The translations under genes were made by a program, and so were the position numbers. Source: Candidatus Woesearchaeota archaeon (GTDB taxonomy: Archaea; Nanobdellota; Nanobdellia; Woesearchaeales; GW2011-AR9). Taken from it: DNA of 64,000 nucleotides. This document shows positions 1 through 64,000 of this stretch, one piece after another. The stretch lies in contig JACPIK010000002.1 of NCBI GenBank assembly GCA_016188115.1, positions 1,395,771-1,459,770 of the forward strand, read 5' to 3'. Within the stretch, counting starts at the first letter, position 1. Each line of letters opens with the position of its first letter. The notes beneath the pieces were generated by a model. It saw nothing but the letters and a program-made list of their open reading frames with translations, did not search any database and was not told where the DNA came from.

Positions 1-1
1 A

Positions 2-712
2 GTTTCCACCGCAGGAGAACTATCCGATATTTCTAATGTTCCTCGTTCTCGCGCTTATGATGTTCTAGAATCTCTTGAAAAGAAAGGTTTTATTGTCGTA
101 AAAGTAGGAAAGCCCATCAAATATCTCGCAGTTCCCCCTGCCGAAGTTGTTGAACGGGTAAAAAAACGTGTTGTTGAAGAAGCAGAAGAAAAAAGTCAAA
201 CTCTTTCCCAACTCAAAGAAGGCGACGTTCTAGAACAACTTAATACTCTCCATTCAGAAGGTGTTAAACTTGTTGATCCCACTGATAAATCCGGCGCATT
301 TCGCGGTCGTGATAAAGCTCATGAACATTTAGTATCAATGGTAAAAAATGCGAAAAAAAGCATTAATATCATGACTTCTAAAGATGGTGCAGTACGAAAA
401 TACGATCTTTTAGTTAATCATCTCAAACGAGCTGTGAAAGCCGGTGTTGACGTTCGCGTTAGTGTTCCTGCTGGAACTGACAAAGAAGTTATTGCAAATT
501 ACGCTAAAGTTGCGAAAGTAGCTCAACATCAACATAAAGATACTCCTGCTCGTTTTTGCAGTGTTGATGGAAAAGAAATCTTCTTTTATCTTACTGATGA
601 CGCTAAAGTGCACCGCAGTTATGATTCAGCAGTTTGGATTGAAGCACCACAATTTGTCAATTATTTCGAAGGGCTCTTTGACAAAGAATGGAAAGGCAAT
701 TTTAAACAATAA
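2..712 (+). CDS. TrmB-family transcriptional regulator (5' partial; the N-terminus lies outside the window)
   Basis: Frame 2 is open from the window edge. The N-terminal winged HTH reads '...LSDISNVPRSRAYDVLESLEKKGFIVV' and is TrmB_N-like, with a C-terminal TrmB-type domain. Stop codon at 710-712. Confidence 0.6.
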   Translation, partial: VSTAGELSDISNVPRSRAYDVLESLEKKGFIVVKVGKPIKYLAVPPAEVVERVKKRVVEEAEEKSQTLSQLKEGDVLEQLNTLHSEGVKLVDPTDKSGAFRGRDKAHEHLVSMVKNAKKSINIMTSKDGAVRKYDLLVNHLKRAVKAGVDVRVSVPAGTDKEVIANYAKVAKVAQHQHKDTPARFCSVDGKEIFFYLTDDAKVHRSYDSAVWIEAPQFVNYFEGLFDKEWKGNFKQ

Positions 713-750
713 TTTTTTGTATTATTCTTACTTTCTAGTTTTGGTAATCA

Positions 751-1166
751 TGAGACATATTCCGCGAATTTTAGTTGGTATTCAAATTGAAAATGGTCGA
801 GATTACAATACCTATACTACTCTTTTTGAAATGGTTTATCCTCCTTATGGCAACGGGTCTATGCGCGAATTTGTTGGAACTATAACCGATTTTGCTCAAA
901 ATCTAGATGAAATACTTCCCTTGCTTGCAGATGCATTTACTCAAACACCTATCTTTGCTAGAACTACAAAATATGCAGTTCTAAATGGTGGTTACTCTTT
1001 TACTGATGAGTCCTGTTCTGCTCAATCAAAAAAGCCCTATACTCCTATTCCCGCCCATTTGCTTTTCCATTTAATGAATTTATTTAAAGAAAAAAATTCT
1101 CACCTTGAACCTTCACTCTATGTTTATAATAGTCTAGCAAAATGTTATTTTCCCTGTAAAATTTAA
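751..1166 (+). CDS. hypothetical protein; start trimmed from the 561..1166 ORF to remove its overlap with the TrmB gene
   Basis: Internal ATG at 751 gives MRHIPRILVGIQIENG... No recognisable motif. Confidence 0.3.
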
Positions 1167-1258
1167 GTGGGTAAGATTACTAAGAAAAATTATTTCCCAG
1201 AACTATTCTCACTCCTAATTCCCACACCTTTTTATATCTCAAGCTCTCTTACTCCAAA

Positions 1259-1606
1259 ATGCCTGTCTACAAACAAGTTATTCTCGTGCGTCAAGATCTC
1301 GCTTTACCAAAAGGCAAAGCCTGTGCCCAAGCTGCTCACGCTGCCGTTGAAGCTGTTCTTAAAAGCGATCCTGAGATGGTTAAGGCATGGCGAGAGCAAG
1401 GTATGGCGAAAATCGCTCTTAAAGTCAAAGATGAGGCTCAACTTGTAAAACTCTTTCAAGCAGCGAAAGATAAACGTCTCGTTGCGTCTTTAATTACGGA
1501 TGCGGGAAGAACCGTAGTTGCTCCAGGTACAAAGACGTGCGCGGCAATTGGTCCTGATGAAGAAGAAAAAATTGATTTGATTACGAAAGAACTGCCTCTT
1601 CTCTAA
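1259..1606 (+). CDS. pth2: peptidyl-tRNA hydrolase, archaeal/eukaryotic type (Pth2)
   Basis: 115 aa. 'VILVRQDLALPKGKACAQAAHAA...AIGPDEEEKIDLITKELPLL' is the typical PTH2 fold signature. Confidence 0.8.
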   Translation: MPVYKQVILVRQDLALPKGKACAQAAHAAVEAVLKSDPEMVKAWREQGMAKIALKVKDEAQLVKLFQAAKDKRLVASLITDAGRTVVAPGTKTCAAIGPDEEEKIDLITKELPLL

Positions 1607-1724
1607 AAGAACTCCTCTTCTAAAAAAACTTCTTCTTCCCTAACACTTCCCTCCTCAAATTCTATCTCAGTATCAGTCAAGAAACACTTATATACCTCAA
1701 AAAGATACCTATTTCGAGAGATAG

Positions 1725-4559
1725 ATGAAAAGAAAAGAGGTTTATGCTGTAACAAAACTAGACAGAGTTCTCTTTCTCTGTTTATTACTCTTAACTCTCC
1801 TTTCTATTTCGGGTCTTGCTGTACCCATAAGGGATACAGTTTGTGAATTAGATGGTTCATTGCGTTGTTCTGCTCCTAATAGTGTCCTTGTTGGCTCAGC
1901 TGGAGCAAATCAGCCTCCTCCGTTTGTGCTAGGATATAATAATCAAGCTGTTAGTATTACCAATGCAGCATACCTCACATTTGAGAACCATCCTTTTGAA
2001 AGTCAAACGGGAAATCTTGCATTATGGTTTAAGTTAGATCCAATCATGGAACCAAGTATCACTGCTCCTGTAAAACTGTTAAAGATTTTTGAAACGGGAA
2101 ACAATCAAAATTATCTTGCTGTTCTCTATAAATCAAATGGGGAGATGGTTGTGCAATCAACTCGCAACGATAACCTCAATGTTCCAGCAAATAAACTACA
2201 ATGGAAATACATTGTCCACAAACCTCTTACTGTTGACGAATGGCATCACTTTACTTTTAGTTGGCAGCGCAACCAAGCAGGTATTCCTGATGATGTAAAA
2301 GTATTCATTGATGGTGAAGAACTGCGAAAGAGTAACTTTGTTTTTGAAGACAGTTCTGGTTTGAGAGCAACCTGGCAGCGAGGACATATTGCTAAATTGC
2401 CCTCTTTATTTCCCAATACGCGAGTTATTATTGCTAAAGGCTCTGCATCTTCAGGAAATACGCTCATAGATCAACTTAGTTTTTCACCAGAATATGTTAC
2501 TGCTGTTTGCCCTTATTGCGAAGTACTTGATGATGTTGTTCTCTATCAAAAACCTCTCTTTACAGATAAAGGGACTTATTCAACACTCCTTCCTTCCACT
2601 AAGCCACAACCCTCTGAGATCATCGAAAGCCTCTCTCTCACTGCAACCCCTGGAGAATATGAACCTACTAGTTTTGCTATTTTTACACAAAATGAACCTC
2701 TTAGAGATGTGACTGCCCAAATATCCTCTTTGAGATCTGCAGCAGGGAATTCTATTCCTATTGAGAATATCGATTTACGAGTTGTAAAAGTGTGGACTCG
2801 TGCTGGATTTGGAGCTAATTCTGCCGCAGGTTTTACATTAGGACAATCCAAACTTCAATGGGACGAATTTGGTATTAATGAAAAAGGCATTCTTGTCGCA
2901 GATATGTTGGTGTATGATGATGGTCAGGATCTAAAAGCATTAGAAAGATATAATCCCGATGGAACCTATACTGCTCCTCGCATAGCCACTCAACTTCGAA
3001 CTACTATTTCCGTTGGAGAATCCAAACAATTTTGGCTCACAATTCATGTTCCTCAAGATACTCCTGCTGGTCATTATCAAGGAGTTATCGCACTCCAAAG
3101 CCCATCTCTTGCAACTCCATTAACAATCCCTCTCTCTATAGAAGTTCTTCCATTCACTCTTGTTGAACCAAATCAAGTTCGCTCTATTTATTACCGCAAT
3201 TATCTTGGTCTAGGGGCTCTTCCTTCTGTGGGCGCTCCCGTATTTGAAAAAATTAGTGAAGAACGATATCGTGCTGAATTATCCGATATACGGGCACATG
3301 GTTTTAACGCAGTTCAGTTAAATTCGCAGCCAATGAGTGAAGAAGGGTTACGTCGTTCGCTTGAATTAGCCCGTAATGTTGGTTTTAGAATAGTTGATCA
3401 AACTGTTGCCAAAGGCGGTCGAGGCATGAGTATTGAAAGACAACTCGAACTCACACAACAGGCAGGTTTTGAGAAAATTCTTTATGCGTTTGATGAAAAA
3501 AATGAATATGCTCAAAACACCTTCGCCAACATTCTTGTTAAACTGTATGATTATCATCAAGCGGGCGCAAAAGTTATGAGTTCTTTAATTTGGCAGACTG
3601 CAGTAGAATATGAAAATCCTCAAAGTGTAATGTATGATCTAGAATATCAAAATGCCCCTTTACGAAACGTACGACCTGAAGTTGTAACCACTGGGCCTGA
3701 TTATGCAGTTATTGCTCTTCCAAATGAAGCGCATGAAGGTCGCGGCTTTGAGCGGTATTTAGATATCATCAATGGACGAGACGCACCAAGAATAAATGCA
3801 AAAGAAATGTATTATTGGCAAATAGGGATGCATAAACCATTTTACGCAAGGTATAATACGGGAGTTCTGGCATATTTCTTACGAAATTATATCTATGGTT
3901 TTAAGCCATATGCGTATTCCCATCAAGGCAGTCCCGGTTTTGGATATGGTTCTCCCTATGACACATTTGATAGTGCGTATATGTACGATGAACTAACTGA
4001 AAAAGGAGACGGGTATGTGGCTTCTCAAATGGCAGTCTATCCTTCAGCGCAAGGGCCAATCCCCACATTAGAATGGGAGGCTGTACGCGAGGGAATTGAT
4101 GATCTCAAATATTTAACAACACTCGACAATGCGTTAACTAGCTTAGAACAACAAGACCCTCGTCTCGCATCTCAACTTCGTGCAGAACTCAATACTGCGT
4201 TAGATCCATTTCGCCATCTAAACTCCTGGCGAATTATGTCGGGGGACGATTTTGACCAGTTACGCACAACCATTATCTCTCTTTTACGTCAAATTCCCGA
4301 ACCTATCTTGACTGCTATAGTTGAAGTGGATAATGTTAATGGTGTTCTAACTCAAAACAATAACAATATCATAGATAAAATAACTCTTGTTCAACAAGAT
4401 TCTCTCCAAGAAAATCAGCAAATCAATCTAGATGTTTGTTTGACATATCCTCAACTCATGCAACTTGCATCTCGTCTTGCTCAACAAGATGCACGCGGGG
4501 AAGATTTAGCCCCCATTAAACGAACCATTTTACGCACGTTTAATCTTGTCTGTTCTTAA
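1725..4559 (+). CDS. large secreted protein with an N-terminal LamG/concanavalin-A-like lectin domain
   Basis: 944 aa. N-terminal signal/TM 'VLFLCLLLLTLLSISGLA'. LamG-like block 'LALWFKLDP...WHHFTFSW...VKVFIDGEEL'. Remainder unassigned. Confidence 0.55.
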   Translation: MKRKEVYAVTKLDRVLFLCLLLLTLLSISGLAVPIRDTVCELDGSLRCSAPNSVLVGSAGANQPPPFVLGYNNQAVSITNAAYLTFENHPFESQTGNLALWFKLDPIMEPSITAPVKLLKIFETGNNQNYLAVLYKSNGEMVVQSTRNDNLNVPANKLQWKYIVHKPLTVDEWHHFTFSWQRNQAGIPDDVKVFIDGEELRKSNFVFEDSSGLRATWQRGHIAKLPSLFPNTRVIIAKGSASSGNTLIDQLSFSPEYVTAVCPYCEVLDDVVLYQKPLFTDKGTYSTLLPSTKPQPSEIIESLSLTATPGEYEPTSFAIFTQNEPLRDVTAQISSLRSAAGNSIPIENIDLRVVKVWTRAGFGANSAAGFTLGQSKLQWDEFGINEKGILVADMLVYDDGQDLKALERYNPDGTYTAPRIATQLRTTISVGESKQFWLTIHVPQDTPAGHYQGVIALQSPSLATPLTIPLSIEVLPFTLVEPNQVRSIYYRNYLGLGALPSVGAPVFEKISEERYRAELSDIRAHGFNAVQLNSQPMSEEGLRRSLELARNVGFRIVDQTVAKGGRGMSIERQLELTQQAGFEKILYAFDEKNEYAQNTFANILVKLYDYHQAGAKVMSSLIWQTAVEYENPQSVMYDLEYQNAPLRNVRPEVVTTGPDYAVIALPNEAHEGRGFERYLDIINGRDAPRINAKEMYYWQIGMHKPFYARYNTGVLAYFLRNYIYGFKPYAYSHQGSPGFGYGSPYDTFDSAYMYDELTEKGDGYVASQMAVYPSAQGPIPTLEWEAVREGIDDLKYLTTLDNALTSLEQQDPRLASQLRAELNTALDPFRHLNSWRIMSGDDFDQLRTTIISLLRQIPEPILTAIVEVDNVNGVLTQNNNNIIDKITLVQQDSLQENQQINLDVCLTYPQLMQLASRLAQQDARGEDLAPIKRTILRTFNLVCS

Positions 4560-4655
4560 TGGCGTGAAACAGTTTAAAACGGGGTATTATTTCTGAACAA
4601 CTCCTCGTTTGTAGAAACCTTTTTAAATAACCCATTATCTTAGCTTGATATTACC

Positions 4656-4964
4656 ATGAAGATCCCAAAAACAATTACTCGTCTTTGTAAGCACTGTAAG
4701 AAGCATACTCAACAAAAAGTTGCTCTCAACAAACGTAAAGCTGCGAGCTCATTAAGTCGTGGCTCAAAAGTTCGATCTCGTTTACGTGGTCTTGCACGTG
4801 GAGTAGGAAGCCATGGACGTTATTCCAAACCTGCCGTTACTAAATTCAAACGTGCTGGTGCAAAGAATACCAAAAAAACTGATATTCGCTACACTTGCAA
4901 TGAATGTAAAAAATCTTCCTGTCAACCTTCTGGAATTCGTTCCAAACGGGTAGAATTAATCTAG
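4656..4964 (+). CDS. rpl44e: 50S ribosomal protein L44e
   Basis: 'MKIPKTITRLCKHCKKHTQQKV...YTCNECKK' is the zinc-ribbon L44e signature. TATA-like 'tttttaaata' about 30 bp upstream. Confidence 0.9.
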   Translation: MKIPKTITRLCKHCKKHTQQKVALNKRKAASSLSRGSKVRSRLRGLARGVGSHGRYSKPAVTKFKRAGAKNTKKTDIRYTCNECKKSSCQPSGIRSKRVELI

Positions 4965-4972
4965 GTGTTACT

Positions 4973-5152
4973 ATGGTTGCTCAATTAAAAAGTAAATTTA
5001 TCAAAGTTCGTTGCTCTAAGTGTAAAAATGAACAAATTATTTTTGGCAATACCAGTACTGTTGTTATGTGCCTTGTTTGCAACAAAGAACTAGCATATCC
5101 TACTGGCGGGAAATCAAAAGTATCTGGTCGCGTGCTCGAACTTTTAGAATAA
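4973..5152 (+). CDS. rps27e: 30S ribosomal protein S27e
   Basis: 59 aa, below the ORF-track cutoff. 'MVAQLKSKFIKVRCSKCKNEQIIFGNTSTVVMCLVCNKELAYPTGGKSK' is the C4 zinc finger typical of S27e. Sits immediately after L44e, as in the conserved archaeal cluster. Confidence 0.85.
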   Translation: MVAQLKSKFIKVRCSKCKNEQIIFGNTSTVVMCLVCNKELAYPTGGKSKVSGRVLELLE

Positions 5153-5253
5153 ATTTATATTTTTTTCAGACTATTTTCTAAGCTATCTTTCTTCTCTTGA
5201 TATAATTAGAATTCTCATAACATTTATAAAGAACGAACTGTCAGACCAATACT

Positions 5254-6042
5254 ATGCTTTACAAGAAAATTGGATATCCTCCTGAAGAAGAGATAGTGCT
5301 TTGTAAAGTCACAAAATTACTTCCTAACTCTGTTTTTGTAGATTTGTTAGAATATGAACAGCGTTCTGGTTTAGTTCATATTTCTGAAGTAGCGCCAGGT
5401 CGTATTCGCAACCTGCGAGACTATGTAAGTCAAGACCGTCAAATTGTATGTAAAGTTCTCAAAGTATACAAAGATCGAGGCCATATTGATCTTTCACTTC
5501 GTCGTGTTAACTCTACTGAACGACGTCAAAAATTAGATGAAATTAAACAGGAACTTAAAGCAGAGCAGCTTCTTGTAAATATTGCTAAGAAGCTAAAACG
5601 ATCTGCTGAAGAAATCTACAAAGAAATCTCCCCTAAAATTTTGAAAGATTATGCTTATATTCATCTTTGTTTTCGTGATATCGTCTCTGGCGAAGTAACT
5701 CTAGAATCCCTTGGCATAAAAAAACAACTTGCCGATGAAATTACTGAAGCCGTAATCGATAAATTCAAGCCGAAAACAATTATTCTTACTGGAGAAATTC
5801 GTCTTTCTACTTTTGCTACTGCTGGTGTTGAAAAAATCAAACAGACCCTTCACTCCATTGAGAAAATCTCTGATACGATCAGTTTATCTTATCTTGGTGC
5901 TGGACGTTATAAACTCACTATTGAAGATTTTGATTACAAACCCGCAGAGCAAACACTCAAAAAAATTCAAGATCTTGTAGAAAAATTCATTGATAAAGTC
6001 TCAACCGGAAGTGTTGAACGCGAGAAAGCGGAACAAACCTAA
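5254..6042 (+). CDS. eif2a: translation initiation factor aIF2 alpha subunit
   Basis: N-terminal S1 domain 'EEEIVLCKVTKLLPNSVFVDLLEYEQRSGLVHISEVAPGRIRNLRDYV', about 260 aa. Third member of the conserved L44e-S27e-aIF2a-Nop10 cluster. Confidence 0.85.
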   Translation: MLYKKIGYPPEEEIVLCKVTKLLPNSVFVDLLEYEQRSGLVHISEVAPGRIRNLRDYVSQDRQIVCKVLKVYKDRGHIDLSLRRVNSTERRQKLDEIKQELKAEQLLVNIAKKLKRSAEEIYKEISPKILKDYAYIHLCFRDIVSGEVTLESLGIKKQLADEITEAVIDKFKPKTIILTGEIRLSTFATAGVEKIKQTLHSIEKISDTISLSYLGAGRYKLTIEDFDYKPAEQTLKKIQDLVEKFIDKVSTGSVEREKAEQT

Positions 6043-6106
6043 TCCTAAGTATAATCATAACTATAACTTACTCTTACTATCCCTCTGCTAAACACTATCT
6101 CCTGCC

Positions 6107-6286
6107 ATGTCCGCAAATATTCTCTTTTGTCCGCATTGTAAAAAGTATACCCTAGAAGAAAAATGTCCTTCTTGTTCTCTTGTCACAATTTTACCTCGAC
6201 CCCCTAAATACTCTGCGCAAGATAAGTATGCTGCCTACCGTCGAGAAGAAAAGAAAAAAGAATTAGCTCAAAAAGGATTGTATTAA
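6107..6286 (+). CDS. nop10: H/ACA ribonucleoprotein component Nop10
   Basis: 59 aa, below the ORF-track cutoff. 'ILFCPHCKKYTLEEKCPSCS...' is the Nop10 zinc ribbon, in the canonical position after aIF2 alpha. Confidence 0.8.
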   Translation: MSANILFCPHCKKYTLEEKCPSCSLVTILPRPPKYSAQDKYAAYRREEKKKELAQKGLY

Positions 6287-6380
6287 TCAAAATAAGATTG
6301 TTTTTTCTTAATTTTCCCTCATTTTCCCTTCTTCACCTCTTTCTGAAAGTTTTATATACCTAACTCACATCAATCTTAAA

Positions 6381-7253
6381 ATGGTGATAGAGAGAGAATT
6401 ACGTTCATTTGATGGGACAAAAATCCATTACGTTTATTCTCAAGGTTCAAAACCCCTCTCACTCGTTTTCGTCCATGGTATTGGTGGTAATTGGACCGTA
6501 TGGCGTAAGGAAATGGAACATTTCCAACGTCGTGGATATTCAACTCTTGCCATTGATATGCGTGGTCACGGCAGTTCAGATATGCCTGACGCATTCTCAA
6601 AATATAAAGTAATGTGCTTTACTCGCGACTTACACAAAGTAATTCAAACGGAAAAAATAAAAAATTTTGTTCTTATCGGTCATAGTATTGGCGGGGCTCT
6701 TTCCATTCATTATTGTATGCATTATCATAAAACTGCGCCTTGTTCTCTTATTCTTGTCGAAGGTACATGCGTATATCCCTTTCAGCGTCATCAACTTTTT
6801 GATTTAGGACCATATGCCACACATCTTTTACATTTTATTGCTAATCACAAACCAACTCGTCAAAAACACTTTTCTCATCTTCCTGATATTGAACTCTCTG
6901 ACAAAGGCGGTCTTTCCAATTTACGTTTACTCTTTCATCTGCTTCATCTAACTCCCATCAAAAGTTTAGTAAAAACAATTGAAAATGTTGAAGAGTTTGC
7001 TTTTAGCAATAAGAGCAAAATATTCACCTCTTTGCGTCATCTCACTATACCCACTCTATTACTCGCTGGGGATCATGATAAAGTCATTCCTCCTAAATAT
7101 TCCTACATTATTAAAGACCTTAAAAAAGATGCAGAAATCAAAATTTTACATAATGCTCAACATCATGTAATCATAGATCATCCTCGTATGGTCAGTCATG
7201 AAATTGAACGGTTTCTCATAGAAAAACAGCTTATTCAAGCTACAAAGCTTTAA
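6381..7253 (+). CDS. alpha/beta-fold hydrolase
   Basis: 'FVHGIGGNW' oxyanion region and 'GHSIGG' nucleophile elbow. Confidence 0.7.
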   Translation: MVIERELRSFDGTKIHYVYSQGSKPLSLVFVHGIGGNWTVWRKEMEHFQRRGYSTLAIDMRGHGSSDMPDAFSKYKVMCFTRDLHKVIQTEKIKNFVLIGHSIGGALSIHYCMHYHKTAPCSLILVEGTCVYPFQRHQLFDLGPYATHLLHFIANHKPTRQKHFSHLPDIELSDKGGLSNLRLLFHLLHLTPIKSLVKTIENVEEFAFSNKSKIFTSLRHLTIPTLLLAGDHDKVIPPKYSYIIKDLKKDAEIKILHNAQHHVIIDHPRMVSHEIERFLIEKQLIQATKL

Positions 7254-7277
7254 AAATAAGCTTTTTTCCTAAAATAT

Positions 7278-8090
7278 ATGCCCTCAGATCCTTCTCATCT
7301 GCTACATCCATTAGTTGCAGCCTATACTCCTGTTCCAATAATCACTCCTCCAGAATCTAGCTCAAATGGGTATATGGTTCTCTTCGTTCATGGGCTTCCA
7401 GGTCATGGGAATGGGGGATTTATGCGCAATGCTTCGGAAAAATTAGTACAAGAGGGATATGCAACTTGCCGTTACTCCCTTCGACGCGACAATTCTGTGT
7501 GGGAACATGTTAAAGATGTACGCAAGGTACTTGGCTCGCCTCTTCTGGCTTCAGTAAGACAATTAGGGGCTTTTCGTCACGTCAACTTTGAAGATCATGT
7601 ATCTGACTTAGGAGATATTATCGAAAATCTCACTACTTCTCATCAGGGTTCCTCCTCTTCTTTCACTTCTCAAAAAATAATTATTGCGGCACATTCTTAT
7701 GGTGCAGCCGTGGCATTAGCCGTTTCCAGTGCGTTTGATGCAGATGAGTCACCTATCGCCGGATTATTTTTAAGTAATCCATTCATCAGCAAAAGTGTTC
7801 GTCATCACGTTCTTCCTGGATTTAGTGGTATGCCGGATGTAGAAGAATTAACCCAATACGCCGCGTCATATTCTGGTCCTATAATGCTTTTGTATGGGGC
7901 ACATGATACCCTTGTTCCACCTGAAAATAATTCTATTCTGATTGCAGAATCAAGAGTAAATCATGCTACAGTTACAATCCCCCTCCCTCTTACAGGCCAA
8001 CCAGATCATGATTTTACCAGGCCGCAAACCCGTGAAGCGTACACTGCAAATCTTCTTACGTTTGTAAACTGGCTAAATCAAAAAAAGTAA
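7278..8090 (+). CDS. alpha/beta-fold hydrolase (second, divergent copy)
   Basis: 'FVHGLPGHGNGGF' and 'AAHSYGAAVA' (GxSxG-like). Confidence 0.55.
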   Translation: MPSDPSHLLHPLVAAYTPVPIITPPESSSNGYMVLFVHGLPGHGNGGFMRNASEKLVQEGYATCRYSLRRDNSVWEHVKDVRKVLGSPLLASVRQLGAFRHVNFEDHVSDLGDIIENLTTSHQGSSSSFTSQKIIIAAHSYGAAVALAVSSAFDADESPIAGLFLSNPFISKSVRHHVLPGFSGMPDVEELTQYAASYSGPIMLLYGAHDTLVPPENNSILIAESRVNHATVTIPLPLTGQPDHDFTRPQTREAYTANLLTFVNWLNQKK

Positions 8091-8105
8091 TCCTCAAAAA
8101 TTAAT

Positions 8106-9620
8106 CTATCCATGATATCTATTCTTAATTTTTGATTGATGGGGATAATCATCAAATCGATATAATGTGATAACTGGTGTTGCTAAATGTGCCATCTTAT
8201 GGCATGTTGCTTTATATCCTTCATTCACCTCTTGAAGTGTTTTCATGACAAGTGTTTCGTATGTTTTTGTGAGAGCAGTTGAAACATTAACTCCCTTCTT
8301 AAGTTGAAATTCAATATGTAATTGCCTATTATGTTTAGCATCAAATTTAGTTGTAAACACAAATGCTCCTGATGTAGTTTGCGCAATTTGTTTGTTGCGA
8401 TAAATACACTCTTCAATATTCTCTGGGTAAATCATAAAAGCATTAAATTTGAGAGGGCCATCTTTTCGTCCTTCAATAAAAAAGAATGGAAGAGGAAGCG
8501 TAATTGTATGATTAATATTAAACTGTTTCAACAACTTTTCCATTTGCCGATAAGAATAAGTCCCACCAATATCTTCTAAATTATATTTTATGACGGGTTG
8601 AGCAGCTTCAGGTAGAATTGTTGTAAACACTAACTCTCGATCTTTATTTGCAAAGACAAACAAATTTAGTGGATATTGAAAGAGCATAGGTGTTTCATCC
8701 ACATCACCAAATATTGCCCGTCGAAACTCATGATTCGCATCAGCTAATTGACGAATAAAAACAGTATCGTCATTTTCAGTTCCACCAAGAATGCCAATGT
8801 CTGATGCACCAAAACCAGATCGCACTTTTGCTCCTCCTGCATTTTTATGAATATATGCTCGCCAACTTTCAGGAAAATCTTCTCCTCCTCCAATAAAATG
8901 AACCTTGTACTTTTTCCAATTGAATTTAAGAGAATTTGCATAATCCACAAAATCTTTGATGAATGGGGGATAACCCGTAATCAAGATTTGCTCAAACTTA
9001 CTTCCAATATCATTAATTGTTTGTAAAATTTCATCTTTATCAGGACCAATATTAATCACTGGGTTATGTCGAGACGCAAACTCGTTAAAATTTAATCCCG
9101 TAACCCAACTTCCTAGAATAAATCCATTAATAATTAATGTTTTTTTGGTATTTACATTAAAATTAAGATCTAACCCTACACTAATTGCATTCTTTCCAAA
9201 GTCGTCTTCTGCATGTGATTTTGCCCAATAACATTGTCTCCCTGAATGACCTGAACTTTTTACAATCATACTAATATTATGATAATCTCCATCAATACAC
9301 ATTGTCGAGAGTTCTTTTGCGCTATATACGTAGCCATGCTTATTCGTTTCGGGAACTTTTGTTAAGAAATCCTGTTTTGTTTTAACACTGCGTGGATCAA
9401 AATTATGTTTTTCTAGAAAATGTTTGTAGTGAGGAATACGTTGCGCGTTAAGTTGAAACGAGTGGATAAGATAGCGTTCTTGTAATGTTTCAACAAACTC
9501 CGGTTCAAGATCAAGAAATTGTGCTTTGAATGCTTCGTAATCTTTGCCTTGCTTTTGCAACTGTTTATGCACCATAGAAAAAGGTAAATTTCTTATTAGT
9601 GCATGCTTAATACGTCCCAT
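8106..9620 (-). CDS. adenylate-forming enzyme of the ANL superfamily (PaaK / F390-synthetase / GH3-like acyl-acid ligase)
   Basis: 504 aa. P-loop-like 'KSSGHSGRQ' (compare SSGTTGKP / SSGTSxGxxK), then 'FGASDIGILGGTE' (YGxTE-like) and 'YNLEDIGG' (YRxGD-like) at the expected spacing. Its start codon overlaps the panD stop ('TAATG'). Confidence 0.5.
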   Translation of the reverse strand: MGRIKHALIRNLPFSMVHKQLQKQGKDYEAFKAQFLDLEPEFVETLQERYLIHSFQLNAQRIPHYKHFLEKHNFDPRSVKTKQDFLTKVPETNKHGYVYSAKELSTMCIDGDYHNISMIVKSSGHSGRQCYWAKSHAEDDFGKNAISVGLDLNFNVNTKKTLIINGFILGSWVTGLNFNEFASRHNPVINIGPDKDEILQTINDIGSKFEQILITGYPPFIKDFVDYANSLKFNWKKYKVHFIGGGEDFPESWRAYIHKNAGGAKVRSGFGASDIGILGGTENDDTVFIRQLADANHEFRRAIFGDVDETPMLFQYPLNLFVFANKDRELVFTTILPEAAQPVIKYNLEDIGGTYSYRQMEKLLKQFNINHTITLPLPFFFIEGRKDGPLKFNAFMIYPENIEECIYRNKQIAQTTSGAFVFTTKFDAKHNRQLHIEFQLKKGVNVSTALTKTYETLVMKTLQEVNEGYKATCHKMAHLATPVITLYRFDDYPHQSKIKNRYHG

Positions 9621-9970
9621 TATAAGTACCGTTCAAATTTATTTTTCTTGTCAACAAGAATACACTTTGGTTTAATAGGTTTGTTGGTAATCTCAAACGC
9701 CATTATAATTATTTCATGTCCTTTCTTAATCAAATGAGAGCACGCGCCATTCATGCAAATAACACCTGAGTTTTTCGGACCAGCAATGGTATATGTCTCG
9801 AGTCGAGCACCAGTGGTGTTGCTCGTTACCAGCACTTTTTCACCAGGCCAGATATTGGCTTTTTTGAGCAAGACTTCATCAATCGTGATACTGCCAATGT
9901 AATGCAGCTTTGCCTCAGTGACTGTAGCTTTATGGATTTTAGATTTAAGAACGATGCGCATGAAAATCAA
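9620..9970 (-). CDS. panD: aspartate 1-decarboxylase, pyruvoyl-dependent (PanD)
   Basis: '[23 protein letters not shown]' contains the Gly-Ser self-cleavage site. '[10 protein letters not shown]', '[14 protein letters not shown]' and 'GHEIIIMAF' align with bacterial PanD. Confidence 0.85.
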
Positions 9971-10075
9971 CCTCTCTTTACAAATAAGGGCCTTGTACTG
10001 TTAAAAACATTCTTCACTATTATTGGGGGGTGAAAGTTCAAAATATTTATATACCAGTCCCAATTTAACCATTTT

Positions 10076-11983
10076 ATGCCTATTTTCAATGTGGGGGCTG
10101 CGCTAGCACCACGAGAGTCATTTGATGGACTTATCGAGAAATACGGTTCTCCCACGTTGAATGCTCCTCAAGTCGATATTGAGAATGCGGTAGCTCATCG
10201 AACATGGTTAGCATTAGCAAAATACGTTGAATTTCTCAACCCACAGTTCCTCAATGGCTTGTTTCAAGGAATAGAACTTCCTACTCAAGGGATGAGTATT
10301 GATGAACATGTTTTTCCTCCTACAGTTGATCGTGTTCTTTCCGCTCAAGCACGTCAAGCCTATGCTATTTTAGAACTGAACCCTCGTCATTTTGGCAGTG
10401 TCGAAACTCGACTTAAGTTATTTGACAATTTAGTCCGCACTACTAATGATCCTCTTGCATGTTTTAATGCAGGTCGTAGTGTTCGTGTTGTTCCAGATCT
10501 AAATCCTCTACGAGCCGGATTTCTTGACATCCAAAAAGGATTAGCAAAAGCATTTGGCGCTAATCCAGGCAAATTACTTGAAAGCAGACTCGAACCAGCT
10601 AATGCTGCGCTTAATAGATTTCTTAGCGTGAGTGGAGCAGGATATGGGGGCAATTACCTTAACATTCGTGTTGAATATTTCCCTGGTTGTGACATCTCTC
10701 CATTAGGTGATCAATATACTTTGGGTGTACTTGTTGCAGGATTGGAACAAATCGCAGCATATAAAAAATTAGAAATTCGCTGCATCCAATCACCATTTGA
10801 TCCTCAGACAGAAAGACAAAAATTAGGGTTAGCTACTCGCGGCGTTGAGTATGACTTGAGTAATTATCATCAAACTAACGGCCCTGTTTTTATCTATCGT
10901 TTAGAATATCATGAAAAAGCAGAGTGGTTCAACCGTATCGGACGTGCCATCGTTGATTTTTCCCGACGTCATATCCCTTCTCGTCAATCAAAAGCAGTAC
11001 TAACTTCGCAAGAAGCAGTAATGCGACTGTTAACCAGCGAAAGACAAGCAGACGAAGCGCGAGAAGCAGGATATAGGTCTACTCTTGCTGCCGCCGTTGC
11101 CCGTGCCGATGCCGCCGAAGCAGAAAGAGAAGCAGAATCCCAACGTAGTGCCGCATTAGAAGCGCAACTTGAAAATGCTCGTATGGTTGCACGTAACCAA
11201 GAAGTAGGGGAATATCTTCGCACTTCTATTCATGATATCATCAATGCGTTTAATGTAGTTCGAGCTGAATTAATCACTACGGGGGGAGCAGTATTAAAAT
11301 CTCTATATTCTCCCGCGGAGGAAATTTTGCCTTCCAATCTTGTTGAAGATAAACGGTCATTGAGAGAAATTGTATCTCCATTATTAGAAGATTCTGTTGA
11401 AAGCATAGTCCGATCTTATGCATCCCATCTTGTAGATCAAGTTCAAGCAATAGATGAACAAGTTCTACGTCTTCGTCAGGTTATGAAACCAGAATCCGTT
11501 GCTCAAGTAACTGATGTTGCTTATGGTCAATCGATTGATCGTGTAATCAAAAAAGTAAGAACTCGGTTTCCTTCTGCAACTATTGAATACTCTTCCCCAG
11601 ATGATTCACATACTGTAAGTGTTAATGGAAATTTATTGGAGATGGTTTTATTCAATTTAGTTAATAATGCCATAGAAGGCTGTGTTGAAAATGGTTATGA
11701 CTCAAATCTTCGTATTCACTGTAGCACCCTAGATAGAGAGGACCATTATCGAGAGCGCATTATCATTTATCAGCAAGCTCCTATTCCTGAAAATATTTTA
11801 GGGGATCTTAACGCTGGGGTTGCCAAGAGTTCAAAAGGTGATAAAGGAAGTGCCGTAGGTGCTAGCAGCAGTCGTAAAATGGTGGTTGATGTGATGGGCG
11901 GAGATCTTCGTTGGCAAAGTCCAGTAAAAGCAGCAGGATATGGAGCAGCAACAGTTATAGAATTATATAGTAAAGATAAATAA
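10076..11983 (+). CDS. soluble histidine-kinase-like protein: novel N-terminal domain, Ala/Arg-rich coiled coil, H-box and HATPase_c
   Basis: H-box-like 'YLRTSIHDIINAFNVV'. ATPase N-box 'LEMVLFNLVNNAIEG', G-rich 'GDKGSAVGASSS', C-terminal 'VIELY'. No TM segments. GC is visibly higher than in the flanking genes. Confidence 0.55.
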   Translation: MPIFNVGAALAPRESFDGLIEKYGSPTLNAPQVDIENAVAHRTWLALAKYVEFLNPQFLNGLFQGIELPTQGMSIDEHVFPPTVDRVLSAQARQAYAILELNPRHFGSVETRLKLFDNLVRTTNDPLACFNAGRSVRVVPDLNPLRAGFLDIQKGLAKAFGANPGKLLESRLEPANAALNRFLSVSGAGYGGNYLNIRVEYFPGCDISPLGDQYTLGVLVAGLEQIAAYKKLEIRCIQSPFDPQTERQKLGLATRGVEYDLSNYHQTNGPVFIYRLEYHEKAEWFNRIGRAIVDFSRRHIPSRQSKAVLTSQEAVMRLLTSERQADEAREAGYRSTLAAAVARADAAEAEREAESQRSAALEAQLENARMVARNQEVGEYLRTSIHDIINAFNVVRAELITTGGAVLKSLYSPAEEILPSNLVEDKRSLREIVSPLLEDSVESIVRSYASHLVDQVQAIDEQVLRLRQVMKPESVAQVTDVAYGQSIDRVIKKVRTRFPSATIEYSSPDDSHTVSVNGNLLEMVLFNLVNNAIEGCVENGYDSNLRIHCSTLDREDHYRERIIIYQQAPIPENILGDLNAGVAKSSKGDKGSAVGASSSRKMVVDVMGGDLRWQSPVKAAGYGAATVIELYSKDK

Positions 11984-12003
11984 AAAAAGAGAGAAATTAA
12001 AAT

Positions 12004-12663
12004 TTAAATATCGTCTCCTTGTCCTTGTAGGCGATCTTCTAAATTTCTCACCCAACTAGGGTTAAGAATTCGGATCGGCGAATTAGGTAATGGATTTTTA
12101 GCAAGAAGTGCGTTATAATGTCGTTCTGCATCTTGCACCAGCTGTGCCACAGTTTGACCGTATGTCACTGTTCTGTCTGATCCTGGAACGCCATGTTTCT
12201 TGCGGTATGTTACATCAATCCCTTCGATACCTACTACTTTTCCAACGGCACGAGCTGGGTTTCCATTTGCGTCAAGAACTGTTCCTTCTTTCACTGCTCC
12301 GACATTCAAAATTCTCGTAGCATCAGTTGTAACAAATGAAAGTAAGTAAAGACCTAAACGAGTCTGTGACGGCTTATGTTTTTGTGACTCGTAGAGTTTT
12401 ACTAATTCTGAACCTAATAAACGTGCTGCTTCAACACCATCTCCCATTCCAACTCTTCCTTGCGGATCAATATGGACATCATAAATAAACATTGAACCTG
12501 GTTGAATTGTTTGTATGAATTTTTCAGGATGATATGCATTAGCTAAAGGAAGGGGCACTACTCTAACATTTAATGGAGAAAGTGCTCTATCTGCATCCTC
12601 GACTCTTGCTGCTTCATTTTCTAACATATATACATTTTGTATTGTAGCCATATTAATCACCAA
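12004..12663 (-). CDS. hypothetical protein, paralog A of a tandem pair
   Basis: 219 aa. Shares 'HIDPQGRVGMGDGVEAA...KLYE...LSFVTTD...NPSWVRN' blocks with the adjacent gene. Confidence 0.5.
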   Translation of the reverse strand: MVINMATIQNVYMLENEAARVEDADRALSPLNVRVVPLPLANAYHPEKFIQTIQPGSMFIYDVHIDPQGRVGMGDGVEAARLLGSELVKLYESQKHKPSQTRLGLYLLSFVTTDATRILNVGAVKEGTVLDANGNPARAVGKVVGIEGIDVTYRKKHGVPGSDRTVTYGQTVAQLVQDAERHYNALLAKNPLPNSPIRILNPSWVRNLEDRLQGQGDDI

Positions 12664-12678
12664 TTGATTTCTATTACT

Positions 12679-13326
12679 TCAAACACTATCATCTGCTTTC
12701 ATTCTATTCATCCATCCTGGATTACAGTAACGTAAATTCTGGGGTTCTTCTAATTTTCCTTCTCTGATCGCAGTATAAAATCGATCTAAATCTTCTGCAA
12801 TTTCTCTAACGCCTACCTCATAAGGAACAACACTTCCATTTCGGTCAAACCCTTTTTGTCGGAAGAATACCTCTGCTCCAGCTAAATTTGCAACACGCCC
12901 ATTCACAGGTGCATTTTTCCCATCTGGTAAACGACCAAGATAGTCGATTTCTGTTCCAGCAGGAGCATTAAAAATCGCATAAGGATTCGTAGTAACAAAA
13001 ACTAACGCTAACGGAGAAATTCGTTCGTCAAAGATTGTTGGGTCGCGCGGGTCTTCTTCATATAATTTTTGGAGACGTCGCGTAATGCTCTCAGCAGCAT
13101 CTAACCCCGTCACGCCATCGCCTTGTTCTATATGGTAATCAACAATGGCAATCCCTTTCCCAATAATACTTGACCCTAACAAAACCCGGGGATCATCTCT
13201 TACTGCACGCAGGTTATACGCTTCGATAGCCAAATCGCCGTGGCTTACAGTAGTTTGCAATCTCCTCACAAGATCTACATTATCTTCAAGAACACACAAC
13301 CGATCTAAAGTTCGAAACGTTGACAT
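12679..13326 (-). CDS. hypothetical protein, paralog B of a tandem pair
   Basis: 215 aa. 'HIEQGDGVTGLDAA...KLYEED...LVFVTTN...NPGWMNR' is collinear with paralog A. Confidence 0.5.
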   Translation of the reverse strand: MSTFRTLDRLCVLEDNVDLVRRLQTTVSHGDLAIEAYNLRAVRDDPRVLLGSSIIGKGIAIVDYHIEQGDGVTGLDAAESITRRLQKLYEEDPRDPTIFDERISPLALVFVTTNPYAIFNAPAGTEIDYLGRLPDGKNAPVNGRVANLAGAEVFFRQKGFDRNGSVVPYEVGVREIAEDLDRFYTAIREGKLEEPQNLRYCNPGWMNRMKADDSV

Positions 13327-13392
13327 TTACTACTGAAAAATAAGAAAAAAGTATATAAACACTTATATTCTATAAAATATAGGTTAAAAAAT

Positions 13393-14193
13393 CTATTTCA
13401 CACTAATCGTCACAACATCGCCATCAACACTGGCTCCTCGTGTTGTTCCTTCTAGTTTAAATACGGCATCCCCAGAACCAACAACCATTGAACCAGTGAA
13501 ATAATACACTGCTGCTTTCTCGTTAACCAAATTATACGTTAACTTACCTCCTACCGAAAGAGTCCCATCACCAGCAGGCATTACCACATCTTTGAGAGCA
13601 ACGTGACCAACATCTAATTTCTTAAATGTTAAATCAGAAATAACAATCTCCATATCTCTGCCTGACTCCAACGCAACACCATTCACACCAATGCGACGTG
13701 CTTTTCCTGCAAGAGATAATGAAGAGCCACTTAACACAAAGTCTCCTTCAAAATCGCCAATATCTAACGTAACACCCTGTAAATTATTCAACTCTAACCG
13801 ATCATTATTAACTTGGATAGAGGTTGTTAAATCGTCAAACACTAATTCCATTTGTTTTACACTCACTTTCTTGGAAAGAGCAGGAACTTTATTAAACGAC
13901 AACGTGACTGGAACATCACGAGTACCTCGTGAGACTTCTTGTTTAAACACTTTCTCTAAAGGATTATCATCAGTAGATACACTGCTAAATTCTTCTGCCT
14001 CTTGGCTATCACCAAATAATGTTGATCCTGATTTAGAAGGTGAACTCTCTTCAGATCTGGTATCACTTATGGCTCCACCGGTAATGGTTCCATCTTTGAA
14101 CACAAACAGTAACGCTACCGCACCAAGCACAATGATACCCATTACTATGTAGAATTTGATATTGGAATCCTTTTTAGGATATTTATCGTACAT
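13393..14193 (-). CDS. N-terminally membrane-anchored extracellular beta-rich protein
   Basis: One TM 'FYIVMGIIVLGAVALLFVF' followed by a Ser/Thr/Gly/Val-rich ectodomain. Confidence 0.45.
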   Translation of the reverse strand: MYDKYPKKDSNIKFYIVMGIIVLGAVALLFVFKDGTITGGAISDTRSEESSPSKSGSTLFGDSQEAEEFSSVSTDDNPLEKVFKQEVSRGTRDVPVTLSFNKVPALSKKVSVKQMELVFDDLTTSIQVNNDRLELNNLQGVTLDIGDFEGDFVLSGSSLSLAGKARRIGVNGVALESGRDMEIVISDLTFKKLDVGHVALKDVVMPAGDGTLSVGGKLTYNLVNEKAAVYYFTGSMVVGSGDAVFKLEGTTRGASVDGDVVTISVK

Positions 14194-14291
14194 TACTCAC
14201 ACACCTCTTTATAAATCAGAAAGTGTCTTTAATTTAATAAACTTTGTGGTTTCCCCTTTTATGACCATTAGGTTTTTAAATAAAGCCTACT

Positions 14292-14341
14292 CCCAAGCAT
14301 TATTCGAGAGGTGCGTCGGTTAACGCTTACGCATACTTGGG
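14292..14341 (+). promoter_or_regulatory. nested hairpin in the S15 leader region
   Basis: 'cccaagcat...gtgcgt cggtta acgc..acgcat acttggg' shows outer and inner complementarity about 60 bp upstream of the rps15 ATG. Confidence 0.2.
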
Positions 14342-14403
14342 AAAGTCTAGATATCAACTAGCATAACACTTCTCAGCTCGATCTAACATTAGGTGAACTA
14401 AAC

Positions 14404-14856
14404 ATGGCTCGTATGCATTCCCGCGCAAGAGGAAAAAGTGGAAGTAAACGCCCAATTAAACAAGTATCAACATGGGCTCCATATAAAGAAAGCGAAGTAG
14501 AAAAACTCGTTGTAAAATATGCTAAAACGGGAAAAACCAAAAGTGAAATTGGTATGATTCTTCGCGATAGTTATGGTATCCAAAGTGTTCATGCCCTTAC
14601 TGGCAAACGCGTTGCGGATATTGTTGCAGAAAACAACTTAACCAAAAAACTTCCCGATGATGTCATGGCATTAATCAAACGCCTTATTGACATTCGCGCA
14701 CACATGGACAAGAATAAGCAAGACATGACTGCCATTCGCGGTTTAACTCTTACTAATTCCAAAATCCGTCGATTGACCAAATATTACAAAGCGAAAGGAA
14801 TTATGGCTCAAGATTGGCAACTCGACATGAATAAACTTAAGATCTATCTCGAATAG
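14404..14856 (+). CDS. rps15: 30S ribosomal protein S15 (uS15 / S13e)
   Basis: 'MARMHSRARGKSGSKRP' N-terminus, 150 aa. Confidence 0.85.
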   Translation: MARMHSRARGKSGSKRPIKQVSTWAPYKESEVEKLVVKYAKTGKTKSEIGMILRDSYGIQSVHALTGKRVADIVAENNLTKKLPDDVMALIKRLIDIRAHMDKNKQDMTAIRGLTLTNSKIRRLTKYYKAKGIMAQDWQLDMNKLKIYLE

Positions 14857-14975
14857 ATCGTTTGTTTTTGATTTTTTTTCCATTTCTTCTCTTATTGCTC
14901 TTTCAACTTCTCTTTTTTTCCAAAATATTGTTCATCACCACAACCCATAAAAAGACTTACTTCTTCCATTAAAAC

Positions 14976-15701
14976 ATGCTTCCAAAAATTCTGATTGGTG
15001 TTCCTACCTTTGATGGGCAGAAATATTGTAAATTTCAATTCATTCAATCAATTCAATCATTAACCTATCTTAACGCCGATGTTTTAGTTGTTGACAATAG
15101 TGATCATGAGAACTATGCCAAAGAATTAGAACAAGTAAAAGTTCCCTATGGCAATCTCACTGTACTGCATCAAGCCCCCAAAGGCACACGTATCGAACGT
15201 ATTATCCAAAATCGAAATACTATTCGCGCTTATTTTCTCGAGCACCATTATGACTTCCTACTTTTTTTAGATAGCGACGTCATGGCTCCCAAAGATGTTA
15301 TCGAACAACTTATTGCGCTCAATAGCGATATTGCCTCTGGTCTTTATCTCACACGTCAACAAATTGCGCCGGGTAAATTTGATATTATCCCTACGGTCTA
15401 TGTACCACATGGTAAAGACAGTGTGCAAACTCTTAGTCAAGAACAAGCAGTTTCAAAAGGCGCATTTGACATCCTTATTTGTGGTCTTGGTTGCACGCTT
15501 ATTAAACGTCATGTCCTGTTTGCGCTTTCATTTCATCAATATAACTCTGAATCTTCTACTGGCAGCGAAGACGTTGCTTTCTGTTTAGATGCCAAGAAAA
15601 ATAACTTTTCCATGAAAGCAACCAGCAACGTCTTATGTGATCATGTGGGAAAAGAACAGACTTTAACATTTAAACCCAGTTTTAGTTATTCGTTGATTTA
15701 G
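14976..15701 (+). CDS. family 2 glycosyltransferase
   Basis: 'VVDNSDHENY' and a DxD motif 'LDSDVM'. Confidence 0.6.
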   Translation: MLPKILIGVPTFDGQKYCKFQFIQSIQSLTYLNADVLVVDNSDHENYAKELEQVKVPYGNLTVLHQAPKGTRIERIIQNRNTIRAYFLEHHYDFLLFLDSDVMAPKDVIEQLIALNSDIASGLYLTRQQIAPGKFDIIPTVYVPHGKDSVQTLSQEQAVSKGAFDILICGLGCTLIKRHVLFALSFHQYNSESSTGSEDVAFCLDAKKNNFSMKATSNVLCDHVGKEQTLTFKPSFSYSLI

Positions 15702-15703
15702 GT

Positions 15704-16171
15704 ATGGGGTCTTCTCGTAGCAAAACGGATTATGTACTTGATCTTGCATATGGTGCAACTCGCTACCCTTGTGCTCTTCTCTTGCCTCATGTCTACGTTG
15801 GGCATTTTGCAAAAGACGAACGCGCAGAGCATCAAAAAATCTTTTTCGAGCAATTACTTGGTCTGAATTTTCATCGAACGCCTTGGCAATTGGTTTTTCC
15901 TGGTCAAACTGCCGGACTAATAAAGAGAATTCCACCTAGTTTAGATGGAATTAATGAGTATCATGTACGTTTCTACAACGATGGGGTCATCGATTGCGAA
16001 CTTGAGGTGGATCGATTTAGTCGGAATCATTGGGCAGGTCCGCGTCAGCAGGGAGCAGAGCTTTTAGAAACGCTTCTCGAAGGAATGAATCATCTCCCGG
16101 CTCATACAAAAGATATAATTCAGACTCTCTTTGGAAGCAAGCATTATTCTGGTAATTGTGTCAGAAAATGA
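15704..16171 (+). CDS. hypothetical protein
   Basis: Open frame sitting immediately after the glycosyltransferase. No recognisable motif. Confidence 0.35.
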   Translation: MGSSRSKTDYVLDLAYGATRYPCALLLPHVYVGHFAKDERAEHQKIFFEQLLGLNFHRTPWQLVFPGQTAGLIKRIPPSLDGINEYHVRFYNDGVIDCELEVDRFSRNHWAGPRQQGAELLETLLEGMNHLPAHTKDIIQTLFGSKHYSGNCVRK

Positions 16172-16198
16172 AAAGAAAACAAGAATAAAAAAACAAAC

Positions 16199-16471
16199 TT
16201 ACAACATTGTCCGAATACTTTCAATATTGGACGCAACATCTCTTCCCTTGCGGGTAAGTTCGAGTAATTTTAAACGTCCTTCTTTGCGGAAATTAATTAA
16301 ATCTGCCTTTTGCATCTCTTGTAAGATCTTCACCACGTGAGAATATGTACAATCAATTTGTTTTGCAAGAACAGAAGCGTATACTCCAGCATTCGCGTTT
16401 TTCAACTCAACCAGCATCATCGCAGGTTTCTCTCTAAAAAATACATCAAAAATAGCTTTATTTCGTCCCAA
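16199..16471 (-). CDS. small winged-helix transcriptional regulator
   Basis: 90 aa. 'YASVLAKQIDCTYSHVVKILQEMQKADLINFRKEGRLKLLELT' is wHTH-like. Confidence 0.5.
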   Translation of the reverse strand: MGRNKAIFDVFFREKPAMMLVELKNANAGVYASVLAKQIDCTYSHVVKILQEMQKADLINFRKEGRLKLLELTRKGRDVASNIESIRTML

Positions 16472-16615
16472 ATTGGCACCCCCAATCTATCCCACCACCT
16501 CGACAAGTTGGCTCGAAGAGGTATATTTAAACCTTTATTGATTCAAACAGTTATTTCGCAGGATATATGTTTTATAAAGCTTTTGTTATAAAAATGTAGG
16601 TCCCATTATGTTATT

Positions 16616-16951
16616 TTATCGACGAGAAAGTGCTGTTACAATTATTGCTTTAAAATTTTGTTCTAATTTTTCTATGTCGTTTAATGTAAATCCCTCTGTA
16701 ATAATCTTACTTTTACCTCTTTGTAAATATAATTCAGCATTGGCAATATCTTGTTGTAATCGAATTAAGTTAGCCAAACCGACTCGTTTACATTCCTGCC
16801 ACAAATTTTTGTATCGATTTTCAACATCAATAAAACTGCATTTTGTACCTCGTAAAGAAATTATTGCTTCAGCAAGACTCACTAACGCAATTTGGATATT
16901 TTTTGGTAATGTACTTATTTGTGCTTTTACTTGAATAATATCTAAAGACAT
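16616..16951 (-). CDS. hypothetical helical protein
   Basis: 111 aa. No clear motif. Confidence 0.3.
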   Translation of the reverse strand: MSLDIIQVKAQISTLPKNIQIALVSLAEAIISLRGTKCSFIDVENRYKNLWQECKRVGLANLIRLQQDIANAELYLQRGKSKIITEGFTLNDIEKLEQNFKAIIVTALSRR

Positions 16952-17052
16952 TTCATTTTTCTAATTTATTTAGGTTATAAAGTTTCTTTGCCTCTCTGTG
17001 GGAGTAAAGCAGAACCAGAAGCCTTTTATCTAACACCTAATCCAATATCAAG

Positions 17053-18918
17053 ATGGTTTCGCCTTTCGTCGAGAATTATTTTCCTCATTCAACTATTAGA
17101 GAAGGACAAAAAGAGCTTGTTGATGATATTGAAAATGCAATTAAAACACAAACTCCTCTTATAGCTCATGCCCCGACAGGATTGGGAAAGACCGCAAGTG
17201 CATTAAGTGTAGCTATTGCCTATGCTCTTAAAAACAAAAAACGCGTTTTTTTTGCTACCAATCGTCACACGCAGCACGCAATCGCATTAGATACAGTTCG
17301 CAAAATTGGACAAAAGATAGGCCAACCAATTATTTGTGCTGATTTAATGGGGAAGAAAAATATGTGCTCACAAGAAGTTGCTGACTTATTTCAAAGTGAT
17401 TTTAGTGAATATTGTCGATCAATTGTTGAACGTGGTGAATGTTCTTATTATAACAAAGTCAAAGAAAAACAAGCACTCAGTGTAGAAGCGAAACATCTTG
17501 TTTCCACACTCAAACACGTTGCGCCATCAAGTTCAGAAAGTATCCTTAAAGCTGCAGCAAATCACGAAATGTGCGGATATGAAATTTCCATCGCTTTAGG
17601 AAAAGATGCTCAAGTGATTATTGGTGACTATAATTATCTTTTTAATAGTTTCATTCAGTCTTCGTTGTTTGGCAAAATCGGACTAACCTTAGAAGATACT
17701 ATCATTATTGTTGATGAAGGGCACAACATTCCTTCTCGGGTTATGGATATGATGAGTTCATCTCTTTCTATTACCCAACTTAAATATGCTATTCAAGAAT
17801 CTCAAAAATTTGGTTTTCGTGGTCTTGTATCTTGGATTAGTGAGATTGAACGAATCATAAATTCATTAGCAGCATTTGAAAATGATCAAAAGGAAAAGAA
17901 AGTGAATAAACAAGATCTTCTTACTCCTCTTACTAAACTAATTGATTATGACTCCTTGCTTGAACAACTTGAGACTGCTGCTGATGAAGTCCGCAAAAAA
18001 CAGCGTAAATCTTTTCTTGGAGGAATTGTCCAATTTCTTCAATCGTGGAGCGGCAGCGAAGAAGGCTATGCGCGCGTCCTTATTGAAAAATCAGGATTTA
18101 ATGGATCTGTGCTTACTCTTCAGTATCTCTGTCTTGATCCGAGTATTGTCACCAAAGATATTTTTGACCAAGCATATGCTACAGTTATCATGAGTGGCAC
18201 TCTCAAACCTCTCTTTATGTATAAAGATCTGTTAGGTATTCCTAAAGCAGCCGTAAAAGAATATGCTTCCCCTTTTCCGGCAGATAATAAATTAAGTATT
18301 ATTATTCCTCAAACCAGTACCAAATATAGTTTACGCAGTGAAGCGATGTTTACCTCCATTGGTCAGATCTGTGCAACTATTTCAAAACAAATTCCAGGAA
18401 ATGTAGCTCTCTTTTTTCCATCCTATGATCTTCGTGATCGTATCGCAACACATATTCACACATCTAAACGTCTGCTCTATGAAAAACCAACCATGTCAAA
18501 AGAAGAAAAAGAACAATTTTTGGCGACATTTCATTCCCTTCGCCGAGAAGGCGCAGTTTTGTTAGGTGTAGCCGGAGCCAATTTTGCCGAAGGAGTTGAT
18601 TTTCCTGGCGATTTACTCAACGGCGTTGTGGTTGTAGGCATTCCTCTTTCTCGTCCTGATATTCGTACCCAAGAACTCATAACCTATTATGATCGTAAGT
18701 TTGGCAAAGGGTTTGACTATGGGTATGTTTACCCTGCTATCAATAAATGTCTTCAAAGTGCTGGTCGGTGTATTCGGTCCGAAACAGACCGTGGCGTTGT
18801 CATTTATCTTGATGAACGATTTGCCCACCAACAGTATTTTTCTTGTTTTCCTCGAGAAAGGCTTCTTGTTACTAAAGATTTTGAGAAACATTTAAGCTTG
18901 TTTTTTGCTTCAAAGTAA
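17053..18918 (+). CDS. xpd: XPD/Rad3-family Fe-S DNA helicase
   Basis: Walker A 'AHAPTGLGKT', DEGH box 'IVDEGHN', and a four-Cys Fe-S domain (C-x-C...C-x-Y). Confidence 0.75.
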   Translation: MVSPFVENYFPHSTIREGQKELVDDIENAIKTQTPLIAHAPTGLGKTASALSVAIAYALKNKKRVFFATNRHTQHAIALDTVRKIGQKIGQPIICADLMGKKNMCSQEVADLFQSDFSEYCRSIVERGECSYYNKVKEKQALSVEAKHLVSTLKHVAPSSSESILKAAANHEMCGYEISIALGKDAQVIIGDYNYLFNSFIQSSLFGKIGLTLEDTIIIVDEGHNIPSRVMDMMSSSLSITQLKYAIQESQKFGFRGLVSWISEIERIINSLAAFENDQKEKKVNKQDLLTPLTKLIDYDSLLEQLETAADEVRKKQRKSFLGGIVQFLQSWSGSEEGYARVLIEKSGFNGSVLTLQYLCLDPSIVTKDIFDQAYATVIMSGTLKPLFMYKDLLGIPKAAVKEYASPFPADNKLSIIIPQTSTKYSLRSEAMFTSIGQICATISKQIPGNVALFFPSYDLRDRIATHIHTSKRLLYEKPTMSKEEKEQFLATFHSLRREGAVLLGVAGANFAEGVDFPGDLLNGVVVVGIPLSRPDIRTQELITYYDRKFGKGFDYGYVYPAINKCLQSAGRCIRSETDRGVVIYLDERFAHQQYFSCFPRERLLVTKDFEKHLSLFFASK

Positions 18919-19004
18919 GAGATCTACTCATTTTTTTGCCTATTGCCTAAAATACGTATATTATAGCAGTCTCAACTAGTATACAAAAGAGTAACATTTA
19001 TATA

Positions 19005-19160
19005 CGTGGTAGCCTATTCCGGTTCTGGGAAAAAGAGGTGATAATTTTTTTCCTGTCGGGAAGTTAGTCTTCGTATGAAGACCTCGTCCTTAGTTTCAAG
19101 GGGCTCCTTTAGAGATTCTACCACCCTCACCCCCTCTTTGGAGCCCCATTTTCTCTTTTC
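19005..19160 (+). ncRNA. candidate structured RNA or terminator-like element in a 390-bp intergenic region
   Basis: GTGGTAG (19006-12) pairs with CTACCAC (19118-24). GGGGCTCC (19100-07) pairs with GGAGCCCC (19140-47) and is followed by an oligo-T run. Inner hairpins 'gtcttcgtatgaagac' and 'ttccggttctgggaa'. Confidence 0.25.
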
Positions 19161-19310
19161 TCTGTAAGATTCTTAGTCAACATTTTCTTCGATCAAAAGG
19201 TGTAACAAAGACAAAAATGAGCCTTTTCACCCCTATGTTATATATGTAGTATATGCCTAATTCCAAAGAATAGAGAAAAGCTTAAAAGAAAGTGACTTTC
19301 AATTTAGGAT

Positions 19311-20201
19311 ATGGATCAATATCAACGCAGCGGAGAAACTTTTCAATTAGTAGGGTATGCTGTTCATGCTCCTCTAGATTCTGATGCTTCACCTGCTGAC
19401 TCCGCTGAAATAGTATCTGCTGTTCGTGCAATTCTTGGTGATGAAACTTTTCGACGTGTTCGGGCTGGTTTTCGAACTAATAGTGATGGTATTGATATTC
19501 ATCGCGTTTCTGCTCCGGATGCAGAAAATTCTGTTTTTGCTTTATATGCGACTGCTCAACAAATGAAGTCAGCAATTAATCTTTTAAGATCATTTGATAA
19601 CGATGATTACCTTCGTTTTGTTGTTCAACCTGATGGGTCTATTCAAGGGCCAAGGCTTCACAGAGACCTAGTTACTTCTTATCTTGCTCAACCAATCTCT
19701 TACTTACTTCCGGCTCAAACGACATCCCTAGTTACTCAATCAACTTCTTCCTCTTCCGCAGTACCATCTCTAGAAACAGTAGTTGAAGCGGCACCCCCTA
19801 AAATTACTTTGTCTAAGCCGGTTTTAGAAGATGAATCACCACAAAAGTTGGTTTTATTGAACCATGGCAACGTAAGACATTTAGCACGAGCATTTAATGA
19901 AGCATTACAAGCAGCAGGTTATAAGTCAAGAGGAACATTGGAATATCATGATGGTCATGTAAGGGTTGTAGCAATACCTGATGGTTTACAACTATCTGTA
20001 GAAGTGTATGGTTTAGGAGAAACAAGTCTTCATGATGTGGTTATACCTCACTTAGAAACTCATTTTGCTCCTTTTGGAGATGGAGCTCAATATGCGTTAC
20101 GTAGGTCTGTTCAAGATCGTTATGCTACTAATTCTAGGGATAAATCTATTGATGTACTTTTCCAAGCTCCAGAAATAAGACGAACTCGGCCTCGTCTTTA
20201 A
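19311..20201 (+). CDS. hypothetical protein
   Basis: 296 aa with a Ser/Thr-rich linker. No motif. Confidence 0.4.
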   Translation: MDQYQRSGETFQLVGYAVHAPLDSDASPADSAEIVSAVRAILGDETFRRVRAGFRTNSDGIDIHRVSAPDAENSVFALYATAQQMKSAINLLRSFDNDDYLRFVVQPDGSIQGPRLHRDLVTSYLAQPISYLLPAQTTSLVTQSTSSSSAVPSLETVVEAAPPKITLSKPVLEDESPQKLVLLNHGNVRHLARAFNEALQAAGYKSRGTLEYHDGHVRVVAIPDGLQLSVEVYGLGETSLHDVVIPHLETHFAPFGDGAQYALRRSVQDRYATNSRDKSIDVLFQAPEIRRTRPRL

Positions 20202-20298
20202 TCCTTGCTCAAAAACCAAAATTTTTTCTTATTTTTCATATACTTACTATATTCTTAATAGCTAAAACATATATAATTAACAGTTCACACTATATTCT

Positions 20299-20604
20299 AT
20301 GAAAATAGCATCTCGCTGCATTGATTGTGATGACGTCATCACTAACCCTATTTGTCCTGATTGTTTAACTCTTCAAATGAAACAAATGGTGGGCGAATAT
20401 GATCCTGTTCTTGCAACCCAGATTGACTCAATCCGCATTGACGGTGCAACCTCCTGCATCTCTTGTGGAGAGGGTATGGGTTTATGTGCACATTGTTTTA
20501 GTAAAGACATCTATCTTCAAGTCAAAGAAGTCAATCCTATCATTGCCAAAGAATTCCTTGCCAGATTTGATTTCGACCTAAGAAAAAGAATAACTTTCTT
20601 CTGA
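20299..20604 (+). CDS. Cys-rich zinc-ribbon protein
   Basis: CxxC pairs 'CIDCDD...CPDC...CISCGE...CAHC'. Confidence 0.4.
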   Translation: MKIASRCIDCDDVITNPICPDCLTLQMKQMVGEYDPVLATQIDSIRIDGATSCISCGEGMGLCAHCFSKDIYLQVKEVNPIIAKEFLARFDFDLRKRITFF

Positions 20605-20624
20605 ACTATTTTTTTTCTCTATCA

Positions 20625-20646
20625 CTCTCTCTCTCTCTCTCTCTCT
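20625..20646. repeat. (CT)n dinucleotide microsatellite, about 11 units
   Basis: 'ctctctctctctctctctctct' lies between two convergent genes. Confidence 0.9.
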
Positions 20647-20676
20647 AAGAAAAATAAATTATATCTCATTTAACAC

Positions 20677-22374
20677 TTAACTCACTAAATTACACTGTTG
20701 TGCAATATCAGTTACAGAAATCTCAAAGCGTACACCTGGTGAATTGGGTAAAGTAATTGTTTTACTCGTCTCCCCTTCTCCAAGAGCAACAACGGATTCT
20801 TCCAGAATTTCCCTTCCTCTTTTTTTGGTAATTAAAATGGGGACTTTTGCCGGTTCGGTATTACAATAATCAGCACCACGAAGAATTTCCCATTCAATCC
20901 CTCCTGCAGCAGTGTAATCTCCACCACCAATTCCTAAATCATATTCATGTCCATCATTCGTTTTAATGTGAACTTTTTTAAGATTACATTTCAAATCACA
21001 ATTTGACTCTTCATACAAGTCCGATAATGCCATGCATCCGCCATTTACACAATAATTGCCTCGAATACATTGGGTATTATCGGTGCATTTTTCTGCGTCA
21101 CTTGCAGCTCTATTTAATTCTCTACCTTCATTAAAATCGCATAACTGATTATTATTTGCATCTAAACAACAACCCACTTTAGAAGGCATATGGGGTGGCA
21201 AACACAAAAATTGAATTTTATATCCATCTTCGGAAGATTCATTTGCGGATACATTAAAGAAAATAGCTCGTCCTGCATTTGCTCCATTAAACATGAAGAT
21301 GACTCCTACTATAATCAAAATTGCAAACATTCCAATATAAGCTGCTTTTGCCGGAGCAGCTTTTTCCTTGCGTCCTGTGCTTTTCTTACTTGTTGTTTGA
21401 CCACTTGCCTCTAAATAGTGTTGATAATTCTGCTTCATTGTTTCTTTATACGCAGCTTCAATTTGATCTTCTGGCCATCCTGCAGCAAGTAATGTTTGTT
21501 TAATTTGAGGGTATTTTCTCCCTTGACGTACATGGCCTGTAATATATTCTACAATTTCAGAATTTGCTGTATCTGCTGATGAAGTTGTTTTCTTCTGATC
21601 TTTGGTAGCAAAATAATATACTGCCATACCTATGCTTATAACGAGTAAAATAAAGAATATGGTTGTAATTGTACTAGTAAACTCTTCTTCTTTTGCAACT
21701 TTCTCTTCTACTGTATCAAGATCTTTATTTGTTTCTCCAAGGTTAGTTTGTAATCCTGCTAAACCTGTTGAGACTCCTGTAATCTTTTTACTCAACCCTT
21801 CCTGGGCCTGATTAAGATCCATTTGGATACGATCTACATCATTACGAAGCACGGCAACTTGAGGTGTAAATGCGCTTTGTCCTTCTTGAAGAGATGCAAC
21901 CATCTGTTCCAAAGTTGCCAACCTTGTTTGAATTGCCGCAGAATCTTGACCCATGGTGGCAAGTTGTGCTTGCAACTCCTCATATTTTTCCTGTGCTTGT
22001 TGTGCTTGAAGCTGTGCAGCAAGTTCTTCTCGATTTGGTTCTTGAGCAATAGGTTCAGCTACAACATCATCTTGGACAACTGGATCTTGTTGTGAACAAG
22101 TATTATCCTCACTACAAACACAAGTATAATCATAATTTTCATCATCAAATTGGTCACAAAAAGAACAATCACTATCTATACGACAGACTTGCCGTAGCGT
22201 ACACGTATGAGTCACTGGGCTGCAAATAGTGTCCACATTATACTCTGCTTCCCATGCGCTACAATCTTGGTCACGAACGCAAGAATAACTAGGTCCGGTA
22301 TCAATTTCTGAGTGTACTAGTATAGCACAAAGTAGAATTAGTACTAGTCCAACTGTTAATAATCTATTTTTCAT
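20677..22374 (-). CDS. secreted or membrane Cys-rich protein with a coiled coil and one TM
   Basis: Signal 'LLTVGLVLILLCAILV'. Cys-rich N- and C-terminal regions. Gln/Ala/Glu-rich coiled coil. TM 'TIFFILLVISIGMAVYYF'. Confidence 0.5.
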   Translation of the reverse strand: MKNRLLTVGLVLILLCAILVHSEIDTGPSYSCVRDQDCSAWEAEYNVDTICSPVTHTCTLRQVCRIDSDCSFCDQFDDENYDYTCVCSEDNTCSQQDPVVQDDVVAEPIAQEPNREELAAQLQAQQAQEKYEELQAQLATMGQDSAAIQTRLATLEQMVASLQEGQSAFTPQVAVLRNDVDRIQMDLNQAQEGLSKKITGVSTGLAGLQTNLGETNKDLDTVEEKVAKEEEFTSTITTIFFILLVISIGMAVYYFATKDQKKTTSSADTANSEIVEYITGHVRQGRKYPQIKQTLLAAGWPEDQIEAAYKETMKQNYQHYLEASGQTTSKKSTGRKEKAAPAKAAYIGMFAILIIVGVIFMFNGANAGRAIFFNVSANESSEDGYKIQFLCLPPHMPSKVGCCLDANNNQLCDFNEGRELNRAASDAEKCTDNTQCIRGNYCVNGGCMALSDLYEESNCDLKCNLKKVHIKTNDGHEYDLGIGGGDYTAAGGIEWEILRGADYCNTEPAKVPILITKKRGREILEESVVALGEGETSKTITLPNSPGVRFEISVTDIAQQCNLVS

Positions 22375-22479
22375 CCTCTTTTACTAACCTGAAGGTTCTT
22401 TTTTCCATTTATATACTTTTGCCTTCCTTGCCGACTTCTAATTTCAAAACCAATATAAACCCTTCAATTCTTTCTTTCC

Positions 22480-23226
22480 TTGCTTATGGCTCTCAACATC
22501 GTCAAGCTTGGTGGTTCCGTTATTAATCCTGATGGGAAGTATGATCTCGCTGCGATCGCCCGTTTCATTAACACGACGCAGCAATCCAAAGATAAATTCA
22601 TCTTCATAGTGGGTGGAGGTAAACTCTGTCGTTTTGTTCAAACCGCCTCTAAACCATTTCTTGAACAAGCTCTTCATCAACAAGAATCAGTAAGTCTTGC
22701 CAATGATGAATTAGGAATCGCCGTTACCAAGATAAATGCACGTTTTCTTCTAGAACAATTTCAAAAAGTGTTAGGTTCGCAAGTTCACCCTCAAATCATC
22801 CTTGACCCTAGTCGCAAAGTATCCAGTACTGCCCGTATCTTTTTTGCCTGCGGTTGGAAACCGGGCTGCAGTACGGATCATGACATGATGTTACTCGCCA
22901 ACGCATTCAGAGCCACGCGTGTGTTTAAAATTAGTAATTTTACAATTGTGAAAGATATTGCTCCTGCAACACTTGCCTCATTAAGTCCTGAAAAACAAAA
23001 AGAAGCTCTTACCAAAGCCCAAGATCTCCCCTCCATGACTTGGAAAAAATTAGAAAGTTTGATTGGCAAAAATTGGTCTGCAGGAATGAATACACCATTT
23101 GATCCCCACGCTACTCAACTAGGATTAAAACTATCAAAGACGTTGACACTCTACATCGGTCAACAAGAAGAATTCTTCCGATTCATGAAAGAAGGTAAGT
23201 TTAAAGGCACCGTGGTGAAAAGATAA
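22480..23226 (+). CDS. pyrH: UMP kinase (archaeal PyrH, amino-acid-kinase family)
   Basis: 'IVKLGGSVI', 'FIVGGGKLCRFV' and 'CGWKPGCSTDHDMMLLA' match the archaeal UMP kinase pattern. Confidence 0.65.
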   Translation: MLMALNIVKLGGSVINPDGKYDLAAIARFINTTQQSKDKFIFIVGGGKLCRFVQTASKPFLEQALHQQESVSLANDELGIAVTKINARFLLEQFQKVLGSQVHPQIILDPSRKVSSTARIFFACGWKPGCSTDHDMMLLANAFRATRVFKISNFTIVKDIAPATLASLSPEKQKEALTKAQDLPSMTWKKLESLIGKNWSAGMNTPFDPHATQLGLKLSKTLTLYIGQQEEFFRFMKEGKFKGTVVKR

Positions 23227-23281
23227 TTTTTCTAATTGTGGCATATTCGCCGTAGTTAAAATAGAACCTAGAAATTCTAAA

Positions 23282-23330
23282 CCCGTCGAATTCGATGGGG
23301 TTAAAATCTAAAAGGGTCGATTTCGACCCC
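23282..23330. promoter_or_regulatory. two dyad-symmetric elements upstream of orc1/cdc6 (candidate ORB-like sites or operator)
   Basis: 'cccgtcgaattcgatgggg' (23282-23300) and 'gggtcgatttcgacccc' (23314-23330). Each is palindromic with G/C-run ends, 13 bp apart. Confidence 0.35.
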
Positions 23331-23389
23331 TTTGACACATCCAACAACAAGCCTAAATCTATTTAAACCAAAACTTTCTCCTTCCCTCC

Positions 23390-24457
23390 ATGTCTCTCTT
23401 CAAAGATATGCTCAAATCGGGCGAATCAGTGTTTCGCGACACTGTTCCACTCAATTTTGATTTTCAACCTAAAGTGGTCTTTGCCAGAGAAAATGAGCAA
23501 CAGCGTTTTGCCATCGCCATTCGACCTTTATTTGAAAATCATAACGGCCGTAATGTCTTTGTTTATGGGCCACCTGGCGTAGGGAAAACCACTGCGTGTA
23601 AACATGTTCTAAGAGAATTAGAAGAGACCACAGATGATATCATCCCTATGTATATCAACTGTTGGAAAGAAAATTCTACCTACAAGATTTTCTTTAAGTT
23701 ATGTGAAGATCTAGGCTATAAATTCATTCAGAGCAAAAAGACTCCTGAACTGTGGGCAATGATCATGCAACGCTTGAACAAAAAGAGTGTTGTGTTTATT
23801 TTTGATGAAATTGACAAACTTGAAGATACAGACTTTCTCTATACTATCCTTGAAGACATTTATCGCAAATCCATTTTTCTCATCACAAATTATCGTGATT
23901 CCTACAGTGAGATGGATGAACGCATTAGAAGCCGCCTCAATCCTGAGTTTCTTCATTTTCCTCCCTACACAGAAACGGAAATTGGTAAAATTCTAGAACA
24001 ACGTAAGGAATATGCCTTCGTACCTGGATGTTGGGACGATGATGCATTCAAAGAGATTGTCGAGCATTGCTCTGAAGACAAAGATGTGCGTGTTGGTCTC
24101 TATCTCATGCGTGAAACTGGAAACATTGCTGAAGAGAAAAGTTCGCGTAAAATTACCTGTCTTCATGTTGCTGCAGCCATTGCCAAAGCCCAAGAATTTC
24201 AAATCAAATCAAAAGAATCTCTTGAAGAGGATCTCCAAGTCATTCTCGAAATCATTAAAGACAACAATGGTAAAAAAATTGGTGAAATTTTCACATCATA
24301 TCAACAGATGGGCGGAGAACTCAGTTACAAAAGCTTTCAACGTCGAATTTTACGCTTGCAGGATGGGCGATATATCAATACAGAAAAAGTAACTGGAACC
24401 GAAGGCAATACCACTATTGTTCATTTTGCCTCACACAAAAAATTAACTGATTTCTAA
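23390..24457 (+). CDS. cdc6: Orc1/Cdc6 replication initiator
   Basis: AAA+ Walker A 'VYGPPGVGKTT', Walker B 'IFDEIDKL', and a C-terminal winged-helix region. Confidence 0.85.
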   Translation: MSLFKDMLKSGESVFRDTVPLNFDFQPKVVFARENEQQRFAIAIRPLFENHNGRNVFVYGPPGVGKTTACKHVLRELEETTDDIIPMYINCWKENSTYKIFFKLCEDLGYKFIQSKKTPELWAMIMQRLNKKSVVFIFDEIDKLEDTDFLYTILEDIYRKSIFLITNYRDSYSEMDERIRSRLNPEFLHFPPYTETEIGKILEQRKEYAFVPGCWDDDAFKEIVEHCSEDKDVRVGLYLMRETGNIAEEKSSRKITCLHVAAAIAKAQEFQIKSKESLEEDLQVILEIIKDNNGKKIGEIFTSYQQMGGELSYKSFQRRILRLQDGRYINTEKVTGTEGNTTIVHFASHKKLTDF

Positions 24458-24473
24458 ATCCCTAAATCAAACC

Positions 24474-24929
24474 ATGGCCGCCGAACCAAAAATCAGTGCA
24501 CATGAATCATCCGCAGGGATTATACTCTATCGCCTGCTTAACAAAAAACGAGAATACCTTCTTCTACAATATCATTATACTACTTCTTATTGGGGGCTGT
24601 GCAAAGGACGTATTGAACAAAATGAAGATCCTGAACAGACAGCACTGCGCGAAGCAGCAGAAGAAACAAGTTACACCAAGATCGAACTCCACTCTCGCTT
24701 TCGAGAAAAAACCTCTTACTTCTTTCTTCGGGAGGGGAAGTACATCTCTAAAAGCGTACTCTGGTTTTGCGGCAAGGTGTTGGATACTCACGATGGCAAA
24801 GTGTCATTTGAACACACCAAGCTCATCTGGCTACCATACGAAAAAGCAATTGAGAAATTAACCTATGACAATGATAAAAGAATGGTGCAAGAAGCAGAAG
24901 AGTTTTTGAAAAATTTTGAAAAGAAATGA
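24474..24929 (+). CDS. NUDIX hydrolase
   Basis: Nudix box 'GLCKGRIEQNEDPEQTALREAAEETS'. Confidence 0.75.
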   Translation: MAAEPKISAHESSAGIILYRLLNKKREYLLLQYHYTTSYWGLCKGRIEQNEDPEQTALREAAEETSYTKIELHSRFREKTSYFFLREGKYISKSVLWFCGKVLDTHDGKVSFEHTKLIWLPYEKAIEKLTYDNDKRMVQEAEEFLKNFEKK

Positions 24930-24946
24930 ACAACAGTTCTAAATTC

Positions 24947-25573
24947 TTATCCTTTCTGTCCCAACCCAATATCCACCACAATAATCTTGGCATTATACTT
25001 CTCCAACCCAGGTTTAGTGTCATGAAACGTAAACACAGTGTCTACATCACAGATTTTATTTGCGACATCTCCGGTATCTGGATGAAGTCCTGAGGGTACA
25101 TCTAGTGATATTTTCTCCCCAGGTATAGAATTAAAAAAATCAATGCCCCAACTTACAGGTTCACGTATATCTCCCTCAATACCAATTCCAAGCATTGCAT
25201 CAACTAAGATTAATTGGTGTTTTGGTTGAAAATGAATCTTCTCTAAATCTTCTTTATTTTTAATAGGAACAATTGTTGCTTTTTGCCAAATTGCATCGTA
25301 TTCTTTGAGTGCTTCAGGAGTTAACTTTATTTTCTCACCAAAAAACAAAACCACTACGGGCACAGTCTCAAGTAAATAACGCGCAAGAGCAAATCCGTCT
25401 CCCCCATTGTTTCCTTGACCTGCAAAAATAATCACTCGTTTTCCTTCAACTTCATGGTGAATAGTTAATAGGTGTGCAACTTCGCGCCCCACATTATCCA
25501 TAAGATCTTTCGCAAAGACTCCTTGCTTCTGCGCTTCTCGTTCAAGCTTGCGTAATTGAGCAACTGTGATCAT
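24947..25573 (-). CDS. NAD(P)H-hydrate epimerase (YjeF N-terminal domain)
   Basis: 'FAGQGNNGGDGFALARYL' is the YjeF_N signature. Confidence 0.7.
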   Translation of the reverse strand: MITVAQLRKLEREAQKQGVFAKDLMDNVGREVAHLLTIHHEVEGKRVIIFAGQGNNGGDGFALARYLLETVPVVVLFFGEKIKLTPEALKEYDAIWQKATIVPIKNKEDLEKIHFQPKHQLILVDAMLGIGIEGDIREPVSWGIDFFNSIPGEKISLDVPSGLHPDTGDVANKICDVDTVFTFHDTKPGLEKYNAKIIVVDIGLGQKG

Positions 25574-25642
25574 ACGCCATCAAGAGACGTGTTGCTATAA
25601 AAAGATTTAGCATCAAAAGTCTATGCAGAATAATCAATGCTA

Positions 25643-26065
25643 TTATCCCAAATAGTAAACCAACAACGGCACCACAAATCCAATCAATGAACCAACAGCT
25701 ACTTGGGCAGGCGTGTGTCCCATGGCAAAATGAGTTTCTTTATGTAATTTTAATTTCTTAAGAATGGTTGTGATCATCACGCCTTCTTCTCCTACGGTAC
25801 GACGTACACCAAACGCATCCCGAATCACAATCATTGCCAGAACAAGGGTAATTGCAAACGCCGTTGACGCTCCCTCATCAAGATAAATACTTGTGGAGAG
25901 GGCAACCACAAACGCCGAATGCGAGGAGGGCATACCTCCAGTAACAACAATATCTTTCACATTAAGACTCTTGTGCTGAAAGAAATAGAGAATCAACTTA
26001 AGCAGCTGCGCGCCAAAGCCAGCAAGTAACGTTGCAAGTAAGACGAAATTCATAGACTGAATCAT
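25643..26065 (-). CDS. divergent PAP2-family membrane protein
   Basis: 'GGMPSSHSAFVVAL' motif with four predicted TM segments. Confidence 0.6.
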   Translation of the reverse strand: MIQSMNFVLLATLLAGFGAQLLKLILYFFQHKSLNVKDIVVTGGMPSSHSAFVVALSTSIYLDEGASTAFAITLVLAMIVIRDAFGVRRTVGEEGVMITTILKKLKLHKETHFAMGHTPAQVAVGSLIGFVVPLLVYYLG

Positions 26066-26133
26066 TCTTTCCTGATTTAAATAAATGCGTTTTCATTCCA
26101 ACGTAGAGACGAGTCATCCATAAATTATTTAAG

Positions 26134-26841
26134 GTGAGAAAGAAAGAGTCACTCATGCCCAAAAGTTATCACGTTGGAATCATTCTTGATGGCAATCGCC
26201 GCTTTGCACAAAAAAACCAAAAGCCAACACTTGAAGGTCATAAGCTCGGTGCACAAAACGTAAAAAAACTCATTCTAGAATGGGCACCTGCCTGTAACAT
26301 CAACCAGCTGACTCTCTATGCGTTTTCTATGCAGAACTTTCAGCGTTCCAAAGAAGAAGTATCCTATCTCTTCAGTTTGTTTCGTTCATTTACGCAGGAG
26401 CTACTCAAGTCAAAAGAATTTCATGATCGGGACGTTCGCATCCGTTTCTGTGGTCGTCTGTATCTCTTTCCTAAACCATTGCAAACAATTATGCATAAAC
26501 TCATGGAGAAGACCAAGAACAACACTGGTCTGGTAGTCAATTTGTGTATGGCGTATGGTGGCAAAGAAGAAATTATTGATGCTGTCAAAGACATTGTTAC
26601 ACAAAAGATTCCCGCTTCCAAGATCGATGAGAAACTCTTTGCGTCGCATCTCTATCTAGCTGATGAACCAGATCTCATCATCCGCACCGGTGGCGACCAA
26701 CGCACTTCTAACTTTTTAATCTGGCAGTCATGGTATAGTGAGTGGTTCTTTGTCAAAAAAACTTGGCCTGAATTTAGTGAAAAAGATTTGAAGAAAATCA
26801 TTAAAGACTTTGAAGAACGACAGAGACGGTTTGGGAAGTGA
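26134..26841 (+). CDS. uppS: cis-prenyltransferase (undecaprenyl/dehydrodolichyl diphosphate synthase)
   Basis: 'HVGIILDGNRRFA', with 'RTGG' and 'SNFLIWQ' regions. Confidence 0.8.
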   Translation: MRKKESLMPKSYHVGIILDGNRRFAQKNQKPTLEGHKLGAQNVKKLILEWAPACNINQLTLYAFSMQNFQRSKEEVSYLFSLFRSFTQELLKSKEFHDRDVRIRFCGRLYLFPKPLQTIMHKLMEKTKNNTGLVVNLCMAYGGKEEIIDAVKDIVTQKIPASKIDEKLFASHLYLADEPDLIIRTGGDQRTSNFLIWQSWYSEWFFVKKTWPEFSEKDLKKIIKDFEERQRRFGK

Positions 26842-26847
26842 AACTGA

Positions 26848-28155
26848 TCAATCTAAGTTATCGATGTTTTTAGCTAGTGCATTTAATCCTCTTAACAGAT
26901 CATCATAAGTGTAAAAAGATACTTCCCCCAGATTCCTTGATTTAAACTCTCTTAGTTTCTCCTGTTCATAATCTTTTTCACAACCCATAATCAGAACACC
27001 TTTAACTCGGTTTATATCTTCTACTTTTAGATTACCTATTCCTTTTAGAACGGCTGATTTTTCATCACTTACTAAGTGAATCCAATTGTTCACTTGATCT
27101 AGTGCGTGTTGCATTTCTCTCTTTGTTTCACCATTTTTCTTCATTATTTGGAATGAAGGTTTTTCAATTTCTATAAGAAGAAGATCTTTCCTGTTTGTTA
27201 CTATACAAAAGTCAGTTTTATACTTACTCAAGATAGGCATTTTGTTATAAATCATCTCTGGCGAAAAAAGACTTAGTATTAATGTATTCCTTTCAATAAA
27301 TTTTTGAACTTCTTCTTCTCCAGGGTTACTTTCTATTAATAGTTTAAATGCATCAATTATTTTAATTATTGAAGCTTTTGTATAATAATTCTGTGCAGAT
27401 ATAATTTTTTGACTGCCATTTTTGACTTTTCCTAATAAAGCGTGAAAGTTTTCACGTATGTATTTGAGACTAAATGAAGAATTCCTACACTTACAAGAGA
27501 AAATATCTGGTAAATCCTCAAACCAGATATCTCCTTTTTCCTCAAATACTTTATCTCTCTCTAAACCTACATAAATCTTAAGTTCTGCTTTGCAGTTTTT
27601 ACAACCAAGTTGAATTGCTATTTTCTTTGAGATGGCGGGGTCAGCTTTTAGAGCAGCAATCCTCTCTTTACTTAAGGGGGGAACTTTTTGATAATGAAAA
27701 GTAACTGACCCGATTGGGATTTTTTCACCATCTTGTTCTAAAAAAATATTAAGTGTCGTCGGTTCGGATAAAATTATATCCTTCTCGAAGTCGCAGAGGA
27801 AAAGCGACCAACCCGTAGTTAAATCTCGAACTTTAATTGAAAAAGTATTTCCCCTATCAACGTTTAAATTTCTTTTATTGATTCCTTGTTCGTGATATTT
27901 TAAAGACATTTTTTGAATTAGAAGTCCGTTCTGATCCAAAAATTCTAGATTTGTATCTTTTAAATTTTTAACGTCATAAATCGCGAATACTAATTTTTTA
28001 AATTCTTTAAGATTTATAGGAAAGATGAGACAAAAACAGTTAGAGTTAATACCTATTAAATTGTGGTACCAACTTCTATAATCTCCCTCTCTAATCGACT
28101 CTCCTTTCTCACACAAACCTAAGAAAGCTACTCTGGGAATAATATTACTGCTCAT
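26848..28155 (-). CDS. AT-rich hypothetical protein with a C-terminal PD-(D/E)xK-like nuclease signature (possible DUF4263 / Shedu-like)
   Basis: C-terminal 'KTDFCIVTNRKDLLLIEIEKP...QHALDQVNNW' reads as a D...E-x-K-type core. Internal CxxC...CxC 'CKNCKAEL...CKCRN'. Composition is distinctly more AT-rich than the flanking uppS and mutL. Confidence 0.3.
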   Translation of the reverse strand: MSSNIIPRVAFLGLCEKGESIREGDYRSWYHNLIGINSNCFCLIFPINLKEFKKLVFAIYDVKNLKDTNLEFLDQNGLLIQKMSLKYHEQGINKRNLNVDRGNTFSIKVRDLTTGWSLFLCDFEKDIILSEPTTLNIFLEQDGEKIPIGSVTFHYQKVPPLSKERIAALKADPAISKKIAIQLGCKNCKAELKIYVGLERDKVFEEKGDIWFEDLPDIFSCKCRNSSFSLKYIRENFHALLGKVKNGSQKIISAQNYYTKASIIKIIDAFKLLIESNPGEEEVQKFIERNTLILSLFSPEMIYNKMPILSKYKTDFCIVTNRKDLLLIEIEKPSFQIMKKNGETKREMQHALDQVNNWIHLVSDEKSAVLKGIGNLKVEDINRVKGVLIMGCEKDYEQEKLREFKSRNLGEVSFYTYDDLLRGLNALAKNIDNLD

Positions 28156-28238
28156 AAACCCATTTAATAGATTGAGCTTAAATATGTTTCTTCGCTGTCA
28201 CCATAATCAATATAAACCTCCTTCTCTGCAAAACAACC

Positions 28239-30047
28239 ATGCCTACAATTCATGTTCTTAGCGAAGACGTCATCAATAAAATTGCAGCAGGCGAAGTTAT
28301 TGAACGGCCTGCATCCGTAGTCAAAGAGTTAGTAGAAAACTCCATCGATGCTGGTGCAACCAAAATCACGGTTGACATTGAAAATGTAGGCAGAGATCTC
28401 ATCTGCATCACTGACAATGGGTCAGGTATGAATTCAGAAGATGCAAAACTCTCCATCATTCGACATGCAACGAGTAAGTTAAGTACAGCAGACGATCTTT
28501 TCAACATTCAATCGCTTGGATTTCGTGGAGAAGCTCTCGCTTCTATTGCTGCTGTAAGTACTCTTTCCATTTCGACAAAACAAAAGAAAAACATCGAAGG
28601 CTACATGATCACCATTCGTGGTGGTACGATTCAAAAAGAAGGTTCATGTGCTCACGAGCAAGGCACAACTATTGAAGTAAAATCACTTTTTTTCAATACA
28701 CCGGCGCGTCTCAAATTTCTCAAAACCGATGCCGTGGAATTGCGCCATATCATTGATGTAGTAACCCAATATGCATTGATTCATCCCGAAATCTCTTTCA
28801 CTCTTACTCACAATAACTCCTCTCTTATCGAGGCACCTAAAGTCGAAGATCTACGCCAACGCATTGCGTTTCTCTATGGTGTATCAATAGCCAAAGATTT
28901 AGTACCTATTCAAACCAAGGGTGATGGCTTTACTCTAAACGGTTTTTTAGGCACACCAATGCAATCACGTAATGACAAAGCGCAACAGGCTTTGTATGTT
29001 AACAAACGCTGGATTAAGAATACTGATTTACGTGATGCTGTGTATGAAGGATATCATTCGATGTTGTTTCATGGTAAACATCCGATCTTTGTGTTAGACA
29101 TCGAACTCGATGCTCAACGTATTGATGTTAATATCCATCCCCAGAAATCAGAGATCAAAATCGAACAGCGTGATGAGATTTGCAGTGCGATTACGCAAGC
29201 GGTTAAACACGCACTTTCAACGAATAATCTTATTCCTGATGTGACGCCACGGTTTGAAAATGTTAGTGGATTTTCTAAACCAAGCAAGTACTCATTTGAA
29301 AAAGCAACGCAACAAGTATTGCCGATTGAGAGAGAAGAAAGAACACGATCAATTCCACAAGTAAAAGAAAGTGCCGCAGTCTATCAACAAGACTCAGACT
29401 CTTCCTCTGCTCCTAGTTCCATTAGCAATTTTCCATTTACCTCATCTCCTGCTGAGTTTCATTCTTCTCTTCCTACAATGCGTTTGTTAGGTCAAATTCA
29501 CAAAACATTCTTTGTTGCCGAAAGTGATGGTGGAGCATATTTTATCGATCAACATGCGGCACACGAACGAGTACTCTACGAGGAATTGATGGGCGATCTC
29601 ACTTTGGGTCAAATTGCACCGCAAGTATTGCTTCAAGCAGCAGTAATCGATCTCGCCCCACGGGATGTTCCCATTGTGACACAGCATCTTTCTTTCTTAC
29701 ATCAGCTTGGTTTTACACTCGAATCATTTGGAACCAATAGTTTTTCACTCAAAACGCTTCCGAGTATCTTTGGTCGACAGCAACCTAAAGAACTCTTTGC
29801 TGACATGTTGGGCATTCTGCAAGAAGAAGGGAAAAACACGTTGGAGAAACTACGTGAAACTATTCTCACTCGTATGGCTTGTCGTGCTGCCGTGATGGCG
29901 GGTGATCCAGTCACCATCCCCGAAATGGAATTGATCCTACATCAACTTTCTCAAACCCAACATCCCTATACCTGTCCCCATGGCCGTCCAACGGTGATTA
30001 GAGTGAGCGCAGAAGAGCTCGAGAAGAAGTTTAAAAGGAAAGGGTAA
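28239..30047 (+). CDS. mutL: DNA mismatch repair protein MutL
   Basis: GHKL ATPase N-terminus 'KIAAGEVIERPASVVKELVENSIDAGAT', 'GFRGEALASI', and a C-terminal dimerisation/endonuclease region. Confidence 0.85.
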   Translation: MPTIHVLSEDVINKIAAGEVIERPASVVKELVENSIDAGATKITVDIENVGRDLICITDNGSGMNSEDAKLSIIRHATSKLSTADDLFNIQSLGFRGEALASIAAVSTLSISTKQKKNIEGYMITIRGGTIQKEGSCAHEQGTTIEVKSLFFNTPARLKFLKTDAVELRHIIDVVTQYALIHPEISFTLTHNNSSLIEAPKVEDLRQRIAFLYGVSIAKDLVPIQTKGDGFTLNGFLGTPMQSRNDKAQQALYVNKRWIKNTDLRDAVYEGYHSMLFHGKHPIFVLDIELDAQRIDVNIHPQKSEIKIEQRDEICSAITQAVKHALSTNNLIPDVTPRFENVSGFSKPSKYSFEKATQQVLPIEREERTRSIPQVKESAAVYQQDSDSSSAPSSISNFPFTSSPAEFHSSLPTMRLLGQIHKTFFVAESDGGAYFIDQHAAHERVLYEELMGDLTLGQIAPQVLLQAAVIDLAPRDVPIVTQHLSFLHQLGFTLESFGTNSFSLKTLPSIFGRQQPKELFADMLGILQEEGKNTLEKLRETILTRMACRAAVMAGDPVTIPEMELILHQLSQTQHPYTCPHGRPTVIRVSAEELEKKFKRKG

Positions 30048-30091
30048 AAGTGTCTCAAGTTTTTTAAAGAGACTATTCAAGATCAGATTGT

Positions 30092-30922
30092 ATGGTTTTT
30101 TCATTAATGCCGTTATTTGACCGCTATGTTCCTGCCGAGTTGCGTTCTAACATAAAAGAAGCATACCGAGCTTTTGAATATTTTCGCGAACGAACACGCC
30201 ATCCTTTTGAAGAACGCTTTTCTCAAATTGAGATTGAAACCAATACTAATTGCAATCGCGCATGCCGTATTTGTCCTGTACGTTCCGCACCTCGTCGAGG
30301 GGGATTGATGGAAGATAGTCTCTACGCAACTCTTTTAGATCAACTTGAAGAGATGGATTATCGAGGTCGTCTTGCACCATTATTTTATAATGAACCATTT
30401 CTAGATTCACGTCTTGCTAATCTGATGGCGAAAGCAAGAGAAAAGCTTCCTCTTGCGGAGATCCTAGTCTATACTAACGGCTCATTGGCAACCGCTCAGA
30501 ATCTAGCAGAATTAGTTGAAGCAGGTGTTGATGGTATCATTATTAGTCAGTATCAAGATAATGTGGGACGAGATGATGCCCGCCCACTCCTAAAAAGTTT
30601 AGATCCAAAAATACGACGACATGTACGTTATAGGATATTAACAGAAGAAGATCCTCTTTCTAATAGGGGTGGTCTAGTAAGAGTACGTAATCCAACGGGA
30701 AAAAATGTCTGTTTTCAGGCCTCTACCAATGCCATTGTTGATTATCGTGGTAATGTGGTATTGTGTTGTAATGATTATCAGACAACACATGTTTTTGGTA
30801 ACATAAAAAATGCTTCAATAGTAGAAATTTGGAATAAGAAAGAGTTTAAACAGGTCCGAGCTGAACTGCGGCGAGGCATATTTGAATGGGAGATGTGCAA
30901 AGAATGCGCTGGAGAGAAGTGA
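30092..30922 (+). CDS. radical SAM protein with a C-terminal Cys-rich (SPASM/twitch-like) region
   Basis: CX3CX2C 'CNRACRICP', plus additional C-terminal cysteines 'CCNDYQ...CKECAGE'. Confidence 0.6.
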   Translation: MVFSLMPLFDRYVPAELRSNIKEAYRAFEYFRERTRHPFEERFSQIEIETNTNCNRACRICPVRSAPRRGGLMEDSLYATLLDQLEEMDYRGRLAPLFYNEPFLDSRLANLMAKAREKLPLAEILVYTNGSLATAQNLAELVEAGVDGIIISQYQDNVGRDDARPLLKSLDPKIRRHVRYRILTEEDPLSNRGGLVRVRNPTGKNVCFQASTNAIVDYRGNVVLCCNDYQTTHVFGNIKNASIVEIWNKKEFKQVRAELRRGIFEWEMCKECAGEK

Positions 30923-31025
30923 GTATTTTAATCTCCGCCCCAACTTTCCTTTACGAAATCTTTATAAATCCCCCTCCCTCATTAGATCCAAATAAGAGGA
31001 TGAGACAGATTTCTCGGAGTCGACT

Positions 31026-31658
31026 ATGACTACTGAACAACTAAAAACAGGTACAACTACATTAGGAATTGTTTGTAAAGATGGTATTGTTCTTGCTGCT
31101 GATAAGCGTGCAACCGCTGGTACCATGATCGTTGACAAACGTGCTGATAAAGTCCATATTCTTTCTGATAATTTCGCCGCTACAATTGCTGGAAGTGTTT
31201 CCGAAGCTCAATTAATCATCAAACTTATTCGCGCAGAACTCAAACTCAAAGAGATGCGTACATTAAAATCTCCTACAGTCAAAGAAGCAGCAAATTTACT
31301 TGGTGGAATGCTCTATGCAAGTCTACGCCGTATGAGTATGTTTCCTGCCGTTGCTCATTTTGTCCTTGCAGGACGAGATAGCACTGGTCTTCATCTCTAT
31401 GATCTTTTTCCTGATGGCAGTGTTACTCATGTTCCTGATTATATCTCCTCTGGATCTGGTTCCGTGTTTGCCTACGGAGTTCTCGAAACACAGTACAGAA
31501 AAGATATGTCAACCGCAGAAGGTGTCAAACTCGCAGTGAAAGCAGTCAATACTGCTCTTAACCGCGATAGTGCTTCAGGAAATGGTATAGATGTTATTAT
31601 AGTCACTGAAAAAGAAATTAAGCGTGTTATGCAAAAAGAAGTTGAGGTTACTCTCTAA
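31026..31658 (+). CDS. psmB: proteasome beta subunit
   Basis: 'GTTTLGIVCKDGIVLAADKRATAG', with the propeptide/Thr1 region. Confidence 0.85.
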   Translation: MTTEQLKTGTTTLGIVCKDGIVLAADKRATAGTMIVDKRADKVHILSDNFAATIAGSVSEAQLIIKLIRAELKLKEMRTLKSPTVKEAANLLGGMLYASLRRMSMFPAVAHFVLAGRDSTGLHLYDLFPDGSVTHVPDYISSGSGSVFAYGVLETQYRKDMSTAEGVKLAVKAVNTALNRDSASGNGIDVIIVTEKEIKRVMQKEVEVTL

Positions 31659-31758
31659 GTTTCTTATTTCTTCTTTTATAGTATACATTGCTAATATTAA
31701 CTTTCACAATTAGAATTAAATTTAAATTAGATTAACGTAATTTACTAAAGGTGCACAT

Positions 31759-33648
31759 ATGGCCGATATTTTAAAAGAAGTAATTAAAGTTTTACCAGAA
31801 GGAACTATTGCTGATGCCGCATTTGAAGGGGCAAACATTGTTCTTTATACTAAAAATAAAGAGTACTTCCGCGACAATGAAGGAACTATTCGTAAAGCCG
31901 TTTCAGAGTTTAAGAAGCGTATCGAACTTCGCCCTGATCCCTCTCTTTGCATCGATCAAGAAATCGCCAAAAAAGAAATCGCGAAAATTATTCCTGAAGA
32001 AGCAGGTATTAAAGAGTTCATCTTCGACCCTCCTCGTTCTCAAGTCATAATTCACGCTGAAAAACCAGGTCTTGTAATTGGTAAACAAGGAGAACTTCTC
32101 CGTGACGTCGCCAATAAAACATTTTGGATCCCTCACATCAAACGTGTTCCTCCTATCCGTTCCAAAGTTATTGAAAACATTCGTTCTGTTCTCTATGAAA
32201 ATGCAGCCGAACGTAAAAAATTTCTCGATCGTACTGGTCATCGTATTTATGATGGTTGGTTGCGTGAGAAAAAACATGAATGGGTTAGGCTCTCCTGCTT
32301 AGGAGCTGCTCGCCAAGTCGGTCGCGCCTGTTTCTTACTCCAAACTCCTGAATCAAGAGTTTTACTAGATTGTGGTATTGATCCGGGAGAAGAAGGTCCA
32401 GAAACCTACCCTTATCTTGATGCGCCAGAATTTAACATCAGTGAAATCGATGCTGTTATTATTGCTCACTCCCATCTCGATCATTCCGGTCTCGTTCCCT
32501 ATCTATTCAAATATGGTTATCAAGGTCCAGTATATTGTACATATCCTACTCGCGATGTAATGGCTCTTCTTCAACTTGATATGATTAAAATACAACGCAA
32601 TGAAGGAAAAGAACCAATCTACACCAGTGATGAAGTGCGTCAAATGGTGCTTCATAGCATTTGTTTAGATTTTGATGAAGTCGCTGATATTACACCTGAT
32701 GTACGATTAACCTTTTACAACTCCGGTCATATCCTTGGCAGTGCTATCGTTCATCTCAATATTGGCAACGGTCTGCACAACTTTGTTTATACTGGCGATA
32801 TAAAGTATGCTCGTACCAATGTTTTAGAACCTGCCAACACACAATTTCCTCGTGTTGAGACATTGATGATTGAATCAACCTATGGTGGTAAAGACAACAC
32901 TATGAATGAACAAGAAGCAGATGAGTACATGGTTAAAATCATTCGCGATACATTTGCGCGAGGTGGTAAAGTTCTCTTACCTGTTCTTGGTTCAGGTCGA
33001 ACACAAGAAATCATGGTTATTGTTGAACGTGCTATGCGCGAAAAATTAATTCCTGAGGCGCCAGTCTATATTGATGGGATGCTCTGGGATATCACGGCTA
33101 TTCACACTGCTTATCCAGAATATCTCAGCCGCAATCTTCGTCAACAAATATTTCATCAAGAAAATAATCCTTTCTTATCCCCTATTTTCAAGCCAATTGG
33201 TTCACCAAAAGAACGTCAAGCAGTCTTAGAAAGTGAAGAATCTTGCATTATCATGGCAACCTCAGGAATGCTTACTGGTGGGCCATCTATGGAATACTTT
33301 AGGGAATTATGTTCCAATCCAAAACATACTTTGATCTTTACTTGTTACCAAGCTCCCGGCAGCTTTGGCCATCGCGTTCGTGAAGGTGAACGTGAAATTG
33401 GTTTCTCCCAAGCAGGGAAACAAGTCGTCAAAGAAGTTAAAATGGAAGTTCAAAAAGTAGAGATCACTAACCATTCCGATCGCCGACAATTGCTTAATTA
33501 TGTAAAGAGATGTAATCCCCAGCCGCGCAAAATCATTGTTGTCAATGGAGAGAGTTCGCGATGCCTTGATTTTGCAAGTTCAATTCACAAAACATTCCGA
33601 ATAGAAACGGTGGCTCCAAAGAATTTAGAAGTAATACGGATACGTTAA
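31759..33648 (+). CDS. aCPSF1 / FttA-type KH + metallo-beta-lactamase + beta-CASP ribonuclease (transcription termination factor)
   Basis: N-terminal KH domains, 'HSHLDHSG' metallo-beta-lactamase motif, beta-CASP region. Sits directly after psmB, as conserved in archaea. Confidence 0.8.
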   Translation: MADILKEVIKVLPEGTIADAAFEGANIVLYTKNKEYFRDNEGTIRKAVSEFKKRIELRPDPSLCIDQEIAKKEIAKIIPEEAGIKEFIFDPPRSQVIIHAEKPGLVIGKQGELLRDVANKTFWIPHIKRVPPIRSKVIENIRSVLYENAAERKKFLDRTGHRIYDGWLREKKHEWVRLSCLGAARQVGRACFLLQTPESRVLLDCGIDPGEEGPETYPYLDAPEFNISEIDAVIIAHSHLDHSGLVPYLFKYGYQGPVYCTYPTRDVMALLQLDMIKIQRNEGKEPIYTSDEVRQMVLHSICLDFDEVADITPDVRLTFYNSGHILGSAIVHLNIGNGLHNFVYTGDIKYARTNVLEPANTQFPRVETLMIESTYGGKDNTMNEQEADEYMVKIIRDTFARGGKVLLPVLGSGRTQEIMVIVERAMREKLIPEAPVYIDGMLWDITAIHTAYPEYLSRNLRQQIFHQENNPFLSPIFKPIGSPKERQAVLESEESCIIMATSGMLTGGPSMEYFRELCSNPKHTLIFTCYQAPGSFGHRVREGEREIGFSQAGKQVVKEVKMEVQKVEITNHSDRRQLLNYVKRCNPQPRKIIVVNGESSRCLDFASSIHKTFRIETVAPKNLEVIRIR

Positions 33649-33663
33649 ATCATACTTTGATCT

Positions 33664-34110
33664 TCATTTTTTTACTCCTGAACGATCAATTACTGCGTGA
33701 ATTTTTCTATTTTCTTGTAAATATTCCTGATTATTATTTAGGAGTGTTTCTTCTCTTATTTTGTCAATGTCTGGATTAATTGCTCTTGCTATTTTATAAT
33801 AAAGATCTGAATTCTTATTGAAAAAAATCTTTCCATTATCTGCAAGTTCAAACCAGGCAAATGCATTATAGTGATTCAATAAAATTGATTTTTCAAAACA
33901 ATAGGTATCGTTATGAAATCTACCCATTAATTTTAACTTAAGCCCTTTTTGAAACCAACCCTCTGCAGTTGAAGGATTTATTTTCAAAAAGTCTTTTATC
34001 TTTTCAACTAATCTAAAAGGAAAGTATTCTTTTCGCTTGGTTTTAATTATGGAATCTATCCCCCCTTCTATCAAATTTTCCAATTCGTTATCTTTCTTAG
34101 ATTCTTTCAT
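33664..34110 (-). CDS. hypothetical (TPR-like helical) protein
   Basis: AT-rich, 148 aa. Confidence 0.3.
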   Translation of the reverse strand: MKESKKDNELENLIEGGIDSIIKTKRKEYFPFRLVEKIKDFLKINPSTAEGWFQKGLKLKLMGRFHNDTYCFEKSILLNHYNAFAWFELADNGKIFFNKNSDLYYKIARAINPDIDKIREETLLNNNQEYLQENRKIHAVIDRSGVKK

Positions 34111-34397
34111 TTTTTTCTTTTGTTGTTTAATTTCTTAAAAATAGGGTAGGTGATTAAGACAGTTAAGATATAATAAAAAAGAGTTACCAATAAACATACC
34201 CCCAATAAACTCCAAAGCCCGTTTATTTGAGGTTTTAACTCTTCATATAAGACAAAAAACAAAGCGGAAAGCAATCCAGAAAACACTGCAATTAAGAAAA
34301 GAAAGTTATGTTCTTTGAAAGTGTACTCATCCATGATAGGTTTAAAGATCAAACGTATATAAAATTTGTTAGGAATTTTACGCAAGCAGCAGATCAA
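34107..34397 (-). CDS. small membrane protein
   Basis: Two hydrophobic helices. Overlaps both neighbours by 4 bp and 20 bp. Confidence 0.3.
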   Translation of the reverse strand: MICCLRKIPNKFYIRLIFKPIMDEYTFKEHNFLFLIAVFSGLLSALFFVLYEELKPQINGLWSLLGVCLLVTLFYYILTVLITYPIFKKLNNKRKK

Positions 34398-35127
34398 TAT
34401 ATTGTATTGGTCCTTTGTAATCTTCTCTCATAATTCGACGTACTTTATCTGCTGGAAACGGTTCTTTATACCCACGTCGACATGACAATGCATCATATTC
34501 ATCAGCGGCTGCAATGATTTGTGCATCAGTTATAATCTCTAAGTTCATCTCACGGCGCTCACGGGTTCGGCGTTCCACACCCCGACGATAATCCCACCCA
34601 GTCATGTGAGGAACACTTGTCATAAAAGAATAGCGTTCGACTTCTTGGGGATCTACACTTCGATGATAACGATGATAATTCCTAGGCATCATAACTGCCC
34701 GTAATCGTCTCTCCATTTCACGTCGTTGTCGTCCTCGTGGATAAGATCGTGATTGGAATTCATGATGTGCAACGACCATCAAAGGTACTTGCGCAATACT
34801 AAAATCACCTAATTCATTAAACCCGATTCGCGGATGCTCTCTCATTCTTCCATATTCCTCATCATTAAGAGGGCCAGGTTTAGCAAGTATACAATGCGAA
34901 ACTCCTAGTTTACCAATGTCATGCAGTGCTCCTCCATATCCTAACCCCAGCAAGCGAGCATCATCAAGCCCCATCTGTTCACCAAGATGAATCGCAAATC
35001 TACCTGTTCGTACAACGTGCCTATAGCTATCTGGATGATACGATCGAAGGCCTTTAAGACGCAATAATACTTGTGGGTCACGTAGAATTCGCTGATAAAT
35101 TATATTCCCTCGTTGTGAGAACTCCAT
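34378..35127 (-). CDS. HD-GYP-like HD-domain phosphohydrolase with an Arg-rich insertion
   Basis: 'HVVRTGRFAIHLGE', 'GGALHDIGKLGV', 'EEYGRMREHP', 'AAADEYDALSCRRGYKEP'. A highly basic ~60-aa Arg-rich insert sits between the motifs. Confidence 0.5.
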   Translation of the reverse strand: MEFSQRGNIIYQRILRDPQVLLRLKGLRSYHPDSYRHVVRTGRFAIHLGEQMGLDDARLLGLGYGGALHDIGKLGVSHCILAKPGPLNDEEYGRMREHPRIGFNELGDFSIAQVPLMVVAHHEFQSRSYPRGRQRREMERRLRAVMMPRNYHRYHRSVDPQEVERYSFMTSVPHMTGWDYRRGVERRTRERREMNLEIITDAQIIAAADEYDALSCRRGYKEPFPADKVRRIMREDYKGPIQYIDLLLA

Positions 35128-35179
35128 AGTATAGGGTGCGTCTAATTCTATAAAAATCTTACGAGAAAAATGAGTGGCT

Positions 35180-36286
35180 TTAAAGTCTTCTCACAACCCC
35201 ATTTGTTGCATCTAGTTCAATAAGATCACCGTCCTGAAGCAATGTCGTGGCATTCTTGGTCCCAACGACACAGGGTTTGCCTAATTCTCTTGCAACGATT
35301 GCGGCATGACTTAATATCCCTCCTTGATCGGTAATAATACCAACTGATTGTTGCATCAACATGACGTGAGCTGGTGTGGTCATAGGACAAACTAATATAT
35401 CTCCTTTCTCAAGATTTTTATTGTCAGTATGCGAATGTATTACCTTCGCCTTACCTTGTACCACTCCTACATGCGCACTTTGTCCCTGAAGCAACGAGCT
35501 CGAACGAGAAGAAGTAATAACGGGCATAAACAGGTTGTACATTTCAGCTAAAGTAGTATTGTAATCGATAAACCAAGTACCAAATTCATTAGAAGTTGAG
35601 GTCTCGAAATAGCCTTGAAGGTAATCCTCGAAGAATTTTGCGTTGAGTGTGTGGGTAATTTTCTTTCTTGTTACTTCATCATTGACACTGATTAACCTGA
35701 GTATCTCTTCGATTTGGTGTTGTGCATCAAGATCAGGTTGACTTAATTTTAATTGTTTTAAATCGTAGGAAAAAACAATAGGTTGCTGTGAATCATGAAA
35801 CCCTTGTGTAAGCTGATGATGTCCTCCTTTGACAATTTCACCAAAAATACCCTTTGAATTCACAATAAAAATCGTGGACCACAATGAGGTTTCTGGATGA
35901 GGAACAAAATCTGCTCGATATTTTGTAGGATCAATTTGTTGTTGGTTGAACCAAGAAATGGAATTTGATATTGTCTGTCCACGTGTGCGTAATTTTGGCA
36001 ACGCAGGGTCAGTAGGCATAAGTCTTAATGCACATAATTCTGTTCCATGCTCAGCGACAAATTTCTGAAATGCCAAACTATTCTGATCAATATCAAGAGC
36101 ACTGAATTGATAGGGTTTATCAAACGGCAATCCTATTAATTCATTTAAAACCCGAAGCCGTTCTCGCTTCTCATTATCCTCAACTCGTAATTTTTGTGCT
36201 TTTGAGTGTTTGATCTGCTCAAACCAATCTGTAAGAGAAATCTGCGTTTGGTAAAGATGAGGCAAATCCATAACTACTAGTGCCAA
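35180..36286 (-). CDS. protein with a C-terminal PEP-utilising-enzyme mobile (phosphohistidine) domain
   Basis: 'GIITDQGGILSHAAIVARELGKPCVVG'. N-terminal ~250 aa unassigned. Confidence 0.55.
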   Translation of the reverse strand: MALVVMDLPHLYQTQISLTDWFEQIKHSKAQKLRVEDNEKRERLRVLNELIGLPFDKPYQFSALDIDQNSLAFQKFVAEHGTELCALRLMPTDPALPKLRTRGQTISNSISWFNQQQIDPTKYRADFVPHPETSLWSTIFIVNSKGIFGEIVKGGHHQLTQGFHDSQQPIVFSYDLKQLKLSQPDLDAQHQIEEILRLISVNDEVTRKKITHTLNAKFFEDYLQGYFETSTSNEFGTWFIDYNTTLAEMYNLFMPVITSSRSSSLLQGQSAHVGVVQGKAKVIHSHTDNKNLEKGDILVCPMTTPAHVMLMQQSVGIITDQGGILSHAAIVARELGKPCVVGTKNATTLLQDGDLIELDATNGVVRRL

Positions 36287-36329
36287 GTTGAAGGTATATA
36301 AACTTTTCAGGGATCAAGAAGAGAAAAGA

Positions 36330-36770
36330 CTATGACTTATTTGTTGAAGTTAATCGCATGTAGTCTTGCATAATCTGATAATGGTCGAACACAAATTTAT
36401 TTTTTTCTATCTTGATTTCATCTAAACCTAATAGCATTACTCTTGTTTTACCTGCTTCATCTTTGATACTACCACTTGCAGACCCATATACTGCTGTTGA
36501 AATCTTTGGTCCACGCGGGTCTCTATCTGGAGAATCGTATATCCCTAATTCTCCTGTTATAACTAGCTCAAGACCAGTTTCTTTTCTAAATTCACGAAGC
36601 GCGCACTCTTCAACAGATTCTAATTTTAGTTTCAGTCCAGATAATCCTGAAAGATACTCCCGTCTTCCTCCGGGTAACGCATAACCTGAAGGATAGTTGA
36701 GTCTCTCTATGCATACAATTTTATCTTGGTACAAAGCGATCACATCTGCGCAATATTCAAGAGCAACCAT
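36330..36770 (-). CDS. NUDIX hydrolase
   Basis: Nudix box 'GGRREYLSGLSGLKLKLESVEECALREFRKETGLEL'. Confidence 0.7.
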   Translation of the reverse strand: MVALEYCADVIALYQDKIVCIERLNYPSGYALPGGRREYLSGLSGLKLKLESVEECALREFRKETGLELVITGELGIYDSPDRDPRGPKISTAVYGSASGSIKDEAGKTRVMLLGLDEIKIEKNKFVFDHYQIMQDYMRLTSTNKS

Positions 36771-37194
36771 TTGAATACCCCTGATTAATACTATGTATGG
36801 TATCTAAAACGGAGGGGAACAGTTTCTCCTCAATCCCAAGGAAAACTTTTTGTGGTTTCTCTGTTGCGATTCTATTTACCACATCTTCTAGCCCTACTAA
36901 GTTAGTTCTTACTACTTCATGTGTAGGGACAGAGTCGCTACTCCCATCATATGAGGAGCTTGAGTACTTACTTGCAAAATATGCAGCAACAATGTATTCT
37001 CCATTTGGATCAAAATCATTTGCTTTTCTCACGTTTCTTGCTAAGATTGGCGTGTCTTGAAGATTTGAAAGAGCAAAAGCCGTTGCCTCTTCTTTCTCAT
37101 CAAATGTTCTCAATGCATCATACATCATTCTTCCTTTACATTTTTCCATTTTTTCTCCATTCAAATCTCGTTTGAACAAAACAAAATATGTCAT
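36757..37194 (-). CDS. hypothetical protein
   Basis: 145 aa. Start overlaps the downstream NUDIX gene. Confidence 0.35.
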   Translation of the reverse strand: MTYFVLFKRDLNGEKMEKCKGRMMYDALRTFDEKEEATAFALSNLQDTPILARNVRKANDFDPNGEYIVAAYFASKYSSSSYDGSSDSVPTHEVVRTNLVGLEDVVNRIATEKPQKVFLGIEEKLFPSVLDTIHSINQGYSNGCS

Positions 37195-37230
37195 TTTTTT
37201 ACCTCCACATCTTCACCCTACTTAGCGTAG

Positions 37231-37272
37231 AAAGTACGTTAATATATAAACTTTGTGTAAAAAGTACGTTAA
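37231..37272. promoter_or_regulatory. direct repeat 'aaagtacgttaa' x2 in a divergent promoter region
   Basis: Copies at 37231-37242 and 37261-37272, with a related 'gacgtaaa' at 37287. Confidence 0.3.
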
Positions 37273-37323
37273 GTTGGCGTACAGGGGACGTAAATTTATA
37301 AACTCCCTAGAAATAAACCCAAC

Positions 37324-37935
37324 ATGGTTCAATACGAACACGCACGAGTAGCAGTTGATCCTGTAATAATTACGATTCATCAAAATCAGCTTAAAGTATT
37401 TCTTGTAAAACGTGAAAAAGAACCTTTTAAAGGAAAGTATGAACTTCCAGGCGGACTTTTACAACCAACAGAGAAAGCTGAAGATACAGTTATTCGAAAA
37501 TTGCGCGAACTAACTAGCTATAAAAATCCAATATTAACACAATTTCATACATTTACCGATCCTGAACGTGATGTGCGTGAGCGTACAATTTCCATTGGTT
37601 TTATTTGTCTTCTTGAACAAAGCACTATTCCTAATATTACTGAATTTCATCTAATAAAAAATTTGCCTTCTTTAGCGTTTGATCACAAAGAGATGATTCA
37701 AAAAGCTTTGGAATTTCTCAAATTAAATATTTCTCCCGCACTCCTAAAACACATTCTTCCTCCTTTTTTTGCTCTTAATTCTCTTCAGCTAGTTTATGAA
37801 CTTATTGAACAGCAATCATATGATAATAGGAATTTTCGAAAGAGAATGATTGCAGCTGAAATTGTAGAAGAAACAGATAAAATAGAAACTGACGTGTCAC
37901 ACCGTCCTGCGAAGTTATTTCGATTTAAAGTGTAA
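37324..37935 (+). CDS. NUDIX-domain protein with a C-terminal extension (NrtR-like?)
   Basis: Degenerate Nudix box 'GKYELPGGLLQPTEKAEDTVIRKLRELTS' plus an ~80-aa C-terminal helical region. Confidence 0.5.
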   Translation: MVQYEHARVAVDPVIITIHQNQLKVFLVKREKEPFKGKYELPGGLLQPTEKAEDTVIRKLRELTSYKNPILTQFHTFTDPERDVRERTISIGFICLLEQSTIPNITEFHLIKNLPSLAFDHKEMIQKALEFLKLNISPALLKHILPPFFALNSLQLVYELIEQQSYDNRNFRKRMIAAEIVEETDKIETDVSHRPAKLFRFKV

Positions 37936-38314
37936 TTGTTAAATTTCTTTTAATCCGCCAAGGATATATCAAAGATCCCACATATACCTCCGGACCACCA
38001 TATTGATCTGAAGTAATATCAACCAGAAGTAGATTATCTAATAGAAGAAAAGTATGGTTATATTCTCTGTATCTTCCCTGAACTATCTTTCCTCCTAATT
38101 TCTTCTGCAAATATACTGTTGCTAATCCACAATTAAGTGTAGGAAATAATTCTTGTGCTCTGAGAAGAAATAACTCAATATCTTCAATGCAGGTATATTG
38201 TTGGTATAAATCACGTAATTCATTAGAATTAATGGTGCCCTGCTCAAAGTCTTTACGAACCGTCAAAGCAACTTTTCTAACTCTTTCAAGATCCATGAAA
38301 GTAATTTGGCTCAC
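37925..38314 (-). CDS. hypothetical protein
   Basis: 129 aa. No motif. Confidence 0.3.
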   Translation of the reverse strand: MSQITFMDLERVRKVALTVRKDFEQGTINSNELRDLYQQYTCIEDIELFLLRAQELFPTLNCGLATVYLQKKLGGKIVQGRYREYNHTFLLLDNLLLVDITSDQYGGPEVYVGSLIYPWRIKRNLTITL

Positions 38315-38357
38315 TTAGATATAAAATTTTATAAACAGCTCTAAAAACAACCCTCTT

Positions 38358-38540
38358 GACGCCAGTGTCGCATAACTCGGAAGCAGCAAACTGCTGAGGA
38401 ATATTGCGCAGGTCTTGAAAGAACTATCCAACATAACCTGTCCCTCTGGGATTGTCGGTTCAAAACAACCTTTTAGAAAAAAGCTTGACCAAAACAAGCC
38501 TAACTGGTTATGAAAGTCCGGCCACTGGCGCTCATTTTCT
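38358..38540 (+). ncRNA. candidate ~180-nt structured ncRNA, identity unresolved
   Basis: TATA-like 'ttttataaa' (38327-35) about 25 bp upstream. 'cgccagtg' (38360-67) is complementary to 'cactggcg' (38523-30). Oligo-T run at 38535. Internal hairpin 'agcagcaaactgct'. Local GC is above the surroundings. Confidence 0.35.
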
Positions 38541-38578
38541 TAATTTCTACGCAAGAGTTATAAATACGCCCCCTCCCG

Positions 38579-38800
38579 GTGATTAAAATGTCTCAATACA
38601 TTGAGCTCAATGACTTCCTAAAGATCAACAATGTTGCATCAACAGGAGGACAAGTGAAAATCATCATCCGCTCTGGCGTTGTTAAACTCAATGGTGTTAT
38701 TGAAACGCAAAATCGCAAAAAACTCGTTGTTGGCGATAAAATTACAGTTGAGAACAAAATATTCATCGTCGACCAAAGTGTCGTACGAGAACACCCATAG
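38579..38800 (+). CDS. S4-domain RNA-binding protein
   Basis: 'IIRSGVVKLNGVIETQNRKKLVVGDKITV' is the S4 fold signature. Confidence 0.55.
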   Translation: MIKMSQYIELNDFLKINNVASTGGQVKIIIRSGVVKLNGVIETQNRKKLVVGDKITVENKIFIVDQSVVREHP

Positions 38801-38809
38801 GTAATCAAA

Positions 38810-39349
38810 ATGACATTAATCAAAACCAAAGGACATGAATTTAATCTATCTCCAATTCGCGATTCGTATGATCGTCGTGCTATCCAATTTAAAAACAGTA
38901 TTATTGCTGCACTCAAAAAAATCGGCGTTACCGAAAACGATGTTGACATAGACGTGCAACCTAATGCTCGAATGGCAGGTCAAGCATCTGCCCGTTGGTA
39001 TGCTGAAGGATATTTAATGCAATATAGTCATCAATCTCAACCAAAATACGCTGAAAATCTCGCCGTTGTGCTCAAAGTTATTGAAAAAGAAGTAGCTCTT
39101 CTTCTAGAAGGTGTTAAACCATTTGAAGATTTCATTTCTACATTCACCGAGAAAAAAGACATTGATAAAACCCGCAAAGAAGCGCGTGAAGTTTTAGGCG
39201 TTGAACCAAACTGCATTGACTTTGAGATTATTACTAAAAAATACAAAGCTCTTGCTAAACAGTATCACCCCGATGCCCCTACGGGAGACACTGAAATGTT
39301 TAAGAAAATTAGTAATGCGTTTAATGCGCTTAAACGAGAATTGCAATAA
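38810..39349 (+). CDS. J-domain protein
   Basis: C-terminal 'DFEIITKKYKALAKQYHPDAPTGDTEMFKKISNAFNALK' with an HPD tripeptide. Confidence 0.65.
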   Translation: MTLIKTKGHEFNLSPIRDSYDRRAIQFKNSIIAALKKIGVTENDVDIDVQPNARMAGQASARWYAEGYLMQYSHQSQPKYAENLAVVLKVIEKEVALLLEGVKPFEDFISTFTEKKDIDKTRKEAREVLGVEPNCIDFEIITKKYKALAKQYHPDAPTGDTEMFKKISNAFNALKRELQ

Positions 39350-39366
39350 ATTTGTAAGCGAAGACA

Positions 39367-39975
39367 ATGGCATTTTTAGACCATTCAGGACAGATAAAAA
39401 CATATACTGAAACAAAGCTTAAATTATTGCTTTTTAGTCATCCTGTAATAAAATTTATATTTTTTATAATCTTAAATTATGTTCTTACTCTTGTTTCTAA
39501 ATATTTTCCCAGTAATTTTTTCCTAAGAACACTCACCACTATCGTAAACATCGGCATTGCCATCTACTTTGTTTTAGCTATAATCTACATCCTTCATCGA
39601 AAATGGAAACATCTTATGAGCCCCAAGAACGTGTTCTCTTTATTGTGGGCGTATGTCTTTTTTGTTATTGTTATAATCCTCGTTTTTTCAACAATTTTTA
39701 GTGTTATAGAATTAACCGGATTGGGTTATCTCAAATATGGAAGTTGCTCAGACCAATTTGATACCTTACTGGTTGATCAAGACCCTCTTGCCTCACACGA
39801 TTTTTTCTATTTTTCTGCAGTGACCTATTTCACTGTAGGTTACGGCGATATCTGCCCCATGGGTCTAATGAAATTTGCTGCCATCTTTGATGCACTGGTT
39901 GGACATCTCGTTTCTGTGATTATTGTGGCATTAATCATCAATAATTATTTACGTAGCAGAGAAGACCAGAAATAA
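39367..39975 (+). CDS. two-TM potassium channel
   Basis: Selectivity filter 'TVGYGD', flanked by a pore helix and TM segments. Confidence 0.7.
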   Translation: MAFLDHSGQIKTYTETKLKLLLFSHPVIKFIFFIILNYVLTLVSKYFPSNFFLRTLTTIVNIGIAIYFVLAIIYILHRKWKHLMSPKNVFSLLWAYVFFVIVIILVFSTIFSVIELTGLGYLKYGSCSDQFDTLLVDQDPLASHDFFYFSAVTYFTVGYGDICPMGLMKFAAIFDALVGHLVSVIIVALIINNYLRSREDQK

Positions 39976-39990
39976 TATTATCTACTAAAA

Positions 39991-40365
39991 TCAAACTTTT
40001 TCTTTTTTTGAATCTCGTTTCTCTTTTACTCTTCCTTTAATCTTTTGTATCCTTGCACCCACAGCCCGATGAAACTGCTTTGTTTTTTCAACCGCTTTTT
40101 GAGTTCCTTTTTTGACTGATTCTTGATAAAATTGATATGACACATATCGTCGCACTGCATCACTATATTCTTTTCCAACCCACCAAACACCTAAAAACAA
40201 TAGCGGCCAACTTACAAAGTAAATTATCAAAGAAGCGTAGCGAAGTGCTACATCATCAAAATGGAGAAAAAAGAGAAACGTAGTGACCTTTCCAATAATA
40301 AAGCTCAAAATAATCAGAAAAATTCCTAAGTAGAACTTAACCGAAAAACGATATTGTCTGATCAT
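39991..40365 (-). CDS. small membrane protein
   Basis: Three hydrophobic helices and a basic C-terminus. Confidence 0.35.
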   Translation of the reverse strand: MIRQYRFSVKFYLGIFLIILSFIIGKVTTFLFFLHFDDVALRYASLIIYFVSWPLLFLGVWWVGKEYSDAVRRYVSYQFYQESVKKGTQKAVEKTKQFHRAVGARIQKIKGRVKEKRDSKKEKV

Positions 40366-40646
40366 TCGAGTAGATCATGCACACTCACAACGGCGCTGCG
40401 CACTTTATCTCCTTTATTACAATAAGGGCAACTAGGAGTATAAGATTTAAACTTGTAGTGGCAACGGTCGCAATTATAGCTAATTTTGCCTTCTGCTTGT
40501 TTTTGGGCACTGCGTTCTTGAGTTTTTTTGTGGCAACCATAACACACATATTTCTTTTCTTTACCTGGAAGAAGTAATGCTGATGCTGGTTCAACCATAG
40601 TGCCACACATAGAACATTCAATTGGAACTCGTAAGATACCTGTCAT
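40362..40646 (-). CDS. zinc-ribbon protein
   Basis: 'CSMCG...CYGCH...CDRCH...CPYC'. Confidence 0.4.
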   Translation of the reverse strand: MTGILRVPIECSMCGTMVEPASALLLPGKEKKYVCYGCHKKTQERSAQKQAEGKISYNCDRCHYKFKSYTPSCPYCNKGDKVRSAVVSVHDLLE

Positions 40647-40743
40647 AAAATTTTGGCACCAACACTACTATAAAAATCTTGTGTATAAATTTATTTTATG
40701 CTCGCTAAACTTTATATACGCGGGGTCTTTTTTACCCTATACC

Positions 40744-41997
40744 GTGGATACAAAATCTATATTAAAGAACATACAACCTACTACCTCACAGCGTAAACTC
40801 TTCTATGAAACTGCATCCATTGTTTGTGATAAAATAAACGCCGTTAGTCCCTCTGCTCATGCCAGATTAGGGGGAAGTGGTGCGAAAGATACTTGGCTTG
40901 CAACCAGCGCAGATATTGACATCTTTGTAGCGTTTCCCTACGAACAATATCATGAAAAATCAGCAGTTCTCTCAGACTTAGTAGAAAAGTCCCTTCATAA
41001 ATCATTTCCTGATATCCCTATCCAACGTCTCCATGGTAGTCGTGACTATTTTCAATTTCAATATCACCATTACCTGATTGAAGTTGTTCCCATTATAGAA
41101 ATCACTAAAGCATCTCAAGCCTGTAACATCACAGATGTATCGCCCCTGCATGTAGCATGGGTTAAAGATCAGGGTAAAAATCTTGTTGATGATATTCGTC
41201 TTGCCAAACAGTTCTGCAAAGCGCAACGAGTCTATGGCGCAGAATCTTATATTGGGGGTGTAAGTGGTTATGTTGTTGAGATCCTCGTCATTCATTATGG
41301 TTCATTCGAAAAATTTGTTCAAGCTGTCACCAAATGGAAAGAGGGACAAGTAATTGATCCCACTCAATTCTACGCCAAGGGTATGGCGCGATTTAATCTA
41401 AACTCTTCCAAAATGCGTTGTCCTCTCATTGTAATTGATCCAGTAGATAAGAATCGTAATGCTGCCGCAGCGCTCAACATGTCACGTTGGCAGCGTTTAA
41501 AAGTGGCAGCAACTAAATATCTCAAAAATCCAGATACTTCATTCTTTACTCTATTTCCTTTCTCAGTTGATTCTCTCAAAATCAAAGCAGGAAAAAATAA
41601 ACTGCTTTGTTTCCATGTGATTCCGTTAGAAGGTAAAATTGATGTAGTTGGCGCAAAAATGATGAAAACGCATGAATATATTGCGCAACATCTTGAACCA
41701 TTTGGGATCGTTGAAACCGATTGGGAATGGTCTAATGGGAAGAATGCATTATTTTATTTTATTCTCAAAAAAAATAAACAACCTGCAACTCAACGTATCC
41801 AAGGTCCACCTACACACATGAAAGAAGCAGCTACCGCATTTTGCGCTAAACATAAAGAGAATGTAGAAGAAGATGGCAAACTTGTTGCTCACATTGCAGT
41901 TCGTTATCCTCTTCTTGAAGATCAAATCAAAGTACTTCTCGAAAGTGCATATGTTGCTTCGCGTATTAACGGCGTTGAAGATTTGAAGATAGTCTAG
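40744..41997 (+). CDS. cca: class I (archaeal) CCA-adding tRNA nucleotidyltransferase
   Basis: 'LGGSGAKDTWLATSADIDIFVAF' is the pol-beta NT motif. GTG start chosen at 40744, since the ATG at 40600 would overlap the convergent zinc-ribbon gene. Confidence 0.75.
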   Translation: MDTKSILKNIQPTTSQRKLFYETASIVCDKINAVSPSAHARLGGSGAKDTWLATSADIDIFVAFPYEQYHEKSAVLSDLVEKSLHKSFPDIPIQRLHGSRDYFQFQYHHYLIEVVPIIEITKASQACNITDVSPLHVAWVKDQGKNLVDDIRLAKQFCKAQRVYGAESYIGGVSGYVVEILVIHYGSFEKFVQAVTKWKEGQVIDPTQFYAKGMARFNLNSSKMRCPLIVIDPVDKNRNAAAALNMSRWQRLKVAATKYLKNPDTSFFTLFPFSVDSLKIKAGKNKLLCFHVIPLEGKIDVVGAKMMKTHEYIAQHLEPFGIVETDWEWSNGKNALFYFILKKNKQPATQRIQGPPTHMKEAATAFCAKHKENVEEDGKLVAHIAVRYPLLEDQIKVLLESAYVASRINGVEDLKIV

Positions 41998-42661
41998 TTA
42001 ATGTAGTCAACTTAGTAGATGCTCTTTTCCATTTTCGCTTTGCTTTGCGCGTTACCACTCCACGCTTTTCATTTAATTCTGCTAAAGAATCAACCGTAAC
42101 AAAATGTTTAAACAAACGTGTTTTGGAAAGAACTCGGGCAATTCGTGCGAAAATACGTGTTCCTCGTCCTGCCTTAGTTGCAGCTTCAACAATCTTTTCC
42201 TCTCGTGCAACCAAAGCTATCTCTTTTCGCGCCTCGAGTCCTTCATGTAGTAAGTCCTGACCTAATATTACTCCTCGTGTTGCCTGAATTCCTCCAAACA
42301 AAAATCCAATACCTCGAAACATAAGCCCTAGCGGTAAAACTGCCAAAATATCCAGCCAGTAATTTTTAAAGAAATAGGCAGTGCTCTTGGCACGAATAGC
42401 AAGAAAAATAAGATCAATGACAAAAATAGCAATAATAATCCCATCGATGATCTCAACGGCAAAATTAAGAGTATGATTTTCAATATGAAAGAAAACTTCA
42501 TAGATAATAATTGCTGCAAGTACAACAATAGCATAAGGAATAAGTTTTGCGTTTTTCTGTTCTACTTTCTCCCAAAATGGATTCATAGTATGTAATATCT
42601 CTTTTCCTCTATTTAAATCCAATTTACCTCTCCCAAGTGAAAGCCAAAAGTATAAAAGCAA
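41966..42661 (-). CDS. ion-channel-like membrane protein
   Basis: Several TM helices followed by a basic cytoplasmic tail. The true start is probably internal ('MNPFWEKV'). Confidence 0.4.
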   Translation of the reverse strand: MLLYFWLSLGRGKLDLNRGKEILHTMNPFWEKVEQKNAKLIPYAIVVLAAIIIYEVFFHIENHTLNFAVEIIDGIIIAIFVIDLIFLAIRAKSTAYFFKNYWLDILAVLPLGLMFRGIGFLFGGIQATRGVILGQDLLHEGLEARKEIALVAREEKIVEAATKAGRGTRIFARIARVLSKTRLFKHFVTVDSLAELNEKRGVVTRKAKRKWKRASTKLTTLTRLSSNLQRR

Positions 42662-43077
42662 CCTCCTCTCTCCATTTTTCTATGTCGATGCCTATTAAAG
42701 CAAAATGTCGCGTGTGTGGTCAATTTGCTCCACCAGAACAATTTAAACTTCATTTTGAATTACGGCAAATGGTCTGTCCTAACTGTTTTAGTGGCAAAAA
42801 GAAACCTGCCGATGAAGCTAAAGAGAAAGAAGAAGCGCAAAAGAAAATGCCTCCTGGGTGGGATAAAGAGGACGAGTATCTCGAAAAAATGGCAGCGAAG
42901 AAAAAGGAAAGTCCTACTCTTAATGCATATACTCGTGTTCCTGGCGCAGATCATTACATGTGCCGCTGCCCTGTCTGTAAATATCAATTTAAGTATGATC
43001 CTGTCAAGAAAATTCCTGCTCGCTGTCCGTATTGTGGCGCAGACTTGCCTGCATTTAAGTCGTTTAGTTTGATGTAG
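42637..43077 (+). CDS. double zinc-ribbon protein
   Basis: 'CRVCGQ...CPNCF' and 'CRCPVCKY...CPYCGADL'. Confidence 0.45.
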   Translation: MKAKSIKATSSLHFSMSMPIKAKCRVCGQFAPPEQFKLHFELRQMVCPNCFSGKKKPADEAKEKEEAQKKMPPGWDKEDEYLEKMAAKKKESPTLNAYTRVPGADHYMCRCPVCKYQFKYDPVKKIPARCPYCGADLPAFKSFSLM

Positions 43078-43136
43078 GTTTTAAATTTATTTTTCTTAAT
43101 AGAATCTTTTTAATTAGATCTCTTTTTTTAGTTATC

Positions 43137-43820
43137 ATGAACGCTTCTCAATATTTAGACTTCGTTCGTAAACAACGTACTACTCCCGCTAGAAATGAAA
43201 GAGCCTATACTGGTTCTATTTTTGACGAATTAGAAAATTATTTTGCATACAACCCTCATGCGCGATGGCTTGAATTAGGTTGTGGTTCGTACACGCAGGC
43301 ACACCGGCGGGCAGAGGAAAATATGTGTGCTCCTCATGATGTAGAATCCTTGGTAAAACGAGGATGGACTGATGTAACTGGAGTAGATTTAGTTCCCCTT
43401 GGAAAAAGAGCAACTGGGTGGAGATTTATTGAGGGAGACTTATTAGAGGAGGAAACGTGGGAGGAAATTGGGCTAGGATATGATATTGTAAGCACGACAC
43501 ATCTAATTAGTTTCAATAGGCAAAAGACAGTGAGTCCAGGATTTAGACCTAGGGGTATGGATGTATTCTCAAACGAATTTCTCCCAGAAAGATTGTTAGA
43601 TAGCTCCCATTATTTTTCGGGGGTAGATTATTTGTTACAAAAAATCTTTGGTGCTTTAAACAATGGTGGTTTAGTAAGAATTAATTCGGAACATCTGTTG
43701 AGAAAAATAGGGGCGTATTTTGTGCCAGAAGAAGGGTTTAGTTTATCAGGCAATGAGGGGATTGATTTGAGATATTTGTGTGCAAAACCGTGGACGGTTC
43801 CATGGTTGGTACTTCCCTAG
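43137..43820 (+). CDS. SAM-dependent methyltransferase
   Basis: Motif I 'WLELGCGSY'. Higher GC than the neighbours. Confidence 0.5.
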   Translation: MNASQYLDFVRKQRTTPARNERAYTGSIFDELENYFAYNPHARWLELGCGSYTQAHRRAEENMCAPHDVESLVKRGWTDVTGVDLVPLGKRATGWRFIEGDLLEEETWEEIGLGYDIVSTTHLISFNRQKTVSPGFRPRGMDVFSNEFLPERLLDSSHYFSGVDYLLQKIFGALNNGGLVRINSEHLLRKIGAYFVPEEGFSLSGNEGIDLRYLCAKPWTVPWLVLP

Positions 43821-43828
43821 ATTTTTTT

Positions 43829-45574
43829 CTACTCCCTTAACTCTGCCACATTTTGCATCGATACCATCCGAGCAAACGCGCCTTTCTTTTTTAATAACTC
43901 TGCATACGTTCCTTTCTCAACAATCCTGCCAGCATCCATAACGATAATCATATCGGCATGTCTAATAGTGGATAATCGGTGGGCAATGATAATCGTTGTC
44001 TTCTTTCCAGCAATAGAAAAGATCGATTTCTGAATGGCTCTCTCCGACTCCGAATCAAGTGAGGATGTTGCCTCATCAAAAATATAAATCTCTGGATTTT
44101 TCAACAATGCGCGAGCAATCGACACGCGTTGTTTTTGACCACCAGACAAACGAATCCCTTTCTCTCCAACAACAGTATCATAACCTTTGGGAAATCCTGC
44201 AATAAATTCATGAGCATGAGCTTTCTTAGCAGCTGCAATAACCTCTTTAAGCGACGCAGTAGGTTTAGCAAATGCAATATTTTCTTGAATGGTTTTATTA
44301 AAAATTTCTACATTTTGTGAAACTATCGCGATATTTTTTTTATACTCTTCAATAGAAAGATTTCGCAAATCTGTATCATCAATTTTAATTGCGCCCTTTG
44401 TCACATCATAATGTCGTAATAACAATCGCACTAAGGTAGTCTTACCTGATCCTGATCGACCGACTAATGCGACAACCTGCTTAGGTTTAATCATTAAAGA
44501 AATATCATGAAGAACTTGCTCTCCTTCAGCATACGAGAAAGATACTTTATCAAAATGAACTTGACCTTCCACACGTGTCACTTGTTGTGCTTTCGTGACA
44601 TTTGCAATCGCCGGTTTTTGTTCATAAATTCCTACTAATCTATCAATAGATTCGACTGCATCTTCTAAATAATTATACAATCGACCAATACGAAATGTGG
44701 AGAGAAATGCTCTCTCTGTAAGAGTATATACTAACACTACTGTTCCTGTACTAATGCTTCCCTTTAAAACCATCCACATGGCAACTCCTAAAGTTGCCCC
44801 GCGACCGAAAGTAATAATCATATCCCTTCCAAAAAGATATCTCTGTGAATGGACTTGACGTTTAATCCCATTATCAAAATAGCTATCTAATAATTTGTTA
44901 AATGTTGAGAGCTGACGATGTTCTTGTCCATAATCTTTCACCGTGGTAATATTAAACAGACTTTCTCCTAATTCTCCCGTCGCATCCTCAAAGTCACGGT
45001 GATACTGCTTTCGAAACGGTTGTACTTTTTGCGACGCATAAATCGTAATAAAAATTAAAATGGGTGTAAACACCATAAAAATTAATCCAATTTCCCACTT
45101 AACATAAAAAAGCAATAGTACCGTTAAAAACATCTGCATGAGTGTAGGAATAAACTCATTAAACGTAAACCACACTAATTCCGAGAGTTTCTGGCTTCCT
45201 TTGACAATTTTTGATACCTGCGAGCCCGTATTATATTGTTCATGAAACCCAAGATGTAGTTCCAATAGCTTTTTCTTAATACGTTTAAGAATCAGTGTTT
45301 CATATGTTAATCCCCATTCCCACTCTGCATTCTTGGCAAAATAATCAATGACTCCTAAAATAATATAAGAGGTCACTATACCACTAAAAAATAAGATCAA
45401 TCTGCTTGTATCTGTAGCATCTGTTGTAAGATGATCCACAATTTCTCGAAGAAAAATAACCGGAACAAATTTTACTGACTCATAGAAAAATGCAATACTA
45501 AACCCTTTGAGAATTCCTGTCTTGATTTCCGGAACAATCGTAAAGATCTTTTCTAAAACATGTCTCTCACGCAT
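43829..45574 (-). CDS. ABC exporter, fused permease and ATPase (MsbA-like)
   Basis: Six TM segments at the N-terminus. Walker A 'GRSGSGKTT', signature 'LSGGQKQRVSIARALL', Walker B 'IYIFDEATS'. Confidence 0.85.
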   Translation of the reverse strand: MRERHVLEKIFTIVPEIKTGILKGFSIAFFYESVKFVPVIFLREIVDHLTTDATDTSRLILFFSGIVTSYIILGVIDYFAKNAEWEWGLTYETLILKRIKKKLLELHLGFHEQYNTGSQVSKIVKGSQKLSELVWFTFNEFIPTLMQMFLTVLLLFYVKWEIGLIFMVFTPILIFITIYASQKVQPFRKQYHRDFEDATGELGESLFNITTVKDYGQEHRQLSTFNKLLDSYFDNGIKRQVHSQRYLFGRDMIITFGRGATLGVAMWMVLKGSISTGTVVLVYTLTERAFLSTFRIGRLYNYLEDAVESIDRLVGIYEQKPAIANVTKAQQVTRVEGQVHFDKVSFSYAEGEQVLHDISLMIKPKQVVALVGRSGSGKTTLVRLLLRHYDVTKGAIKIDDTDLRNLSIEEYKKNIAIVSQNVEIFNKTIQENIAFAKPTASLKEVIAAAKKAHAHEFIAGFPKGYDTVVGEKGIRLSGGQKQRVSIARALLKNPEIYIFDEATSSLDSESERAIQKSIFSIAGKKTTIIIAHRLSTIRHADMIIVMDAGRIVEKGTYAELLKKKGAFARMVSMQNVAELRE

Positions 45575-45642
45575 ACAAGAAAGATTTCCTTTTAATTTAT
45601 ATAATTATAGAAAGACATAATCTATTGCTCATGGAAGAAAAG

Positions 45643-45799
45643 CGCCCCCGCGCGGATTTGAACCGCGGTTCCAAGCTTTTTGTATCAAGAAACTCTAAAC
45701 ATGAGTTTTCTTACACCGCAAGCTCGTGTCCTATTTGCTTCAACTTTTGATCAAACTTTTAGCTTGCCTAAAAGGTTGTCCAAGCTAGACTACGAGGGC
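45643..45799 (-). tRNA. tRNA-Arg (anticodon GCG) with two introns: one in the D-loop and one canonical 37/38 intron
   Basis: Minus-strand read. Acceptor GCCCTCG pairs with CGGGGGC. D-stem GTCT/GGAC. Anticodon arm CGAGC-TTGCGG|A-GCTTG. T-arm CGCGG-TTCAAAT-CCGCG, discriminator G. Removing about 45 nt (plus 45735-45779) and 38 nt (plus 45678-45715) gives a ~74-nt cloverleaf. The 37/38 intron contains a helix AAGAAAC/GTTTCTT. Confidence 0.7.
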
Positions 45800-45865
45800 A
45801 ATAGGTAAGCAAAACCTGCCTTTCTTTAAAAAGGTTATGAGAAGATATAGTTTGTCCAAAAAGAT

Positions 45866-46645
45866 TTACTTTCGAATCTCGGCCCCACCGCTTGGCACAA
45901 AGCTCATAATCTCATCTAAATCTGTCAGCCCTAATTTATTCTTAATTTTTTTTCCAGTATCACTTTTCTTCTCTTTACCTGAAACCAAAACTACATACTT
46001 GTCTGTTTTTGCGGCAACTGCTTGCACCGGACCGCCAACAACCTGTCCCTCTACATTACCTATCGCATACTCCATTTTAGGATGGTAAAATTCACGCTTT
46101 CCATAGATCATAAAGCTTCCTTTACTCATATATTCTCCGGGTTTTGCCTCTTTACTTACCTGATCAGGTTTAACACTAAACACCTCTGCAGCACCTAATC
46201 CTAATTTCCACGCTTTCGAGAAAACGGCAACCGCTTGCGCTGTCTCTTGAATTGTCTTCTCGCCTGCCTGTTGTCCATTCTTAACTACAAAAAATGGAGA
46301 TCCTGGTGCTTCCGTATGAAGTACTATGTCTTCTTTATCAAGATGTTTCTTAATGATAATCTCATTAGTGGTTGCATCCTTACCACCAATACACAAAAAA
46401 TTCTCTGAAGAAAAAAACCAATGAAATTTCTCATACCATTCTTTCTTGCGCACAACTTTGGATTGTTTTTTCTCTTCTTCTGCAAAGAATTTCGCTTCTT
46501 CAGTTCGTAATTTCTCCAATTTTTTCTGCGTATCTAGGATGATTGCTTGTGCGCCTAAAATCTTCTTCTTTGATTTTTTCGCGAGATCAAAATAAATTCC
46601 TGCATTTTCATCTACAGATTTCTGCAGGTCGAATTCCATTTGCAT
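45866..46645 (-). CDS. stand-alone NFACT-R (DUF814) domain protein (Rqc2/FbpA C-terminal-like)
   Basis: 'FSSENFLCIGGKDATTNEIIIKKHLDKEDIVLHTEAPGSPFFVV' is the DUF814 signature. No NFACT-N domain is encoded upstream. Confidence 0.55.
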   Translation of the reverse strand: MQMEFDLQKSVDENAGIYFDLAKKSKKKILGAQAIILDTQKKLEKLRTEEAKFFAEEEKKQSKVVRKKEWYEKFHWFFSSENFLCIGGKDATTNEIIIKKHLDKEDIVLHTEAPGSPFFVVKNGQQAGEKTIQETAQAVAVFSKAWKLGLGAAEVFSVKPDQVSKEAKPGEYMSKGSFMIYGKREFYHPKMEYAIGNVEGQVVGGPVQAVAAKTDKYVVLVSGKEKKSDTGKKIKNKLGLTDLDEIMSFVPSGGAEIRK

Positions 46646-46735
46646 ACACTACTAAAAGAGAAAAGAGGTTAAAAATGTTTAGTTAGTTAACTAATATCTC
46701 ACTATTAAAGTTACCATAAAACTCTCACAATTCTT

Positions 46736-47857
46736 CTATTTGCCTGCTGCTTCTATTTTGTCAAATCCTAATGCCACAAAACCCAATAGATTCCATGCGC
46801 CTTCTTTACCATTGCGTTCCATCCAAGGAGCATACCCTGCATTAATACCTAAAGGCACTATTCCACCTACTTTAGCTCGTAGATTAATTTCTAACCCTAA
46901 TTGAACCGGCATCTCAAGTGCGGCTGCTCCTTCTACTGCGGGTCTTTGGGTTGTTAATCCCCAAACTCCTGCGCCAACACGGTAATGAGGATGAAGAAGT
47001 ATGCTTGCCGCTGCACGTGCATCTAAAAACAAAGGAGTTCGAACTTCATTAAGATTTGTTCCTGGAAATGGTATTTGTGGGCTGACAAATGAACCTCCTC
47101 TCCAAGCATTATATTCATCTGCATGCCATTCGCCTCCTAATCGTACATCTCCCGTGAGATTAAGTCTTTGTCCAGTTCCAAGTTGGGCATGAAATAAACT
47201 CCCTACTGTATGTTGATAATCTGAAAGTTCTGGTGAATGTGATCGATATCCCGGACGAAATTCTTCTTCAACAAGAAGTCGTAATTCAAATCCCTGACGA
47301 GTGCCAAAAATAAGATCTGCATCCATTTCTCTAAATTTAAGATCCAGTTGCGGTCGTACCAAAAGATGATTGCTTGGAAGCTCTCGCGAGGTATCCGAAG
47401 TTTCATCATACATCTTATACGCGCCAAACACACTCGCGCGCGCATCAAATAATCCTGTTGTTAGCGTGACAAAAGTAGTCATACCTGCTTCATGAGCAGT
47501 ACTTTCTTCCTCTTTTTTTCTAGAACCGTGCTCATAATCCCGATAATTACCCCATGATATGTAATTCATACGCACATCTAATCCTGTGCCAATCACACCT
47601 CGGTGATGAAATTGCGCAAAACCACTTAACGAATCTGCCTGAATTAAAAGATCCCATGGACTTTGTTCCAATTCTGTGTAATAATTAAGTCGTACAACCG
47701 GCGTAAATGTTCCCTCACCATTTAGCGGCGTATCTGCCCCTAATACTGCCATAAAATGATAAGGTTGTTTTGGTTCATACGTTTGCGCAGACGCGGTGTT
47801 CAAAGTCACAGTAGCCGTAGTAGTGAACAGTAATGCAGTTGGAAGAGAATAATTCAT
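46736..47857 (-). CDS. secreted beta-rich protein of unknown function, higher GC
   Basis: Signal peptide 'LLFTTTATVTLNTASA'. Gly/aromatic-rich strands. No TM segment. Confidence 0.45.
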   Translation of the reverse strand: MNYSLPTALLFTTTATVTLNTASAQTYEPKQPYHFMAVLGADTPLNGEGTFTPVVRLNYYTELEQSPWDLLIQADSLSGFAQFHHRGVIGTGLDVRMNYISWGNYRDYEHGSRKKEEESTAHEAGMTTFVTLTTGLFDARASVFGAYKMYDETSDTSRELPSNHLLVRPQLDLKFREMDADLIFGTRQGFELRLLVEEEFRPGYRSHSPELSDYQHTVGSLFHAQLGTGQRLNLTGDVRLGGEWHADEYNAWRGGSFVSPQIPFPGTNLNEVRTPLFLDARAAASILLHPHYRVGAGVWGLTTQRPAVEGAAALEMPVQLGLEINLRAKVGGIVPLGINAGYAPWMERNGKEGAWNLLGFVALGFDKIEAAGK

Positions 47858-47967
47858 TTTTTTCTAATTCATCACCCAATTTATTAAGATTGTTTCAATT
47901 TTACAGACAAAAGAATTTGAAAATAACTATCCCAAGATATATAAATTAAAACAGTATTGTCTCTCTC

Positions 47968-48717
47968 ATGGGTAAAATAGTCTCCATAGGTGGGGGTTCA
48001 ATTGGCTTTCGACGTACTCCTCAAACTACCAAAATCGATCAAGAGATTATCAACCTTTCTGGTAAAAAGAAACCCAAAGTGCTTTTTATCCCTACTGCAA
48101 CTCATGATTCTGCTGAATACGTTGAAGCATTTCATAATCATTACGAAAAACGCTTAGGATGCGATGTCAAATCATTACTTCTCTACGATGCAAAGTATAA
48201 ACATATTGAGATAGAAAAGATGATTTTAAACGCCGATATTATCTATGTTGGTGGTGGAAACACCCTTAATATGATGAAGACTTGGCGTAAGTTTGGTGTT
48301 GACAAACTTCTTCACAAAGCCTACGAAAAAAACATTGTATTATGTGGCTTAAGTGCCGGTTCGATTTGTTGGTATAACCAAGGCAACTCTGATTCTTGGC
48401 GTGACCACAACAAAAAAGCACCATTAATCCTCGTTAAAGGGCTTAATCTTGTTAACGCAGTAGGTTGTCCTCATTACGACAACGAAAAAGACCGCAAGCC
48501 ATTTTTGAAGAAAATGATGCAACATCATACTGGTGTTGCCATTGCATTTGATAGCTGTGCCGCCTTTGAAATAGTTGGTGATTGGTATCGCGTGATTACA
48601 TCAAAAAAAGGTGTCGGTTGTTACAAAGTATACTGGAAAGAAGGCAAGTACTATTGCGAAAAAATAAGACAACGAAAAGAGTTTATGCCGCTGAAGGAAT
48701 TGCTTGTAAAAGGATAG
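47968..48717 (+). CDS. S51-family peptidase (dipeptidase E / cyanophycinase-like)
   Basis: 'IYVGGGNTLNMM' and 'LCGLSAGSICW' (nucleophile Ser). Confidence 0.65.
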   Translation: MGKIVSIGGGSIGFRRTPQTTKIDQEIINLSGKKKPKVLFIPTATHDSAEYVEAFHNHYEKRLGCDVKSLLLYDAKYKHIEIEKMILNADIIYVGGGNTLNMMKTWRKFGVDKLLHKAYEKNIVLCGLSAGSICWYNQGNSDSWRDHNKKAPLILVKGLNLVNAVGCPHYDNEKDRKPFLKKMMQHHTGVAIAFDSCAAFEIVGDWYRVITSKKGVGCYKVYWKEGKYYCEKIRQRKEFMPLKELLVKG

Positions 48718-48789
48718 ATCCCTCGAAACGTTTAAATCCCCTAAATTATTCTTATAATTGATGAAAAGAGAGGCTAGATCATTCTGGTT

Positions 48790-49896
48790 ATGCTCTTGTT
48801 TTTAACTCCTCTTGCTTTTGCAGTGCCTGACATCACTTTTGTTAATCCAACTCCAAGTAATAATGCATGCACTGGTTCGAATACGTCTTTTATCGTGAAT
48901 ACAACCATTACGGAAGCGAATCTAGGGTCAGTAACGTATTCTTTTAATGGAAGTAATGAGAGTTATGAATATTATAATGACAGCTTGGTTTTAATGTTGA
49001 ATTTTGATAATGCGAGTGGTTTGGGGGAGAATGATACCTATGTTGTTGATATGAGCAGGTATGGAAATAACGCAACAGCGTACGGCGGGCTTTTAGCGAA
49101 CGGGAATGGGAAGTATAGCGGGGCATTTAATTTCGATGGAAATGATGATTATGTGAATCTTAGTACAGATACTAATTTTGCCCAGCTCCAAGTAAACATG
49201 ACCATTACTGGCTGGTTTAATGAGAACGGAGCAAATGGCAACCCTACAATTTTTTCTCAATACAAAAGCGTGGGAAGCCATCAACTAGTAAAATTAGTGC
49301 GCCTCGATAGCGACAAAGTGAATTATTTTACATCCACTTCAAACGGAGGTTGGCAAATGCAAACTCATACTACGCCGTACACAGCCAACATCTGGAATTT
49401 TTTTGCTATTATTGTCTCAGGAAACTATACCAATCCCTCGTTGGCTATCTGGCTGAACGGCGAGAAACAGTCTTTTAGTCTTTCGGCGCTAAGTACGACA
49501 CCTGATACAACGGTTCTGATCCAAATCGGCTGGTCACAACGGCAGCTAGGAGGCGAGCAGTTTGGTGGTCTGATAGATGAGATACGAGTTTTTAACAAGA
49601 GCGTAAGTGATACTGAGATTTATGGGTTGTATGCTGGCAATCTTCGAAAGTATAACTCCAATGCCTGGGAGTTGTATATCAATCAGGCCTATAACGTGAC
49701 AGACGGATTACAGAATGGCCCCTATAATTATTTTGTCAGCGCGACCAATAATACTGGAAGCGGAACGTTAAGTAGTGTTCGAATTGTTAACATTGGTCCT
49801 GCTTCTGCTGCGCCAGAATGGAGTGATTATTGCGTATTATTGATACTTTCATTAGTCATTGGTGGATTTTTTATGATAAGAAAGAGAGTGCTTTAG
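48790..49896 (+). CDS. surface protein with a LamG/concanavalin-A-like domain and a C-terminal TM anchor
   Basis: Signal 'MLLFLTPLAFA'. LamG block 'GAFNFDGNDDYVNL...MTITGWFN...IDEIRVFN'. C-terminal 'VLLILSLVIGGFFMIRKR'. Confidence 0.6.
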   Translation: MLLFLTPLAFAVPDITFVNPTPSNNACTGSNTSFIVNTTITEANLGSVTYSFNGSNESYEYYNDSLVLMLNFDNASGLGENDTYVVDMSRYGNNATAYGGLLANGNGKYSGAFNFDGNDDYVNLSTDTNFAQLQVNMTITGWFNENGANGNPTIFSQYKSVGSHQLVKLVRLDSDKVNYFTSTSNGGWQMQTHTTPYTANIWNFFAIIVSGNYTNPSLAIWLNGEKQSFSLSALSTTPDTTVLIQIGWSQRQLGGEQFGGLIDEIRVFNKSVSDTEIYGLYAGNLRKYNSNAWELYINQAYNVTDGLQNGPYNYFVSATNNTGSGTLSSVRIVNIGPASAAPEWSDYCVLLILSLVIGGFFMIRKRVL

Positions 49897-49975
49897 TAAT
49901 GAAAAGCTTTGGTTACGAACAGAAAATCAACACAAAAAAAGTGACTACCATTTATTCTCTGCGACTTTTCAGAAC

Positions 49976-50365
49976 TTATCGTATCATTAAGACTTCACTA
50001 AAACCCCTAAAATCTTCATCAGCTGTAACTGCCATTGCAGATAAGACTTGAGCTGTGTGTAAAACAAAAGCATCAGCTAGGCCAAACTTAGTTCTTTCCT
50101 TACGTATTTTGGTATGGATTTTCCCCACTTCTTCTGCAAATTTGACATCCATGGTATAAATAGAAGAGATAGATAATATAATTTTTCTCGCTTCGCTAAA
50201 ATTCATCTCTTTTTTCTCAAAAAAGCTACTTAATTCTGCAATGGTGATTATGTTAGTATAAATCTTATTCTCATCATTTTCTAGGATAGATTTGACTTTT
50301 TCACCTTTTTTACTTCCATTAAAATACTCAACCCAGGCACTTGCATCTACCACAAATGAAGTCAT
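49976..50365 (-). CDS. vapC: PIN-domain toxin VapC
   Basis: 'VVDASAWVEYF...' PIN acidic residues. Overlaps the upstream antitoxin by 4 bp. Confidence 0.7.
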   Translation of the reverse strand: MTSFVVDASAWVEYFNGSKKGEKVKSILENDENKIYTNIITIAELSSFFEKKEMNFSEARKIILSISSIYTMDVKFAEEVGKIHTKIRKERTKFGLADAFVLHTAQVLSAMAVTADEDFRGFSEVLMIR

Positions 50366-50562
50366 TCTAACTGTCCCCTCAATTTTGATTCTTTAGAAAA
50401 AGAACCCATTCCCTTGCATAAGCCAAATCCACTTTTTGCTAGTTTTCGAATTTCTATTTTAACCGTTTGATTCTCCACTAATCCTTCTTCTTCAACTATT
50501 TCTCGTGGGATAGTAACCATTAATGATCCGCCGATTTTACGAGTTTTTGATATTGTTTCCAT
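50362..50562 (-). CDS. vapB: AbrB/SpoVT-type antitoxin VapB
   Basis: 'KIGGSLMVTIPREIVEEEGL' is a swapped-hairpin AbrB-like motif, 66 aa. Confidence 0.65.
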   Translation of the reverse strand: METISKTRKIGGSLMVTIPREIVEEEGLVENQTVKIEIRKLAKSGFGLCKGMGSFSKESKLRGQLE

Positions 50563-50721
50563 ATATAACTCATAATATAACTTATTATATATAAAGTTTT
50601 CTTTGAAATTTATCCTTATTACACCAAATCTTATTTTCAGTCTTAGACGTATTCAAAAATAACGTCGTTTCCTAATCTAGAGATCAAAAAAATACCTCCT
50701 CTTGTTGTTGAATTCTTTAAT

Positions 50722-50856
50722 CTGCTAATTCCACTTGTGTATTCACAAGTGGTTTACTGCAATTCTAACATTGCTTGGAATTAGCAGGGTCAGAAATTCG
50801 ACCCGAGCGAAGCGAGCATGCCGTCCGGTCTATTGACCGGCGGTGGTCGAATTTCT
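50722..50856. repeat. two adjacent ~65-nt palindromic modules, each with a 12-bp terminal inverted repeat and an inner hairpin with a TATT loop
   Basis: Module 1 (50722-50787): CTGCTAATTCCA...TGGAATTAGCAG, with inner CCACTTGTG-TATT-CACAAGTGG. Module 2 (50792-50856): AGAAATTCGACC...GGTCGAATTTCT, with inner CCG(T)CCGGTC-TATT-GACCGGCGG. A very AT-rich tract lies immediately upstream (50563-50700). Confidence 0.5.
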
Positions 50857-50942
50857 TTGACAGAGGAAGGAAGAACGATATGGGTCACTTGAGTTGATTT
50901 AAAGTAGTAATTATTAAAAGTAAACTAAAATATTCTCCATTT

Positions 50943-51272
50943 ATGCAAGACCTTCCATTCAAACCGCGCATGCATGTGTTCATCTGTGTGAATGATCGTA
51001 CTGGACAACCCAACGATCCTAAGCCTAGTTGTGGTCCTACTATATCCACAGAAATGTACAAAGAAGTTAAGCAATGGACGCGTACACAAGGGTGGACAAA
51101 TCAAGTCTATGTTACTAAAGTAAGTTGTCTTGGCTTCTGTAATCCTGAAGGTGGTGTGATGTGCGTCTGGCCACAGGGGCGATTTGTCAAGGGTATACAA
51201 ACAGTTGATGATATGAAAAAAGTCATCTCTGAAGAATATGCAAAAGTTATGAAAATATCTCAGAGTAGGTAG
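50943..51272 (+). CDS. thioredoxin-like [2Fe-2S] ferredoxin
   Basis: 'HVFICVNDR...CGP...CLGFCNPEGGVMCVWPQG' follows the Cys pattern of the Trx-like ferredoxin family. Confidence 0.55.
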   Translation: MQDLPFKPRMHVFICVNDRTGQPNDPKPSCGPTISTEMYKEVKQWTRTQGWTNQVYVTKVSCLGFCNPEGGVMCVWPQGRFVKGIQTVDDMKKVISEEYAKVMKISQSR

Positions 51273-51286
51273 AGAAGAGGTACAGG

Positions 51287-51895
51287 ATGGTAACTAAAGA
51301 CAATTATATCGAATGCGACGTGTTAGAACAACTTCCTACACTCCATCGCGACAATTACAACTTCGAAACGGAATTCCTTACTTCCCATCTTCCCCAAAAT
51401 GCATCTGTTCTTCAAGTAGGCTGCATGGATGGAACACGGCTTTTACGACTTCATCAACAACGTCCTGACTTAGAATTATCCGGCTTAGAAATAGAACAGG
51501 ATTTAGTTCTTACAGCCCAAAGTCTGCTTTCCCAACATAAAATCCCTGCAACGATTATCCATGGAGATATTACTGCTCCGCCCCCTCTCACTCATTATGA
51601 TTATGTAGTATGTCTTAACCACACACTAGGCTACATTCCAGATCAACACAAAGCCATTGAAATGATGAAAAAGTTAGGAAAACATGTTATCATTTCAGTA
51701 TATGGCGAGATTTGGACGCCACAATTAGCTCAAGAATATTTCAAAACGCTTAAACTCTCTATTAAAGAAACCCATCATAATAAATTCATTCTTAGTGACG
51801 GATGGCCGATTCATCGTTATACTAAACAGCAAATAGAAACATGGGATGGAAAAATAATCAAAACACCGCTGGGAAGTCTTGTTATTTTTTCTTGA
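51287..51895 (+). CDS. class I SAM-dependent methyltransferase
   Basis: Motif I 'VLQVGCMDGTRLL'. Confidence 0.55.
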   Translation: MVTKDNYIECDVLEQLPTLHRDNYNFETEFLTSHLPQNASVLQVGCMDGTRLLRLHQQRPDLELSGLEIEQDLVLTAQSLLSQHKIPATIIHGDITAPPPLTHYDYVVCLNHTLGYIPDQHKAIEMMKKLGKHVIISVYGEIWTPQLAQEYFKTLKLSIKETHHNKFILSDGWPIHRYTKQQIETWDGKIIKTPLGSLVIFS

Positions 51896-51909
51896 ATTCT
51901 CTCTAAAAT

Positions 51910-52347
51910 TTAGTTTTTTGCTAAATATAAACTCAATAACCCTTCTAAAACATTTTTTCCAGTTAAATTTAATTGTCGCATAAATTGTATCATTGTCTGC
52001 TCATCACATTGGCCATAAAGAACATTTTTTGGAATAAATCCCGCAGCTCCAGCATTTTGCCAAAGTCGGATATACTGATCTCTCTCTGAGCTATTACTCA
52101 TACCATAAACTGGGGTATGTATCTTTTTCTCCCGTACTCTTTGACAAACGTCATATCCGTTCATTATGGGCATTTCTGTATCAACAAAAGCAAGATCTGG
52201 AAGAGTACTCTGACCAAAATAATTCAATCCCTCTTCTGCAGATTTTGCGCATTGAACATCAATACTTGAATCAAAAGACCTTCGAATCACCCTTGGAAGA
52301 ATTACATGTACATCAGGATCATCGTCTACAATGAGGACTATAGACAT
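51910..52347 (-). CDS. stand-alone response regulator receiver (CheY-like)
   Basis: 'IVLIVDDDPD', 'AFVDTEMP' (phospho-acceptor Asp) and a conserved Lys region. Confidence 0.7.
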   Translation of the reverse strand: MSIVLIVDDDPDVHVILPRVIRRSFDSSIDVQCAKSAEEGLNYFGQSTLPDLAFVDTEMPIMNGYDVCQRVREKKIHTPVYGMSNSSERDQYIRLWQNAGAAGFIPKNVLYGQCDEQTMIQFMRQLNLTGKNVLEGLLSLYLAKN

Positions 52348-52392
52348 AAATCACACTAATTAAAGTAACAATATAAACTCTTTGACATATTT

Positions 52393-52881
52393 TCAGCAGT
52401 TTTTGACTTCTTCAACTAACAATGCTTGTTCCGTGCAGATTTGTTCTTCATCAAAAGGAGTAATTTTTGGCACGATTTCAATTTGCTCTACTGCGCCATT
52501 TTCTTTAAGATTATACACAATTTTACCTCGATACGTTCCTGCTTTAGGCATCTTTGCTTTAACAAGATCTTCTGACTGAGAACCATCCTCACCTATAATA
52601 TTAACTATCAATCCCTCAACTTTAGAATTCTTGCCATTTTTAACGGTAAATTGTATTGTCTTGGTCTTTGTATCATAACAAACATGTTCTTTTCCTTTCA
52701 CCATGGCTAATGCTAATCCAACTTCAACTGGACATTCCGCTTCTTCTTCTACTTGAGCACTTCCTAAATTCATTACGACTACGCCTACAGCTACTGCAAA
52801 AGAAACTAGTAAAAACGTCGCAATGATCGGCGTAAGCGCTTTCTTATGCACTCTGCGGTGCTTTCCAATAGGTTTGACCAT
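52393..52881 (-). CDS. archaeal type IV pilin-like protein (class III signal peptide)
   Basis: 'KKALTPIIATFLLVSFAVAVGVVV' resembles the [KR][GA][ILV][ST]P..ATV.L prepilin peptidase motif. Followed by a beta-rich domain. Confidence 0.55.
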   Translation of the reverse strand: MVKPIGKHRRVHKKALTPIIATFLLVSFAVAVGVVVMNLGSAQVEEEAECPVEVGLALAMVKGKEHVCYDTKTKTIQFTVKNGKNSKVEGLIVNIIGEDGSQSEDLVKAKMPKAGTYRGKIVYNLKENGAVEQIEIVPKITPFDEEQICTEQALLVEEVKNC

Positions 52882-53302
52882 TATGTGTTATCTCTTTAAT
52901 TCTATTTGCTGGTATAAATATTTCTCCGCCCTGTCCAACAAACACAAGGAAATCTTTTTCAAGCTTCTTAAGATTATGTGCTGGTAGATTAACTATTTTA
53001 TTGCTAGCTTTATCCAAATAAGTGACAGAAAGTTCTTGTCTTGAAGGATGTCTGTGTATCCGATCGTAAATAATCTCTCCTTGTTTAATCTCATCAAGGG
53101 GAGTAACATCTTTAAAGATAAAACTTGAAAGAGTTAGCATTAATACTCCTACTCCTAAACTAACCAATGGGTTTGCTAAATACCCTATGTTTCCCACTCC
53201 ATCCCACAGTCCTGTCCAAAAAAAAACGACACCCATCACTCCGAAAAGGAACCAAAAGTACTTCTTCACTTTCTCAGTATGTAAGACCATCATGCCCTCC
53301 AA
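52844..53302 (-). CDS. membrane protein, paralog 1 (two TM + conserved C-terminal domain)
   Basis: Collinear with the next gene: 'FIPANRIKEITHNGQTYW' versus 'FIPIHRVKKIFQNDKIYW'. Confidence 0.45.
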   Translation of the reverse strand: MEGMMVLHTEKVKKYFWFLFGVMGVVFFWTGLWDGVGNIGYLANPLVSLGVGVLMLTLSSFIFKDVTPLDEIKQGEIIYDRIHRHPSRQELSVTYLDKASNKIVNLPAHNLKKLEKDFLVFVGQGGEIFIPANRIKEITHNGQTYWKAPQSA

Positions 53303-53736
53303 TAGATCTTATCATTTTGAAAGATTTTTTTAACACGATGAATAGGAATAAAAAATTCCTGTTTAGTAGGAAGCACTACAATTAAAGCGGTTTCGTCCAA
53401 CTGACTAATCGATACTGCCGGCACTTCTACTTCTTTTTTTTGAACTTTATCATAATATTTTATTTTAAATTGATTTTTTTGAGGATGAGCCATAATCCCT
53501 TCAAATCGTGTTACCAATGCTTTCTCCATACCACCAAGCGGGTCAAACTCTTTGAACACAAGACCGGAAAATGTTAACATTGTCAGTCCAATAAACAAGA
53601 ACACAAAGGGGTCACCAATCACATCACTTACTACAGGAATAACATAAATTCCTTCCCATACGCCTTTCCATGCTAAGATAATCGCTGCTGCTGAGTACAT
53701 AGACCAGAGAAAATGACGATCTTCTTCACGTAACAT
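53290..53736 (-). CDS. membrane protein, paralog 2
   Basis: Shares the architecture and C-terminal motif with paralog 1. Overlaps it by 13 bp. Confidence 0.45.
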   Translation of the reverse strand: MLREEDRHFLWSMYSAAAIILAWKGVWEGIYVIPVVSDVIGDPFVFLFIGLTMLTFSGLVFKEFDPLGGMEKALVTRFEGIMAHPQKNQFKIKYYDKVQKKEVEVPAVSISQLDETALIVVLPTKQEFFIPIHRVKKIFQNDKIYWRA

Positions 53737-53804
53737 CTAAATAACCTCTTTTGAAGAACTATATTTAGAGGGTATAAATAGCTTTCTGCTTTCTCAATTA
53801 CCTT

Positions 53805-54977
53805 TTATTTCATCACATACACTTTCAACGGTGGAAATCCATTAAATCCCACACTACTTACCTGCCAAGTATATGCACCTGTAGATAAAAAGTACAATTT
53901 GTCGCCTTCCTTGATATTCGCAGGAAGCTCATAGCGAAAATGTTCATATAAAATGTCGTGACTATCGCACGTTGGACCAGCCAGAATAAACTCTTTCATT
54001 TTACGAGAGTCTAATTTTGTCATGATGGGATACTTGATTGCTTCTCCCGCGCATTCATCCAACCCATTCCAGACTCCTGCATCAAGATACATCCATTCAC
54101 ATCCCATAGACTTTGATTTTGTAGCAATCAACATGACTTCGCTTACAATAACTCCCGCAGTACCAACCATGTAGCGACCAGGTTCAATAATAATGCGTGG
54201 TAGATTTTTTCCAAAATGAAATTTGAGTGATGCAGAAATTTTCTTTCCATAATATTCTAACGAAGGACTTTGCGAAAGATAGTGCGAGGGCAACCCTCCT
54301 CCTAAATTGAGCATTTCTAATTTAACGCCTTCTTTCTCAAGACGTTCAAAAAGATACTTACATTGCGCAATCGCTTGGTCCCATTGTTCCACATCGTGCT
54401 GCTGTGATCCAACATGAAATGATAACCCATAGGGAACCAAACCTTCCTTTTTGGCATGATGCGCAAGTTCTCGAATAATATCGGGATGTGCGCCAAATTT
54501 ACGTGACAGTGGCCAATCTGCCCCCTCACCATCAACCAACAACCGAAAAAAAACTCTTGAACCTGGGGCGTATTTAACCAGCTTAAGCATATCTGAATGA
54601 GAATCTGTTGCAAACATACGTATGCCCTTTTTGTAGAAATATTGTATATCTTCTATTTTTTTAATTGTGTTACCAAAGCTAATACGATCTGGTTTAACTT
54701 TAAAAGCAAGAAGTTGATCCAATTCATAACGTGAAGCGATATCAAAAGAACATTTTTGTTTTAACAGAGTTGAAACGACAGCCGGATGTGGGTTTGCTTT
54801 AAGCGCGTAAAAAATCTGAGCAAAAGGAAGCGCTTTTTGCAGTTGCAAGAAATTATGCTTTACTCGTTGTGGATCAAGTATCAAAAAAGGCGTTTTTTTC
54901 CCTTTGGCAAATCTTTCAAATTTCCCAAATCCTACTTCTTTTGCAATCTTCTTTGTTTTAAGATAGTACTCAGGCAT
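53805..54977 (-). CDS. PLP-dependent Orn/Lys/DAP/Arg decarboxylase (alanine-racemase-fold, group IV)
   Basis: PLP-binding 'FYALKANPHP', glycine-rich 'NLGGGLPSHY', and a C-terminal beta-domain. Confidence 0.7.
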   Translation of the reverse strand: MPEYYLKTKKIAKEVGFGKFERFAKGKKTPFLILDPQRVKHNFLQLQKALPFAQIFYALKANPHPAVVSTLLKQKCSFDIASRYELDQLLAFKVKPDRISFGNTIKKIEDIQYFYKKGIRMFATDSHSDMLKLVKYAPGSRVFFRLLVDGEGADWPLSRKFGAHPDIIRELAHHAKKEGLVPYGLSFHVGSQQHDVEQWDQAIAQCKYLFERLEKEGVKLEMLNLGGGLPSHYLSQSPSLEYYGKKISASLKFHFGKNLPRIIIEPGRYMVGTAGVIVSEVMLIATKSKSMGCEWMYLDAGVWNGLDECAGEAIKYPIMTKLDSRKMKEFILAGPTCDSHDILYEHFRYELPANIKEGDKLYFLSTGAYTWQVSSVGFNGFPPLKVYVMK

Positions 54978-55078
54978 AAAACACAGAACTATTTTGGTTT
55001 ATTTAAAATCTACTTTTTCAAGCATCAATATATCCGAAAGATGCTAACCATAAAGAAAAAGTTAAAACAAAGAAAAAT

Positions 55079-55651
55079 TTATTCGATACGCACTTTTAAC
55101 ACCACCACATCTTCTAATGGTCGATCTTGGCTGTTTGTCTTAACAGTAGCAATGGCGTTAACAACATCCATACCGCCAGTTACATTGCCAAACACTGGAT
55201 GCATACGATCTAGATAATTGTTATCTGCGATATTGATAAAGAATTGGCTGCCACCAGTATTGGGTCCAGCATTTGCCATAGCAATCGTTCCACGAACATT
55301 TTTCATTTCTTTATGAAACTCATCTTTGATATTGTATCCAGGTCCGCCCGTTCCCCATCGACCTTGTTTAGTGGGGTCCTTGGAAAGAGGATCTCCTCCT
55401 TGAATCATAAATCCATTCGGGGGTGCTTTAGCAGGACCAATCACTCTATGAAAACGAGTTCCATCATAAAATCCAGATTGGGCAAGCTTGATGAAGTTTG
55501 CTGTTGTAACGGGCATCTTATCTTCAGCCAGTTCTAGAGTTATTGTCCCAAGGGACGTTTCAAAAATAGCGTGTCGATTTTTCATAGTTTCACCACATGA
55601 TGTTAATAATAGAGTCAGTGCTACGATACTTAATATATAGATAGCTTTCAT
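55079..55651 (-). CDS. cyclophilin-type peptidyl-prolyl isomerase, probable lipoprotein
   Basis: 'LLLTSCGE' lipobox-like sequence. 'FHRVIGPAKAPPNGFMIQGGDP' and 'GTIAMANAGPNTGGSQFFI'. Confidence 0.8.
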   Translation of the reverse strand: MKAIYILSIVALTLLLTSCGETMKNRHAIFETSLGTITLELAEDKMPVTTANFIKLAQSGFYDGTRFHRVIGPAKAPPNGFMIQGGDPLSKDPTKQGRWGTGGPGYNIKDEFHKEMKNVRGTIAMANAGPNTGGSQFFINIADNNYLDRMHPVFGNVTGGMDVVNAIATVKTNSQDRPLEDVVVLKVRIE

Positions 55652-55767
55652 AAATTATTAATGAGAAGAAGTGCTTTATATTATTTTAGTAAATGCATTG
55701 ACATTTTGGATAAAATCCTGCATTTACTATATAGTAAACGAAATGGCGTTAAGACTTTTTTCGTTTA

Positions 55768-56295
55768 CTATTTGTGGGGGTTCTCTTGTGCCAATTCAAC
55801 TGAGGTCTTCAATCCCGCTCGTTTTCGGCAGAAGTTTATCCAGAGGTTATAGGTGGGGGCCATCCAAATAGAAAGCATCCCTGCTGATTCAATAGAGTTC
55901 TCAACTTTTTCACGATGAACTTCACCAGTGGTGATATAGTCGGCAATGGCGACAATTCCTGCATAAAACGGAGTTTGAAACGTATTAAACGCAATGAGAT
56001 CTGCAGCACGTTCTCGTAGGAAACGATACGAAGCGTCCTTCACAGCTCCAAATTGATGATACCAATGATCTTGCCATTTGCCATAATAACGTCCTGTCGC
56101 GTAATTGACTCCAAAGCTTTGTGAGCGTGAAGCCAGCATTCCTGTGATTGATAAACCAGAGTATAAGTCTAGGGGAACGCCTATTGCTAATGAATAGCTA
56201 ATACTTGCAAGCCGATCGATCTTTTTGTATTTGCGTTCGGTTTGGGTGACGAGAGAATCAATGGACATTTTACAAGAATTATTTTCCCAGTTCAC
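55768..56295 (-). CDS. hypothetical protein (last gene of a six-gene minus-strand block)
   Basis: 175 aa. Aromatic-rich, no motif. Confidence 0.35.
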   Translation of the reverse strand: MNWENNSCKMSIDSLVTQTERKYKKIDRLASISYSLAIGVPLDLYSGLSITGMLASRSQSFGVNYATGRYYGKWQDHWYHQFGAVKDASYRFLRERAADLIAFNTFQTPFYAGIVAIADYITTGEVHREKVENSIESAGMLSIWMAPTYNLWINFCRKRAGLKTSVELAQENPHK

Positions 56296-56325
56296 AAAAC
56301 CTAAAATGTAATGAGGGTAGGATGT

Positions 56326-56823
56326 TCATTTCTTCCCTCCCAATGCCTCATACACCCAACGAAAAGTCTCTTCAGTAAATTGTCCTCTTTTTGAGTTGAT
56401 GCCGATAGTTTTTCGGTTAATCATCTCAAATTCAATCATGTCATATTCTCTCAGATCATATTCTATCTCTTCGAGGGGGATAAGACCTTCTTGAGTCTGA
56501 CGTTTATACCCTACACTAGCATAGAATAGTCGTTCAAGCTGACTTTGATTAGGGCCGTAAGTATATTTTAAGATTAAACGATCTGGATCCTGGCCAAGAT
56601 CGGGGATTACATCTCGCTCTGCAAAATCACATCGTAATTCATAGCGTTTTATGGAAGGTTCGTGTAGAAACAACCTTCTCCCATTGCGAAACGTCCCAAT
56701 GCTAAATCTACCGTCAACTTCTGTGATGAAAAATCTGCCAATATGTGTTCGGTAAATATCCTCAGTAAGTGCTTCGACAACACGATCATGAATTCTTACA
56801 ATGGTATGTTCTGGGTATTCCAT
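56326..56823 (-). CDS. hypothetical protein (translationally coupled ORFan 1)
   Basis: 165 aa. Start overlaps the upstream stop (ATGA). Confidence 0.4.
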   Translation of the reverse strand: MEYPEHTIVRIHDRVVEALTEDIYRTHIGRFFITEVDGRFSIGTFRNGRRLFLHEPSIKRYELRCDFAERDVIPDLGQDPDRLILKYTYGPNQSQLERLFYASVGYKRQTQEGLIPLEEIEYDLREYDMIEFEMINRKTIGINSKRGQFTEETFRWVYEALGGKK

Positions 56824-57353
56824 TATGGTCTGCCTCCTAAAATATCTTCAAAAAATAGTCTTAGAATACTATCAGCCTGAACAACAGAAAGATTAGATTG
56901 AGCACTGTATTTTCCATCCTGCGTAACTCCAAAAATAAGTCTATGTTTTCTTCTTGAATGTAGGGATAAAAAGATGCTCTGTTTTCCATCACCTGCTAGT
57001 GTTCCATCTATACTATTGTTTTGGTATTCCTGTGACAGTTCAAGAACATACGATCCATCACCACCAAATCTGCATGCAAGATCCACAAGCGATCTAGAAG
57101 GATTAGAATCTTCCATCTCAGGTACAAACTGCCTATGGAAATATTGGGCAGAAAAATGTCCAAATTCAACTATATTCCATTCAATTCCATTTACTTTTGA
57201 GAAGAAACGTCCTACATTATCAATTCTGGAATCAAGAACTTCACGTTGTGGTGCTTGAGGGTCATAATACTGTTGGTTGAGTTGCCTATATTCACTAACT
57301 TTACTGTTTGCATATTGTACAACGTCTTGCAGTGTAGGTTCTATGATTGTCAT
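56823..57353 (-). CDS. hypothetical protein (translationally coupled ORFan 2)
   Basis: 176 aa. Shares start/stop overlaps on both sides. Confidence 0.4.
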   Translation of the reverse strand: MTIIEPTLQDVVQYANSKVSEYRQLNQQYYDPQAPQREVLDSRIDNVGRFFSKVNGIEWNIVEFGHFSAQYFHRQFVPEMEDSNPSRSLVDLACRFGGDGSYVLELSQEYQNNSIDGTLAGDGKQSIFLSLHSRRKHRLIFGVTQDGKYSAQSNLSVVQADSILRLFFEDILGGRP

Positions 57354-57835
57354 TATCTCTCCTCCAATCTCAAAAAATCATCTTCTAAAACATCGAAGAA
57401 TCGAGTTTTTCCAGTTAGTTTCGCGTAAACGCTTTCCATAAAGTGAGAGTAGATTTTCTGTACACGATCTCGGGTCGCATCACCATCATGTCTACTTAGA
57501 AAAGTCTTCCAAATGTCTTTTCCTCTTGAAACACGAAGAGATTCAAATCTTCCCGTAAGGCCATTTTCCTGAGTTTGAAAACCCCATTGGTCTTCTTTGA
57601 CGGGATCTAGAGATATTTCTAATCTTGAATTTCGCATTGGTCTCTCGACACCTGCATTATTGATATCACAAAAATAAGCTCTTAATTTTCTACCATCATT
57701 AAATAAAGTTTTAACCGTGTAATGTCCTGGAAAGCCTTCTGTCTGAGAACCATCTAAAGTAAATTCATTGGTGCCATATTCTACTAAGTATCGAGCAATT
57801 GCTTGTGATGTTTCAGATAATTCTCGCATCTTCAT
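57353..57835 (-). CDS. hypothetical protein (translationally coupled ORFan 3)
   Basis: 160 aa. Confidence 0.4.
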   Translation of the reverse strand: MKMRELSETSQAIARYLVEYGTNEFTLDGSQTEGFPGHYTVKTLFNDGRKLRAYFCDINNAGVERPMRNSRLEISLDPVKEDQWGFQTQENGLTGRFESLRVSRGKDIWKTFLSRHDGDATRDRVQKIYSHFMESVYAKLTGKTRFFDVLEDDFLRLEER

Positions 57836-57838
57836 CCC

Positions 57839-58261
57839 CTACTGTTTCTGCTGGTAACTCTGTCTTACCTTAGAAAAAGATCCAAACAATGCCTCTTGTG
57901 CCATCGTGGCTGCATCGTCTACTCCAAACGTAGGGGTCTCATAGTGCGAGTTTACCAACTTATTCCTTTCAACTAAGCGTTGATAATGTCTGAGTCTAAC
58001 TTCGAGATTTTCTTTGTATGCAACAACGTGCTCAGGCGTTAATTCTCGTCGAATTGTTCTTCTCGATCCTGTCTCCTGCTTCTTAAAATCAACAACTCCA
58101 TTACTCTCTACTCCAAAAGTATACAATTGTGTGAGTGGTAAGTGCATTGTAGCAACTACTTCGTCATTTTTACCTTCTAAATCAGCGCATCCAAGGCGTT
58201 CAAGGATTGTTTGTGTAAATTGTGCATCATACATAATATTCTCCAAAACACCTTTCACCAC
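57839..58261 (-). CDS. hypothetical protein (ORFan 4, first small gene after the binding protein)
   Basis: 140 aa. Confidence 0.4.
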   Translation of the reverse strand: MVKGVLENIMYDAQFTQTILERLGCADLEGKNDEVVATMHLPLTQLYTFGVESNGVVDFKKQETGSRRTIRRELTPEHVVAYKENLEVRLRHYQRLVERNKLVNSHYETPTFGVDDAATMAQEALFGSFSKVRQSYQQKQ

Positions 58262-58298
58262 CAGATATTAAAAAGAAAAAAACTAAAAAAATCAAAAC

Positions 58299-59459
58299 TT
58301 ACCGATACGCCACAGCCTGATTATTCTCAACTTGCTTTACTTCGAATACAGCATATTTCAAATCTCCTTGACTATCAAATTCAATTGTCGGAGAACTGAC
58401 ACCTTTGTACGAAGTTTTATACAATTCTTGAACAATCTTTGCTTTGTCTGTGCCCGCTTTTTGCATAGCAAGTGCCATCACTTTGACAGAATCATAGGCA
58501 AATGGTGCAACGAATCCTACTTCCAAGTTTTCAAATCCTTTGAGGGTGTGAATTTTTTGCGTAAGTGTTTCAGGTACGTCAGATTTTGCAAGCATGTAGA
58601 GTGCACCGTTAGTTTGGCCACTTTTAATGAATTCGTCGCCACTCCAAGCATCGCCTCCAAGCAGAGGGAGTTGTAATCCGGCTTCGTGGGTTTGTTTAAC
58701 AAAACTAACTCCTTGGGCAGGATGAAGTGGAGCAAAGATTGCAAGTGCACCGCTATTTTTCACTTTAGCTAGATCTGTGCGAAAGTCAATACTATCTTGA
58801 GTTACACCACCTTCATAGACAATCTCGCCTCCAAGACTTTCAAATTGTTGTTTGAACACTTTTTGAATTCCTTGGCCCCATTCATTTTGGGCATAAACAA
58901 TGGCAACTTTCTTAGTTCCAAGAGTGTTGTACATGAAGTTTGCTGCTTCCTTACCTTGGAAGCTATCTGATGGATAGACGCGAAACACACGATCGCCAAG
59001 CGCAGTTAATCCTGGAGCAGATGCAGTAAACATCATGACGGGTGTTCCTGCTTGCACAGCAACTGGAAGAGCAGGTCCAGCAGATGCAGAACAAACAGGT
59101 CCTGCGATGACATCAACATTATTAACATTGACAAGTTTTTGCATAGCAGCAACGCCAGCCGCACTACAAGAATCATCTTCTGCAATCAAGACCAATTTAC
59201 GGCCATTAATACCGCCAGCGGCGTTAATTTCATTCACAGCAAGAGTTGCAGCGGCGAGTGCATTTTGTCCAAATGAAGCAGCTTCACCAGTCAATGGGCC
59301 AATCCAGCCTACTTTAATATCGCCTTGGGCAGCAGCTTGTGTCGTTGGTTGGCTTTTCACAACATTTCCTGTCGGCTGTTCTGAAGAGCAACCAGCAATA
59401 AGAAACATCGCTATCACGAGTACACTAAATATGGATAATAATTTTTTCATAGTTGTCAC
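58299..59459 (-). CDS. LivJ/LivK-family (type I) periplasmic-binding-protein-like lipoprotein; no permease genes nearby
   Basis: Lipobox 'MFLIAGCSS'. 'IKVGWIGPLTGEAASFGQN...NAAGGINGRKLVL' matches Peripla_BP_6. Confidence 0.75.
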   Translation of the reverse strand: MTTMKKLLSIFSVLVIAMFLIAGCSSEQPTGNVVKSQPTTQAAAQGDIKVGWIGPLTGEAASFGQNALAAATLAVNEINAAGGINGRKLVLIAEDDSCSAAGVAAMQKLVNVNNVDVIAGPVCSASAGPALPVAVQAGTPVMMFTASAPGLTALGDRVFRVYPSDSFQGKEAANFMYNTLGTKKVAIVYAQNEWGQGIQKVFKQQFESLGGEIVYEGGVTQDSIDFRTDLAKVKNSGALAIFAPLHPAQGVSFVKQTHEAGLQLPLLGGDAWSGDEFIKSGQTNGALYMLAKSDVPETLTQKIHTLKGFENLEVGFVAPFAYDSVKVMALAMQKAGTDKAKIVQELYKTSYKGVSSPTIEFDSQGDLKYAVFEVKQVENNQAVAYR

Positions 59460-59583
59460 CTGTATTAATTACGTAGTGACTAATAATTGTAAAAAATATA
59501 GTTATGCTTATATTTTTGATATAAATATATATTATTAATATTTTGAAGTAAATTTTAAAAAGAAACACCAATATAATCAATAC

Positions 59584-60516
59584 ATGAAACGTAAAGTCGT
59601 AAAACTCGGACCGTCTACACTAGTAATCTCTCTGCCTAGTGAGTGGATTAAAAAGAGTCACATTTCTCCGGGAATCGAGCTTGATGTTGAAGAAGTACAT
59701 CACAACCTATTGATCAAGCCACCCGTCAAACAACATCCTTCCATAACAATAACTCTACATGACGAGGCTGACAAGAAAGCAATTTATTCTCAATTAAGTC
59801 ATCTCTATCGGGTTGGTTTTGATAAGATTACAATTAATTTTACGGAAAGTTCCTCTCTCAAACGCATCCAACATATTGTTTCGCAAAACCTTCTCGGTTT
59901 TGAAATTACCAAGAAAACTGTAACCTCTTGTATTATTGAAAGTATTACTGAACCAACTGACGAAAAATTTCAGGTTTTACTTCGTCGTGTTTTTTTACAA
60001 ATAAAAGAAACACAAGAATTAGTAAGAGAAGATTTTACAGCACACAAAGAGCTCAAAGCAGATGAGCTCGAAGATTTACGCGCCTCGCTTGATCGCCATA
60101 TTTTCTTTTGTCGTCGTCTGATCTCCAAAGGAATTGATATGGGCGAAACACCTCATCTGGTTTGGGAATTGTTAACTTTCTTGATGCATATTCAGCATGC
60201 GTATTATTACATGTATGGGTATTACAAAGAACATAAACAGAAAGTGCATAAAGAGACGTTACACTTGCTGAGTCATCTTGAGCTCTATTTCGATTTTTTC
60301 TACAAAGCCTATTTTGAGAAGAAAGAAGAACATCTTGTAGAACGTCGAAAAGAAAGAATACAAATTCAGCATCTAATCTTTAAACAGTTAGAAAGTGCCA
60401 ACAATCCTAATAAAGTGATTCTGGGCTATCTTCAACAAATCTGTCGTTTAATGCAGGTAGGTATCAGTCCGGTTCATTCTATCTTGGTGGATGAGAAGAG
60501 GAAAAATATAATTTAA
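59584..60516 (+). CDS. phosphate-uptake-regulator-like protein (AbrB/SpoVT N-terminal domain + PhoU-like domain)
   Basis: 'KRKVVKLGPSTLVISLPSEWIKK' is AbrB-like. The C-terminal half is PhoU-like helical repeats. Confidence 0.55.
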   Translation: MKRKVVKLGPSTLVISLPSEWIKKSHISPGIELDVEEVHHNLLIKPPVKQHPSITITLHDEADKKAIYSQLSHLYRVGFDKITINFTESSSLKRIQHIVSQNLLGFEITKKTVTSCIIESITEPTDEKFQVLLRRVFLQIKETQELVREDFTAHKELKADELEDLRASLDRHIFFCRRLISKGIDMGETPHLVWELLTFLMHIQHAYYYMYGYYKEHKQKVHKETLHLLSHLELYFDFFYKAYFEKKEEHLVERRKERIQIQHLIFKQLESANNPNKVILGYLQQICRLMQVGISPVHSILVDEKRKNII

Positions 60517-60517
60517 T

Positions 60518-62215
60518 CTATTTAATATGATATTTTTCCAACAGCTTCAAACTATCATTAAGTCCAGAGAAAGGATTAGCTGGTGGGGCGCCTGTGGGCA
60601 ATCCTTCACAAAGCTTCATCTGGTCTTGAAATGATCCTTTCTCAAGCACATCATATACATTTGGGACTGAACTATGAAGAAGTTGCACAAGAGGCCAACT
60701 AGCATTGTGCATCCTTGTTTGATTTTCTTTTACTCTCCAATCGCCTTCTTCCATTCCCTTTTTCATATTATCTTCACGTTCTGCATTTGCAATTCGATAA
60801 TTCCATACTAAATCTTGACAATGTTTTTGAAAGTCGAACCCGCGTAATTTCCATTCTTGTACTGTCCTCTTCTCTTGTTCATACTTTATGGACATCATCC
60901 AATTATCCATTGGTGGATCGTCTGCAGAGTATGCAAAATTATATGTAAGCATATCTGCATCTATAATATCCCCATTTATCTTGTTCCAGGAAGTTGTCCC
61001 GTTTTTTCTAACAATCTTTGAGACAAGATCAGGGTTGTAAAAAGCTGCATACATCGTTTTCTTATCATTAAATAAATACGAGAGTCCTTCAATTTTTGCT
61101 AATTGTGTGTGCTCATGAATATCGCCGCTTGTTCTTTCACCACCAGCATACATGCGAGCTATACGCATCTTTTGTTCGTAATCAATTTTCTTCTCTTGGT
61201 CTTCCGTTTTTATAATATATGTGCTGGCGCTTAATCCTATGGCGGTAGTTACAGCAACCGTCGTACCCCAACGTATAACTCTTGATAAAGGTCTTGATAC
61301 TTCATACTTTCGTACCGCTTTCTCGACTTCTTTAACAAGTTCTTCACCATCGTTAAGACGGGAGTCTTCATGAACAAGACATCTATGTAACAACTTTCTA
61401 AATGCCTTCGGGATGGGTGTATTACTATTTTCGATTTTATCATACACTAATCCATTCCAAACTCCTGGACTCTGATAGAGAAGATTCACTAACTCAGTTG
61501 CATTTGGTTTAAATTCTCCCTGGGGATCAGTCAATTCTTTTTCTAGTACATACTTGCCTGTAAACATTTTGTACAGCACTGATCCAAAAGACCAGACATC
61601 CATCTTAGTAGTAAGTTTTACTCCATCATCATTAAATCGTTCAGGCGCGCGAGTTAATTTATTGCCACCGCCAATACGCGTTGCGTACCCTGCTGTGGCA
61701 GTTCCAAAATCAAGAAGTTTAACATCTCCTTCACTAGTTAATCCTAAGTTTCCAGGATGATAATCTCCATGTTCTAATCCAACAACTTTATGCAAGTTTC
61801 GCAAGCCCCGTGCTCCACTTCGAGCAACCCGTATAACTTCGTCAAGAGAGAATGGCTTGTCTTCTTGCATACGCTCATAAAGAGTACGATCAACAAGTTC
61901 CATCATAAGATAATTAGTGCCATCAAGACTGCGTCCCGGAAAGAAAGAAACAAGACCCTCAAGTGTTTGTCCAAAACCACCTAATGCTTCCCGCCTAAAT
62001 GCGTCCTCCTGTGAAAGGCCGCGTTGTTCGAGAATCTCTTTAGCTCGTTCCTGCGGGTCTAAAACTTTCACTGCAACCGGTCGACCGGTACTGTCGTTAG
62101 TATATCGATAGACAATCCCGTTTGCTCCTCGATTAATCGGTCCAACGTGAGTATAACCCAAAATTTGAGGTGGTTGGAAGCCTAATATAACTATTATTGG
62201 GTCCAGCGAGCTCAT
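60518..62215 (-). CDS. eukaryotic-type Ser/Thr protein kinase with a C-terminal TM and an unknown domain
   Basis: Gly-loop 'RGANGIVYRY', 'VAVKVL', catalytic 'HGDYHPGNL', 'DFGTA'. TM 'TTVAVTTAIGLSASTYII'. C-terminal ~230 aa unassigned. Confidence 0.75.
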   Translation of the reverse strand: MSSLDPIIVILGFQPPQILGYTHVGPINRGANGIVYRYTNDSTGRPVAVKVLDPQERAKEILEQRGLSQEDAFRREALGGFGQTLEGLVSFFPGRSLDGTNYLMMELVDRTLYERMQEDKPFSLDEVIRVARSGARGLRNLHKVVGLEHGDYHPGNLGLTSEGDVKLLDFGTATAGYATRIGGGNKLTRAPERFNDDGVKLTTKMDVWSFGSVLYKMFTGKYVLEKELTDPQGEFKPNATELVNLLYQSPGVWNGLVYDKIENSNTPIPKAFRKLLHRCLVHEDSRLNDGEELVKEVEKAVRKYEVSRPLSRVIRWGTTVAVTTAIGLSASTYIIKTEDQEKKIDYEQKMRIARMYAGGERTSGDIHEHTQLAKIEGLSYLFNDKKTMYAAFYNPDLVSKIVRKNGTTSWNKINGDIIDADMLTYNFAYSADDPPMDNWMMSIKYEQEKRTVQEWKLRGFDFQKHCQDLVWNYRIANAEREDNMKKGMEEGDWRVKENQTRMHNASWPLVQLLHSSVPNVYDVLEKGSFQDQMKLCEGLPTGAPPANPFSGLNDSLKLLEKYHIK

Positions 62216-62403
62216 TTCCCATCACCTTCCTCTTCCAACATCTTTCTCAATGCATACTCCAACGCATGAGACGTGCTGCGGAATCGACCAGTCAATATTC
62301 CTTCGTCTACTTTACGCAACGTCGCTTCATCAACAGTAATGCTTATTTTTGCTTTCATGTTTAGTGGTGATTTGGTTTTACATAGCGTCTTTCGGGTTAT
62401 CAA
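62212..62403 (-). CDS. ribbon-helix-helix (CopG/Arc-like) small DNA-binding protein
   Basis: 'KAKISITVDEATLRKVDE' is an RHH beta-strand. Its stop overlaps the kinase start. Confidence 0.45.
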   Translation of the reverse strand: MITRKTLCKTKSPLNMKAKISITVDEATLRKVDEGILTGRFRSTSHALEYALRKMLEEEGDGK

Positions 62404-62516
62404 TATCGTATTGCTTCTATCGTTCAGGTCCCGGATGGAGCCTCCCCTTGAACTCTTCTGATGTTTACTCTCTCAACCCTCACCTTTGGACGCTATGTAT
62501 TCTCAAAAGTGTATAC

Positions 62517-62546
62517 TATCCTACTTTATCCTACTTTATCCTACTA
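62517..62546. repeat. 10-bp tandem repeat 'atcctacttt' x3
   Basis: Two perfect units and one degenerate copy in the divergent intergenic region. Confidence 0.8.
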
Positions 62547-62639
62547 TTTTTAAAGCTTTTGCAAATATTCTCACTTCTTAGTGACAACAAAACCAAAGAT
62601 TAATAAACCTCTTATTAATCCAGAATTCCGAAAAGAAAA

Positions 62640-63311
62640 ATGGGTGAACAATTCGATCTAGTTGAACTCAAACGAGAACAAGAACGTCTCAATAGAAAGC
62701 TCATCATAGAAGACCAATTGCCAGAATCTATTACCAAAGTCGGTGCAGCAACCACGATCTCCTTACCCAACAAACTTCTCGCAATCATCGTTGTCTGCGA
62801 ATTCCCTTCCATGAACGTGCTCGAGGAAAAAACATATACACTTCACAATCCCCTTCCCCCCAAAGCAGAATTTCTTGCCTACCGAGAAATGCCTGCAATT
62901 ATTGAAGCATATAATCAATTAGAACAAGAACCTGATCTTCTTTTAGTCAAAGGTTACGGCATCTTACACCCCCGCAACATTGGCGTTGCGTCGCATTTAG
63001 GATTAGTGCTCAACATTCCTACTCTTGGCGTTGCAGATTATCTTGCACTTGGGACCATCGAACAAGACGATCTTATTCTCAATGGTCAACTCTGCGGACA
63101 TACCCTCTTTCCACGAGAACACAGTAATCTACTCTATATCACGCCTGGTCACAAAATTTCTTTTGACACCGCACGCGACATTGCCAAGAAATGTATTCAA
63201 TACCCTCATAAGATGCCAGAACCATTGCATATTGCATTGCGGTTGGCTAAAAAGAAAATGAATGAATTAAGTTCTACTTTGGTTGGACAACAGCCTTTCT
63301 CTAATAACTAA
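62640..63311 (+). CDS. nfi: endonuclease V (deoxyinosine 3' endonuclease)
   Basis: 'LLLVKGYGILHPRNIGVASHLGLVLNIPTLGVA' is the EndoV core motif. Confidence 0.8.
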   Translation: MGEQFDLVELKREQERLNRKLIIEDQLPESITKVGAATTISLPNKLLAIIVVCEFPSMNVLEEKTYTLHNPLPPKAEFLAYREMPAIIEAYNQLEQEPDLLLVKGYGILHPRNIGVASHLGLVLNIPTLGVADYLALGTIEQDDLILNGQLCGHTLFPREHSNLLYITPGHKISFDTARDIAKKCIQYPHKMPEPLHIALRLAKKKMNELSSTLVGQQPFSNN

Positions 63312-63396
63312 AAATAAATAAACTAGTATCTTCTCTCATAACGCATACTAACACAGTTATCTTTGTATTGTGCCTAGTATAAAAAAAGGTGAAAAA

Positions 63397-64000
63397 ATGA
63401 AAACTATTATTGTAGCAGTAGTTATGGTTCTTACAGTAGTTCTCTTTGGTTGTTCACAATCAAACAACAATCCTGATAACCTTATTGATGACCAAGATGC
63501 TCTTTCAGGTCAAGCAGTTGCCAAAAAGCAACCAGTAAGCCCTTGTATGGGAAAAAAAGAAGGTTTTGTTCTGCGTGAATGTCAAAATGGGCAAAAAATA
63601 CTTTGTGAAAAAGGCAAAGTTAAGAGTGTGAGTTGTACAACTGCCCCAGCAACAACCACAAACACACAAAATCAACCCGCAGGTTCTGCCGCATCACCTT
63701 CAAACCAACCTAACGGACCTAATTCAATTTCCATTTCATCCTGTGGAACACCTGCTGGCGGATGGCAAAGAGATACTACCTACACTTTATCTCGAGACGT
63801 CATTGCGCAGGATAACCAAGCTTGTTTTGAAATCACTGCTCTTGATCGAGTAACGATCGATTGCGCCCATCACCAAATATTAGGGCTTGGTTCACAGGAT
63901 GGAATATTCTTAAGGGGAGCAGTTATTAATGATCAACTTCGTCAAATAATTCAACCAACGATTCGCAATTGTGTTATTGCTAACTTTGGGAACGGTATCT
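63397..64000 (+). CDS. secreted lipoprotein-like protein with a parallel beta-helix-type region (3' partial; runs off the window)
   Basis: 'MKTIIVAVVMVLTVVLFGCSQS' signal/lipobox. Thr/Pro/Ser-rich linker. '...NCVIANFGNGI' is a pectate-lyase-like repeat. Confidence 0.45.
   Translation, partial: MKTIIVAVVMVLTVVLFGCSQSNNNPDNLIDDQDALSGQAVAKKQPVSPCMGKKEGFVLRECQNGQKILCEKGKVKSVSCTTAPATTTNTQNQPAGSAASPSNQPNGPNSISISSCGTPAGGWQRDTTYTLSRDVIAQDNQACFEITALDRVTIDCAHHQILGLGSQDGIFLRGAVINDQLRQIIQPTIRNCVIANFGNGI

Follow-up and report, generated by a model that had tools for sequence, protein, structure and literature searches.

A conserved gene pair for a pyruvoyl-dependent aspartate 1-decarboxylase and a PaaK-like adenylating enzyme in Candidatus Woesearchaeota and its possible product

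In archaea beta-alanine is normally made by a PLP-dependent enzyme, and for the Nanoarchaeota as well as for some other parasitic DPANN a lack of CoA-pathway genes and a dependence on host coenzymes have been reported (PMC6650551). A gene for a pyruvoyl-dependent aspartate 1-decarboxylase (PanD), located in a genome of Candidatus Woesearchaeota directly upstream of a gene for a 504-aa adenylating enzyme, here named LIG, raises the question what the two proteins make together. The window, i.e. the whole stretch of 64,000 nt that was analysed, belongs to contig JACPIK010000002.1 of the 1.47-Mb genome GCA_016188115.1. The initial annotation had read the pair as a two-step module in which beta-alanine is made and then ligated, with a pantothenate-like product or a replacement of PanC among the possible outcomes. 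The features of the locus are listed in Table 1.

Table 1. Features of the panD-LIG locus (window positions).
Feature	Position	Strand	Evidence
panD, pyruvoyl-dependent aspartate 1-decarboxylase, 113 aa	9620..9961	-	PF02261, TIGR00223, catalytic residues, P0121 identity
LIG, PaaK-like ANL-superfamily adenylating enzyme (predicted), 504 aa	8106..9620	-	PaaK matches, AF2 fold, invariant motifs
TAATG, stop/start overlap of panD and LIG	9618..9622	-	sequence reading
Shine-Dalgarno-like GAGAGGT, 8 nt upstream of the panD ATG	9970..9976	-	sequence reading
Divergent promoter region, panD-LIG versus kinase gene	9962..10075	.	core conserved in 5 Woesearchaeota loci
Histidine kinase, 635 aa	10076..11983	+	Pfam HATPase_c E=3e-5; H-box
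RRa, receiver-like protein, 215-219 aa	12004..12663	-	paralogue of RRb; hhalign
RRb, receiver-like protein, 215 aa	12679..13326	-	paralogy with RRa; hhalign
ABH1, alpha/beta-hydrolase, 270 aa, convergent with LIG	7278..8090	+	Pfam Hydrolase_4 E=1e-11
ABH2, alpha/beta-hydrolase, 290 aa	6381..7253	+	Pfam Abhydrolase_1 E=7.7e-27

The decarboxylase and the adenylating enzyme

Both reading frames are present on the minus strand and the overlap of the panD stop with the LIG start, noticed earlier, is borne out: base 9620 is common to the stop codon TAA (9622-9620) and the start codon ATG (9620-9618). The panD frame had been listed as reaching a TTG at 9970. The ATG at 9961 is the likelier start, because the GAGAGGT overlaps the TTG and lies eight bases upstream of this ATG, and because the resulting protein of 113 aa has the length of the NCBI record P0121.

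PanD is 100% identical to this record, which is named 'aspartate 1-decarboxylase [Ca. Woesearchaeota]'. It matches the Pfam model Asp_decarbox (PF02261) with E=9e-40 and 135.6 bits at a threshold of 25, and with 113.9 bits it lies above the cutoff of 106 of the NCBIfam model TIGR00223 panD. The alignment to PanD from M. tuberculosis (2c45, E=1.6e-24) reveals equivalents of Lys9, His11, Tyr22, Gly24-Ser25, Arg54, Thr57, Tyr58 and Asn72, including the three (Ser25, Lys9 and Tyr58) that had been proposed as a check. In the numbering of the window protein K8, H10, Y21, R53, T56, Y57 and N71 as well as the self-processing site G23-S24 within YIGSITID are invariant across ten LIG-linked PanDs. The clear match and the Gly-Ser site described initially are confirmed with all catalytic residues kept, and judged by its sequence the window PanD is a genuine, intact pyruvoyl aspartate 1-decarboxylase.

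That PanD is unusual in such genomes was overstated. The 113-aa type is widespread among CPR and DPANN, mostly without LIG nearby. In a metagenome scan with a PanD alignment, which covers a sample of the loci rather than all of them and for which a positive control was run, neither LIG nor the kinase nor the hydrolases were found within 4 kb in any of 80 PanD loci (the best 80 among the matches listed). The assumption that PanD of CPR and DPANN is dedicated to LIG was rejected on these grounds; viewed from the PanD side the link is not exclusive, PanD would serve some broader purpose, on which the pairing with LIG may just draw. A literature search found no paper which names aspartate 1-decarboxylase together with DPANN or Patescibacteria.

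The relationship of LIG to the ANL superfamily is visible only via weak NCBIfam PaaK matches, profile searches and the predicted fold. In Pfam there is no match at all, neither to an AMP-binding model nor to GH3 (PF03321). The best NCBIfam evidence is a weak match to PaaK (E=3.9e-7), which with 28.9 bits stays far below the cutoff of 646.3 of the PaaK equivalog TIGR02155, and F390_ftsA (TIGR03335) is matched with 14.4 bits at a cutoff of 458.7. The LIG family profile hits PaaK in the PDB with E=1.6e-17. The AF2 model of LIG (pLDDT 90.1) yields Foldseek matches to PaaK1/2, BT_0428, ClxA, AjiA1 and NatL2 (E 1e-23 to 1e-16), with E=7.6e-23 and a TM of 0.56-0.70 for PaaK1. According to this model LIG has a two-domain PaaK-like ANL fold; according to the sequence scores it is not a PaaK orthologue. 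From the earlier assignment to the PaaK, F390-synthetase or GH3 type the PaaK part remains, whereas the F390 part is below threshold and the GH3 part has no match in Pfam, and the adenylate-forming fold that had been expected is found in the predicted structure but not among the Pfam AMP-binding or GH3 models.

The adenylate-forming motifs, initially called degenerate, are indeed present in the translation. KSSGHSGRQ, FGASDIGILGGTE and YNLEDIGG sit on S122/G124, D274 and Y346/D350/G352, and the positions S122, G124, D274, Y346, D350, G384, R385 and K499 are invariant among 37 homologues. With the PaaK-like ANL subfamily (PDB 2y27, 2y4o, 4r1l) LIG shares, besides the two-domain fold, the core motifs, which align with those of PaaK: the P-loop SSGxSG, the A5 motif YG(A/x)(S/T)(D/E), the ribose-binding Asp, the GRxD hinge and the C-terminal catalytic A10 Lys. 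It differs from PaaK in that the identity is only 13-18%, in about 70 additional residues, and in a genomic context other than aromatic-acid catabolism. The family comprises more than 1,000 sequence clusters, mainly from DPANN archaea, CPR bacteria and Legionellales; it is uncharacterised and without a Pfam model, and some members are named 'phenylacetate-CoA ligase' by JGI and NCBI.

Linkage of the genes across genomes

The pairing is conserved in related genomes. PanD is encoded immediately upstream of LIG in ten distinct archaeal (DPANN) loci, with LIG identities down to 40%. Six loci have overlaps of 4-11 nt or gaps of 2-9 nt at the junction, and gaps of 45 and 118 nt occur in L010 and L013. 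The identity matrices of PanD and LIG are correlated (Mantel r=0.90, p=2e-4), i.e. PanD is co-inherited with LIG. The PanDs of clades A and B belong to different PanD subtypes.

In sister lineages the slot beside LIG is filled by a gene of the phosphatidylserine-decarboxylase family (PS_Dcarbxylase, Pfam 1.4e-44; L019 and L021) or by one for a PLP-dependent decarboxylase (L014). The latter matches PanP, a PLP aspartate decarboxylase, best in NCBIfam, and in neighbour-joining trees built from short alignments the L014 gene falls inside the PanD clade. Three non-homologous decarboxylases thus occupy the same slot, and a primary amine as product is their common feature. The DPANN LIG loci L016, L007 and L022 have no adjacent decarboxylase. 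A chance adjacency of panD and LIG was rejected because of the independent recruitment of non-homologous decarboxylases and the co-inheritance seen in the Mantel test. From the ligase side the functional link between PanD and LIG is well supported.

Possible products of the gene pair

In operons of CPR bacteria LIG occurs with a ThiF-like cyclase (N-terminal half of Rv1355c, 1.3e-88), an Acg-type flavin oxidase (6e-57) and a ScyB-like dehydrogenase, and in P0309, P0338 and P0346 a single polypeptide joins it to ThiF and the dehydrogenase. ThiF proteins and flavin oxidases convert N-acyl amino acids to oxazolones (PMC10404671, PMC12856293). The TyzACB, TrzAS and OxzAB systems have the cyclase and the oxidase in common with the CPR clusters and fusions (PMC10404671, PMC12856293). 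Their N-acylation depends on an N-acyltransferase that uses acyl-CoA instead of on an ANL ligase. Since none of the conserved genes in the CPR operons was seen to encode an acyltransferase, LIG is a candidate for the N-acylating enzyme. By analogy we infer that LIG makes N-acyl amino acids or amines, which would probably mean an N-acyl-beta-alanine for the window protein; this is carried over from bacterial relatives just ~30% identical to LIG. Both the cyclase and the flavin oxidase are absent from the window locus, which in comparison to the N-acyl-oxazolone pathways carries a decarboxylase in their place, and an oxazolone ring is therefore not expected. No paper describing an N-acyl-beta-alanine gene cluster was found in a literature search.

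It is directly observed that the decarboxylase is an intact PanD, that LIG carries ANL motifs in a predicted ANL fold, and that the synteny of the two genes is conserved. These points can be combined into a model which we regard as a serious possibility, although it falls somewhat short of being probable. PanD would convert L-aspartate to beta-alanine. The translationally coupled LIG would adenylate a carboxylic acid at the expense of ATP, possibly a fatty or aryl acid freed by the neighbouring alpha/beta-hydrolases, and use it to acylate the amino group of beta-alanine, yielding a small molecule of the N-acyl-beta-alanine type. The divergently transcribed cytoplasmic histidine kinase with its receiver-like partners would probably regulate the operon or sense the product. 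Beta-alanine as co-substrate, the amide bond, the kind of acid and the role of the kinase are thus all putative. Some structural neighbours of the PaaK family are known to use nucleophiles other than CoA: AjiA1, NatL2 and ClxA from benzoxazole pathways, like the coronafacate ligase Cfl and the plant GH3 amido synthetases, transfer the acyl-adenylate to an amine or hydroxyl group. All of them except plant GH3 are among the structural or profile matches of LIG. However, LIG has no specific sequence affinity to any of these enzymes, including the missing GH3 match in Pfam, and their partners are neither decarboxylases nor kinases. Counter to the model it has to be considered that adjacency is silent on which substrate LIG takes from PanD and on the order of the enzymes, that the nearest characterised relatives of LIG, PaaK and BT_0428, are CoA ligases, and that enzymes of the PS-decarboxylase family normally use lipid-bound serine and not free amino acids.

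The PaaK relationship could also mean that LIG works as a conventional CoA ligase for aryl or acyl groups, with PanD serving the supply or salvage of a CoA precursor and both loosely connected via CoA metabolism. The closest solved structures and the NCBIfam matches are indeed PaaK-type CoA ligases, the database labels of some members point in the same direction, and the 113-aa PanD is widespread in CPR and DPANN independent of LIG. However, the score of 28.9 bits, far from the PaaK cutoff of 646, the absence of pantothenate and CoA genes from the ~40 kb checked and the reported lack of the CoA pathway in Nanoarchaeota and certain other parasitic DPANN (PMC6650551) make this reading unlikely, and it leaves unexplained both the exchange of PanD for PS-decarboxylase-family or PLP decarboxylases in the same slot and the fusions with ThiF and the dehydrogenase. 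Improbable to much the same degree is that LIG adenylates beta-alanine itself, with a different amine or thiol as the acceptor of the beta-alanyl group and a carnosine-like or beta-alanyl-amine compound as the product. The carboxylate of beta-alanine could be activated by an ANL enzyme and the synteny of panD and LIG applies here as well. A precedent is known from Drosophila, where the aspartate decarboxylase black supplies beta-alanine to ebony, an ANL-type beta-alanyl-amine synthase which forms an amide; black, however, is PLP-dependent, whereas PanD is a pyruvoyl enzyme, and ebony, an NRPS-like enzyme that has a carrier domain, takes beta-alanine as the acid to be activated and is not encoded in an operon with black. 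The explanation does not extend to L019 and L021, where a PS-decarboxylase-type enzyme would give ethanolamine-type amines without a carboxylate to adenylate, and the CPR context suggests that LIG makes an N-acyl amino acid for the ThiF cyclase, with the amino compound as the nucleophile instead of the acid that is activated.

These two loci would fit a reversed order, in which LIG links aspartate or serine by the side chain to a partner and the pyruvoyl decarboxylase then removes the alpha-carboxyl group of the conjugate; enzymes of the PS-decarboxylase family use a serine that is linked by its side chain and has a free alpha-amine. VinN and VinO of beta-amino-acid macrolactam pathways are a precedent for such an order. 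For the window we consider it quite unlikely: PanD scores above the panD equivalog cutoff, a carrier protein gene is absent from the locus, and PanD is ~75% identical to orphan PanDs and keeps Arg54, the residue which in PanD structures binds the free beta-carboxylate of aspartate.

A connection to pantothenate finds little room. Precomputed Pfam annotation of the window positions ~1-40,000 contains no pantoate-pathway, PanC, pantothenate or CoA genes, so that the earlier statement that neither pantoate genes nor PanC are visible holds for these ~40 kb, and neither PanC nor PPS homology is found among the Pfam or NCBIfam matches of LIG. The absence of PanC from the window and the adjacency of PanD are the only points in favour of LIG as a non-homologous replacement of PanC or of the archaeal phosphopantothenate synthetase, which would join (phospho)pantoate and beta-alanine. 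The PanD-PanC and the archaeal PoK/PPS routes are likewise ATP-dependent condensations of PanD-made beta-alanine with an acid, but the folds of PanC and PPS are unrelated to LIG and genes for ketopantoate or pantoate formation are absent nearby. Moreover, the other contexts of the family (PS-decarboxylase-family, ThiF/oxidase/dehydrogenase, hydrolases, kinase) are unconnected with pantoate and occur without beta-alanine, and most PanD genes of the 113-aa type have no LIG nearby. LIG is unlikely to replace PanC, the replacement of either enzyme is in our estimation very unlikely, and the product of the pair is probably not a substitute for vitamin B5 (pantothenate). From the module proposed initially, the sequence of making an amine and then ligating it is strengthened by the three decarboxylases in the slot and by the CPR clusters and fusions with oxazolone enzymes, while the pantothenate-like product finds no support.

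Kinase, hydrolases and promoter region

The earlier reading had passed over the histidine kinase, which is conserved, and likewise the receiver-like genes and hydrolases. The kinase consists of a family-specific N-terminal domain of ~330 aa, a coiled coil, an H-box (H386) and an HATPase_c core, whose Pfam match (E=3e-5, 24.9 bits) is slightly under the cutoff of 26.4. H386, N531 and G595 (H-box His, N and G boxes of HATPase_c) are invariant among eight orthologues. By eye a hydrophobic segment is absent, and the protein is apparently cytoplasmic. In the majority of loci from DPANN and CPR an HATPase_c-type gene adjoins LIG. The kinases of the two groups have just the kinase core in common; their N-terminal domains are not recognised as homologous by hhalign, and the kinases are therefore not one orthologous sensor. 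RRa and RRb share 30% identity (E=2e-13). Neither has a Pfam match, and their family profile aligns with canonical receiver domains in hhalign with a probability of 86% (E=4.7e-6).

ABH1 is conserved beside LIG in five loci (L010, L002, L012, L014, L046), and ABH2, for which only generic esterase/lactonase models match in NCBIfam, is found near LIG in at least ten DPANN loci. An alpha/beta-hydrolase adjoining a PaaK-like adenylating enzyme resembles LuxD/LuxE, which release and activate fatty acids. LuxE is a weak match of the LIG profile (E=2.9e-6), and in P0326 a separate LuxD-like hydrolase domain is fused to LIG; in contrast to the Lux system the reductase LuxC is absent, and ABH1 and ABH2 do not match the LuxD Pfam model. 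PADLOC found no match in eight proteins of the locus, and a known defence system was rejected on that basis.

The conserved kinase suggests that the LIG product, or its precursor, is sensed. It is conceivable, though somewhat unlikely, that LIG and the nearly always adjacent kinase form a small-molecule signalling module of symbionts with reduced genomes (DPANN, CPR, Legionellales). LIG would then yield an N-acyl amine or amino acid, i.e. an N-acyl-beta-alanine in Woesearchaeota and, via ThiF and the oxidase, an oxazolone in CPR, and the cytoplasmic kinase would sense it as part of an autoinducer-like or host-communication system. To our knowledge, no such system has been described for these organisms. 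Because DPANN and CPR genomes are very small, a multi-gene module kept in both is likely important to the way these organisms live as symbionts. Should LIG prove to be a synthetase that makes N-acyl amines or N-acyl amino acids with ATP, the large family without Pfam model would gain a function, N-acyl-amino-acid and oxazolone chemistry an ANL-based entry, and PanD a role outside coenzyme A synthesis.

The divergent promoter region contains a TATA-like TTTATATA at 10046-10053 and a palindrome TTCAC-N12-GTGAA at 10013-10034. Among the five Woesearchaeota loci the promoter core is kept and the half-sites of the palindrome vary symmetrically, as TTYAC-N12-GTRAA. The pattern occurs once in the window, with 0.44 occurrences expected by chance.

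The panD-LIG pair and its products

The initial annotation had described a panD gene overlapping the gene of an adenylate-forming enzyme (here LIG), and this observation is confirmed as a whole. The window belongs to a Candidatus Woesearchaeota genome. Both genes lie on the minus strand, flanked by archaeal housekeeping genes (aIF2-alpha, Nop10, ribosomal proteins), and the TAATG overlap is real, with base 9620 shared by the panD stop TAA and the LIG ATG. LIG is 100% identical to HYV86_07555 of a 1.47-Mb contig. The favoured panD start is the ATG at 9961, which is supported by the NCBI record P0121 (113 aa) and by a GAGAGGT eight bases upstream.

Judged by its residues PanD is intact. It matches Pfam Asp_decarbox (E=9e-40) and NCBIfam panD (113.9 bits, cutoff 106), and alignment to M. 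tuberculosis PanD (2c45, E=1.6e-24) shows the equivalents of Lys9, His11, Tyr22, Gly24-Ser25, Arg54, Thr57, Tyr58 and Asn72, all invariant in the ten LIG-linked PanDs. The assignment as aspartate 1-decarboxylase with a self-processing site thus stands.

LIG has no family match in Pfam and weak ones in NCBIfam (PaaK, FlxY, F390; 28.9 bits for PaaK against a cutoff of 646). A profile of 37 homologues found PaaK structures at E=1.6e-17 and, more weakly, LuxE, Cfl and AjiA1. With the AlphaFold model (pLDDT 90.1) Foldseek retrieved PaaK1/2, BT_0428, ClxA, AjiA1, HCL and NatL2 at E between 1e-23 and 1e-16, and the adenylation motifs S122/G124, D274, Y346/D350, G384/R385 and K499 are invariant across the family. 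Profile, modelled ANL fold and motifs bear out the proposed adenylate-forming enzyme, and LIG is predicted to be a PaaK-like ANL enzyme, yet not a PaaK. The family is sizeable and uncharacterised, with 1,146 cluster representatives at E<=1e-30 in a whole-library profile search.

Features of the window and of related loci (L-numbers)
Feature	Location	Strand	Remarks
panD ORF	9620-9970	-	starts at TTG
LIG ORF	8106-9620	-	504 aa
Palindrome TTCAC-N12-GTGAA	10013-10034		between divergent panD-LIG and kinase promoters; position kept in five Woesearchaeota loci
Histidine kinase	10076-11983		635 aa; divergent from panD-LIG; H-box His, N and G boxes, family-specific N-terminal domain
Conserved protein	13393-14193	-	266 aa; no family match
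SduA_C protein	26848-28155	-	435 aa; Shedu-type nuclease domain (PF14082)
MutL homologue	28239-30047	+	divergent to SduA_C protein gene
Example CPR operon	L029 6868-13293		ScyB-like dehydrogenase, LIG, ThiF-like, Acg-type oxidase, kinase
Short L-asparaginase-like gene	L002/L003 8225-8710		PF00710; flanked by both hydrolase genes in one LIG locus
Similar gene (by eye)	L072 3757-4275		near orphan PanD
Two KaiC-family ATPase genes	L018 9538-10889		after LIG
Xylose-isomerase-like TIM barrel (PF01261) + LIG	L009 4271-6628		Poribacteria; 785 aa; barrel N-terminal

Conservation of the pair and exchange of the decarboxylase

Gene-neighbourhood look-ups, together with a scan of genomes chosen as species representatives, yielded 47 further loci. 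Family members come mainly from DPANN archaea, CPR/Patescibacteria and Legionellales; Poribacteria and Pedobacter contribute isolated ones, and single proteins carry names of Chloroflexota, Phycisphaerales and Ca. Cybelea. In Legionella, Legionellales and Coxiellaceae (L049-L054) the homologues are 746-794 aa long, with an N-terminal extension of about 190 aa and a large internal insertion; those of L049, L050 and L052 adjoin an Acg-type oxidase.

Ten distinct archaeal loci, whose LIGs are as little as 40% identical, have panD directly before LIG, so that the pairing is indeed conserved in relatives. In seven of the ten, window counted, the two genes overlap or are separated by no more than 9 nt; the gap is 45 nt in L010 and 118 nt in L013, and in L046 the alpha/beta-hydrolase gene ABH1 lies between. 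The identities of PanD pairs follow those of the LIG pairs (Mantel r=0.90, p=2e-4; r=0.66, p=0.007 for clade A of the LIG tree), which indicates that both were inherited together.

PanD had also been regarded as unusual in such genomes, which is not the case. The 113-aa type is very common (>100 clusters 70-79% identical to the window PanD, named members being from Patescibacteria lineages, unclassified bacteria, Woesearchaeota or Nanoarchaeota), and none of the best 80 metagenomic PanD loci has LIG, kinase or hydrolases nearby. PanD is therefore neither unusual here nor dedicated to LIG. It is widespread as an orphan gene (L057-L080, P0124-P0240) on CPR and DPANN contigs differing greatly in GC content; in five such loci (L057, L059, L067, L068, L072) no recognisable pantothenate genes were seen by eye. 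The L-asparaginase-like genes listed in the table could supply aspartate.

Other decarboxylases take the same place. The gene after LIG in L019 and L021 is of the PS_Dcarbxylase family (Pfam 1.4e-44); such enzymes are, like PanD, pyruvoyl enzymes. The LIG of L014 falls inside the PanD clade, and this locus has a PLP-dependent decarboxylase (Pfam 5e-28) in place of PanD, with PanP, a PLP aspartate decarboxylase, as top NCBIfam match far under cutoff. Clade A and clade B LIGs go along with different PanD subtypes. A decarboxylase thus seems to have been recruited beside LIG about four times independently. No other argument speaks as strongly for a functional link, and for the primary-amine product common to the decarboxylases as the thing that matters.

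The proposed reaction of LIG

In CPR/Patescibacteria (L024-L034, L036, L040, L043-L045, L051, L055) LIG occurs in operons with a histidine kinase, a ScyB-like amino-acid dehydrogenase (1e-78), a ThiF-like cyclase (Rv1355c family N-half, 1.3e-88) and an Acg-type flavin oxidase (6e-57), which matches the Rv1355c C-half too. Rv1355c is TrzS; ThiF-like cyclases and such oxidases convert N-acyl-Tyr or N-acyl-Trp, products of an acyl-CoA N-acyltransferase, to N-acyl oxazolones (PMC10404671, PMC12856293). The CPR operons resemble this pathway but have an ANL ligase in place of the acyltransferase, a variant for which no description was found in the literature searched. Since no acyltransferase was seen among their conserved genes, LIG appears to fill that role. 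Single-polypeptide fusions exist as LIG-ThiF, ThiF-LIG and dehydrogenase-LIG-ThiF (P0309, P0338, P0346), the fusion of all three having 1242 aa. By inference, the family uses ATP to make N-acyl amino acids or amines.

The Woesearchaeota loci lack cyclase and oxidase and have a decarboxylase instead, which points to N-acyl-beta-alanine: beta-alanine formed by PanD would be N-acylated by LIG with ATP. Alpha/beta-hydrolase or patatin-like genes are conserved beside LIG, and a LuxD-family acyl transferase domain is fused to it in P0326 (1174 aa); both hint that the acid may be a fatty acid freed by hydrolysis, as in LuxD/LuxE. P0370 carries 470 aa before LIG, with a GxSxG motif by eye and no Pfam match.

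The proposed two-step module is partly supported. There is good support for a functional coupling of PanD and LIG; for the product, acyl-beta-alanine is the best, if tentative, reading. An ebony-like mechanism, a CoA-ligase mechanism and a reversed order of the steps are less probable alternatives. That LIG replaces PanC, as also considered in the initial annotation, is unlikely; window positions 1-40,000 hold no pantothenate or CoA genes. The archaeal background assumed there holds: CoA synthesis in archaea runs through PoK/PPS, with beta-alanine coming from a PLP-dependent enzyme, and genes of the pathway are missing from Nanoarchaeota and some other parasitic DPANN (PMC6650551). The pair would represent a decarboxylase feeding an ANL ligase whose family, still uncharacterised, is unusual in its phyletic distribution.

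Kinase, promoter region and further genes

Most DPANN and CPR loci have a HATPase_c-type gene beside LIG, the N-terminal domains of these kinases differing between both groups. The window kinase, with no hydrophobic segment visible by eye, is probably cytoplasmic, and is followed by two paralogous receiver-like genes. A homologue search with its N-terminal domain (10076-11095) gave no matches, query protein included; orthologues are present in eight loci. Five Woesearchaeota share the 114-bp divergent region, which holds TATA-like boxes. The half-sites of its palindrome (consensus TTYAC-N12-GTRAA) change symmetrically (L012: TTTAC/GTAAA), and it probably represents an operator site.

L018 has no adjacent histidine kinase; of its KaiC-family genes the one scanned matches PF06745 (3e-59), and the other is a paralogue from the same BLAST cluster. 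The 266-aa protein is conserved beside the kinase/receiver block in L010 and L016. Elsewhere in the window, the SduA_C gene next to the MutL homologue may be a defence gene.

Follow-up and report, generated by a model that had tools for sequence, protein, structure and literature searches.

Do four adjacent genes on a Candidatus Woesearchaeota chromosome make up one acquired signalling system, or are they native neighbours? The genes lie in the 64,000-nucleotide stretch of DNA analysed here (the window), at 10076-11983 on the forward strand and at 12004-12663, 12679-13326 and 13393-14193 on the reverse strand. The initial annotation had described these four open reading frames correctly, with two paralogs on the opposite strand converging on a kinase-like gene, and had read them as an acquired, self-contained module. 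The evidence assembled here leads us to favour, with some reserve, a native, vertically inherited and fast-evolving slot in which a divergent cytoplasmic sensor histidine kinase lies beside a lineage-specific orphan operon.

Gene layout and expression signals

The slot adjoins a panD/PaaK-like operon on one side and a conserved membrane-protein gene and rpS15 on the other. Its features, together with a receiver gene located elsewhere in the window, are the following.

10041-10054, forward strand: TATA-like promoter element of the kinase gene (AAATATTTATATAC), located 22-35 nt ahead of its start codon (ATG)
10076-11005, forward strand: N-terminal domain of the kinase-like protein, residues 1-310; lineage-specific, no Pfam, NCBIfam or PDB match
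11006-11200, forward strand: helical linker that may form a coiled coil, residues 311-375, rich in Ala, Glu and Arg (18 Ala, 10 Glu and 9 Arg in 65 residues)
11231-11233, forward strand: codon of His386 (SIHDIINAF), the putative phospho-acceptor of a DHp-like helix, set in an H-D-x-x-N motif immediately following the linker
11630-11938, forward strand: HATPase_c catalytic domain, residues 519-621, from the Pfam match and the alignment to ThkA
12004-12651, reverse strand: parA (215 aa, annotated product P0001), which follows parB in their operon
12657-12662, reverse strand: GGTGA Shine-Dalgarno-like motif of parA, seen in the sequence
12679-13326, reverse strand: parB, 215 aa, first gene of the operon, a parA paralog by BLASTP and Smith-Waterman alignment
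13351-13364, reverse strand: TATA-like element of parB-parA, about 25-38 nt ahead of the start codon (ATG) of parB; reverse complement AAGTGTTTATATAC
13393-14193, reverse strand: 266-aa single-pass membrane protein, one transmembrane helix at residues 14-32 (KD 2.82)
51910-52347, reverse strand: stand-alone CheY-like receiver (Response_reg, E=6.7e-18)

The short distance between the kinase TATA-like element and the ATG implies a leaderless or near-leaderless mRNA, and the parB element is an inverted copy of this promoter element (inverted repeat I11). The parA reading frame runs to 12663; its true start is likely the ATG at 12651, which gives 215 aa, and a run of seven T follows its stop codon. 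Because the paralog genes have a TATA-like element of their own and a Shine-Dalgarno motif before parA, and because they are oriented convergently to the kinase gene across a gap of 20 nt, parB-parA appears to be a separate operon rather than a demonstrated set of kinase partners.

A divergent, soluble histidine-kinase-like protein

The 635-aa protein has no transmembrane segment (maximum KD19 1.10) and is soluble, as had been proposed. The H-box and HATPase_c region recognised at first sight are also there: the HATPase_c model scores 24.9 bits (E=3e-5) on the full-length protein, just under the Pfam gathering score of 26.4, and passes that cutoff with 27.8 bits (E=3.7e-6) on the isolated C-terminus (residues 371-635, 265 aa). 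In PDB, histidine kinases are the top matches, with ThkA (3a0r, E=2.7e-4) as the best structural match, and NCBIfam histidine-kinase families match at E 7e-5 to 1e-2, both sets of matches reaching upstream into the region of DHp helix 2. We found no match to HisKA/DHp-type Pfam models, either in the full-length protein or in the C-terminus. Searches of Pfam, NCBIfam and PDB gave no match to the N-terminal ~300 aa, which upholds the earlier view that this domain stands outside known families.

The overall plan, with an input domain, a linker, a His helix and HATPase_c, is shared with archaeal cytoplasmic sensor histidine kinases and with ThkA (3a0r/3a0t, Thermotoga maritima). The N-box, whose Asn is the Mg-ATP ligand, is intact (NLVNNAIEG, residues 527-535) and aligns with that of ThkA; the H-D-x-x-N context around the His is likewise shared. 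At the G2 box, which forms the ATP lid, a G2-like GSAVGAS at residue 591 aligns to GTGLGLS of ThkA, with the first and third Gly kept. The protein differs from these kinases in its N-domain, which has no match among known sensor domains such as PAS or GAF, in its lack of a HisKA match, in an insert of roughly 40 residues between the two DHp helices, and in its G1 box, the adenine contact, where DxGxG is absent and YQQAPIP stands at residues 565-571, so that the Asp and both Gly are lost. As QQAPIP replaces the G1 box, ATP binding may be impaired. A further difference is that its core evolves faster than its input domain.

This last point comes from the only syntenic relative found, L003, another Woesearchaeota with about 68% protein identity in the flanks. 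In L003, an ortholog of the kinase-like protein occupies the corresponding position and is preceded by the same TATA element (TGTTTATATAC). The N-domain is 27% identical between the two (E=9e-22; Smith-Waterman z=34), compared with z=4.9 for the kinase core and z=2.4 for its CA part alone. For the linker, L003 has a segment of similar composition, yet the alignment score is no higher than for shuffles. Conservation is thus highest in the N-domain, whereas sensor kinases usually show the opposite pattern; this is an unusual point, made on two species only. Few residues of the C-terminal half are conserved with L003, and His386 and the Asn-Asn of the N-box are among them. Next to the His, the Ile at position -1 and the Asn at +4 are kept as well (VIHGLANL), the residue after the His being Gly in L003 and not an acid.

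One alternative is that the 635-aa protein is a pseudokinase, or a generic protein of the GHKL fold, whose N-terminal domain is the part that matters. The loss of the Asp and both Gly from the G1 box would fit this, as would a C-terminal half that is barely alignable between the orthologs next to a clearly conserved N-domain, and HATPase_c scores that are marginal in both species (15.9-17.9 bits in L003). We nevertheless regard this alternative as unlikely, since the His, the Asn-Asn of the N-box and an SSKG segment before G2 have all been kept in the L003 ortholog where DNA similarity is gone, and since that ortholog retains a canonical G1 box, DNGKGM. Moreover, ThkA, presumably an active kinase, has NSGPPIPEE at the very place where our protein aligns as QQA-PIPEN, so that PIPE(N) at G1 is common to the two. 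Given a HATPase_c domain that passes its cutoff, matches that are histidine kinases, a conserved His386 and Asn-Asn, and the lack of a transmembrane segment, the protein is best described, from its sequence, as a divergent soluble histidine-kinase-like protein, with predicted kinase activity and His386 as its putative phospho-acceptor.

Ancient paralogs of a lineage-specific family

That the two smaller proteins are tandem paralogs is borne out by BLASTP (E=2e-13, 30% identity) and by a Smith-Waterman score of 148, against 32+/-5 for shuffles. The sequence blocks that they had been said to share are present, except that the NPxW block had been misread at its final residue. Identity by codon position is 0.48/0.57/0.32, and different codons are used at 38 of the 62 identical residues; this is the pattern of an old duplication maintained by purifying selection.

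Neither protein has a match in Pfam, NCBIfam, PADLOC, PHROGs or PDB, nor in viral or JGI metagenome contigs, and a search of 5.8 billion clusters returned self matches only. A profile search against 1.84 billion representatives recovered nothing beyond the paralogs themselves and a single repeat-protein artefact. Consistent with the suggestion of an unknown family, no housekeeping family was matched in these database searches. AlphaFold2 models of parA and parB are unusable (mean pLDDT 35 and 39), and Foldseek with these low-confidence models gave no match at an E of 0.001 or better. parA and parB may form a heterodimer.

In having no homolog outside one population, together with native codons and ordinary expression signals, parA and parB resemble the orphan (ORFan) families of DPANN genomes. 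They differ from ORFans in that they go back to an old tandem duplication under purifying selection, and are neither spurious nor newly arisen. They therefore appear to be real, selected proteins that arose by an ancient tandem duplication and occur in this lineage only, and they illustrate the extent of protein space in DPANN genomes that is under selection and yet unclassifiable.

Receivers and a possible phosphorelay

The stand-alone receiver at 51910-52347 had been named as the only response regulator in the window, and indeed it alone among 604 open reading frames matches a REC profile. Its conserved Asp, Asp and Lys align with those of CheY, Spo0F and other receivers. It sits 40 kb from the kinase gene, to which we found no link, and is a possible partner.

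If the protein is an active kinase, its ~300-aa N-domain would be the presumed input, joined by the ~65-aa Ala/Glu/Arg helical linker to the DHp-like helix and then to HATPase_c. The protein would dimerise via its helical region, a cytoplasmic cue sensed by the N-domain would alter autophosphorylation on His386, and a stand-alone receiver whose gene lies elsewhere, such as that at 51910-52347, would then take over the phosphoryl group. In archaeal two-component systems, which are rare in DPANN, cytosolic sensors and stand-alone receivers are the prevailing components (PMC5847659, Galperin et al. 2018); an active kinase would add one more such sensor to DPANN, with an undescribed input domain.

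Could the paralogs themselves be the receivers? The kinase gene and its neighbours would then encode one phosphorelay with highly atypical receivers, similar to Detocs, which consists of a cytoplasmic kinase (DtcA) and two receiver proteins, the buffer receiver DtcB and the receiver-effector DtcC (bioRxiv 10.1101/2023.01.24.525353). The likeness lies in a cytoplasmic kinase with a non-membrane sensor and two smaller related proteins encoded by adjacent genes. Both paralogs also show candidate residues in the order expected of a receiver: an acidic pair (MLENE/VLEDN) preceded by a hydrophobic strand, a strand with Asp at its end (IYDVHI/IVDYHI) and GDGV behind it, a hydrophobic strand that closes with TT (FVTTD/FVTTN), and a Lys in YRKKHG/FRQKG. 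Both HMMER and hhalign set residues 57-72 of parB on the receiver beta3-Asp segment.

This resemblance is without statistical support. Hhalign against a 7-sequence REC alignment gave parA and parB a probability of 0.1-0.2%, and HMMER with --max gave -0.9 bits. The paralogs fall outside the top 16 of the 604 open reading frames against the REC profile, no better than random ones, and Response_reg has no match at E up to 10; their assignment as REC domains (PF00072) is not supported. Receiver-residue spacings in CheY are 44/30/22, and the candidate spacings in the paralogs are about 47/49/43 residues; the motif spacing exceeds the canonical one by at least 20 residues, and the part expected to form helix 4 looks non-helical in the low-confidence AlphaFold2 models.

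The paralogs are thus not demonstrable receivers, and no effector domain was found in them with Pfam or NCBIfam. Unlike Detocs, the genes are convergent, with a separate promoter for the paralogs, instead of forming one operon; they are archaeal and known from one species, and no paralogs lie beside the L003 ortholog. With an E limit of 1, none of the four proteins had a match in PADLOC, in a release from which Detocs models may be absent. The resemblance comes down to gene count and layout, and a common phosphorelay seems improbable to us.

Comparison with the syntenic region of L003

Similarity in blastn to L003 stops at 10054, at the kinase TATA-like element, and resumes at 13389. The block in between, 10055-13388, has sharp edges, and nowhere else in the 19-kb syntenic region is DNA similarity lacking over so long a distance; its flanks have 68-77% DNA identity, and flanking proteins are 45-98% identical to those of L003. 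Downstream of the kinase gene, L003 carries, in place of the paralogs, an unrelated 304-aa gene that has a Shine-Dalgarno motif of its own and is probably co-transcribed with the kinase gene. Synteny of the kinase with the paralog pair therefore does not recur in this one relative, where the kinase is kept without them.

Such a picture could be expected of a variable hotspot, for instance in defence or host interaction, where cargo genes would be traded between conserved flanks, with a conserved sensor and swappable downstream effectors: the dissimilar stretch is sharply bounded, the genes downstream of the kinase are wholly different in the two species, and a Shedu gene lies 13 kb from the block. 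Yet the comparison covers only two species, and considerable turnover would be normal in any case between genomes with a flank identity of about 68%. The locus also has no PHROGs match to add to the PADLOC result, codon usage is native, and neither tRNAs, integrase genes in the flanks nor direct repeats at the boundaries were found. The second type of cassette, that of L003, shows no variation between the two available assemblies, but these share 99.96% identity. We consider a hotspot of this kind improbable. There is a similarly slim chance that the kinase-like protein represents a new Woesearchaeota-specific family in which the conserved N-terminal domain does the work and the downstream partners are interchangeable (parB-parA here, the 304-aa protein in L003), in a modular, rapidly diversifying signalling or defence cassette where parA and parB would be non-canonical phospho-acceptors or effectors.

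The fourth gene encodes a membrane-anchored protein, as first described. It has no family match in Pfam or NCBIfam and is 66% identical to its L003 ortholog; it belongs to the conserved flank outside the variable block and is an unrelated neighbour of the kinase. The idea of a self-contained module is not supported, with parB-parA convergent and under its own promoter, a kinase in L003 that does without the paralogs, and the membrane protein in the conserved flank. We found no sign that the four genes act together, and annotation should keep them apart rather than present them as a single system.

Composition and the question of acquisition

The locus had also been described as a higher-GC island with GC-richer codon usage, consistent with acquisition. 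The GC content of the four genes is 0.39-0.42, against a mean of 0.387+/-0.032 for genes in the window (z no more than 1.1), and other 1-kb windows equal or exceed the GC of the locus. GC3 is not raised (0.22-0.29, window mean 0.294), and the synonymous-codon likelihoods of the four genes give z values of -0.05, 0.16, -0.57 and -0.71, all within 0.71 standard deviations of the window mean; by GC3 and codon usage, the genes do not differ from the average, which refutes the description. The kinase and the paralogs have a raised fraction of Ala, Gly, Arg and Pro (z 1.5-1.9), and the small rise in GC is explained by this richness.

A horizontally acquired, GC-richer island is accordingly very improbable: 1-kb windows show a GC slightly higher than average (0.40-0.41), a local GCC-rich run exists and the paralogs are missing from L003, but GC3 lies at or below the window mean with typical synonymous usage, the GC rise follows from amino acid content, only the paralogs are absent from L003 while the kinase and the membrane protein both have positional orthologs there, and donor-like homologs were found nowhere in database searches. 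Typical GC3 and synonymous usage, and a kinase ortholog found in L003 at the corresponding site, downstream of the same TATA element, argue instead for native, vertical origin of the slot; together with the lack of a tRNA, an integrase or a flanking repeat, they speak against acquisition, and the reading as an acquired signalling island should be dropped. The GC-rich codon run that had been quoted from the kinase gene, GCCGCCGTTGCCCGTGCC, is present at 11090-11107, in the linker.

A divergent kinase-like protein beside orphan genes

The 635-aa product of the gene at 10076-11983 is most likely, judged from its sequence, a new and very divergent sensor histidine kinase whose input domain is undescribed, and orphan genes adjoin it. 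The four open reading frames lie exactly where the initial annotation had placed them:

10041-10054: TATA-like element (AAATATTTATATAC), 22-35 nt upstream of the kinase ATG
10076-11983 (+): kinase-like protein, 635 aa, with residues 1-310 as the N-domain
12004-12651 (-): parA, one of two tandem 215-aa paralogs
12679-13326 (-): parB, the other paralog
13351-13364: TATA-like element of parB, an inverted copy, ~25-38 nt upstream of the parB ATG
13393-14193 (-): single-pass membrane protein, 266 aa

The initial annotation had described the kinase-like protein as lacking a membrane segment, which was borne out, and as carrying an H-box and an HATPase_c region. This reading holds, with His386 present within SIHDIINAF, accompanied by an N-box (NLVNNAIEG). 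HATPase_c narrowly missed the Pfam cutoff of 26.4 bits on the full-length protein (24.9 bits, E=3e-5), and passed it when residues 371-635 were scanned alone (27.8 bits). The top PDB matches were histidine kinases, among them ThkA (3a0r, E=2.7e-4), with the alignment spanning DHp helix 2 and the catalytic domain, and a dozen histidine-kinase models of NCBIfam matched the HATPase_c region weakly. Residues 311-375 form a helical stretch rich in Ala, Glu and Arg. A Pfam HDC match at residues 534-605 was dismissed, being below its cutoff and overlapping the HATPase_c region.

Searches for relatives of the kinase are less trustworthy, because candidates saturated the word-indexed search (at least 8000) and the search with the kinase-ortholog alignment returned zero matches, missing even its own two input proteins, which are present in the collection; the latter negative is therefore unreliable. 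Pattern scans for the N-domain in JGI metagenomes and IMG/VR, with two short patterns each, were negative.

The kinase-like gene in a syntenic relative

Scanning with rpS15, a neighbouring gene, yielded a sole syntenic relative, the locus L003 of Woesearchaeota isolate nzgw60 (S15 85% identical). Exact-protein look-ups of conserved neighbours added only members of the same population or an assembly sharing 99.96% identity with L003, and synteny is absent from a more distant relative, L004. Flanking orthologs in L003 are 45-98% identical, most of them between 51% and 85%. DNA similarity of 68-77% extends until window position 10054, where the TATA element ends, and is back at 13389, where the membrane-protein gene stops; the membrane protein, 66% identical in L003, belongs to the conserved flank. 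Within the gap, L003 holds the following genes:

3817-5910: kinase ortholog, 697 aa, with the same TATA element ahead
5981-6895 (+): 304-aa gene, co-directional with the kinase ortholog and occupying the position of the paralogs

The N-terminal 300 aa of the L003 protein are homologous to the window kinase (27% identity, E=9e-22, Smith-Waterman z=34). Its C-terminal half retains only the His, the Asn-Asn of the N-box, a G1 box in canonical form (DNGKGM) and an SSKG segment; HATPase_c matched it with E=0.004-0.018, and Smith-Waterman comparison of the orthologs gave z=4.9 for the DHp/catalytic half and z=2.4 for CA alone. A profile of the two orthologs performed worse against PDB than the single sequence. 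The N-domain is far better kept between the orthologs than the kinase core, the reverse of the usual sensor-kinase pattern.

That the 635-aa protein might be a pseudokinase seems unlikely to us, yet this explanation retains weight because the G1 box is lost (degenerate, QQAPIP), no HisKA model matches the protein, and the core is, unusually, less conserved than the N-domain. The reading as a divergent cytoplasmic sensor kinase remains the most likely one; such a kinase is predicted to signal to a stand-alone receiver, and the one at 51910-52347 would be a candidate partner. A cytoplasmic sensor with a stand-alone receiver is the typical archaeal arrangement (PMC5847659).

The 304-aa gene of L003 has a GGTGAT ribosome-binding site 5 nt before its ATG and a T-rich terminator past its stop, and is probably co-transcribed with the kinase ortholog; its product had zero matches in Pfam or PHROGs. 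Homology between the paralogs and this 304/308-aa gene was considered for look-alike motifs (LMVEDNAEVLAR, LLCDVHI) and rejected, as BLASTP, hhalign and Smith-Waterman shuffles were all negative.

Origin of the locus

The comparison of the two loci places the kinase-like gene at this site already in the common ancestor of both species. The codon usage is also native: the four genes have a GC3 of 0.22-0.29, versus a window mean of 0.294, and their synonymous usage is not unusual (codon likelihood z-scores -0.71 to 0.16). Total GC is modestly up (z no more than 1.1) because of codon positions 1 and 2, reflecting an Ala/Gly/Arg/Pro-rich composition (z 1.5-1.9). The observations of the initial annotation thus stood for the reading frames, the kinase features and the paralogy, but not for GC-richer codon usage; the GCC codon run that it quoted is real but local. 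With an ancestral position and native codon usage, the kinase-like gene does not belong to an acquired island.

The proposal of a self-contained module fares no better. No parA or parB lies downstream of the kinase ortholog in L003, and the paralogs have expression signals of their own, so that the proposal reduces to adjacency alone. Of the earlier interpretation, the divergent kinase and the orphan paralogs are supported, and acquisition and the module are not.

Two orphan paralogs in their own operon

The 215-aa products of parA and parB are clear paralogs, as had been proposed (Smith-Waterman score 148 versus 32+/-5 for shuffles). Between the two genes, the first, second and third codon positions agree in fractions of 0.48, 0.57 and 0.32, and among the 62 residues that are identical, 38 are encoded by different codons. 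This pattern points to an old duplication on which purifying selection is acting, and parA and parB are therefore both real genes. They converge on the kinase gene with a gap of 20 nt. Since parB has its own TATA-like element and GGTGA precedes parA, parB-parA forms its own operon, separate from the upstream membrane-protein gene too. The TATA-like elements of the kinase and parB are inverted copies (repeat I11, 86% complementary) that bracket the variable block almost exactly; promoter consensus alone may account for the likeness.

A word-indexed search of 5.8 billion clusters found only the paralogs themselves, and full HMMER with a parA+parB profile, run over 1.84 billion representatives, recovered just the pair itself and a single repeat-protein artefact. 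There were zero matches in Pfam, NCBIfam, PADLOC, PHROGs and PDB, none in IMG/VR, JGI metagenomes or plasmids (tblastn), and comparison with the kinase protein was negative as well; an Rfam search found nothing. By these searches parA and parB are lineage-specific. Being soluble, selected and co-transcribed, the two paralogs plausibly form a heterodimer.

Motifs read by eye, with receiver-like residues in the right order, suggested that the paralogs could be aberrant receiver domains, implying a Detocs-like system, but we give this a low probability, as hhalign, HMMER --max, a Pfam scan with matches allowed to E 10 and a ranking of the paralogs against all ORFs lent it no support, and structure tests were uninformative for a receiver fold (AlphaFold2 on two-sequence alignments gave pLDDT 35 and 39 for parA and parB, and Foldseek of these models against PDB gave noise only).

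Genomic neighbourhood

The surroundings are ordinary chromosomal genes, with locus tags of the HYV86 series on a 1.47-Mb contig of Candidatus Woesearchaeota archaeon:

One flank, in order: L44e, S27e, eIF2-alpha, Nop10; two alpha/beta hydrolases; a PaaK-like ligase overlapping panD
Beyond the four genes: rpS15, a GT2 glycosyltransferase, an XPD helicase

The panD gene (Asp_decarbox E=9e-40) forms a pair at 8106-9970 (-) with the gene of a 504-aa protein, one base (9620) being common to both. The 504-aa protein is only remotely like PaaK-type adenylate-forming ligases (TIGR02155 E=3.9e-7, far under cutoff). The pair is kept in L003 (1786-3684; 95% and 69% identity) and may activate beta-alanine, an unusual capacity, if so, for a DPANN archaeon.

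A 435-aa protein at 26848-28155 (-) carries a Shedu SduA_C nuclease domain (Pfam E=6.5e-19). Its gene, immediately upstream of mutL (28239-30047), has a clearly low GC (0.313, z -2.3) and makes a stronger case for an acquired defence gene than do the four genes at 10076-14193. Near the stand-alone receiver, and two genes downstream of an Orn/DAP/Arg decarboxylase gene, lie two adjoining, slightly overlapping genes at 52844-53736 (-), whose 148-152-aa products both contain an MJ1316 domain (RNA cyclic-end recognition).

Follow-up and report, generated by a model that had tools for sequence, protein, structure and literature searches.

Analysis of a region of approximately 3.5 kb in a Candidatus Woesearchaeota genome indicates that three independent units are probably juxtaposed there, the first of which is a self-contained, putative NrtR-type repressor cassette. 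This cassette (a divergent regulator gene, a gene for a 145-aa protein and a Nudix gene) is found again in at least five further Woesearchaeota-like genomes, where its chromosomal location differs and the HD-GYP-family and dikinase-like genes that accompany it here are missing. The ORFs proposed by a first-pass annotation all exist at the positions given and its domain assignments hold in Pfam. The features are collected in Table 1; the window denotes the whole 64-kb stretch of DNA that was analysed.

Table 1. Observed and predicted features of the three units and of the third Nudix gene, in window coordinates
Feature	Position	Strand	Description
Unit 1, NrtR-type cassette	36330-37935	regulator +, two-gene operon −	
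NrtR/AraR-family regulator	37324..37935	+	203 aa; Nudix-like effector domain and C-terminal winged helix
TATA-like box of regulator gene	37295..37302	+	TTTATAAA; ~26 nt upstream of ATG; putative promoter element
Predicted operator site A	37274..37294		TTGGCGTACAGGGGACGTAAA; abuts regulator TATA box at BRE position; PWM 18.2
Predicted operator site B	37252..37272		TTTGTGTAAAAAGTACGTTAA; between the two TATA boxes; PWM 21.6
TATA-like box of 145-aa/Nudix operon	37243..37250	−	TTTATATA on minus strand; read from the sequence, putative function
Predicted operator site C	37222..37242		TTAGCGTAGAAAGTACGTTAA; between TATA and predicted start site; PWM 22.9
Uncharacterised 145-aa protein gene	36757..37194	−	first gene of predicted regulated operon
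Small Nudix hydrolase	36330..36770	−	146 aa; Pfam NUDIX 33 bits; 14-nt overlap with 145-aa gene
Unit 2, dikinase-like gene	35180..36271 (ORF to TTG at 36286)	−	363 aa from ATG; divergent ATP-grasp plus phosphohistidine swivel domain; separate transcription unit
Unit 3, orphan HD-GYP-family gene and two small ORFs	33664-35127	−	
Stand-alone HD-GYP-family phosphohydrolase (predicted)	34378..35127	−	249 aa; separate transcription unit
Two small ORFs downstream of HD gene	33664..34397	−	75-96 aa membrane protein; 148-aa protein, weak TPR match
Third Nudix, Ap4A-hydrolase homologue	24474..24929	+	NUDIX 56 bits, intact box

The regulator and its predicted operators

The regulator matches the Pfam NUDIX model with 45 bits and the NrtR_WHD model (PF21906; cutoff 27) with 66.8 bits, so that the winged helix suspected in the C-terminal extension of this protein is indeed present. 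Its best PDB matches are BtAraR (5bs6, 5e-31) and SoNrtR (3gz5, 2e-21), and it aligns with both over the full length. The Nudix box is degenerate, with RK-L-R-EL-x-S instead of RE-x2-EE-x-G, as it is in two orthologues, and the Nudix-like domain is predicted to be catalytically dead. The recognition helix reads NRNFRK, close to the KRNFRK of AraR, and both the DNA-contacting residues RNFRK and the H/R of the wing are kept with respect to BtAraR. Two-domain architecture, putatively dead Nudix box and NrtR-type winged helix with an RNFRK recognition helix are shared with the NrtR/AraR regulators. On the other hand, a score of 112.7 bits against the NCBIfam equivalog NF050029 (ADPR-responsive repressor), for which the cutoff is 400, marks the protein as a member of the NrtR family and not as the equivalog itself.

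The 129-bp region between the divergent genes contains three 21-bp palindromes with the consensus TTnACGTA-N5-TACGTnAA, interleaved with two TATA boxes. The direct repeat reported earlier for this promoter does exist, the 12-mer AAAGTACGTTAA occurring exactly twice (37231 and 37261), but it corresponds to one half of the palindrome, which is present three times. Its proposed role as an operator is supported by the conserved positions of the three sites in seven loci, six of them distinct, and by a GT-N7-AC core found in 18 out of 18 sites from six loci; the founding paper of the NrtR family gives a 21-bp palindrome with this core as the family signature (PMC2330246). Scanning the 64 kb with a position weight matrix trained on the same sites that it recovers yielded just the three sites at 37222-37294, with 0.03 expected by chance; no site was found near the third Nudix gene, nor in L001, the closest syntenic relative. 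The position of site A is conserved in six distinct loci, and the adjacent TATA-like box of the regulator gene falls in invariant columns of a four-locus alignment; the short distance between this box and the ATG implies a leaderless mRNA. Site C, which is one mismatch away from a perfect palindrome, lies just upstream of the SD sequence GGAGGT. The TATA-like box of the operon is flanked by sites B and C and is found at the same position in all loci compared.

The palindromic operators and the divergent, presumably autoregulated arrangement are those of NrtR/AraR systems, and the tandem sites resemble the araM promoter of AraR. Unlike in the known systems, the host is a DPANN archaeon, and for this reason the sites surround archaeal BRE/TATA elements rather than sigma-70 boxes. 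Moreover, the genes predicted to be regulated encode the uncharacterised 145-aa protein and the small Nudix instead of enzymes of NAD biosynthesis or pentose metabolism; the window contains neither NAD genes nor additional operators, and control over NAD biosynthesis or salvage was not found. Regulons unrelated to NAD are already part of the NrtR family (PMC2330246).

Predicted effector and co-regulated genes, and distribution of the cassette

Ligand-free regulator dimers bound to the three sites would block TBP, TFB or RNA polymerase at both promoters, repressing the regulator gene itself as well as the 145-aa/Nudix operon. A phosphorylated ligand of the ribose type, for which ADP-ribose is the likeliest candidate, would bind the regulator and release the DNA, and the Nudix protein and its 145-aa partner, once made, would remove the metabolite and close a negative feedback loop. 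An ADP-ribose-type ligand, as already guessed in the first-pass annotation, is a reasonable guess for the NrtR-type unit judging from the residues of its putative pocket. R85 of the regulator is invariant and aligns with R98 of SoNrtR, an ADP-ribose contact, the corresponding residue being a glycine (Gly89) in the arabinose sensor AraR; K32 occupies the position of AraR Phe36, which fills the phosphate pocket. Both residues would favour a phosphorylated ligand. The small Nudix, in addition, carries a DPRG...FDH signature common to NrtR and to NadM-type ADPRase domains.

Two observations count against ADP-ribose: the ADP-contact position K76 of SoNrtR is a leucine in the regulator, as it is in AraR, and the regulator scores higher against the arabinose-sensing AraR than against the ADP-ribose-sensing SoNrtR. 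The regulator could thus sense a neutral sugar or ribose-5-phosphate in the manner of AraR/XylR, the operon then serving pentose or ribose handling rather than the removal of ADP-ribose, and a Rib-P effector has been proposed for some NrtR members (PMC2330246). The sugar-binding triad of AraR (R34/R86/H131) also aligns with R30/R82/H121, and L63 resembles AraR, where the residue is Leu67. We nevertheless consider such an effector unlikely, as no sugar-catabolic or transport genes are found in or beside the cassette, R85 and K32, unlike Gly89 and Phe36 of AraR, leave room for a phosphate or ADP moiety and could bind it, and the presumably co-regulated enzyme belongs to the Nudix family, whose substrates consist of a nucleoside diphosphate joined to another moiety.

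With respect to the genes placed under this predicted control by an ADP-ribose-type ligand, the 145-aa gene is the one most tightly linked to the regulator, and it is translationally coupled to the small Nudix gene. The latter is found downstream of the 145-aa gene in seven of nine cassette loci; its absence from the other two indicates that it is not an obligatory target. The closest solved relative of the small Nudix is 2yyh (1e-16). Its box reads REFRKETGL, an E to K change in REx2EE, and is accompanied by an enlarged loop, so that the enzyme of the window may be weakly active or inactive; the orthologues keep REFxEETGL.

Full cassettes were identified in L083/L090, L084/85, L091 and L093, and partial ones in L086/87, L092 and L094. 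Their flanks vary, with UvrD in some loci and RFC/SMC in another. These differing locations, together with a cargo that also varies (additional small ORFs in L083 and L093; downstream genes other than Nudix in L089 and L092), a tRNA gene at the corresponding site of L001 and a Shedu gene 9 kb away, would be expected of a mobile or defence island, sensing for instance ADP-ribose-type immune signals or NAD depletion, with the 145-aa protein as effector. Such a role appears improbable: PADLOC and PHROG searches with the cassette proteins returned generic Nudix matches only, no flanking repeats, integrase or compositional anomaly were found, and the predicted model of the 145-aa protein gave no viral structural match.

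The dikinase-like and HD-GYP-family proteins

The sole Pfam match of the dikinase-like protein is the PEP-utilizers mobile domain (PF00391, 93 bits). It contains the swivel motif T319-D-Q-G-G-I-L-S-H327, in agreement with the T/SxxGGxxxH motif that carries the catalytic histidine in two-component dikinases (PMC12167813), and His327, the residue singled out for verification in the first-pass annotation, is invariant among 26 sequences. The N-terminal domain has an ATP-grasp fold; no PEP/pyruvate-binding TIM barrel was detected by Pfam, and the chain ends with the swivel domain. The protein belongs to a large family from DPANN and Patescibacteria in which the neighbouring gene usually encodes a stand-alone PPDK_N protein (331 bits to PF01326), present in 46 of 80 family loci and located at position -1 in 38 of them, which suggests a split dikinase. 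Like the two-component dikinases HpeHI and PpsAB, the protein would normally work with such a PPDK_N subunit; none is encoded in the 64-kb window, and most archaeal loci of the family lack one. The swivel-bearing subunit differs from those of HpeHI/CreHI/PpsAB and from rifampin phosphotransferase in its length of just ~365 aa and in its non-swivel part, which is ATP-grasp-like and not a RIF-binding-type substrate domain. Nor is there, unlike for HpeHI/CreHI/PpsAB, a context of aromatic catabolism; instead, Nudix, CYTH and NTPase_I-T domains occur next to members of the family or fused to them.

A modest enrichment of Nudix genes is seen around the dikinase-like family (24/567 vs. 11/803 genes, OR 3.2, p 0.0014), of which one member carries a Nudix fusion, so that units 1 and 2 may be functionally connected in some way; a blastp search of the 80 family loci revealed no homologue of the HD protein, the NrtR-type regulator or the 145-aa protein nearby. 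It is conceivable, if rather doubtful, that the ATP-grasp-plus-swivel family and PPDK_N form an uncharacterised two-component DPANN/Patescibacteria dikinase that phosphorylates a nucleotide-type acceptor and has a loose but genuine connection, in the salvage of nucleotides or ADP-ribose, with the NrtR cassette that adjoins it in this genome. In that case the 145-aa family would represent a new protein of the ADP-ribose pathway. A nucleotide acceptor would fit the presence of a second ATP-grasp-like pocket where other systems have a small-molecule-binding domain, and also the fusion or proximity to the 'house-cleaning' domains Nudix, CYTH and NTPase_I-T.

The HD protein matches Pfam HD and HD_5 (PF13487, 35.1 bits against 27.2), and among solved structures it is closest to the HD-GYP enzymes 4mcw (PmGH), 5z7c (V-cGAP3) and 4r8z (PA4781). 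The metal ligands H37, H69, D70, H98, H121, H122 and D209 are invariant in the alignment with its relatives, which corresponds to the full H...HD...H...HH...D set of the HD-GYP phosphodiesterases (PmGH, V-cGAP3, PA4781, RpfG-type response regulators); it also has in common with them a conserved Lys and, at the C-terminus, the helix D-x-x-D-A-L-x-x-x-R-x-Y-K. The assignment as HD-GYP-type is thus retained at the level of the family, but the canonical HHExxDGxGYP is absent: the motif has degenerated to HHEFQSRSYP, with loss of the Asp and of both Gly and retention of Y-P, and two close relatives likewise have SYP or AYP. Further differences from the phosphodiesterases are the lack of a receiver or sensor domain, the replacement by Ser of the Glu that binds the third metal in PmGH, and the archaeal host. 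The Arg-rich segment reported earlier is an insert of roughly 60 aa which, at 40-70 aa, takes the place of the G-L-x-G-x-x-I-P loop of the HD-GYP enzymes. Where the window is annotated, it shows no gene for a cyclic-dinucleotide synthase (GGDEF, CD-NTase or DisA).

Separation of the three units

In L001, the only syntenic genome against which the independence of the units was judged (aCPSF1 93% identical), the order is aCPSF1, dikinase-like gene and a YunG/S4/DnaJ block with nothing else in between; the two small ORFs that follow the HD gene are missing as well. Reading of the sequence further shows a separate promoter-like BRE/TATA motif for every gene; in front of the dikinase-like and HD genes it is preceded by a T-run, and for the HD gene it is TTTTTATAG, ~26 nt ahead of the ATG. 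Full-length relatives of the HD protein number only two, and no gene context is shared among them.

The regulator, both Nudix-box proteins and the mobile-domain and HD-GYP proteins had been interpreted in the first-pass annotation as a single module, under one operator, for turnover or signalling of a nucleotide derivative (ADP-ribose, NAD or cyclic nucleotide); all genes except the divergent regulator are indeed on the same strand and closely spaced, all products plausibly act on nucleotides, and the roughly threefold Nudix enrichment and the Nudix fusion described above point in the same direction, but a single module is most improbable since the cassette moves without the HD and dikinase-like genes, the conserved partner of the dikinase-like family is the PPDK_N ATP-grasp protein and not a Nudix or HD protein, the HD protein is nearly an orphan, promoter-like and terminator-like signals separate the genes, the block is not conserved in L001, the predicted operators are confined to the divergent region, and neither cyclase nor NAD-metabolism genes were found in the 64-kb window. 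What that annotation had named as evidence against its own proposal, an HD protein short of GYP-subfamily residues or Nudix proteins that are ordinary paralogues, was found by half: the HD protein lacks the D-G-x-G of the canonical GYP motif, and one of the three Nudix proteins is such a paralogue.

The three Nudix proteins, taken together earlier, are in fact of different kinds, namely a regulator with a predicted dead box, the hydrolase of the cassette and an Ap4A-hydrolase homologue. Based on its sequence, the latter is an ordinary paralogue, located ~10 kb off and unrelated to the cassette. Its PDB matches comprise the Ap4A hydrolase 1kt9 from C. elegans (2e-15), human NUDT2 and 3i7u from Aquifex, with which it shares full-length similarity, the intact box and the placement of a Tyr 16 residues past the box position, in accordance with the Ap(n)A signature rule (PMC10311068).

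Gene content and order of the locus

Genes for aCPSF1, Orc1/Cdc6, a proteasome subunit and archaeal ribosomal proteins are encoded in the window, and the DNA is archaeal. All open reading frames named in the first-pass annotation are present, and the domains it called from the raw sequence agree with Pfam (see the table of features). Its observations largely stand; its grouping of the Nudix, HD and mobile-domain proteins and the regulator into one signalling module does not. We fetched 80 genomic loci, each encoding a relative of the 368-aa mobile-domain (dikinase-like) protein, and scanned them for the other genes of the window. When every cluster protein was compared by blastp with the ORFs of these loci, the sole match was the dikinase-like family itself, no other cluster protein being matched beside the 368-aa relatives. 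Synteny of the whole block was rejected on this basis and, since no cluster partner occurs in the 80 loci, so was the idea of a single module.

Synteny with the window is clear in the closest relative, L001 (identity of 93% for aCPSF1, 87% for the proteasome subunit, 80% for the DnaJ-like protein and 72% for the ion channel). There, the 368-aa gene stands alone between aCPSF1 and a YunG/S4/DnaJ block, and comparison with the window reveals two extra blocks flanking this gene. The proposed multi-gene signalling module is an accident of gene order, and the real unit at the locus is an NrtR-type cassette, composed of the regulator, the 145-aa gene and the small Nudix gene.

Features of the locus, in window positions
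Feature	Position	Strand	Pfam match or remark
Regulator	37324-37935	+	NUDIX + NrtR_WHD; NrtR_WHD 66.8 bits vs cutoff 27
Cassette Nudix	36330-36770	-	NUDIX
145-aa ORF	36757-37194	-	No Pfam match
Dikinase-like gene	35180-36286	-	PEP-utilizers mobile domain, C-terminal, 93 bits; ~260 N-terminal residues without Pfam match
HD gene	34378-35127	-	HD + HD_5
Third Nudix	24474-24929	+	NUDIX
Predicted operator site C	37222-37242		21-bp imperfect palindrome
Predicted operator site B	37252-37272		21-bp imperfect palindrome
Predicted operator site A	37274-37294		21-bp imperfect palindrome
Extra block 1 (HD + two small ORFs)	33664-35127		Absent from L001
Extra block 2 (Nudix + 145-aa gene + regulator)	36330-37935		Absent from L001

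On the minus strand, a T-rich run comes after the stop codon of the cassette Nudix gene and leads to AAAAGTTTATATA, ~24 nt ahead of the 368-aa gene's ATG; after the stop codon of the latter come a T5 run and then TTTTTATAG, ~26 nt ahead of the HD ATG. Such layouts are the typical archaeal BRE/TATA arrangement of leaderless mRNAs, and from this established promoter geometry AAAAGTTTATATA and TTTTTATAG are putative promoters of the 368-aa and HD genes, respectively.

Other origins of the cluster were considered and rejected. For recent insertion, around the cluster there are neither notable bounding direct or inverted repeats nor a GC or other compositional anomaly. A defence or phage origin was dismissed, PADLOC and PHROGs giving nothing specific for any cluster gene. 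Three consecutive ORFs at 47968-50365 have the lengths of the HD, dikinase-like and YunG-like proteins (249, 368 and 129 aa); their sequences are unrelated to these, and the apparent duplication is a coincidence. No tRNA was found by ARAGORN, nor by Rfam in the whole 64-kb window. L001 encodes at 7645-7741 (minus strand) a 97-nt tRNA, probably intron-containing (Rfam 43.8 bits; missed by ARAGORN), exactly at the position of the NrtR cassette when compared with window 36287-38578, and the YunG-like gene (window 37925-38314) is inverted relative to L001. Elsewhere in the window, a Shedu SduA (DUF4263) nuclease-domain protein of 435 aa (26848-28155, minus strand; PADLOC SduA 75 bits, Pfam SduA_C) is a predicted anti-virus defence gene product of a DPANN archaeon, its gene lying between those of UPP synthase and MutL.

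The NrtR-type cassette and its predicted operator

From work in bacteria, NrtR regulators are known to couple NAD or pentose metabolism to the level of ADP-ribose. The suspected NrtR type of the 37324 product is confirmed by its winged-helix domain, and among solved structures it is closest to Bacteroides AraR (5bs6, 5e-31) and Shewanella NrtR (3gz5, 2e-21). The Nudix box is dead in this regulator and in two orthologues. Its DNA-contact helix reads NRNFRK vs KRNFRK in AraR, and K204/R205 of the AraR wing align with H193/R194. The AraR paper lists positions separating ADP-ribose sensing from arabinose sensing. SoNrtR R98, which contacts ADP-ribose and is Gly89 in AraR, corresponds to Arg85 of the window regulator, a residue that all three aligned regulators have; SoNrtR N43, which contacts the alpha-phosphate and is replaced in AraR by Phe36 filling the phosphate pocket, corresponds to Lys32; and SoNrtR K76 (AraR Leu67) corresponds to Leu63. 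The shared sugar-binding R/R/H triad is retained. Two of the three discriminating positions, Arg85 and Lys32, favour a phosphorylated ligand, and ADP-ribose or a close relative, e.g. ribose phosphate, is tentatively put forward as the most likely effector, at slightly less than an even chance.

The direct repeats AAAGTACGTTAA, noticed in two copies and proposed as an operator, turned out to be the right half of a 21-bp imperfect palindrome present in three copies (sites A, B and C). The intergenic layout is common to seven loci (six distinct): a TATAAAT box, site A, site B, a second TATA-like box, site C and a Shine-Dalgarno sequence. The consensus of the 18 sites is TTnACGTA-N5-TACGTnAA, with GT-N7-AC conserved in 18/18. 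Most NrtR motifs combine 21-bp palindromic symmetry with a GT-N7-AC core (family-defining paper, PMC2330246); the cassette palindromes have both, hence the NrtR signature, and are predicted NrtR-family operators. Scanning with a position weight matrix recovered the three cassette sites alone in the 64-kb window, vs 0.03 expected from shuffles, although this recovery is circular because the matrix was trained on these same sites, and the absence of other matches is the informative part. The same scan yielded cassette sites only in three loci with the cassette (L083, L084 and L093) and no site in L001, which is without it.

Site A abuts the TATA box of the regulator (37295-37302), at the BRE position, this box lying ~26 nt from the ATG at 37324. 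The TATA box of the operon (37243-37250, minus strand) is flanked by sites B and C, and site C fills the gap between it and the predicted start site. From centre to centre the operators are 22 and 30 bp apart, or about two and three turns of the helix. With operators so placed around both TATA boxes, bound regulator dimers would exclude TFB/TBP or RNA polymerase at both promoters. In DPANN archaea, then, the NrtR cassette is compact and recurs, and the signature operator of the family is rearranged around archaeal TATA boxes. It offers a case, open to direct testing, in which a metabolite sensor of bacterial type putatively represses archaeal promoters.

Only five close relatives of the 145-aa protein were found. 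On their contigs, each time, a 204-aa NUDIX + NrtR_WHD gene is divergent from the 145-aa gene, which is followed by a Nudix gene of 136-142 aa; the surroundings are unrelated (UvrD helicase in L083 and L086, RFC/SMC in L084), and no HD or mobile-domain gene lies near these cassettes. A broad alignment of the 145-aa protein (A8) has no conserved stretch, and the metagenome scan, made with a narrow alignment, gave 6 loci. The regulator is upstream of the 145-aa gene in 6/6 loci having upstream sequence, and a Nudix gene is downstream in 7/9, other unknown ORFs taking its place in L089 and L092. An additional small ORF lies between site C and the 145-aa gene in L083 (7607-7999) and L093 (~3580-3990); the L083 ORF is weakly paralogous to the 145-aa protein (identity 25% over 132 aa).

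The cassette Nudix is closest to Aquifex 2yyh (1e-16) and has the DPRG...FDH signature common to NrtR/AraR and NadM-type ADP-ribose pyrophosphatase domains. Three orthologues carry the canonical box, REFxEETGL; only in the window copy is it REFRKETGL (Lys for the first Glu of REx2EE), with six extra loop residues. With this altered box and longer loop, its activity may be reduced, and it may represent a decaying or functionally shifted copy. What remains of interest is, first, the archaeal NrtR cassette with its well-supported three-site predicted operator and the 145-aa protein as putative target, the cassette giving a handle on this family, and, second, the recognition of the mobile-domain protein as a putative split dikinase (next section). 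A literature search found no description of an archaeal NrtR, which is not proof of novelty.

The dikinase-like family

More than 1500 proteins of ~365 aa make up the family of the dikinase-like protein, and those of DPANN archaea are 50-58% identical to those of Patescibacteria. Numerous positions are invariant, among them the histidine expected in the mobile domain, His327, within T-D-Q-G-G-I-L-S-H. The annotated product (P0001) starts at an ATG five codons downstream of the TTG, and an exact-sequence look-up of the TTG-start 368-aa product returned no record. Profile-profile comparison of the N-terminal domain with PPDK_N (hhalign, A1 vs A7) paired the expected motifs at a probability of 0.13, which is not significant; sequence-level proof of a PPDK_N domain was dropped, and the assignment as ATP-grasp is therefore made at the fold level only.

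Only one neighbour is conserved across the family, a stand-alone PPDK_N protein of ~320 aa (PF01326, 331 bits), present in 46/80 loci and immediately upstream in 38 of these; no PPDK_N homologue is encoded in the 64-kb window. A swivel subunit with a separate PPDK_N protein resembles the two-component dikinases HpeHI, CreHI and PpsAB (PMC12167813), whose swivel subunit, however, has a RIF-binding-type domain instead of the ATP-grasp-like one. By this analogy, the supposedly lone mobile-domain protein is a putative split dikinase, widespread and highly conserved in ultra-small archaea and bacteria.

Family members occur fused to NUDIX (P0005), CYTH (L019 3815-5443) and NTPase_I-T + SAM-methyltransferase (L005 8334-11089, preceded by a Nudix gene), and the CYTH, NTPase_I-T and Nudix fusions suggest a nucleotide or polyphosphate substrate. 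Up to four genes away from family members, Nudix genes show ~3-fold enrichment (24/567 vs 11/803, p 0.0014); this speaks for a substrate of nucleotide type and is compatible with a loose link to Nudix enzymes at large. The P0005 fusion was considered as a bridge between the cassette and the dikinase-like unit; its Nudix domain has only generic Nudix-box similarity to that of the cassette and therefore does not link the two. The family may matter for nucleotide handling in organisms with reduced metabolism. We found no description of it in DPANN or Patescibacteria in the literature, again not proof of novelty.

The third Nudix and the HD protein

The third Nudix is an Ap4A-hydrolase homologue (1kt9, 2e-15; NUDT2; 3i7u) whose box is intact and is followed by the Tyr signature of the Ap(n)A type, under the rule as cited in PMC10311068; no operator lies near it. 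It is an ordinary paralogue. Convergent to the third Nudix is a YjeF_N (NAD(P)HX epimerase-type) gene (24947-25573, minus strand), the sole NAD-related gene seen in the window, with no NrtR operator.

The proposed HD-GYP identity of the HD protein holds in part. Among solved structures, its closest relatives are true HD-GYP enzymes (PmGH 4mcw, 6e-18; V-cGAP3; PA4781). The set of metal ligands is complete, and the conserved Lys and the C-terminal helix DxxDAL...RxYK are kept, whereas the GYP signature reads HHEFQSRSYP and the third-metal Glu of PmGH aligns with Ser. Full-length relatives are two only, on short contigs with no common neighbours; both share the Arg-rich insert (ERR...ERR), ~29 residues longer in the window copy. 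The remaining matches are bacterial REC+HD-GYP response regulators, aligned partially. The protein is thus a rare, stand-alone predicted phosphohydrolase of the HD-GYP family, probably horizontally acquired. The annotated parts of the window show no cyclic-nucleotide synthase; the window also encodes a stand-alone receiver-domain protein of 145 aa (51910-52347, minus strand) and a 565-aa Ser/Thr protein kinase (~60518-62215, minus strand).

Follow-up and report, generated by a model that had tools for sequence, protein, structure and literature searches.

Non-canonical or multiple tRNA introns, with a maximum of three per gene, have been described from several archaeal groups: the Thermoproteales, N. 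equitans, M. kandleri, Korarchaeum, and ARMAN-1/2 (PMC4033280, PMC8450103). For the Crenarchaeota, and above all the Thermoproteales, multi-intron tRNA genes were found with SPLITS/SPLITSX together with tRNAscan-SE (Sugahara et al. 2006-2008, cited in PMC4033280 and PMC8450103). In the Thermoproteales, introns resembling one another at different tRNA sites were read as evidence of transposition (Fujishima et al. 2010, summarized in PMC4090602). Broad-specificity EndA endonucleases are described from DPANN archaea, namely the epsilon2 enzyme of ARMAN-1/2 (PMC3239211) and L3-loop alpha4 enzymes of several lineages (PMC5829648). Kaneta et al., in a DPANN survey that included one member of the Woesearchaeota, linked L3-loop EndAs to more tRNA gene disruption, and took incomplete DPANN tRNA sets as a hint of disrupted genes that had escaped detection (PMC5829648).

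Here, we describe a locus that is such an undetected disrupted DPANN tRNA gene. It lies in a Woesearchaeota genome, within a stretch of 64,000 nucleotides that was analyzed as a whole (the window). We find that positions 38361-38530 (+) very probably represent a functional tRNA-Ser(UGA) gene, interrupted by three protein-spliced introns of the BHB type, in the D-loop, at position 37/38, and in the T-loop at 59/60. The three-intron tRNA-Ser is a further example of the known multi-intron tRNA genes, rather than a new kind of RNA. Its parts are as follows.

38327..38335, + strand: TATA-like box ttttataaa, 25 nt ahead of tRNA position 1 (direct reading)
38361..38530, + strand: whole predicted tRNA-Ser(UGA), from G1 to discriminator G73, CCA not encoded (in-silico splicing, ARAGORN)
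38361..38380, + strand: exon 1, with the acceptor 5' strand, U8, the D-stem 5' strand, and the D-loop as far as G18 G19
38381..38401, + strand: intron 1, 21 nt, in the D-loop after G19, AAGCAGCAAACUGCUGAGGAA; no counterpart in the closest ortholog
38402..38419, + strand: exon 2, with the remaining D-arm, the anticodon stem 5' strand, and loop nucleotides C32 U33 U34 G35 A36 A37
38420..38434, + strand: intron 2, 15 nt, at the canonical 37/38 position, AGAACUAUCCAACAU (ARAGORN -i)
38435..38464, + strand: exon 3, with A38, the anticodon stem 3' strand, the variable arm UCCC-UCU-GGGA, the T-stem 5' strand, and U54-A59
38465..38516, + strand: intron 3, 52 nt, in the T-loop at 59/60, ACAACCUUUUAG...GGUUAUGAAAG; no counterpart in the closest ortholog or in relative L095
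38517..38530, + strand: exon 4, with U60, the T-stem 3' strand, the acceptor 3' strand, and discriminator G73; the acceptor pairs covary
38535..38548, + strand: T-run (TTTT) and T-rich trailer (direct reading)

This gene resembles the multi-intron genes described from the Thermoproteales. It has no more than three short introns, these occupy the 37/38 site and non-canonical D-loop and T-loop sites with strict or relaxed BHB motifs, and the gene is missed by standard tRNA finders; with three introns it reaches the reported maximum. In contrast, its host is a mesophilic woesearchaeon with a GC content of about 38% rather than a hyperthermophilic crenarchaeon, and the intron sequences are unrelated. 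We would also expect its endonuclease to be of a different type from the crenarchaeal (alpha-beta)2 EndA with its L1 loop (PMC5829648). The host belongs to the same superphylum as the published DPANN cases, for which non-canonical or multiple introns have likewise been linked to an EndA that accepts relaxed BHB motifs. Unlike those cases, this gene, the positions of its introns, and its intron family are undescribed in the literature that we examined.

The gene sits in a gap of 264 bp between mechanically called ORFs (38315-38578). The ATG starts on either side (38296, -, and 38588, +) are ~290 bp apart and belong to divergent genes, a YunG-like gene upstream on the minus strand and an S4_2-domain gene downstream on the plus strand. 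The original prediction, made from sequence alone, was of a candidate structured noncoding RNA of ~180 nt, and its description of the site holds. Besides the intergenic placement in 264 bp, direct reading recovers the TATA-like ttttataaa (38327-38335) at 24-25 nt ahead of the GC-richer segment, and the exact complementarity of cgccagtg (38360-38367) and cactggcg (38523-38530). It also recovers the T-run after the 3' repeat (38535-38538), the AGCAG-CAAA-CTGCT hairpin (38383-38396), and two short motifs said to recall SRP RNA helix 8 and RNase P CR-I (GGAAGCAGC, 38379-38387, and GAAAGTCCGG, 38512-38521). A real RNA gene on the plus strand, probably transcribed independently, with paired ends, a TATA-like box, and a T-run, is borne out by the sequence comparisons below. 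The proposed kind of RNA is not: the transcript would instead be a three-intron precursor that yields an 82-nt tRNA-Ser(UGA). The terminal helix corresponds to the 7-bp acceptor stem extended by an incidental C(-1):G73 pair, and the AGCAG-CAAA-CUGCU hairpin makes up the inner helix within the D-loop intron.

Neither the paired ends nor the fold identifies such a gene. An exact 8-bp inverted repeat is expected ~0.6 times by chance in 290 bp (our own estimate, from some 40,000 position pairs at 4^-8 each), and taken by itself the repeat is no proof. At -52.1 kcal/mol (z = -3.55), the fold of the 171-nt segment is equaled by none of 200 shuffles; the minus strand comes close (z = -3.21), and folding therefore cannot assign the strand. 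A minus-strand gene, for which this fold and a TATA-like box on that strand could be adduced, was considered but rejected, as the tRNA is readable on the plus strand only. It is the homologous loci that settle both the reality and the strand of the RNA gene.

Routine searches pass over the unspliced gene. In default mode, ARAGORN calls no tRNA anywhere in the 64-kb window, and its -i option does not recover this gene either. Rfam gives zero hits at gathering thresholds across the whole window, and at E <= 5 only a weak match to a bacterial S15 leader elsewhere, with no tRNA, SRP, or RNase P match. In the 501-nt region 38200-38700, relaxing the limit to E <= 10 yields no more than noise (sR11, sR41, and two fragments of lncRNAs, each with E > 5). 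The Rfam scan that had been suggested as a check on the original prediction thus yields no credible match to SRP, RNase P, or other families. That the Rfam tRNA model misses the unspliced gene is expected, because two of its loops carry inserts that add 73 nt. What identifies the gene is therefore comparison together with in-silico splicing.

We aligned homologs of the downstream 179-aa J-domain (DnaJ) protein, which gave 73 loci, nearly all from Woesearchaeota or Nanoarchaeota. Searched with the candidate by nhmmer, these 73 loci gave a single match, L011, the closest of them (80% identity in the J-domain protein). For the YunG-like gene upstream, homologs were not syntenic with the RNA and gave no match. 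L011 belongs to the Woesearchaeota MAG nzgw60 (JAHFSP010000002.1) and has a tRNA at 1948-2044 that consists of the candidate sequence minus blocks of 21 and 52 nt. This tRNA scores 43.8 bits against Rfam RF00005 (gathering score 29; E 2.4e-8). With -i, ARAGORN recognizes it as tRNA-Ser(tga) holding a 15-nt intron; the default mode calls nothing. Its acceptor stem is GCCAGCG/CGCUGGC and its anticodon stem CAGGU/ACCUG, with the loop running CUUGAA and then 15 extra nucleotides; a D-arm with G18 G19, the variable arm UCCC-UCU-GGGA, the T-arm GUCGG-UUCAAAU-CCGGC, and G73 complete it.

The two genes correspond closely. Exon 1 of the window gene aligns position by position with L011 1948-1967, and 79 of the 82 exon positions are identical overall. 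Of the three differences, two lie opposite each other in acceptor pair 6:67 (U-A vs. C-G), as a compensatory change. The same 15-nt canonical intron is present in both, with three of its 15 positions differing, all at inner hairpin nucleotides 4-6. They also share the promoter block aaaattttataaacag with its spacing, and a neighborhood of PEP-utilizer, YunG-like, S4_2, and DnaJ genes. Unlike the window gene, the L011 gene has no D-loop or T-loop intron, and its YunG-like gene is found beyond the other end of the tRNA, in reversed orientation.

This comparison bears directly on the reading of the locus as a structured noncoding RNA of ~170-180 nt that works at full length, perhaps as a reduced SRP or RNase P RNA. 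The fold of the full-length sequence (z = -3.55), its own promoter-like and terminator-like signals, and the short motifs resembling SRP helix 8 and RNase P CR-I would all suit such an RNA. Yet 73 of its 170 nt, the AGCAG hairpin included, are missing from L011, itself a bona fide tRNA. Conservation coincides exactly with the tRNA exons, and cloverleaf stems together with intron hairpins account for the stability of the fold. The SRP and RNase P leads fail as well, with no Rfam family credibly matched at E <= 10 in 38200-38700. Both motifs straddle exon-intron junctions, GGAAGCAGC crossing from exon 1 into intron 1 and GAAAGUCCGG from intron 3 into exon 4, and the intron halves of both are missing in the ortholog. 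The L011 comparison largely refutes a full-length noncoding RNA, to which we assign only a minute probability.

Two narrower candidates were set aside along with it. One was a minimal RNase P RNA with GUCGG/CCGGC as P4 and GAAAGUCCGG as CR-I or CR-V, in which the supposed P4 helix is the T-stem. The other took the AGCAG hairpin as a K-turn, C/D-box, or H/ACA element. By eye it has neither a C/C' box (RUGAUGA) nor H/ACA architecture, and its absence from the ortholog also counters these readings.

The predicted product of the three-intron gene has every part of a serine tRNA. Deleting all three inserts leaves an 82-nt class II tRNA that ARAGORN calls tRNA-Ser(tga); when only the D-loop and T-loop inserts are deleted, ARAGORN -i returns tRNA-Ser(tga) with a 15-nt intron. 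By MFE, the spliced 82 nt adopt a cloverleaf whose variable arm is long (-30.9 kcal/mol). The cloverleaf drawn by ARAGORN is complete, with a 7-bp acceptor stem, a D-stem, 5-bp anticodon and T-stems, and 7-nt loops, one of which holds the anticodon UGA once the gene is spliced. Nucleotides of the tertiary interactions are kept (U8, A14, G18 G19, C32 U33, and the T-loop UUCAAAU). A 13-nt variable arm with a 4-bp stem, the anticodon UGA, and G73 are features of serine tRNAs, and we take the variable arm, anticodon, and G73 to be identity elements for the archaeal seryl-tRNA synthetase.

In archaeal BHB geometry, each strand reads, 5' to 3', outer helix, 4-nt strand of the central helix, and 3-nt bulge, and the cut falls after the second bulge nucleotide, in agreement with position 37/38. 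Every junction was tabulated against this standard. The T-loop intron has a near canonical hBHBh' motif: the T-stem serves as h (5/5), UUCA/UGAA forms H (4/4), the two bulges read AA|A and AG|U, and beyond one mismatch AACC/GGUU forms a 4-bp h'. The motif of the anticodon-loop intron is relaxed, with h 5/5, H 3/4, two 3-nt bulges, and a 2-bp inner hairpin. That of the D-loop intron is HBh'-like. At its 5' site, CUC/GAG and AGCAG/CUGCU enclose a clean 3-nt bulge, GG|A, and its 3' side is relaxed (H 3/4 with an A.G mismatch, and a 2x2 internal loop before the D-stem).

Cuts at the BHB-predicted positions in the D-loop yield exactly the D-loop of L011. Excision of intron 1 leaves the L011-type D-loop UAAYUCGGUAU, and excision of intron 3 leaves GUCGG-UUCAAAU-CCGGC; at 37/38 and 59/60, where neighboring bases repeat (A|A), the splice point is uncertain by one nucleotide. 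A hand-built structure of the 170-nt precursor that combines cloverleaf and BHB motifs comes to -44.9 kcal/mol, compared with -52.1 for the MFE. The unconstrained MFE already holds all cloverleaf stems, with the introns as side helices. Since the D-loop and anticodon-loop motifs are relaxed, their removal would need an endonuclease of broad specificity. EndA and RtcB genes are absent from the gene lists, which cover most of the 64-kb window.

The same junctions speak to whether the inserts might be self-splicing group I or group II introns, or insertion elements, instead of BHB introns that depend on an endonuclease. Group I introns do occur in rRNA genes of Woesearchaeota (PMC6125680) and in tRNA genes of Patescibacteria (PMC13011429). 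At 15, 21, and 52 nt, however, the inserts are far below the size of a group I or II ribozyme core. Rfam finds no intron family in them, they have neither terminal repeats nor ORFs, and BHB geometry fits their junctions. We give such an origin next to no credence, and treat the three inserts as BHB introns in what follows.

Assembly error does not explain the three introns. The window sequence is present in independent assemblies from three sequencing runs, two of which cover the RNA locus with identical sequence; the same three-intron gene thus stands in two assemblies (SRR12113422 and SRR12113421), ruling out an assembly artefact.

Further relatives were sought by scanning an exact 20-mer from exon 3 over metagenome contigs, which returned 12 loci. 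Eight of these are tRNA-Ser genes with common variable and T arms, and ARAGORN calls the spliced forms of all eight tRNA-Ser. Around the 20-mer in the other four (L085, L086, L089, and L091) no tRNA is recognizable, and they were set aside as chance or unresolved matches. The eight genes differ in anticodon and in introns.

L095: anticodon UGA; one 85-nt canonical intron, no D-loop or T-loop intron
L090: anticodon UGA; three introns (37, 34, and 34 nt), in the D-loop, the anticodon loop, and the T-loop at 59/60
L088: anticodon CGA; D-loop and canonical introns
L084: anticodon CGA; three inserts, one of them a 72-nt intron at 59/60
L087, L092, L093, and L094: anticodon GCU; one canonical intron each

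Exon 3 has the same sequence in the window gene, L011, L090, and L095. L090 holds three introns in the same three loops as the window gene, unrelated to those of the window in sequence. The T-loop introns of the window gene, L084, and L090 show no evident sequence similarity past the junction nucleotides, and all three keep a (U)UCA/UGA(A/U) central helix with 3-nt bulges; that of L090 adds a perfect 9-bp inner helix.

We show that the cloverleaf covaries among these relatives. In an ungapped alignment of seven distinct spliced tRNA-Ser sequences, all 24 cloverleaf pairs are formed throughout (100% of 168 cells), and six of them have changed on both sides. None of 500 shuffles reaches these values, and slid controls pair in 29-47% of cells. 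A more distant tRNA-Ser(UGA), L052, adds compensatory changes in the acceptor and T stems when a gap is placed by hand. The terminal helix, whose conservation and covariation had been named as a test of the original prediction, is conserved in relatives and covaries (pair 6:67 is U-A, C-G, or G-C), which favors a real RNA.

These comparisons also weigh on the chance that the locus is a tRNA-Ser pseudogene: a one-intron gene inactivated by insertions of 21 and 52 nt that are never removed, with another copy doing the decoding. The unspliced gene is invisible to standard detectors, the 3' splice motif of the D-loop insert is only relaxed, and a second tRNA-Ser(UGA) could exist outside the 64 kb examined. 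Against this, the exons are intact, with 24 of 24 cloverleaf pairs standard and U8, A14, G18 G19, U33, UUCAAAU, and G73 kept, and their identity to L011 at 79 of 82 positions includes the compensatory double change in the acceptor stem. Both extra inserts lie exactly where a 4-bp helix and 3-nt bulges can form, and their exact excision restores the loops of the ortholog. The promoter spacing is conserved, and in other Woesearchaeota tRNA-Ser genes introns of independent origin occupy this T-loop site and also the D-loop. Intact exons, junctions that fit the motif, and independent introns elsewhere thus argue for spliceable introns rather than random disruption. We consider a pseudogene improbable, and continue to read the locus as a working three-intron gene.

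The setting of the gene is archaeal. The protein encoded upstream is identical to HYV86_07715 of a Candidatus Woesearchaeota archaeon. Its neighbors encode aCPSF1, a proteasome subunit, L44e, S27e, Nop10, eIF2-alpha, and a CCA-adding enzyme; the last, of class I (PF09249), is encoded at 40600-41997, 2 kb downstream of the tRNA. The ttttataaa box may act as the promoter of the tRNA gene. The divergent minus-strand gene with its start at 38296 might also use the AT-rich palindromic stretch at this box. The T-run and T-rich trailer are likely to be an archaeal transcription termination signal, to judge from their sequence. T-runs also follow the tRNA-Ser genes of L084, L087, L088, L090, and L095 on the 3' side.

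We propose the following pathway for the host. Transcription would begin from the TATA box ~25 nt upstream and end at the T-run. In the precursor, the cloverleaf stems would form, with each intron projecting as a helix, and the two splice sites of each intron would lie in 3-nt bulges that flank a 4-bp helix. EndA would then cleave past the second bulge nucleotide at six sites, and an RtcB-type ligase would join the four exons. After trimming of the ends and addition of CCA, the 82-nt class II tRNA would be charged with serine.

The window contains a second hidden gene, recognized by hand reading and by ARAGORN on the spliced form.

45643-45799, - strand: tRNA-Arg(GCG) with two introns

ARAGORN -i misreads this locus (45642-45799, -) as "Cys(aca)", and calls its spliced sequence of 75 nt tRNA-Arg(gcg). 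Intron 1, of 45 nt, lies in the D-loop after G19 and has a canonical motif, with h 4/5, H GCUU/AAGC (4/4), and h' CAAC/GUUG; intron 2, of 38 nt, is at 37/38. A structural scan of the window for more combinations of acceptor stem and T-arm found only the Ser and Arg genes convincing.

The D-loop intron of tRNA-Arg and the T-loop intron of tRNA-Ser start with the same 12-mer, ACAACCUUUUAG, of which these are the sole two copies in the window. Beyond the 12-mer they align further (AAAAGYUUGAYCAAAA), and their local alignment scores 34, compared with a maximum of 27 in 5000 shuffles. Thus, the two introns are homologous, although they occupy different positions in their tRNAs. They resemble the Thermoproteales introns whose distribution has been read as transposition, sharing an identical 12-mer start and further blocks; the present case differs from those in comprising one intron pair in 64 kb and in coming from a different phylum. 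It is possible, although we would put the chance somewhat below even, that these introns represent a proliferating BHB family that moves among unrelated tRNA positions in this Woesearchaeota lineage.

The locus leaves the known picture of archaeal tRNA splicing unchanged. It adds to the Woesearchaeota a tRNA gene with three introns, the known maximum, and it documents intron gain or loss among close relatives, which have one intron and three introns, respectively, at 79 of 82 identical exon positions. The homologous intron pair at different tRNA positions offers material on how BHB introns spread and on the co-evolution of EndA specificity. Were the intron family indeed proliferating, a sizeable share of tRNAs would be hidden from routine annotation, some "missing tRNAs" of DPANN archaea would be detection failures rather than gene losses, and the EndA of this lineage would have to accept relaxed D-loop and T-loop motifs.

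Two tRNA genes within 64 kb are hidden from both ARAGORN and the Rfam tRNA model. Any structured intergenic RNA of this lineage whose ends pair is best tested first as a disrupted tRNA. The tRNA complements of Woesearchaeota are probably under-counted, and this under-counting bears on claims that the translation machinery of DPANN archaea is reduced.

A second hidden tRNA gene, again interrupted by introns, lies in the window on the strand opposite to the tRNA-Ser(UGA) gene:

45643-45799 (-), tRNA-Arg(GCG) gene with two introns
45735-45779 (-), its 45-nt D-loop intron, which follows G19 and has a canonical hBHBh' motif
45678-45715 (-), its 38-nt intron at 37/38

This gene was detected neither by default ARAGORN nor by Rfam in the window scan. 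ARAGORN run with -i wrongly called it Cys(aca); when spliced in silico, the 75-nt sequence is read by ARAGORN as tRNA-Arg(gcg). CCA is encoded in neither of the two hidden tRNA genes. A gene for a class I (archaeal) CCA-adding enzyme (PF09249; 40600-41997, + strand) is located 2 kb downstream of the tRNA-Ser gene.

At position -1, the tRNA-Ser genes of the window (38360), of L011, a related Woesearchaeota genome (1947), and of the metagenomic loci L084, L087, L088, L090, and L095 all carry a pyrimidine (C or U). In each, it is able to pair with G73, which explains why the original prediction described complementary ends of eight bases rather than seven. Furthermore, since the TATA box ends 25 nt upstream of the window gene, the 5' leader of tRNA-Ser may be only 0-3 nt long. 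Gene order around tRNA-Ser differs between the window and L011. In the window, a YunG-like gene lies upstream of tRNA-Ser and on the opposite strand (37925-38296, -), whereas in L011 it lies downstream on the same strand (2202-2591, +). The two arrangements differ by a small inversion or rearrangement, at whose border the tRNA-Ser gene lies. Elsewhere in the window, Rfam returned a weak match (16917-17011, -) to the leader of bacterial ribosomal S15, scoring 22 bits (E 0.82) where the gathering score is 39.5. It overlaps a minus-strand ORF at its 5' end as well as the intergenic gap that precedes a helicase gene. This match is probably noise.

Three inserts are not confined to the window's tRNA-Ser gene, and are also found in metagenomic tRNA-Ser genes. 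These, and a third gene that shares an intron with one of them, are as follows:

L090, 1032-1218 (+), tRNA-Ser(UGA) with introns of 37 nt (D-loop), 34 nt (anticodon loop), and 34 nt (T-loop, 59/60)
L084, 555-735 (+), tRNA-Ser(CGA) with three inserts
L088, 3220-3363 (+), tRNA-Ser(CGA) with a 37-nt D-loop intron

The L084 inserts appear to comprise 13 nt at 30/31, within the anticodon stem, and two introns, one canonical (14 nt) and one in the T-loop (72 nt), although the anticodon region was parsed by hand and this parsing is tentative. L088 and L090 come from one metagenome series and encode different isoacceptors. Their 37-nt D-loop introns are identical, as is the adjoining exon sequence. 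This identity is indicative of duplication or conversion of tRNA-Ser genes, or of intron transfer between them. By bulge-helix-bulge geometry, the best fit for this shared intron is at 20/21, 1 nt from the window's D-loop intron site.

Fragments resembling the 5' part of a tRNA (e.g., GCCATGGTCGCATA... and ...CTGGTCGCGACCTG) occur upstream of several tRNA-Ser(GCU) genes:

L092, about 2350-2300 (-), tRNA-like fragments; also in L087, L093, and L094

They may be remnants of a neighboring or duplicated tRNA gene.

We find that the Ser T-loop intron (38465-38516, +) is, by alignment, homologous to the Arg D-loop intron. Both begin at the 5' end with the 12-mer ACAACCTTTTAG, which has only these two copies in the window, and they have additional blocks in common beyond it. 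Their local alignment score is 34, while shuffled sequences (n = 5000) reached at most 27. This homology suggests that introns are duplicated or transposed from one tRNA gene and position to another, similar to what has already been described in Thermoproteales.
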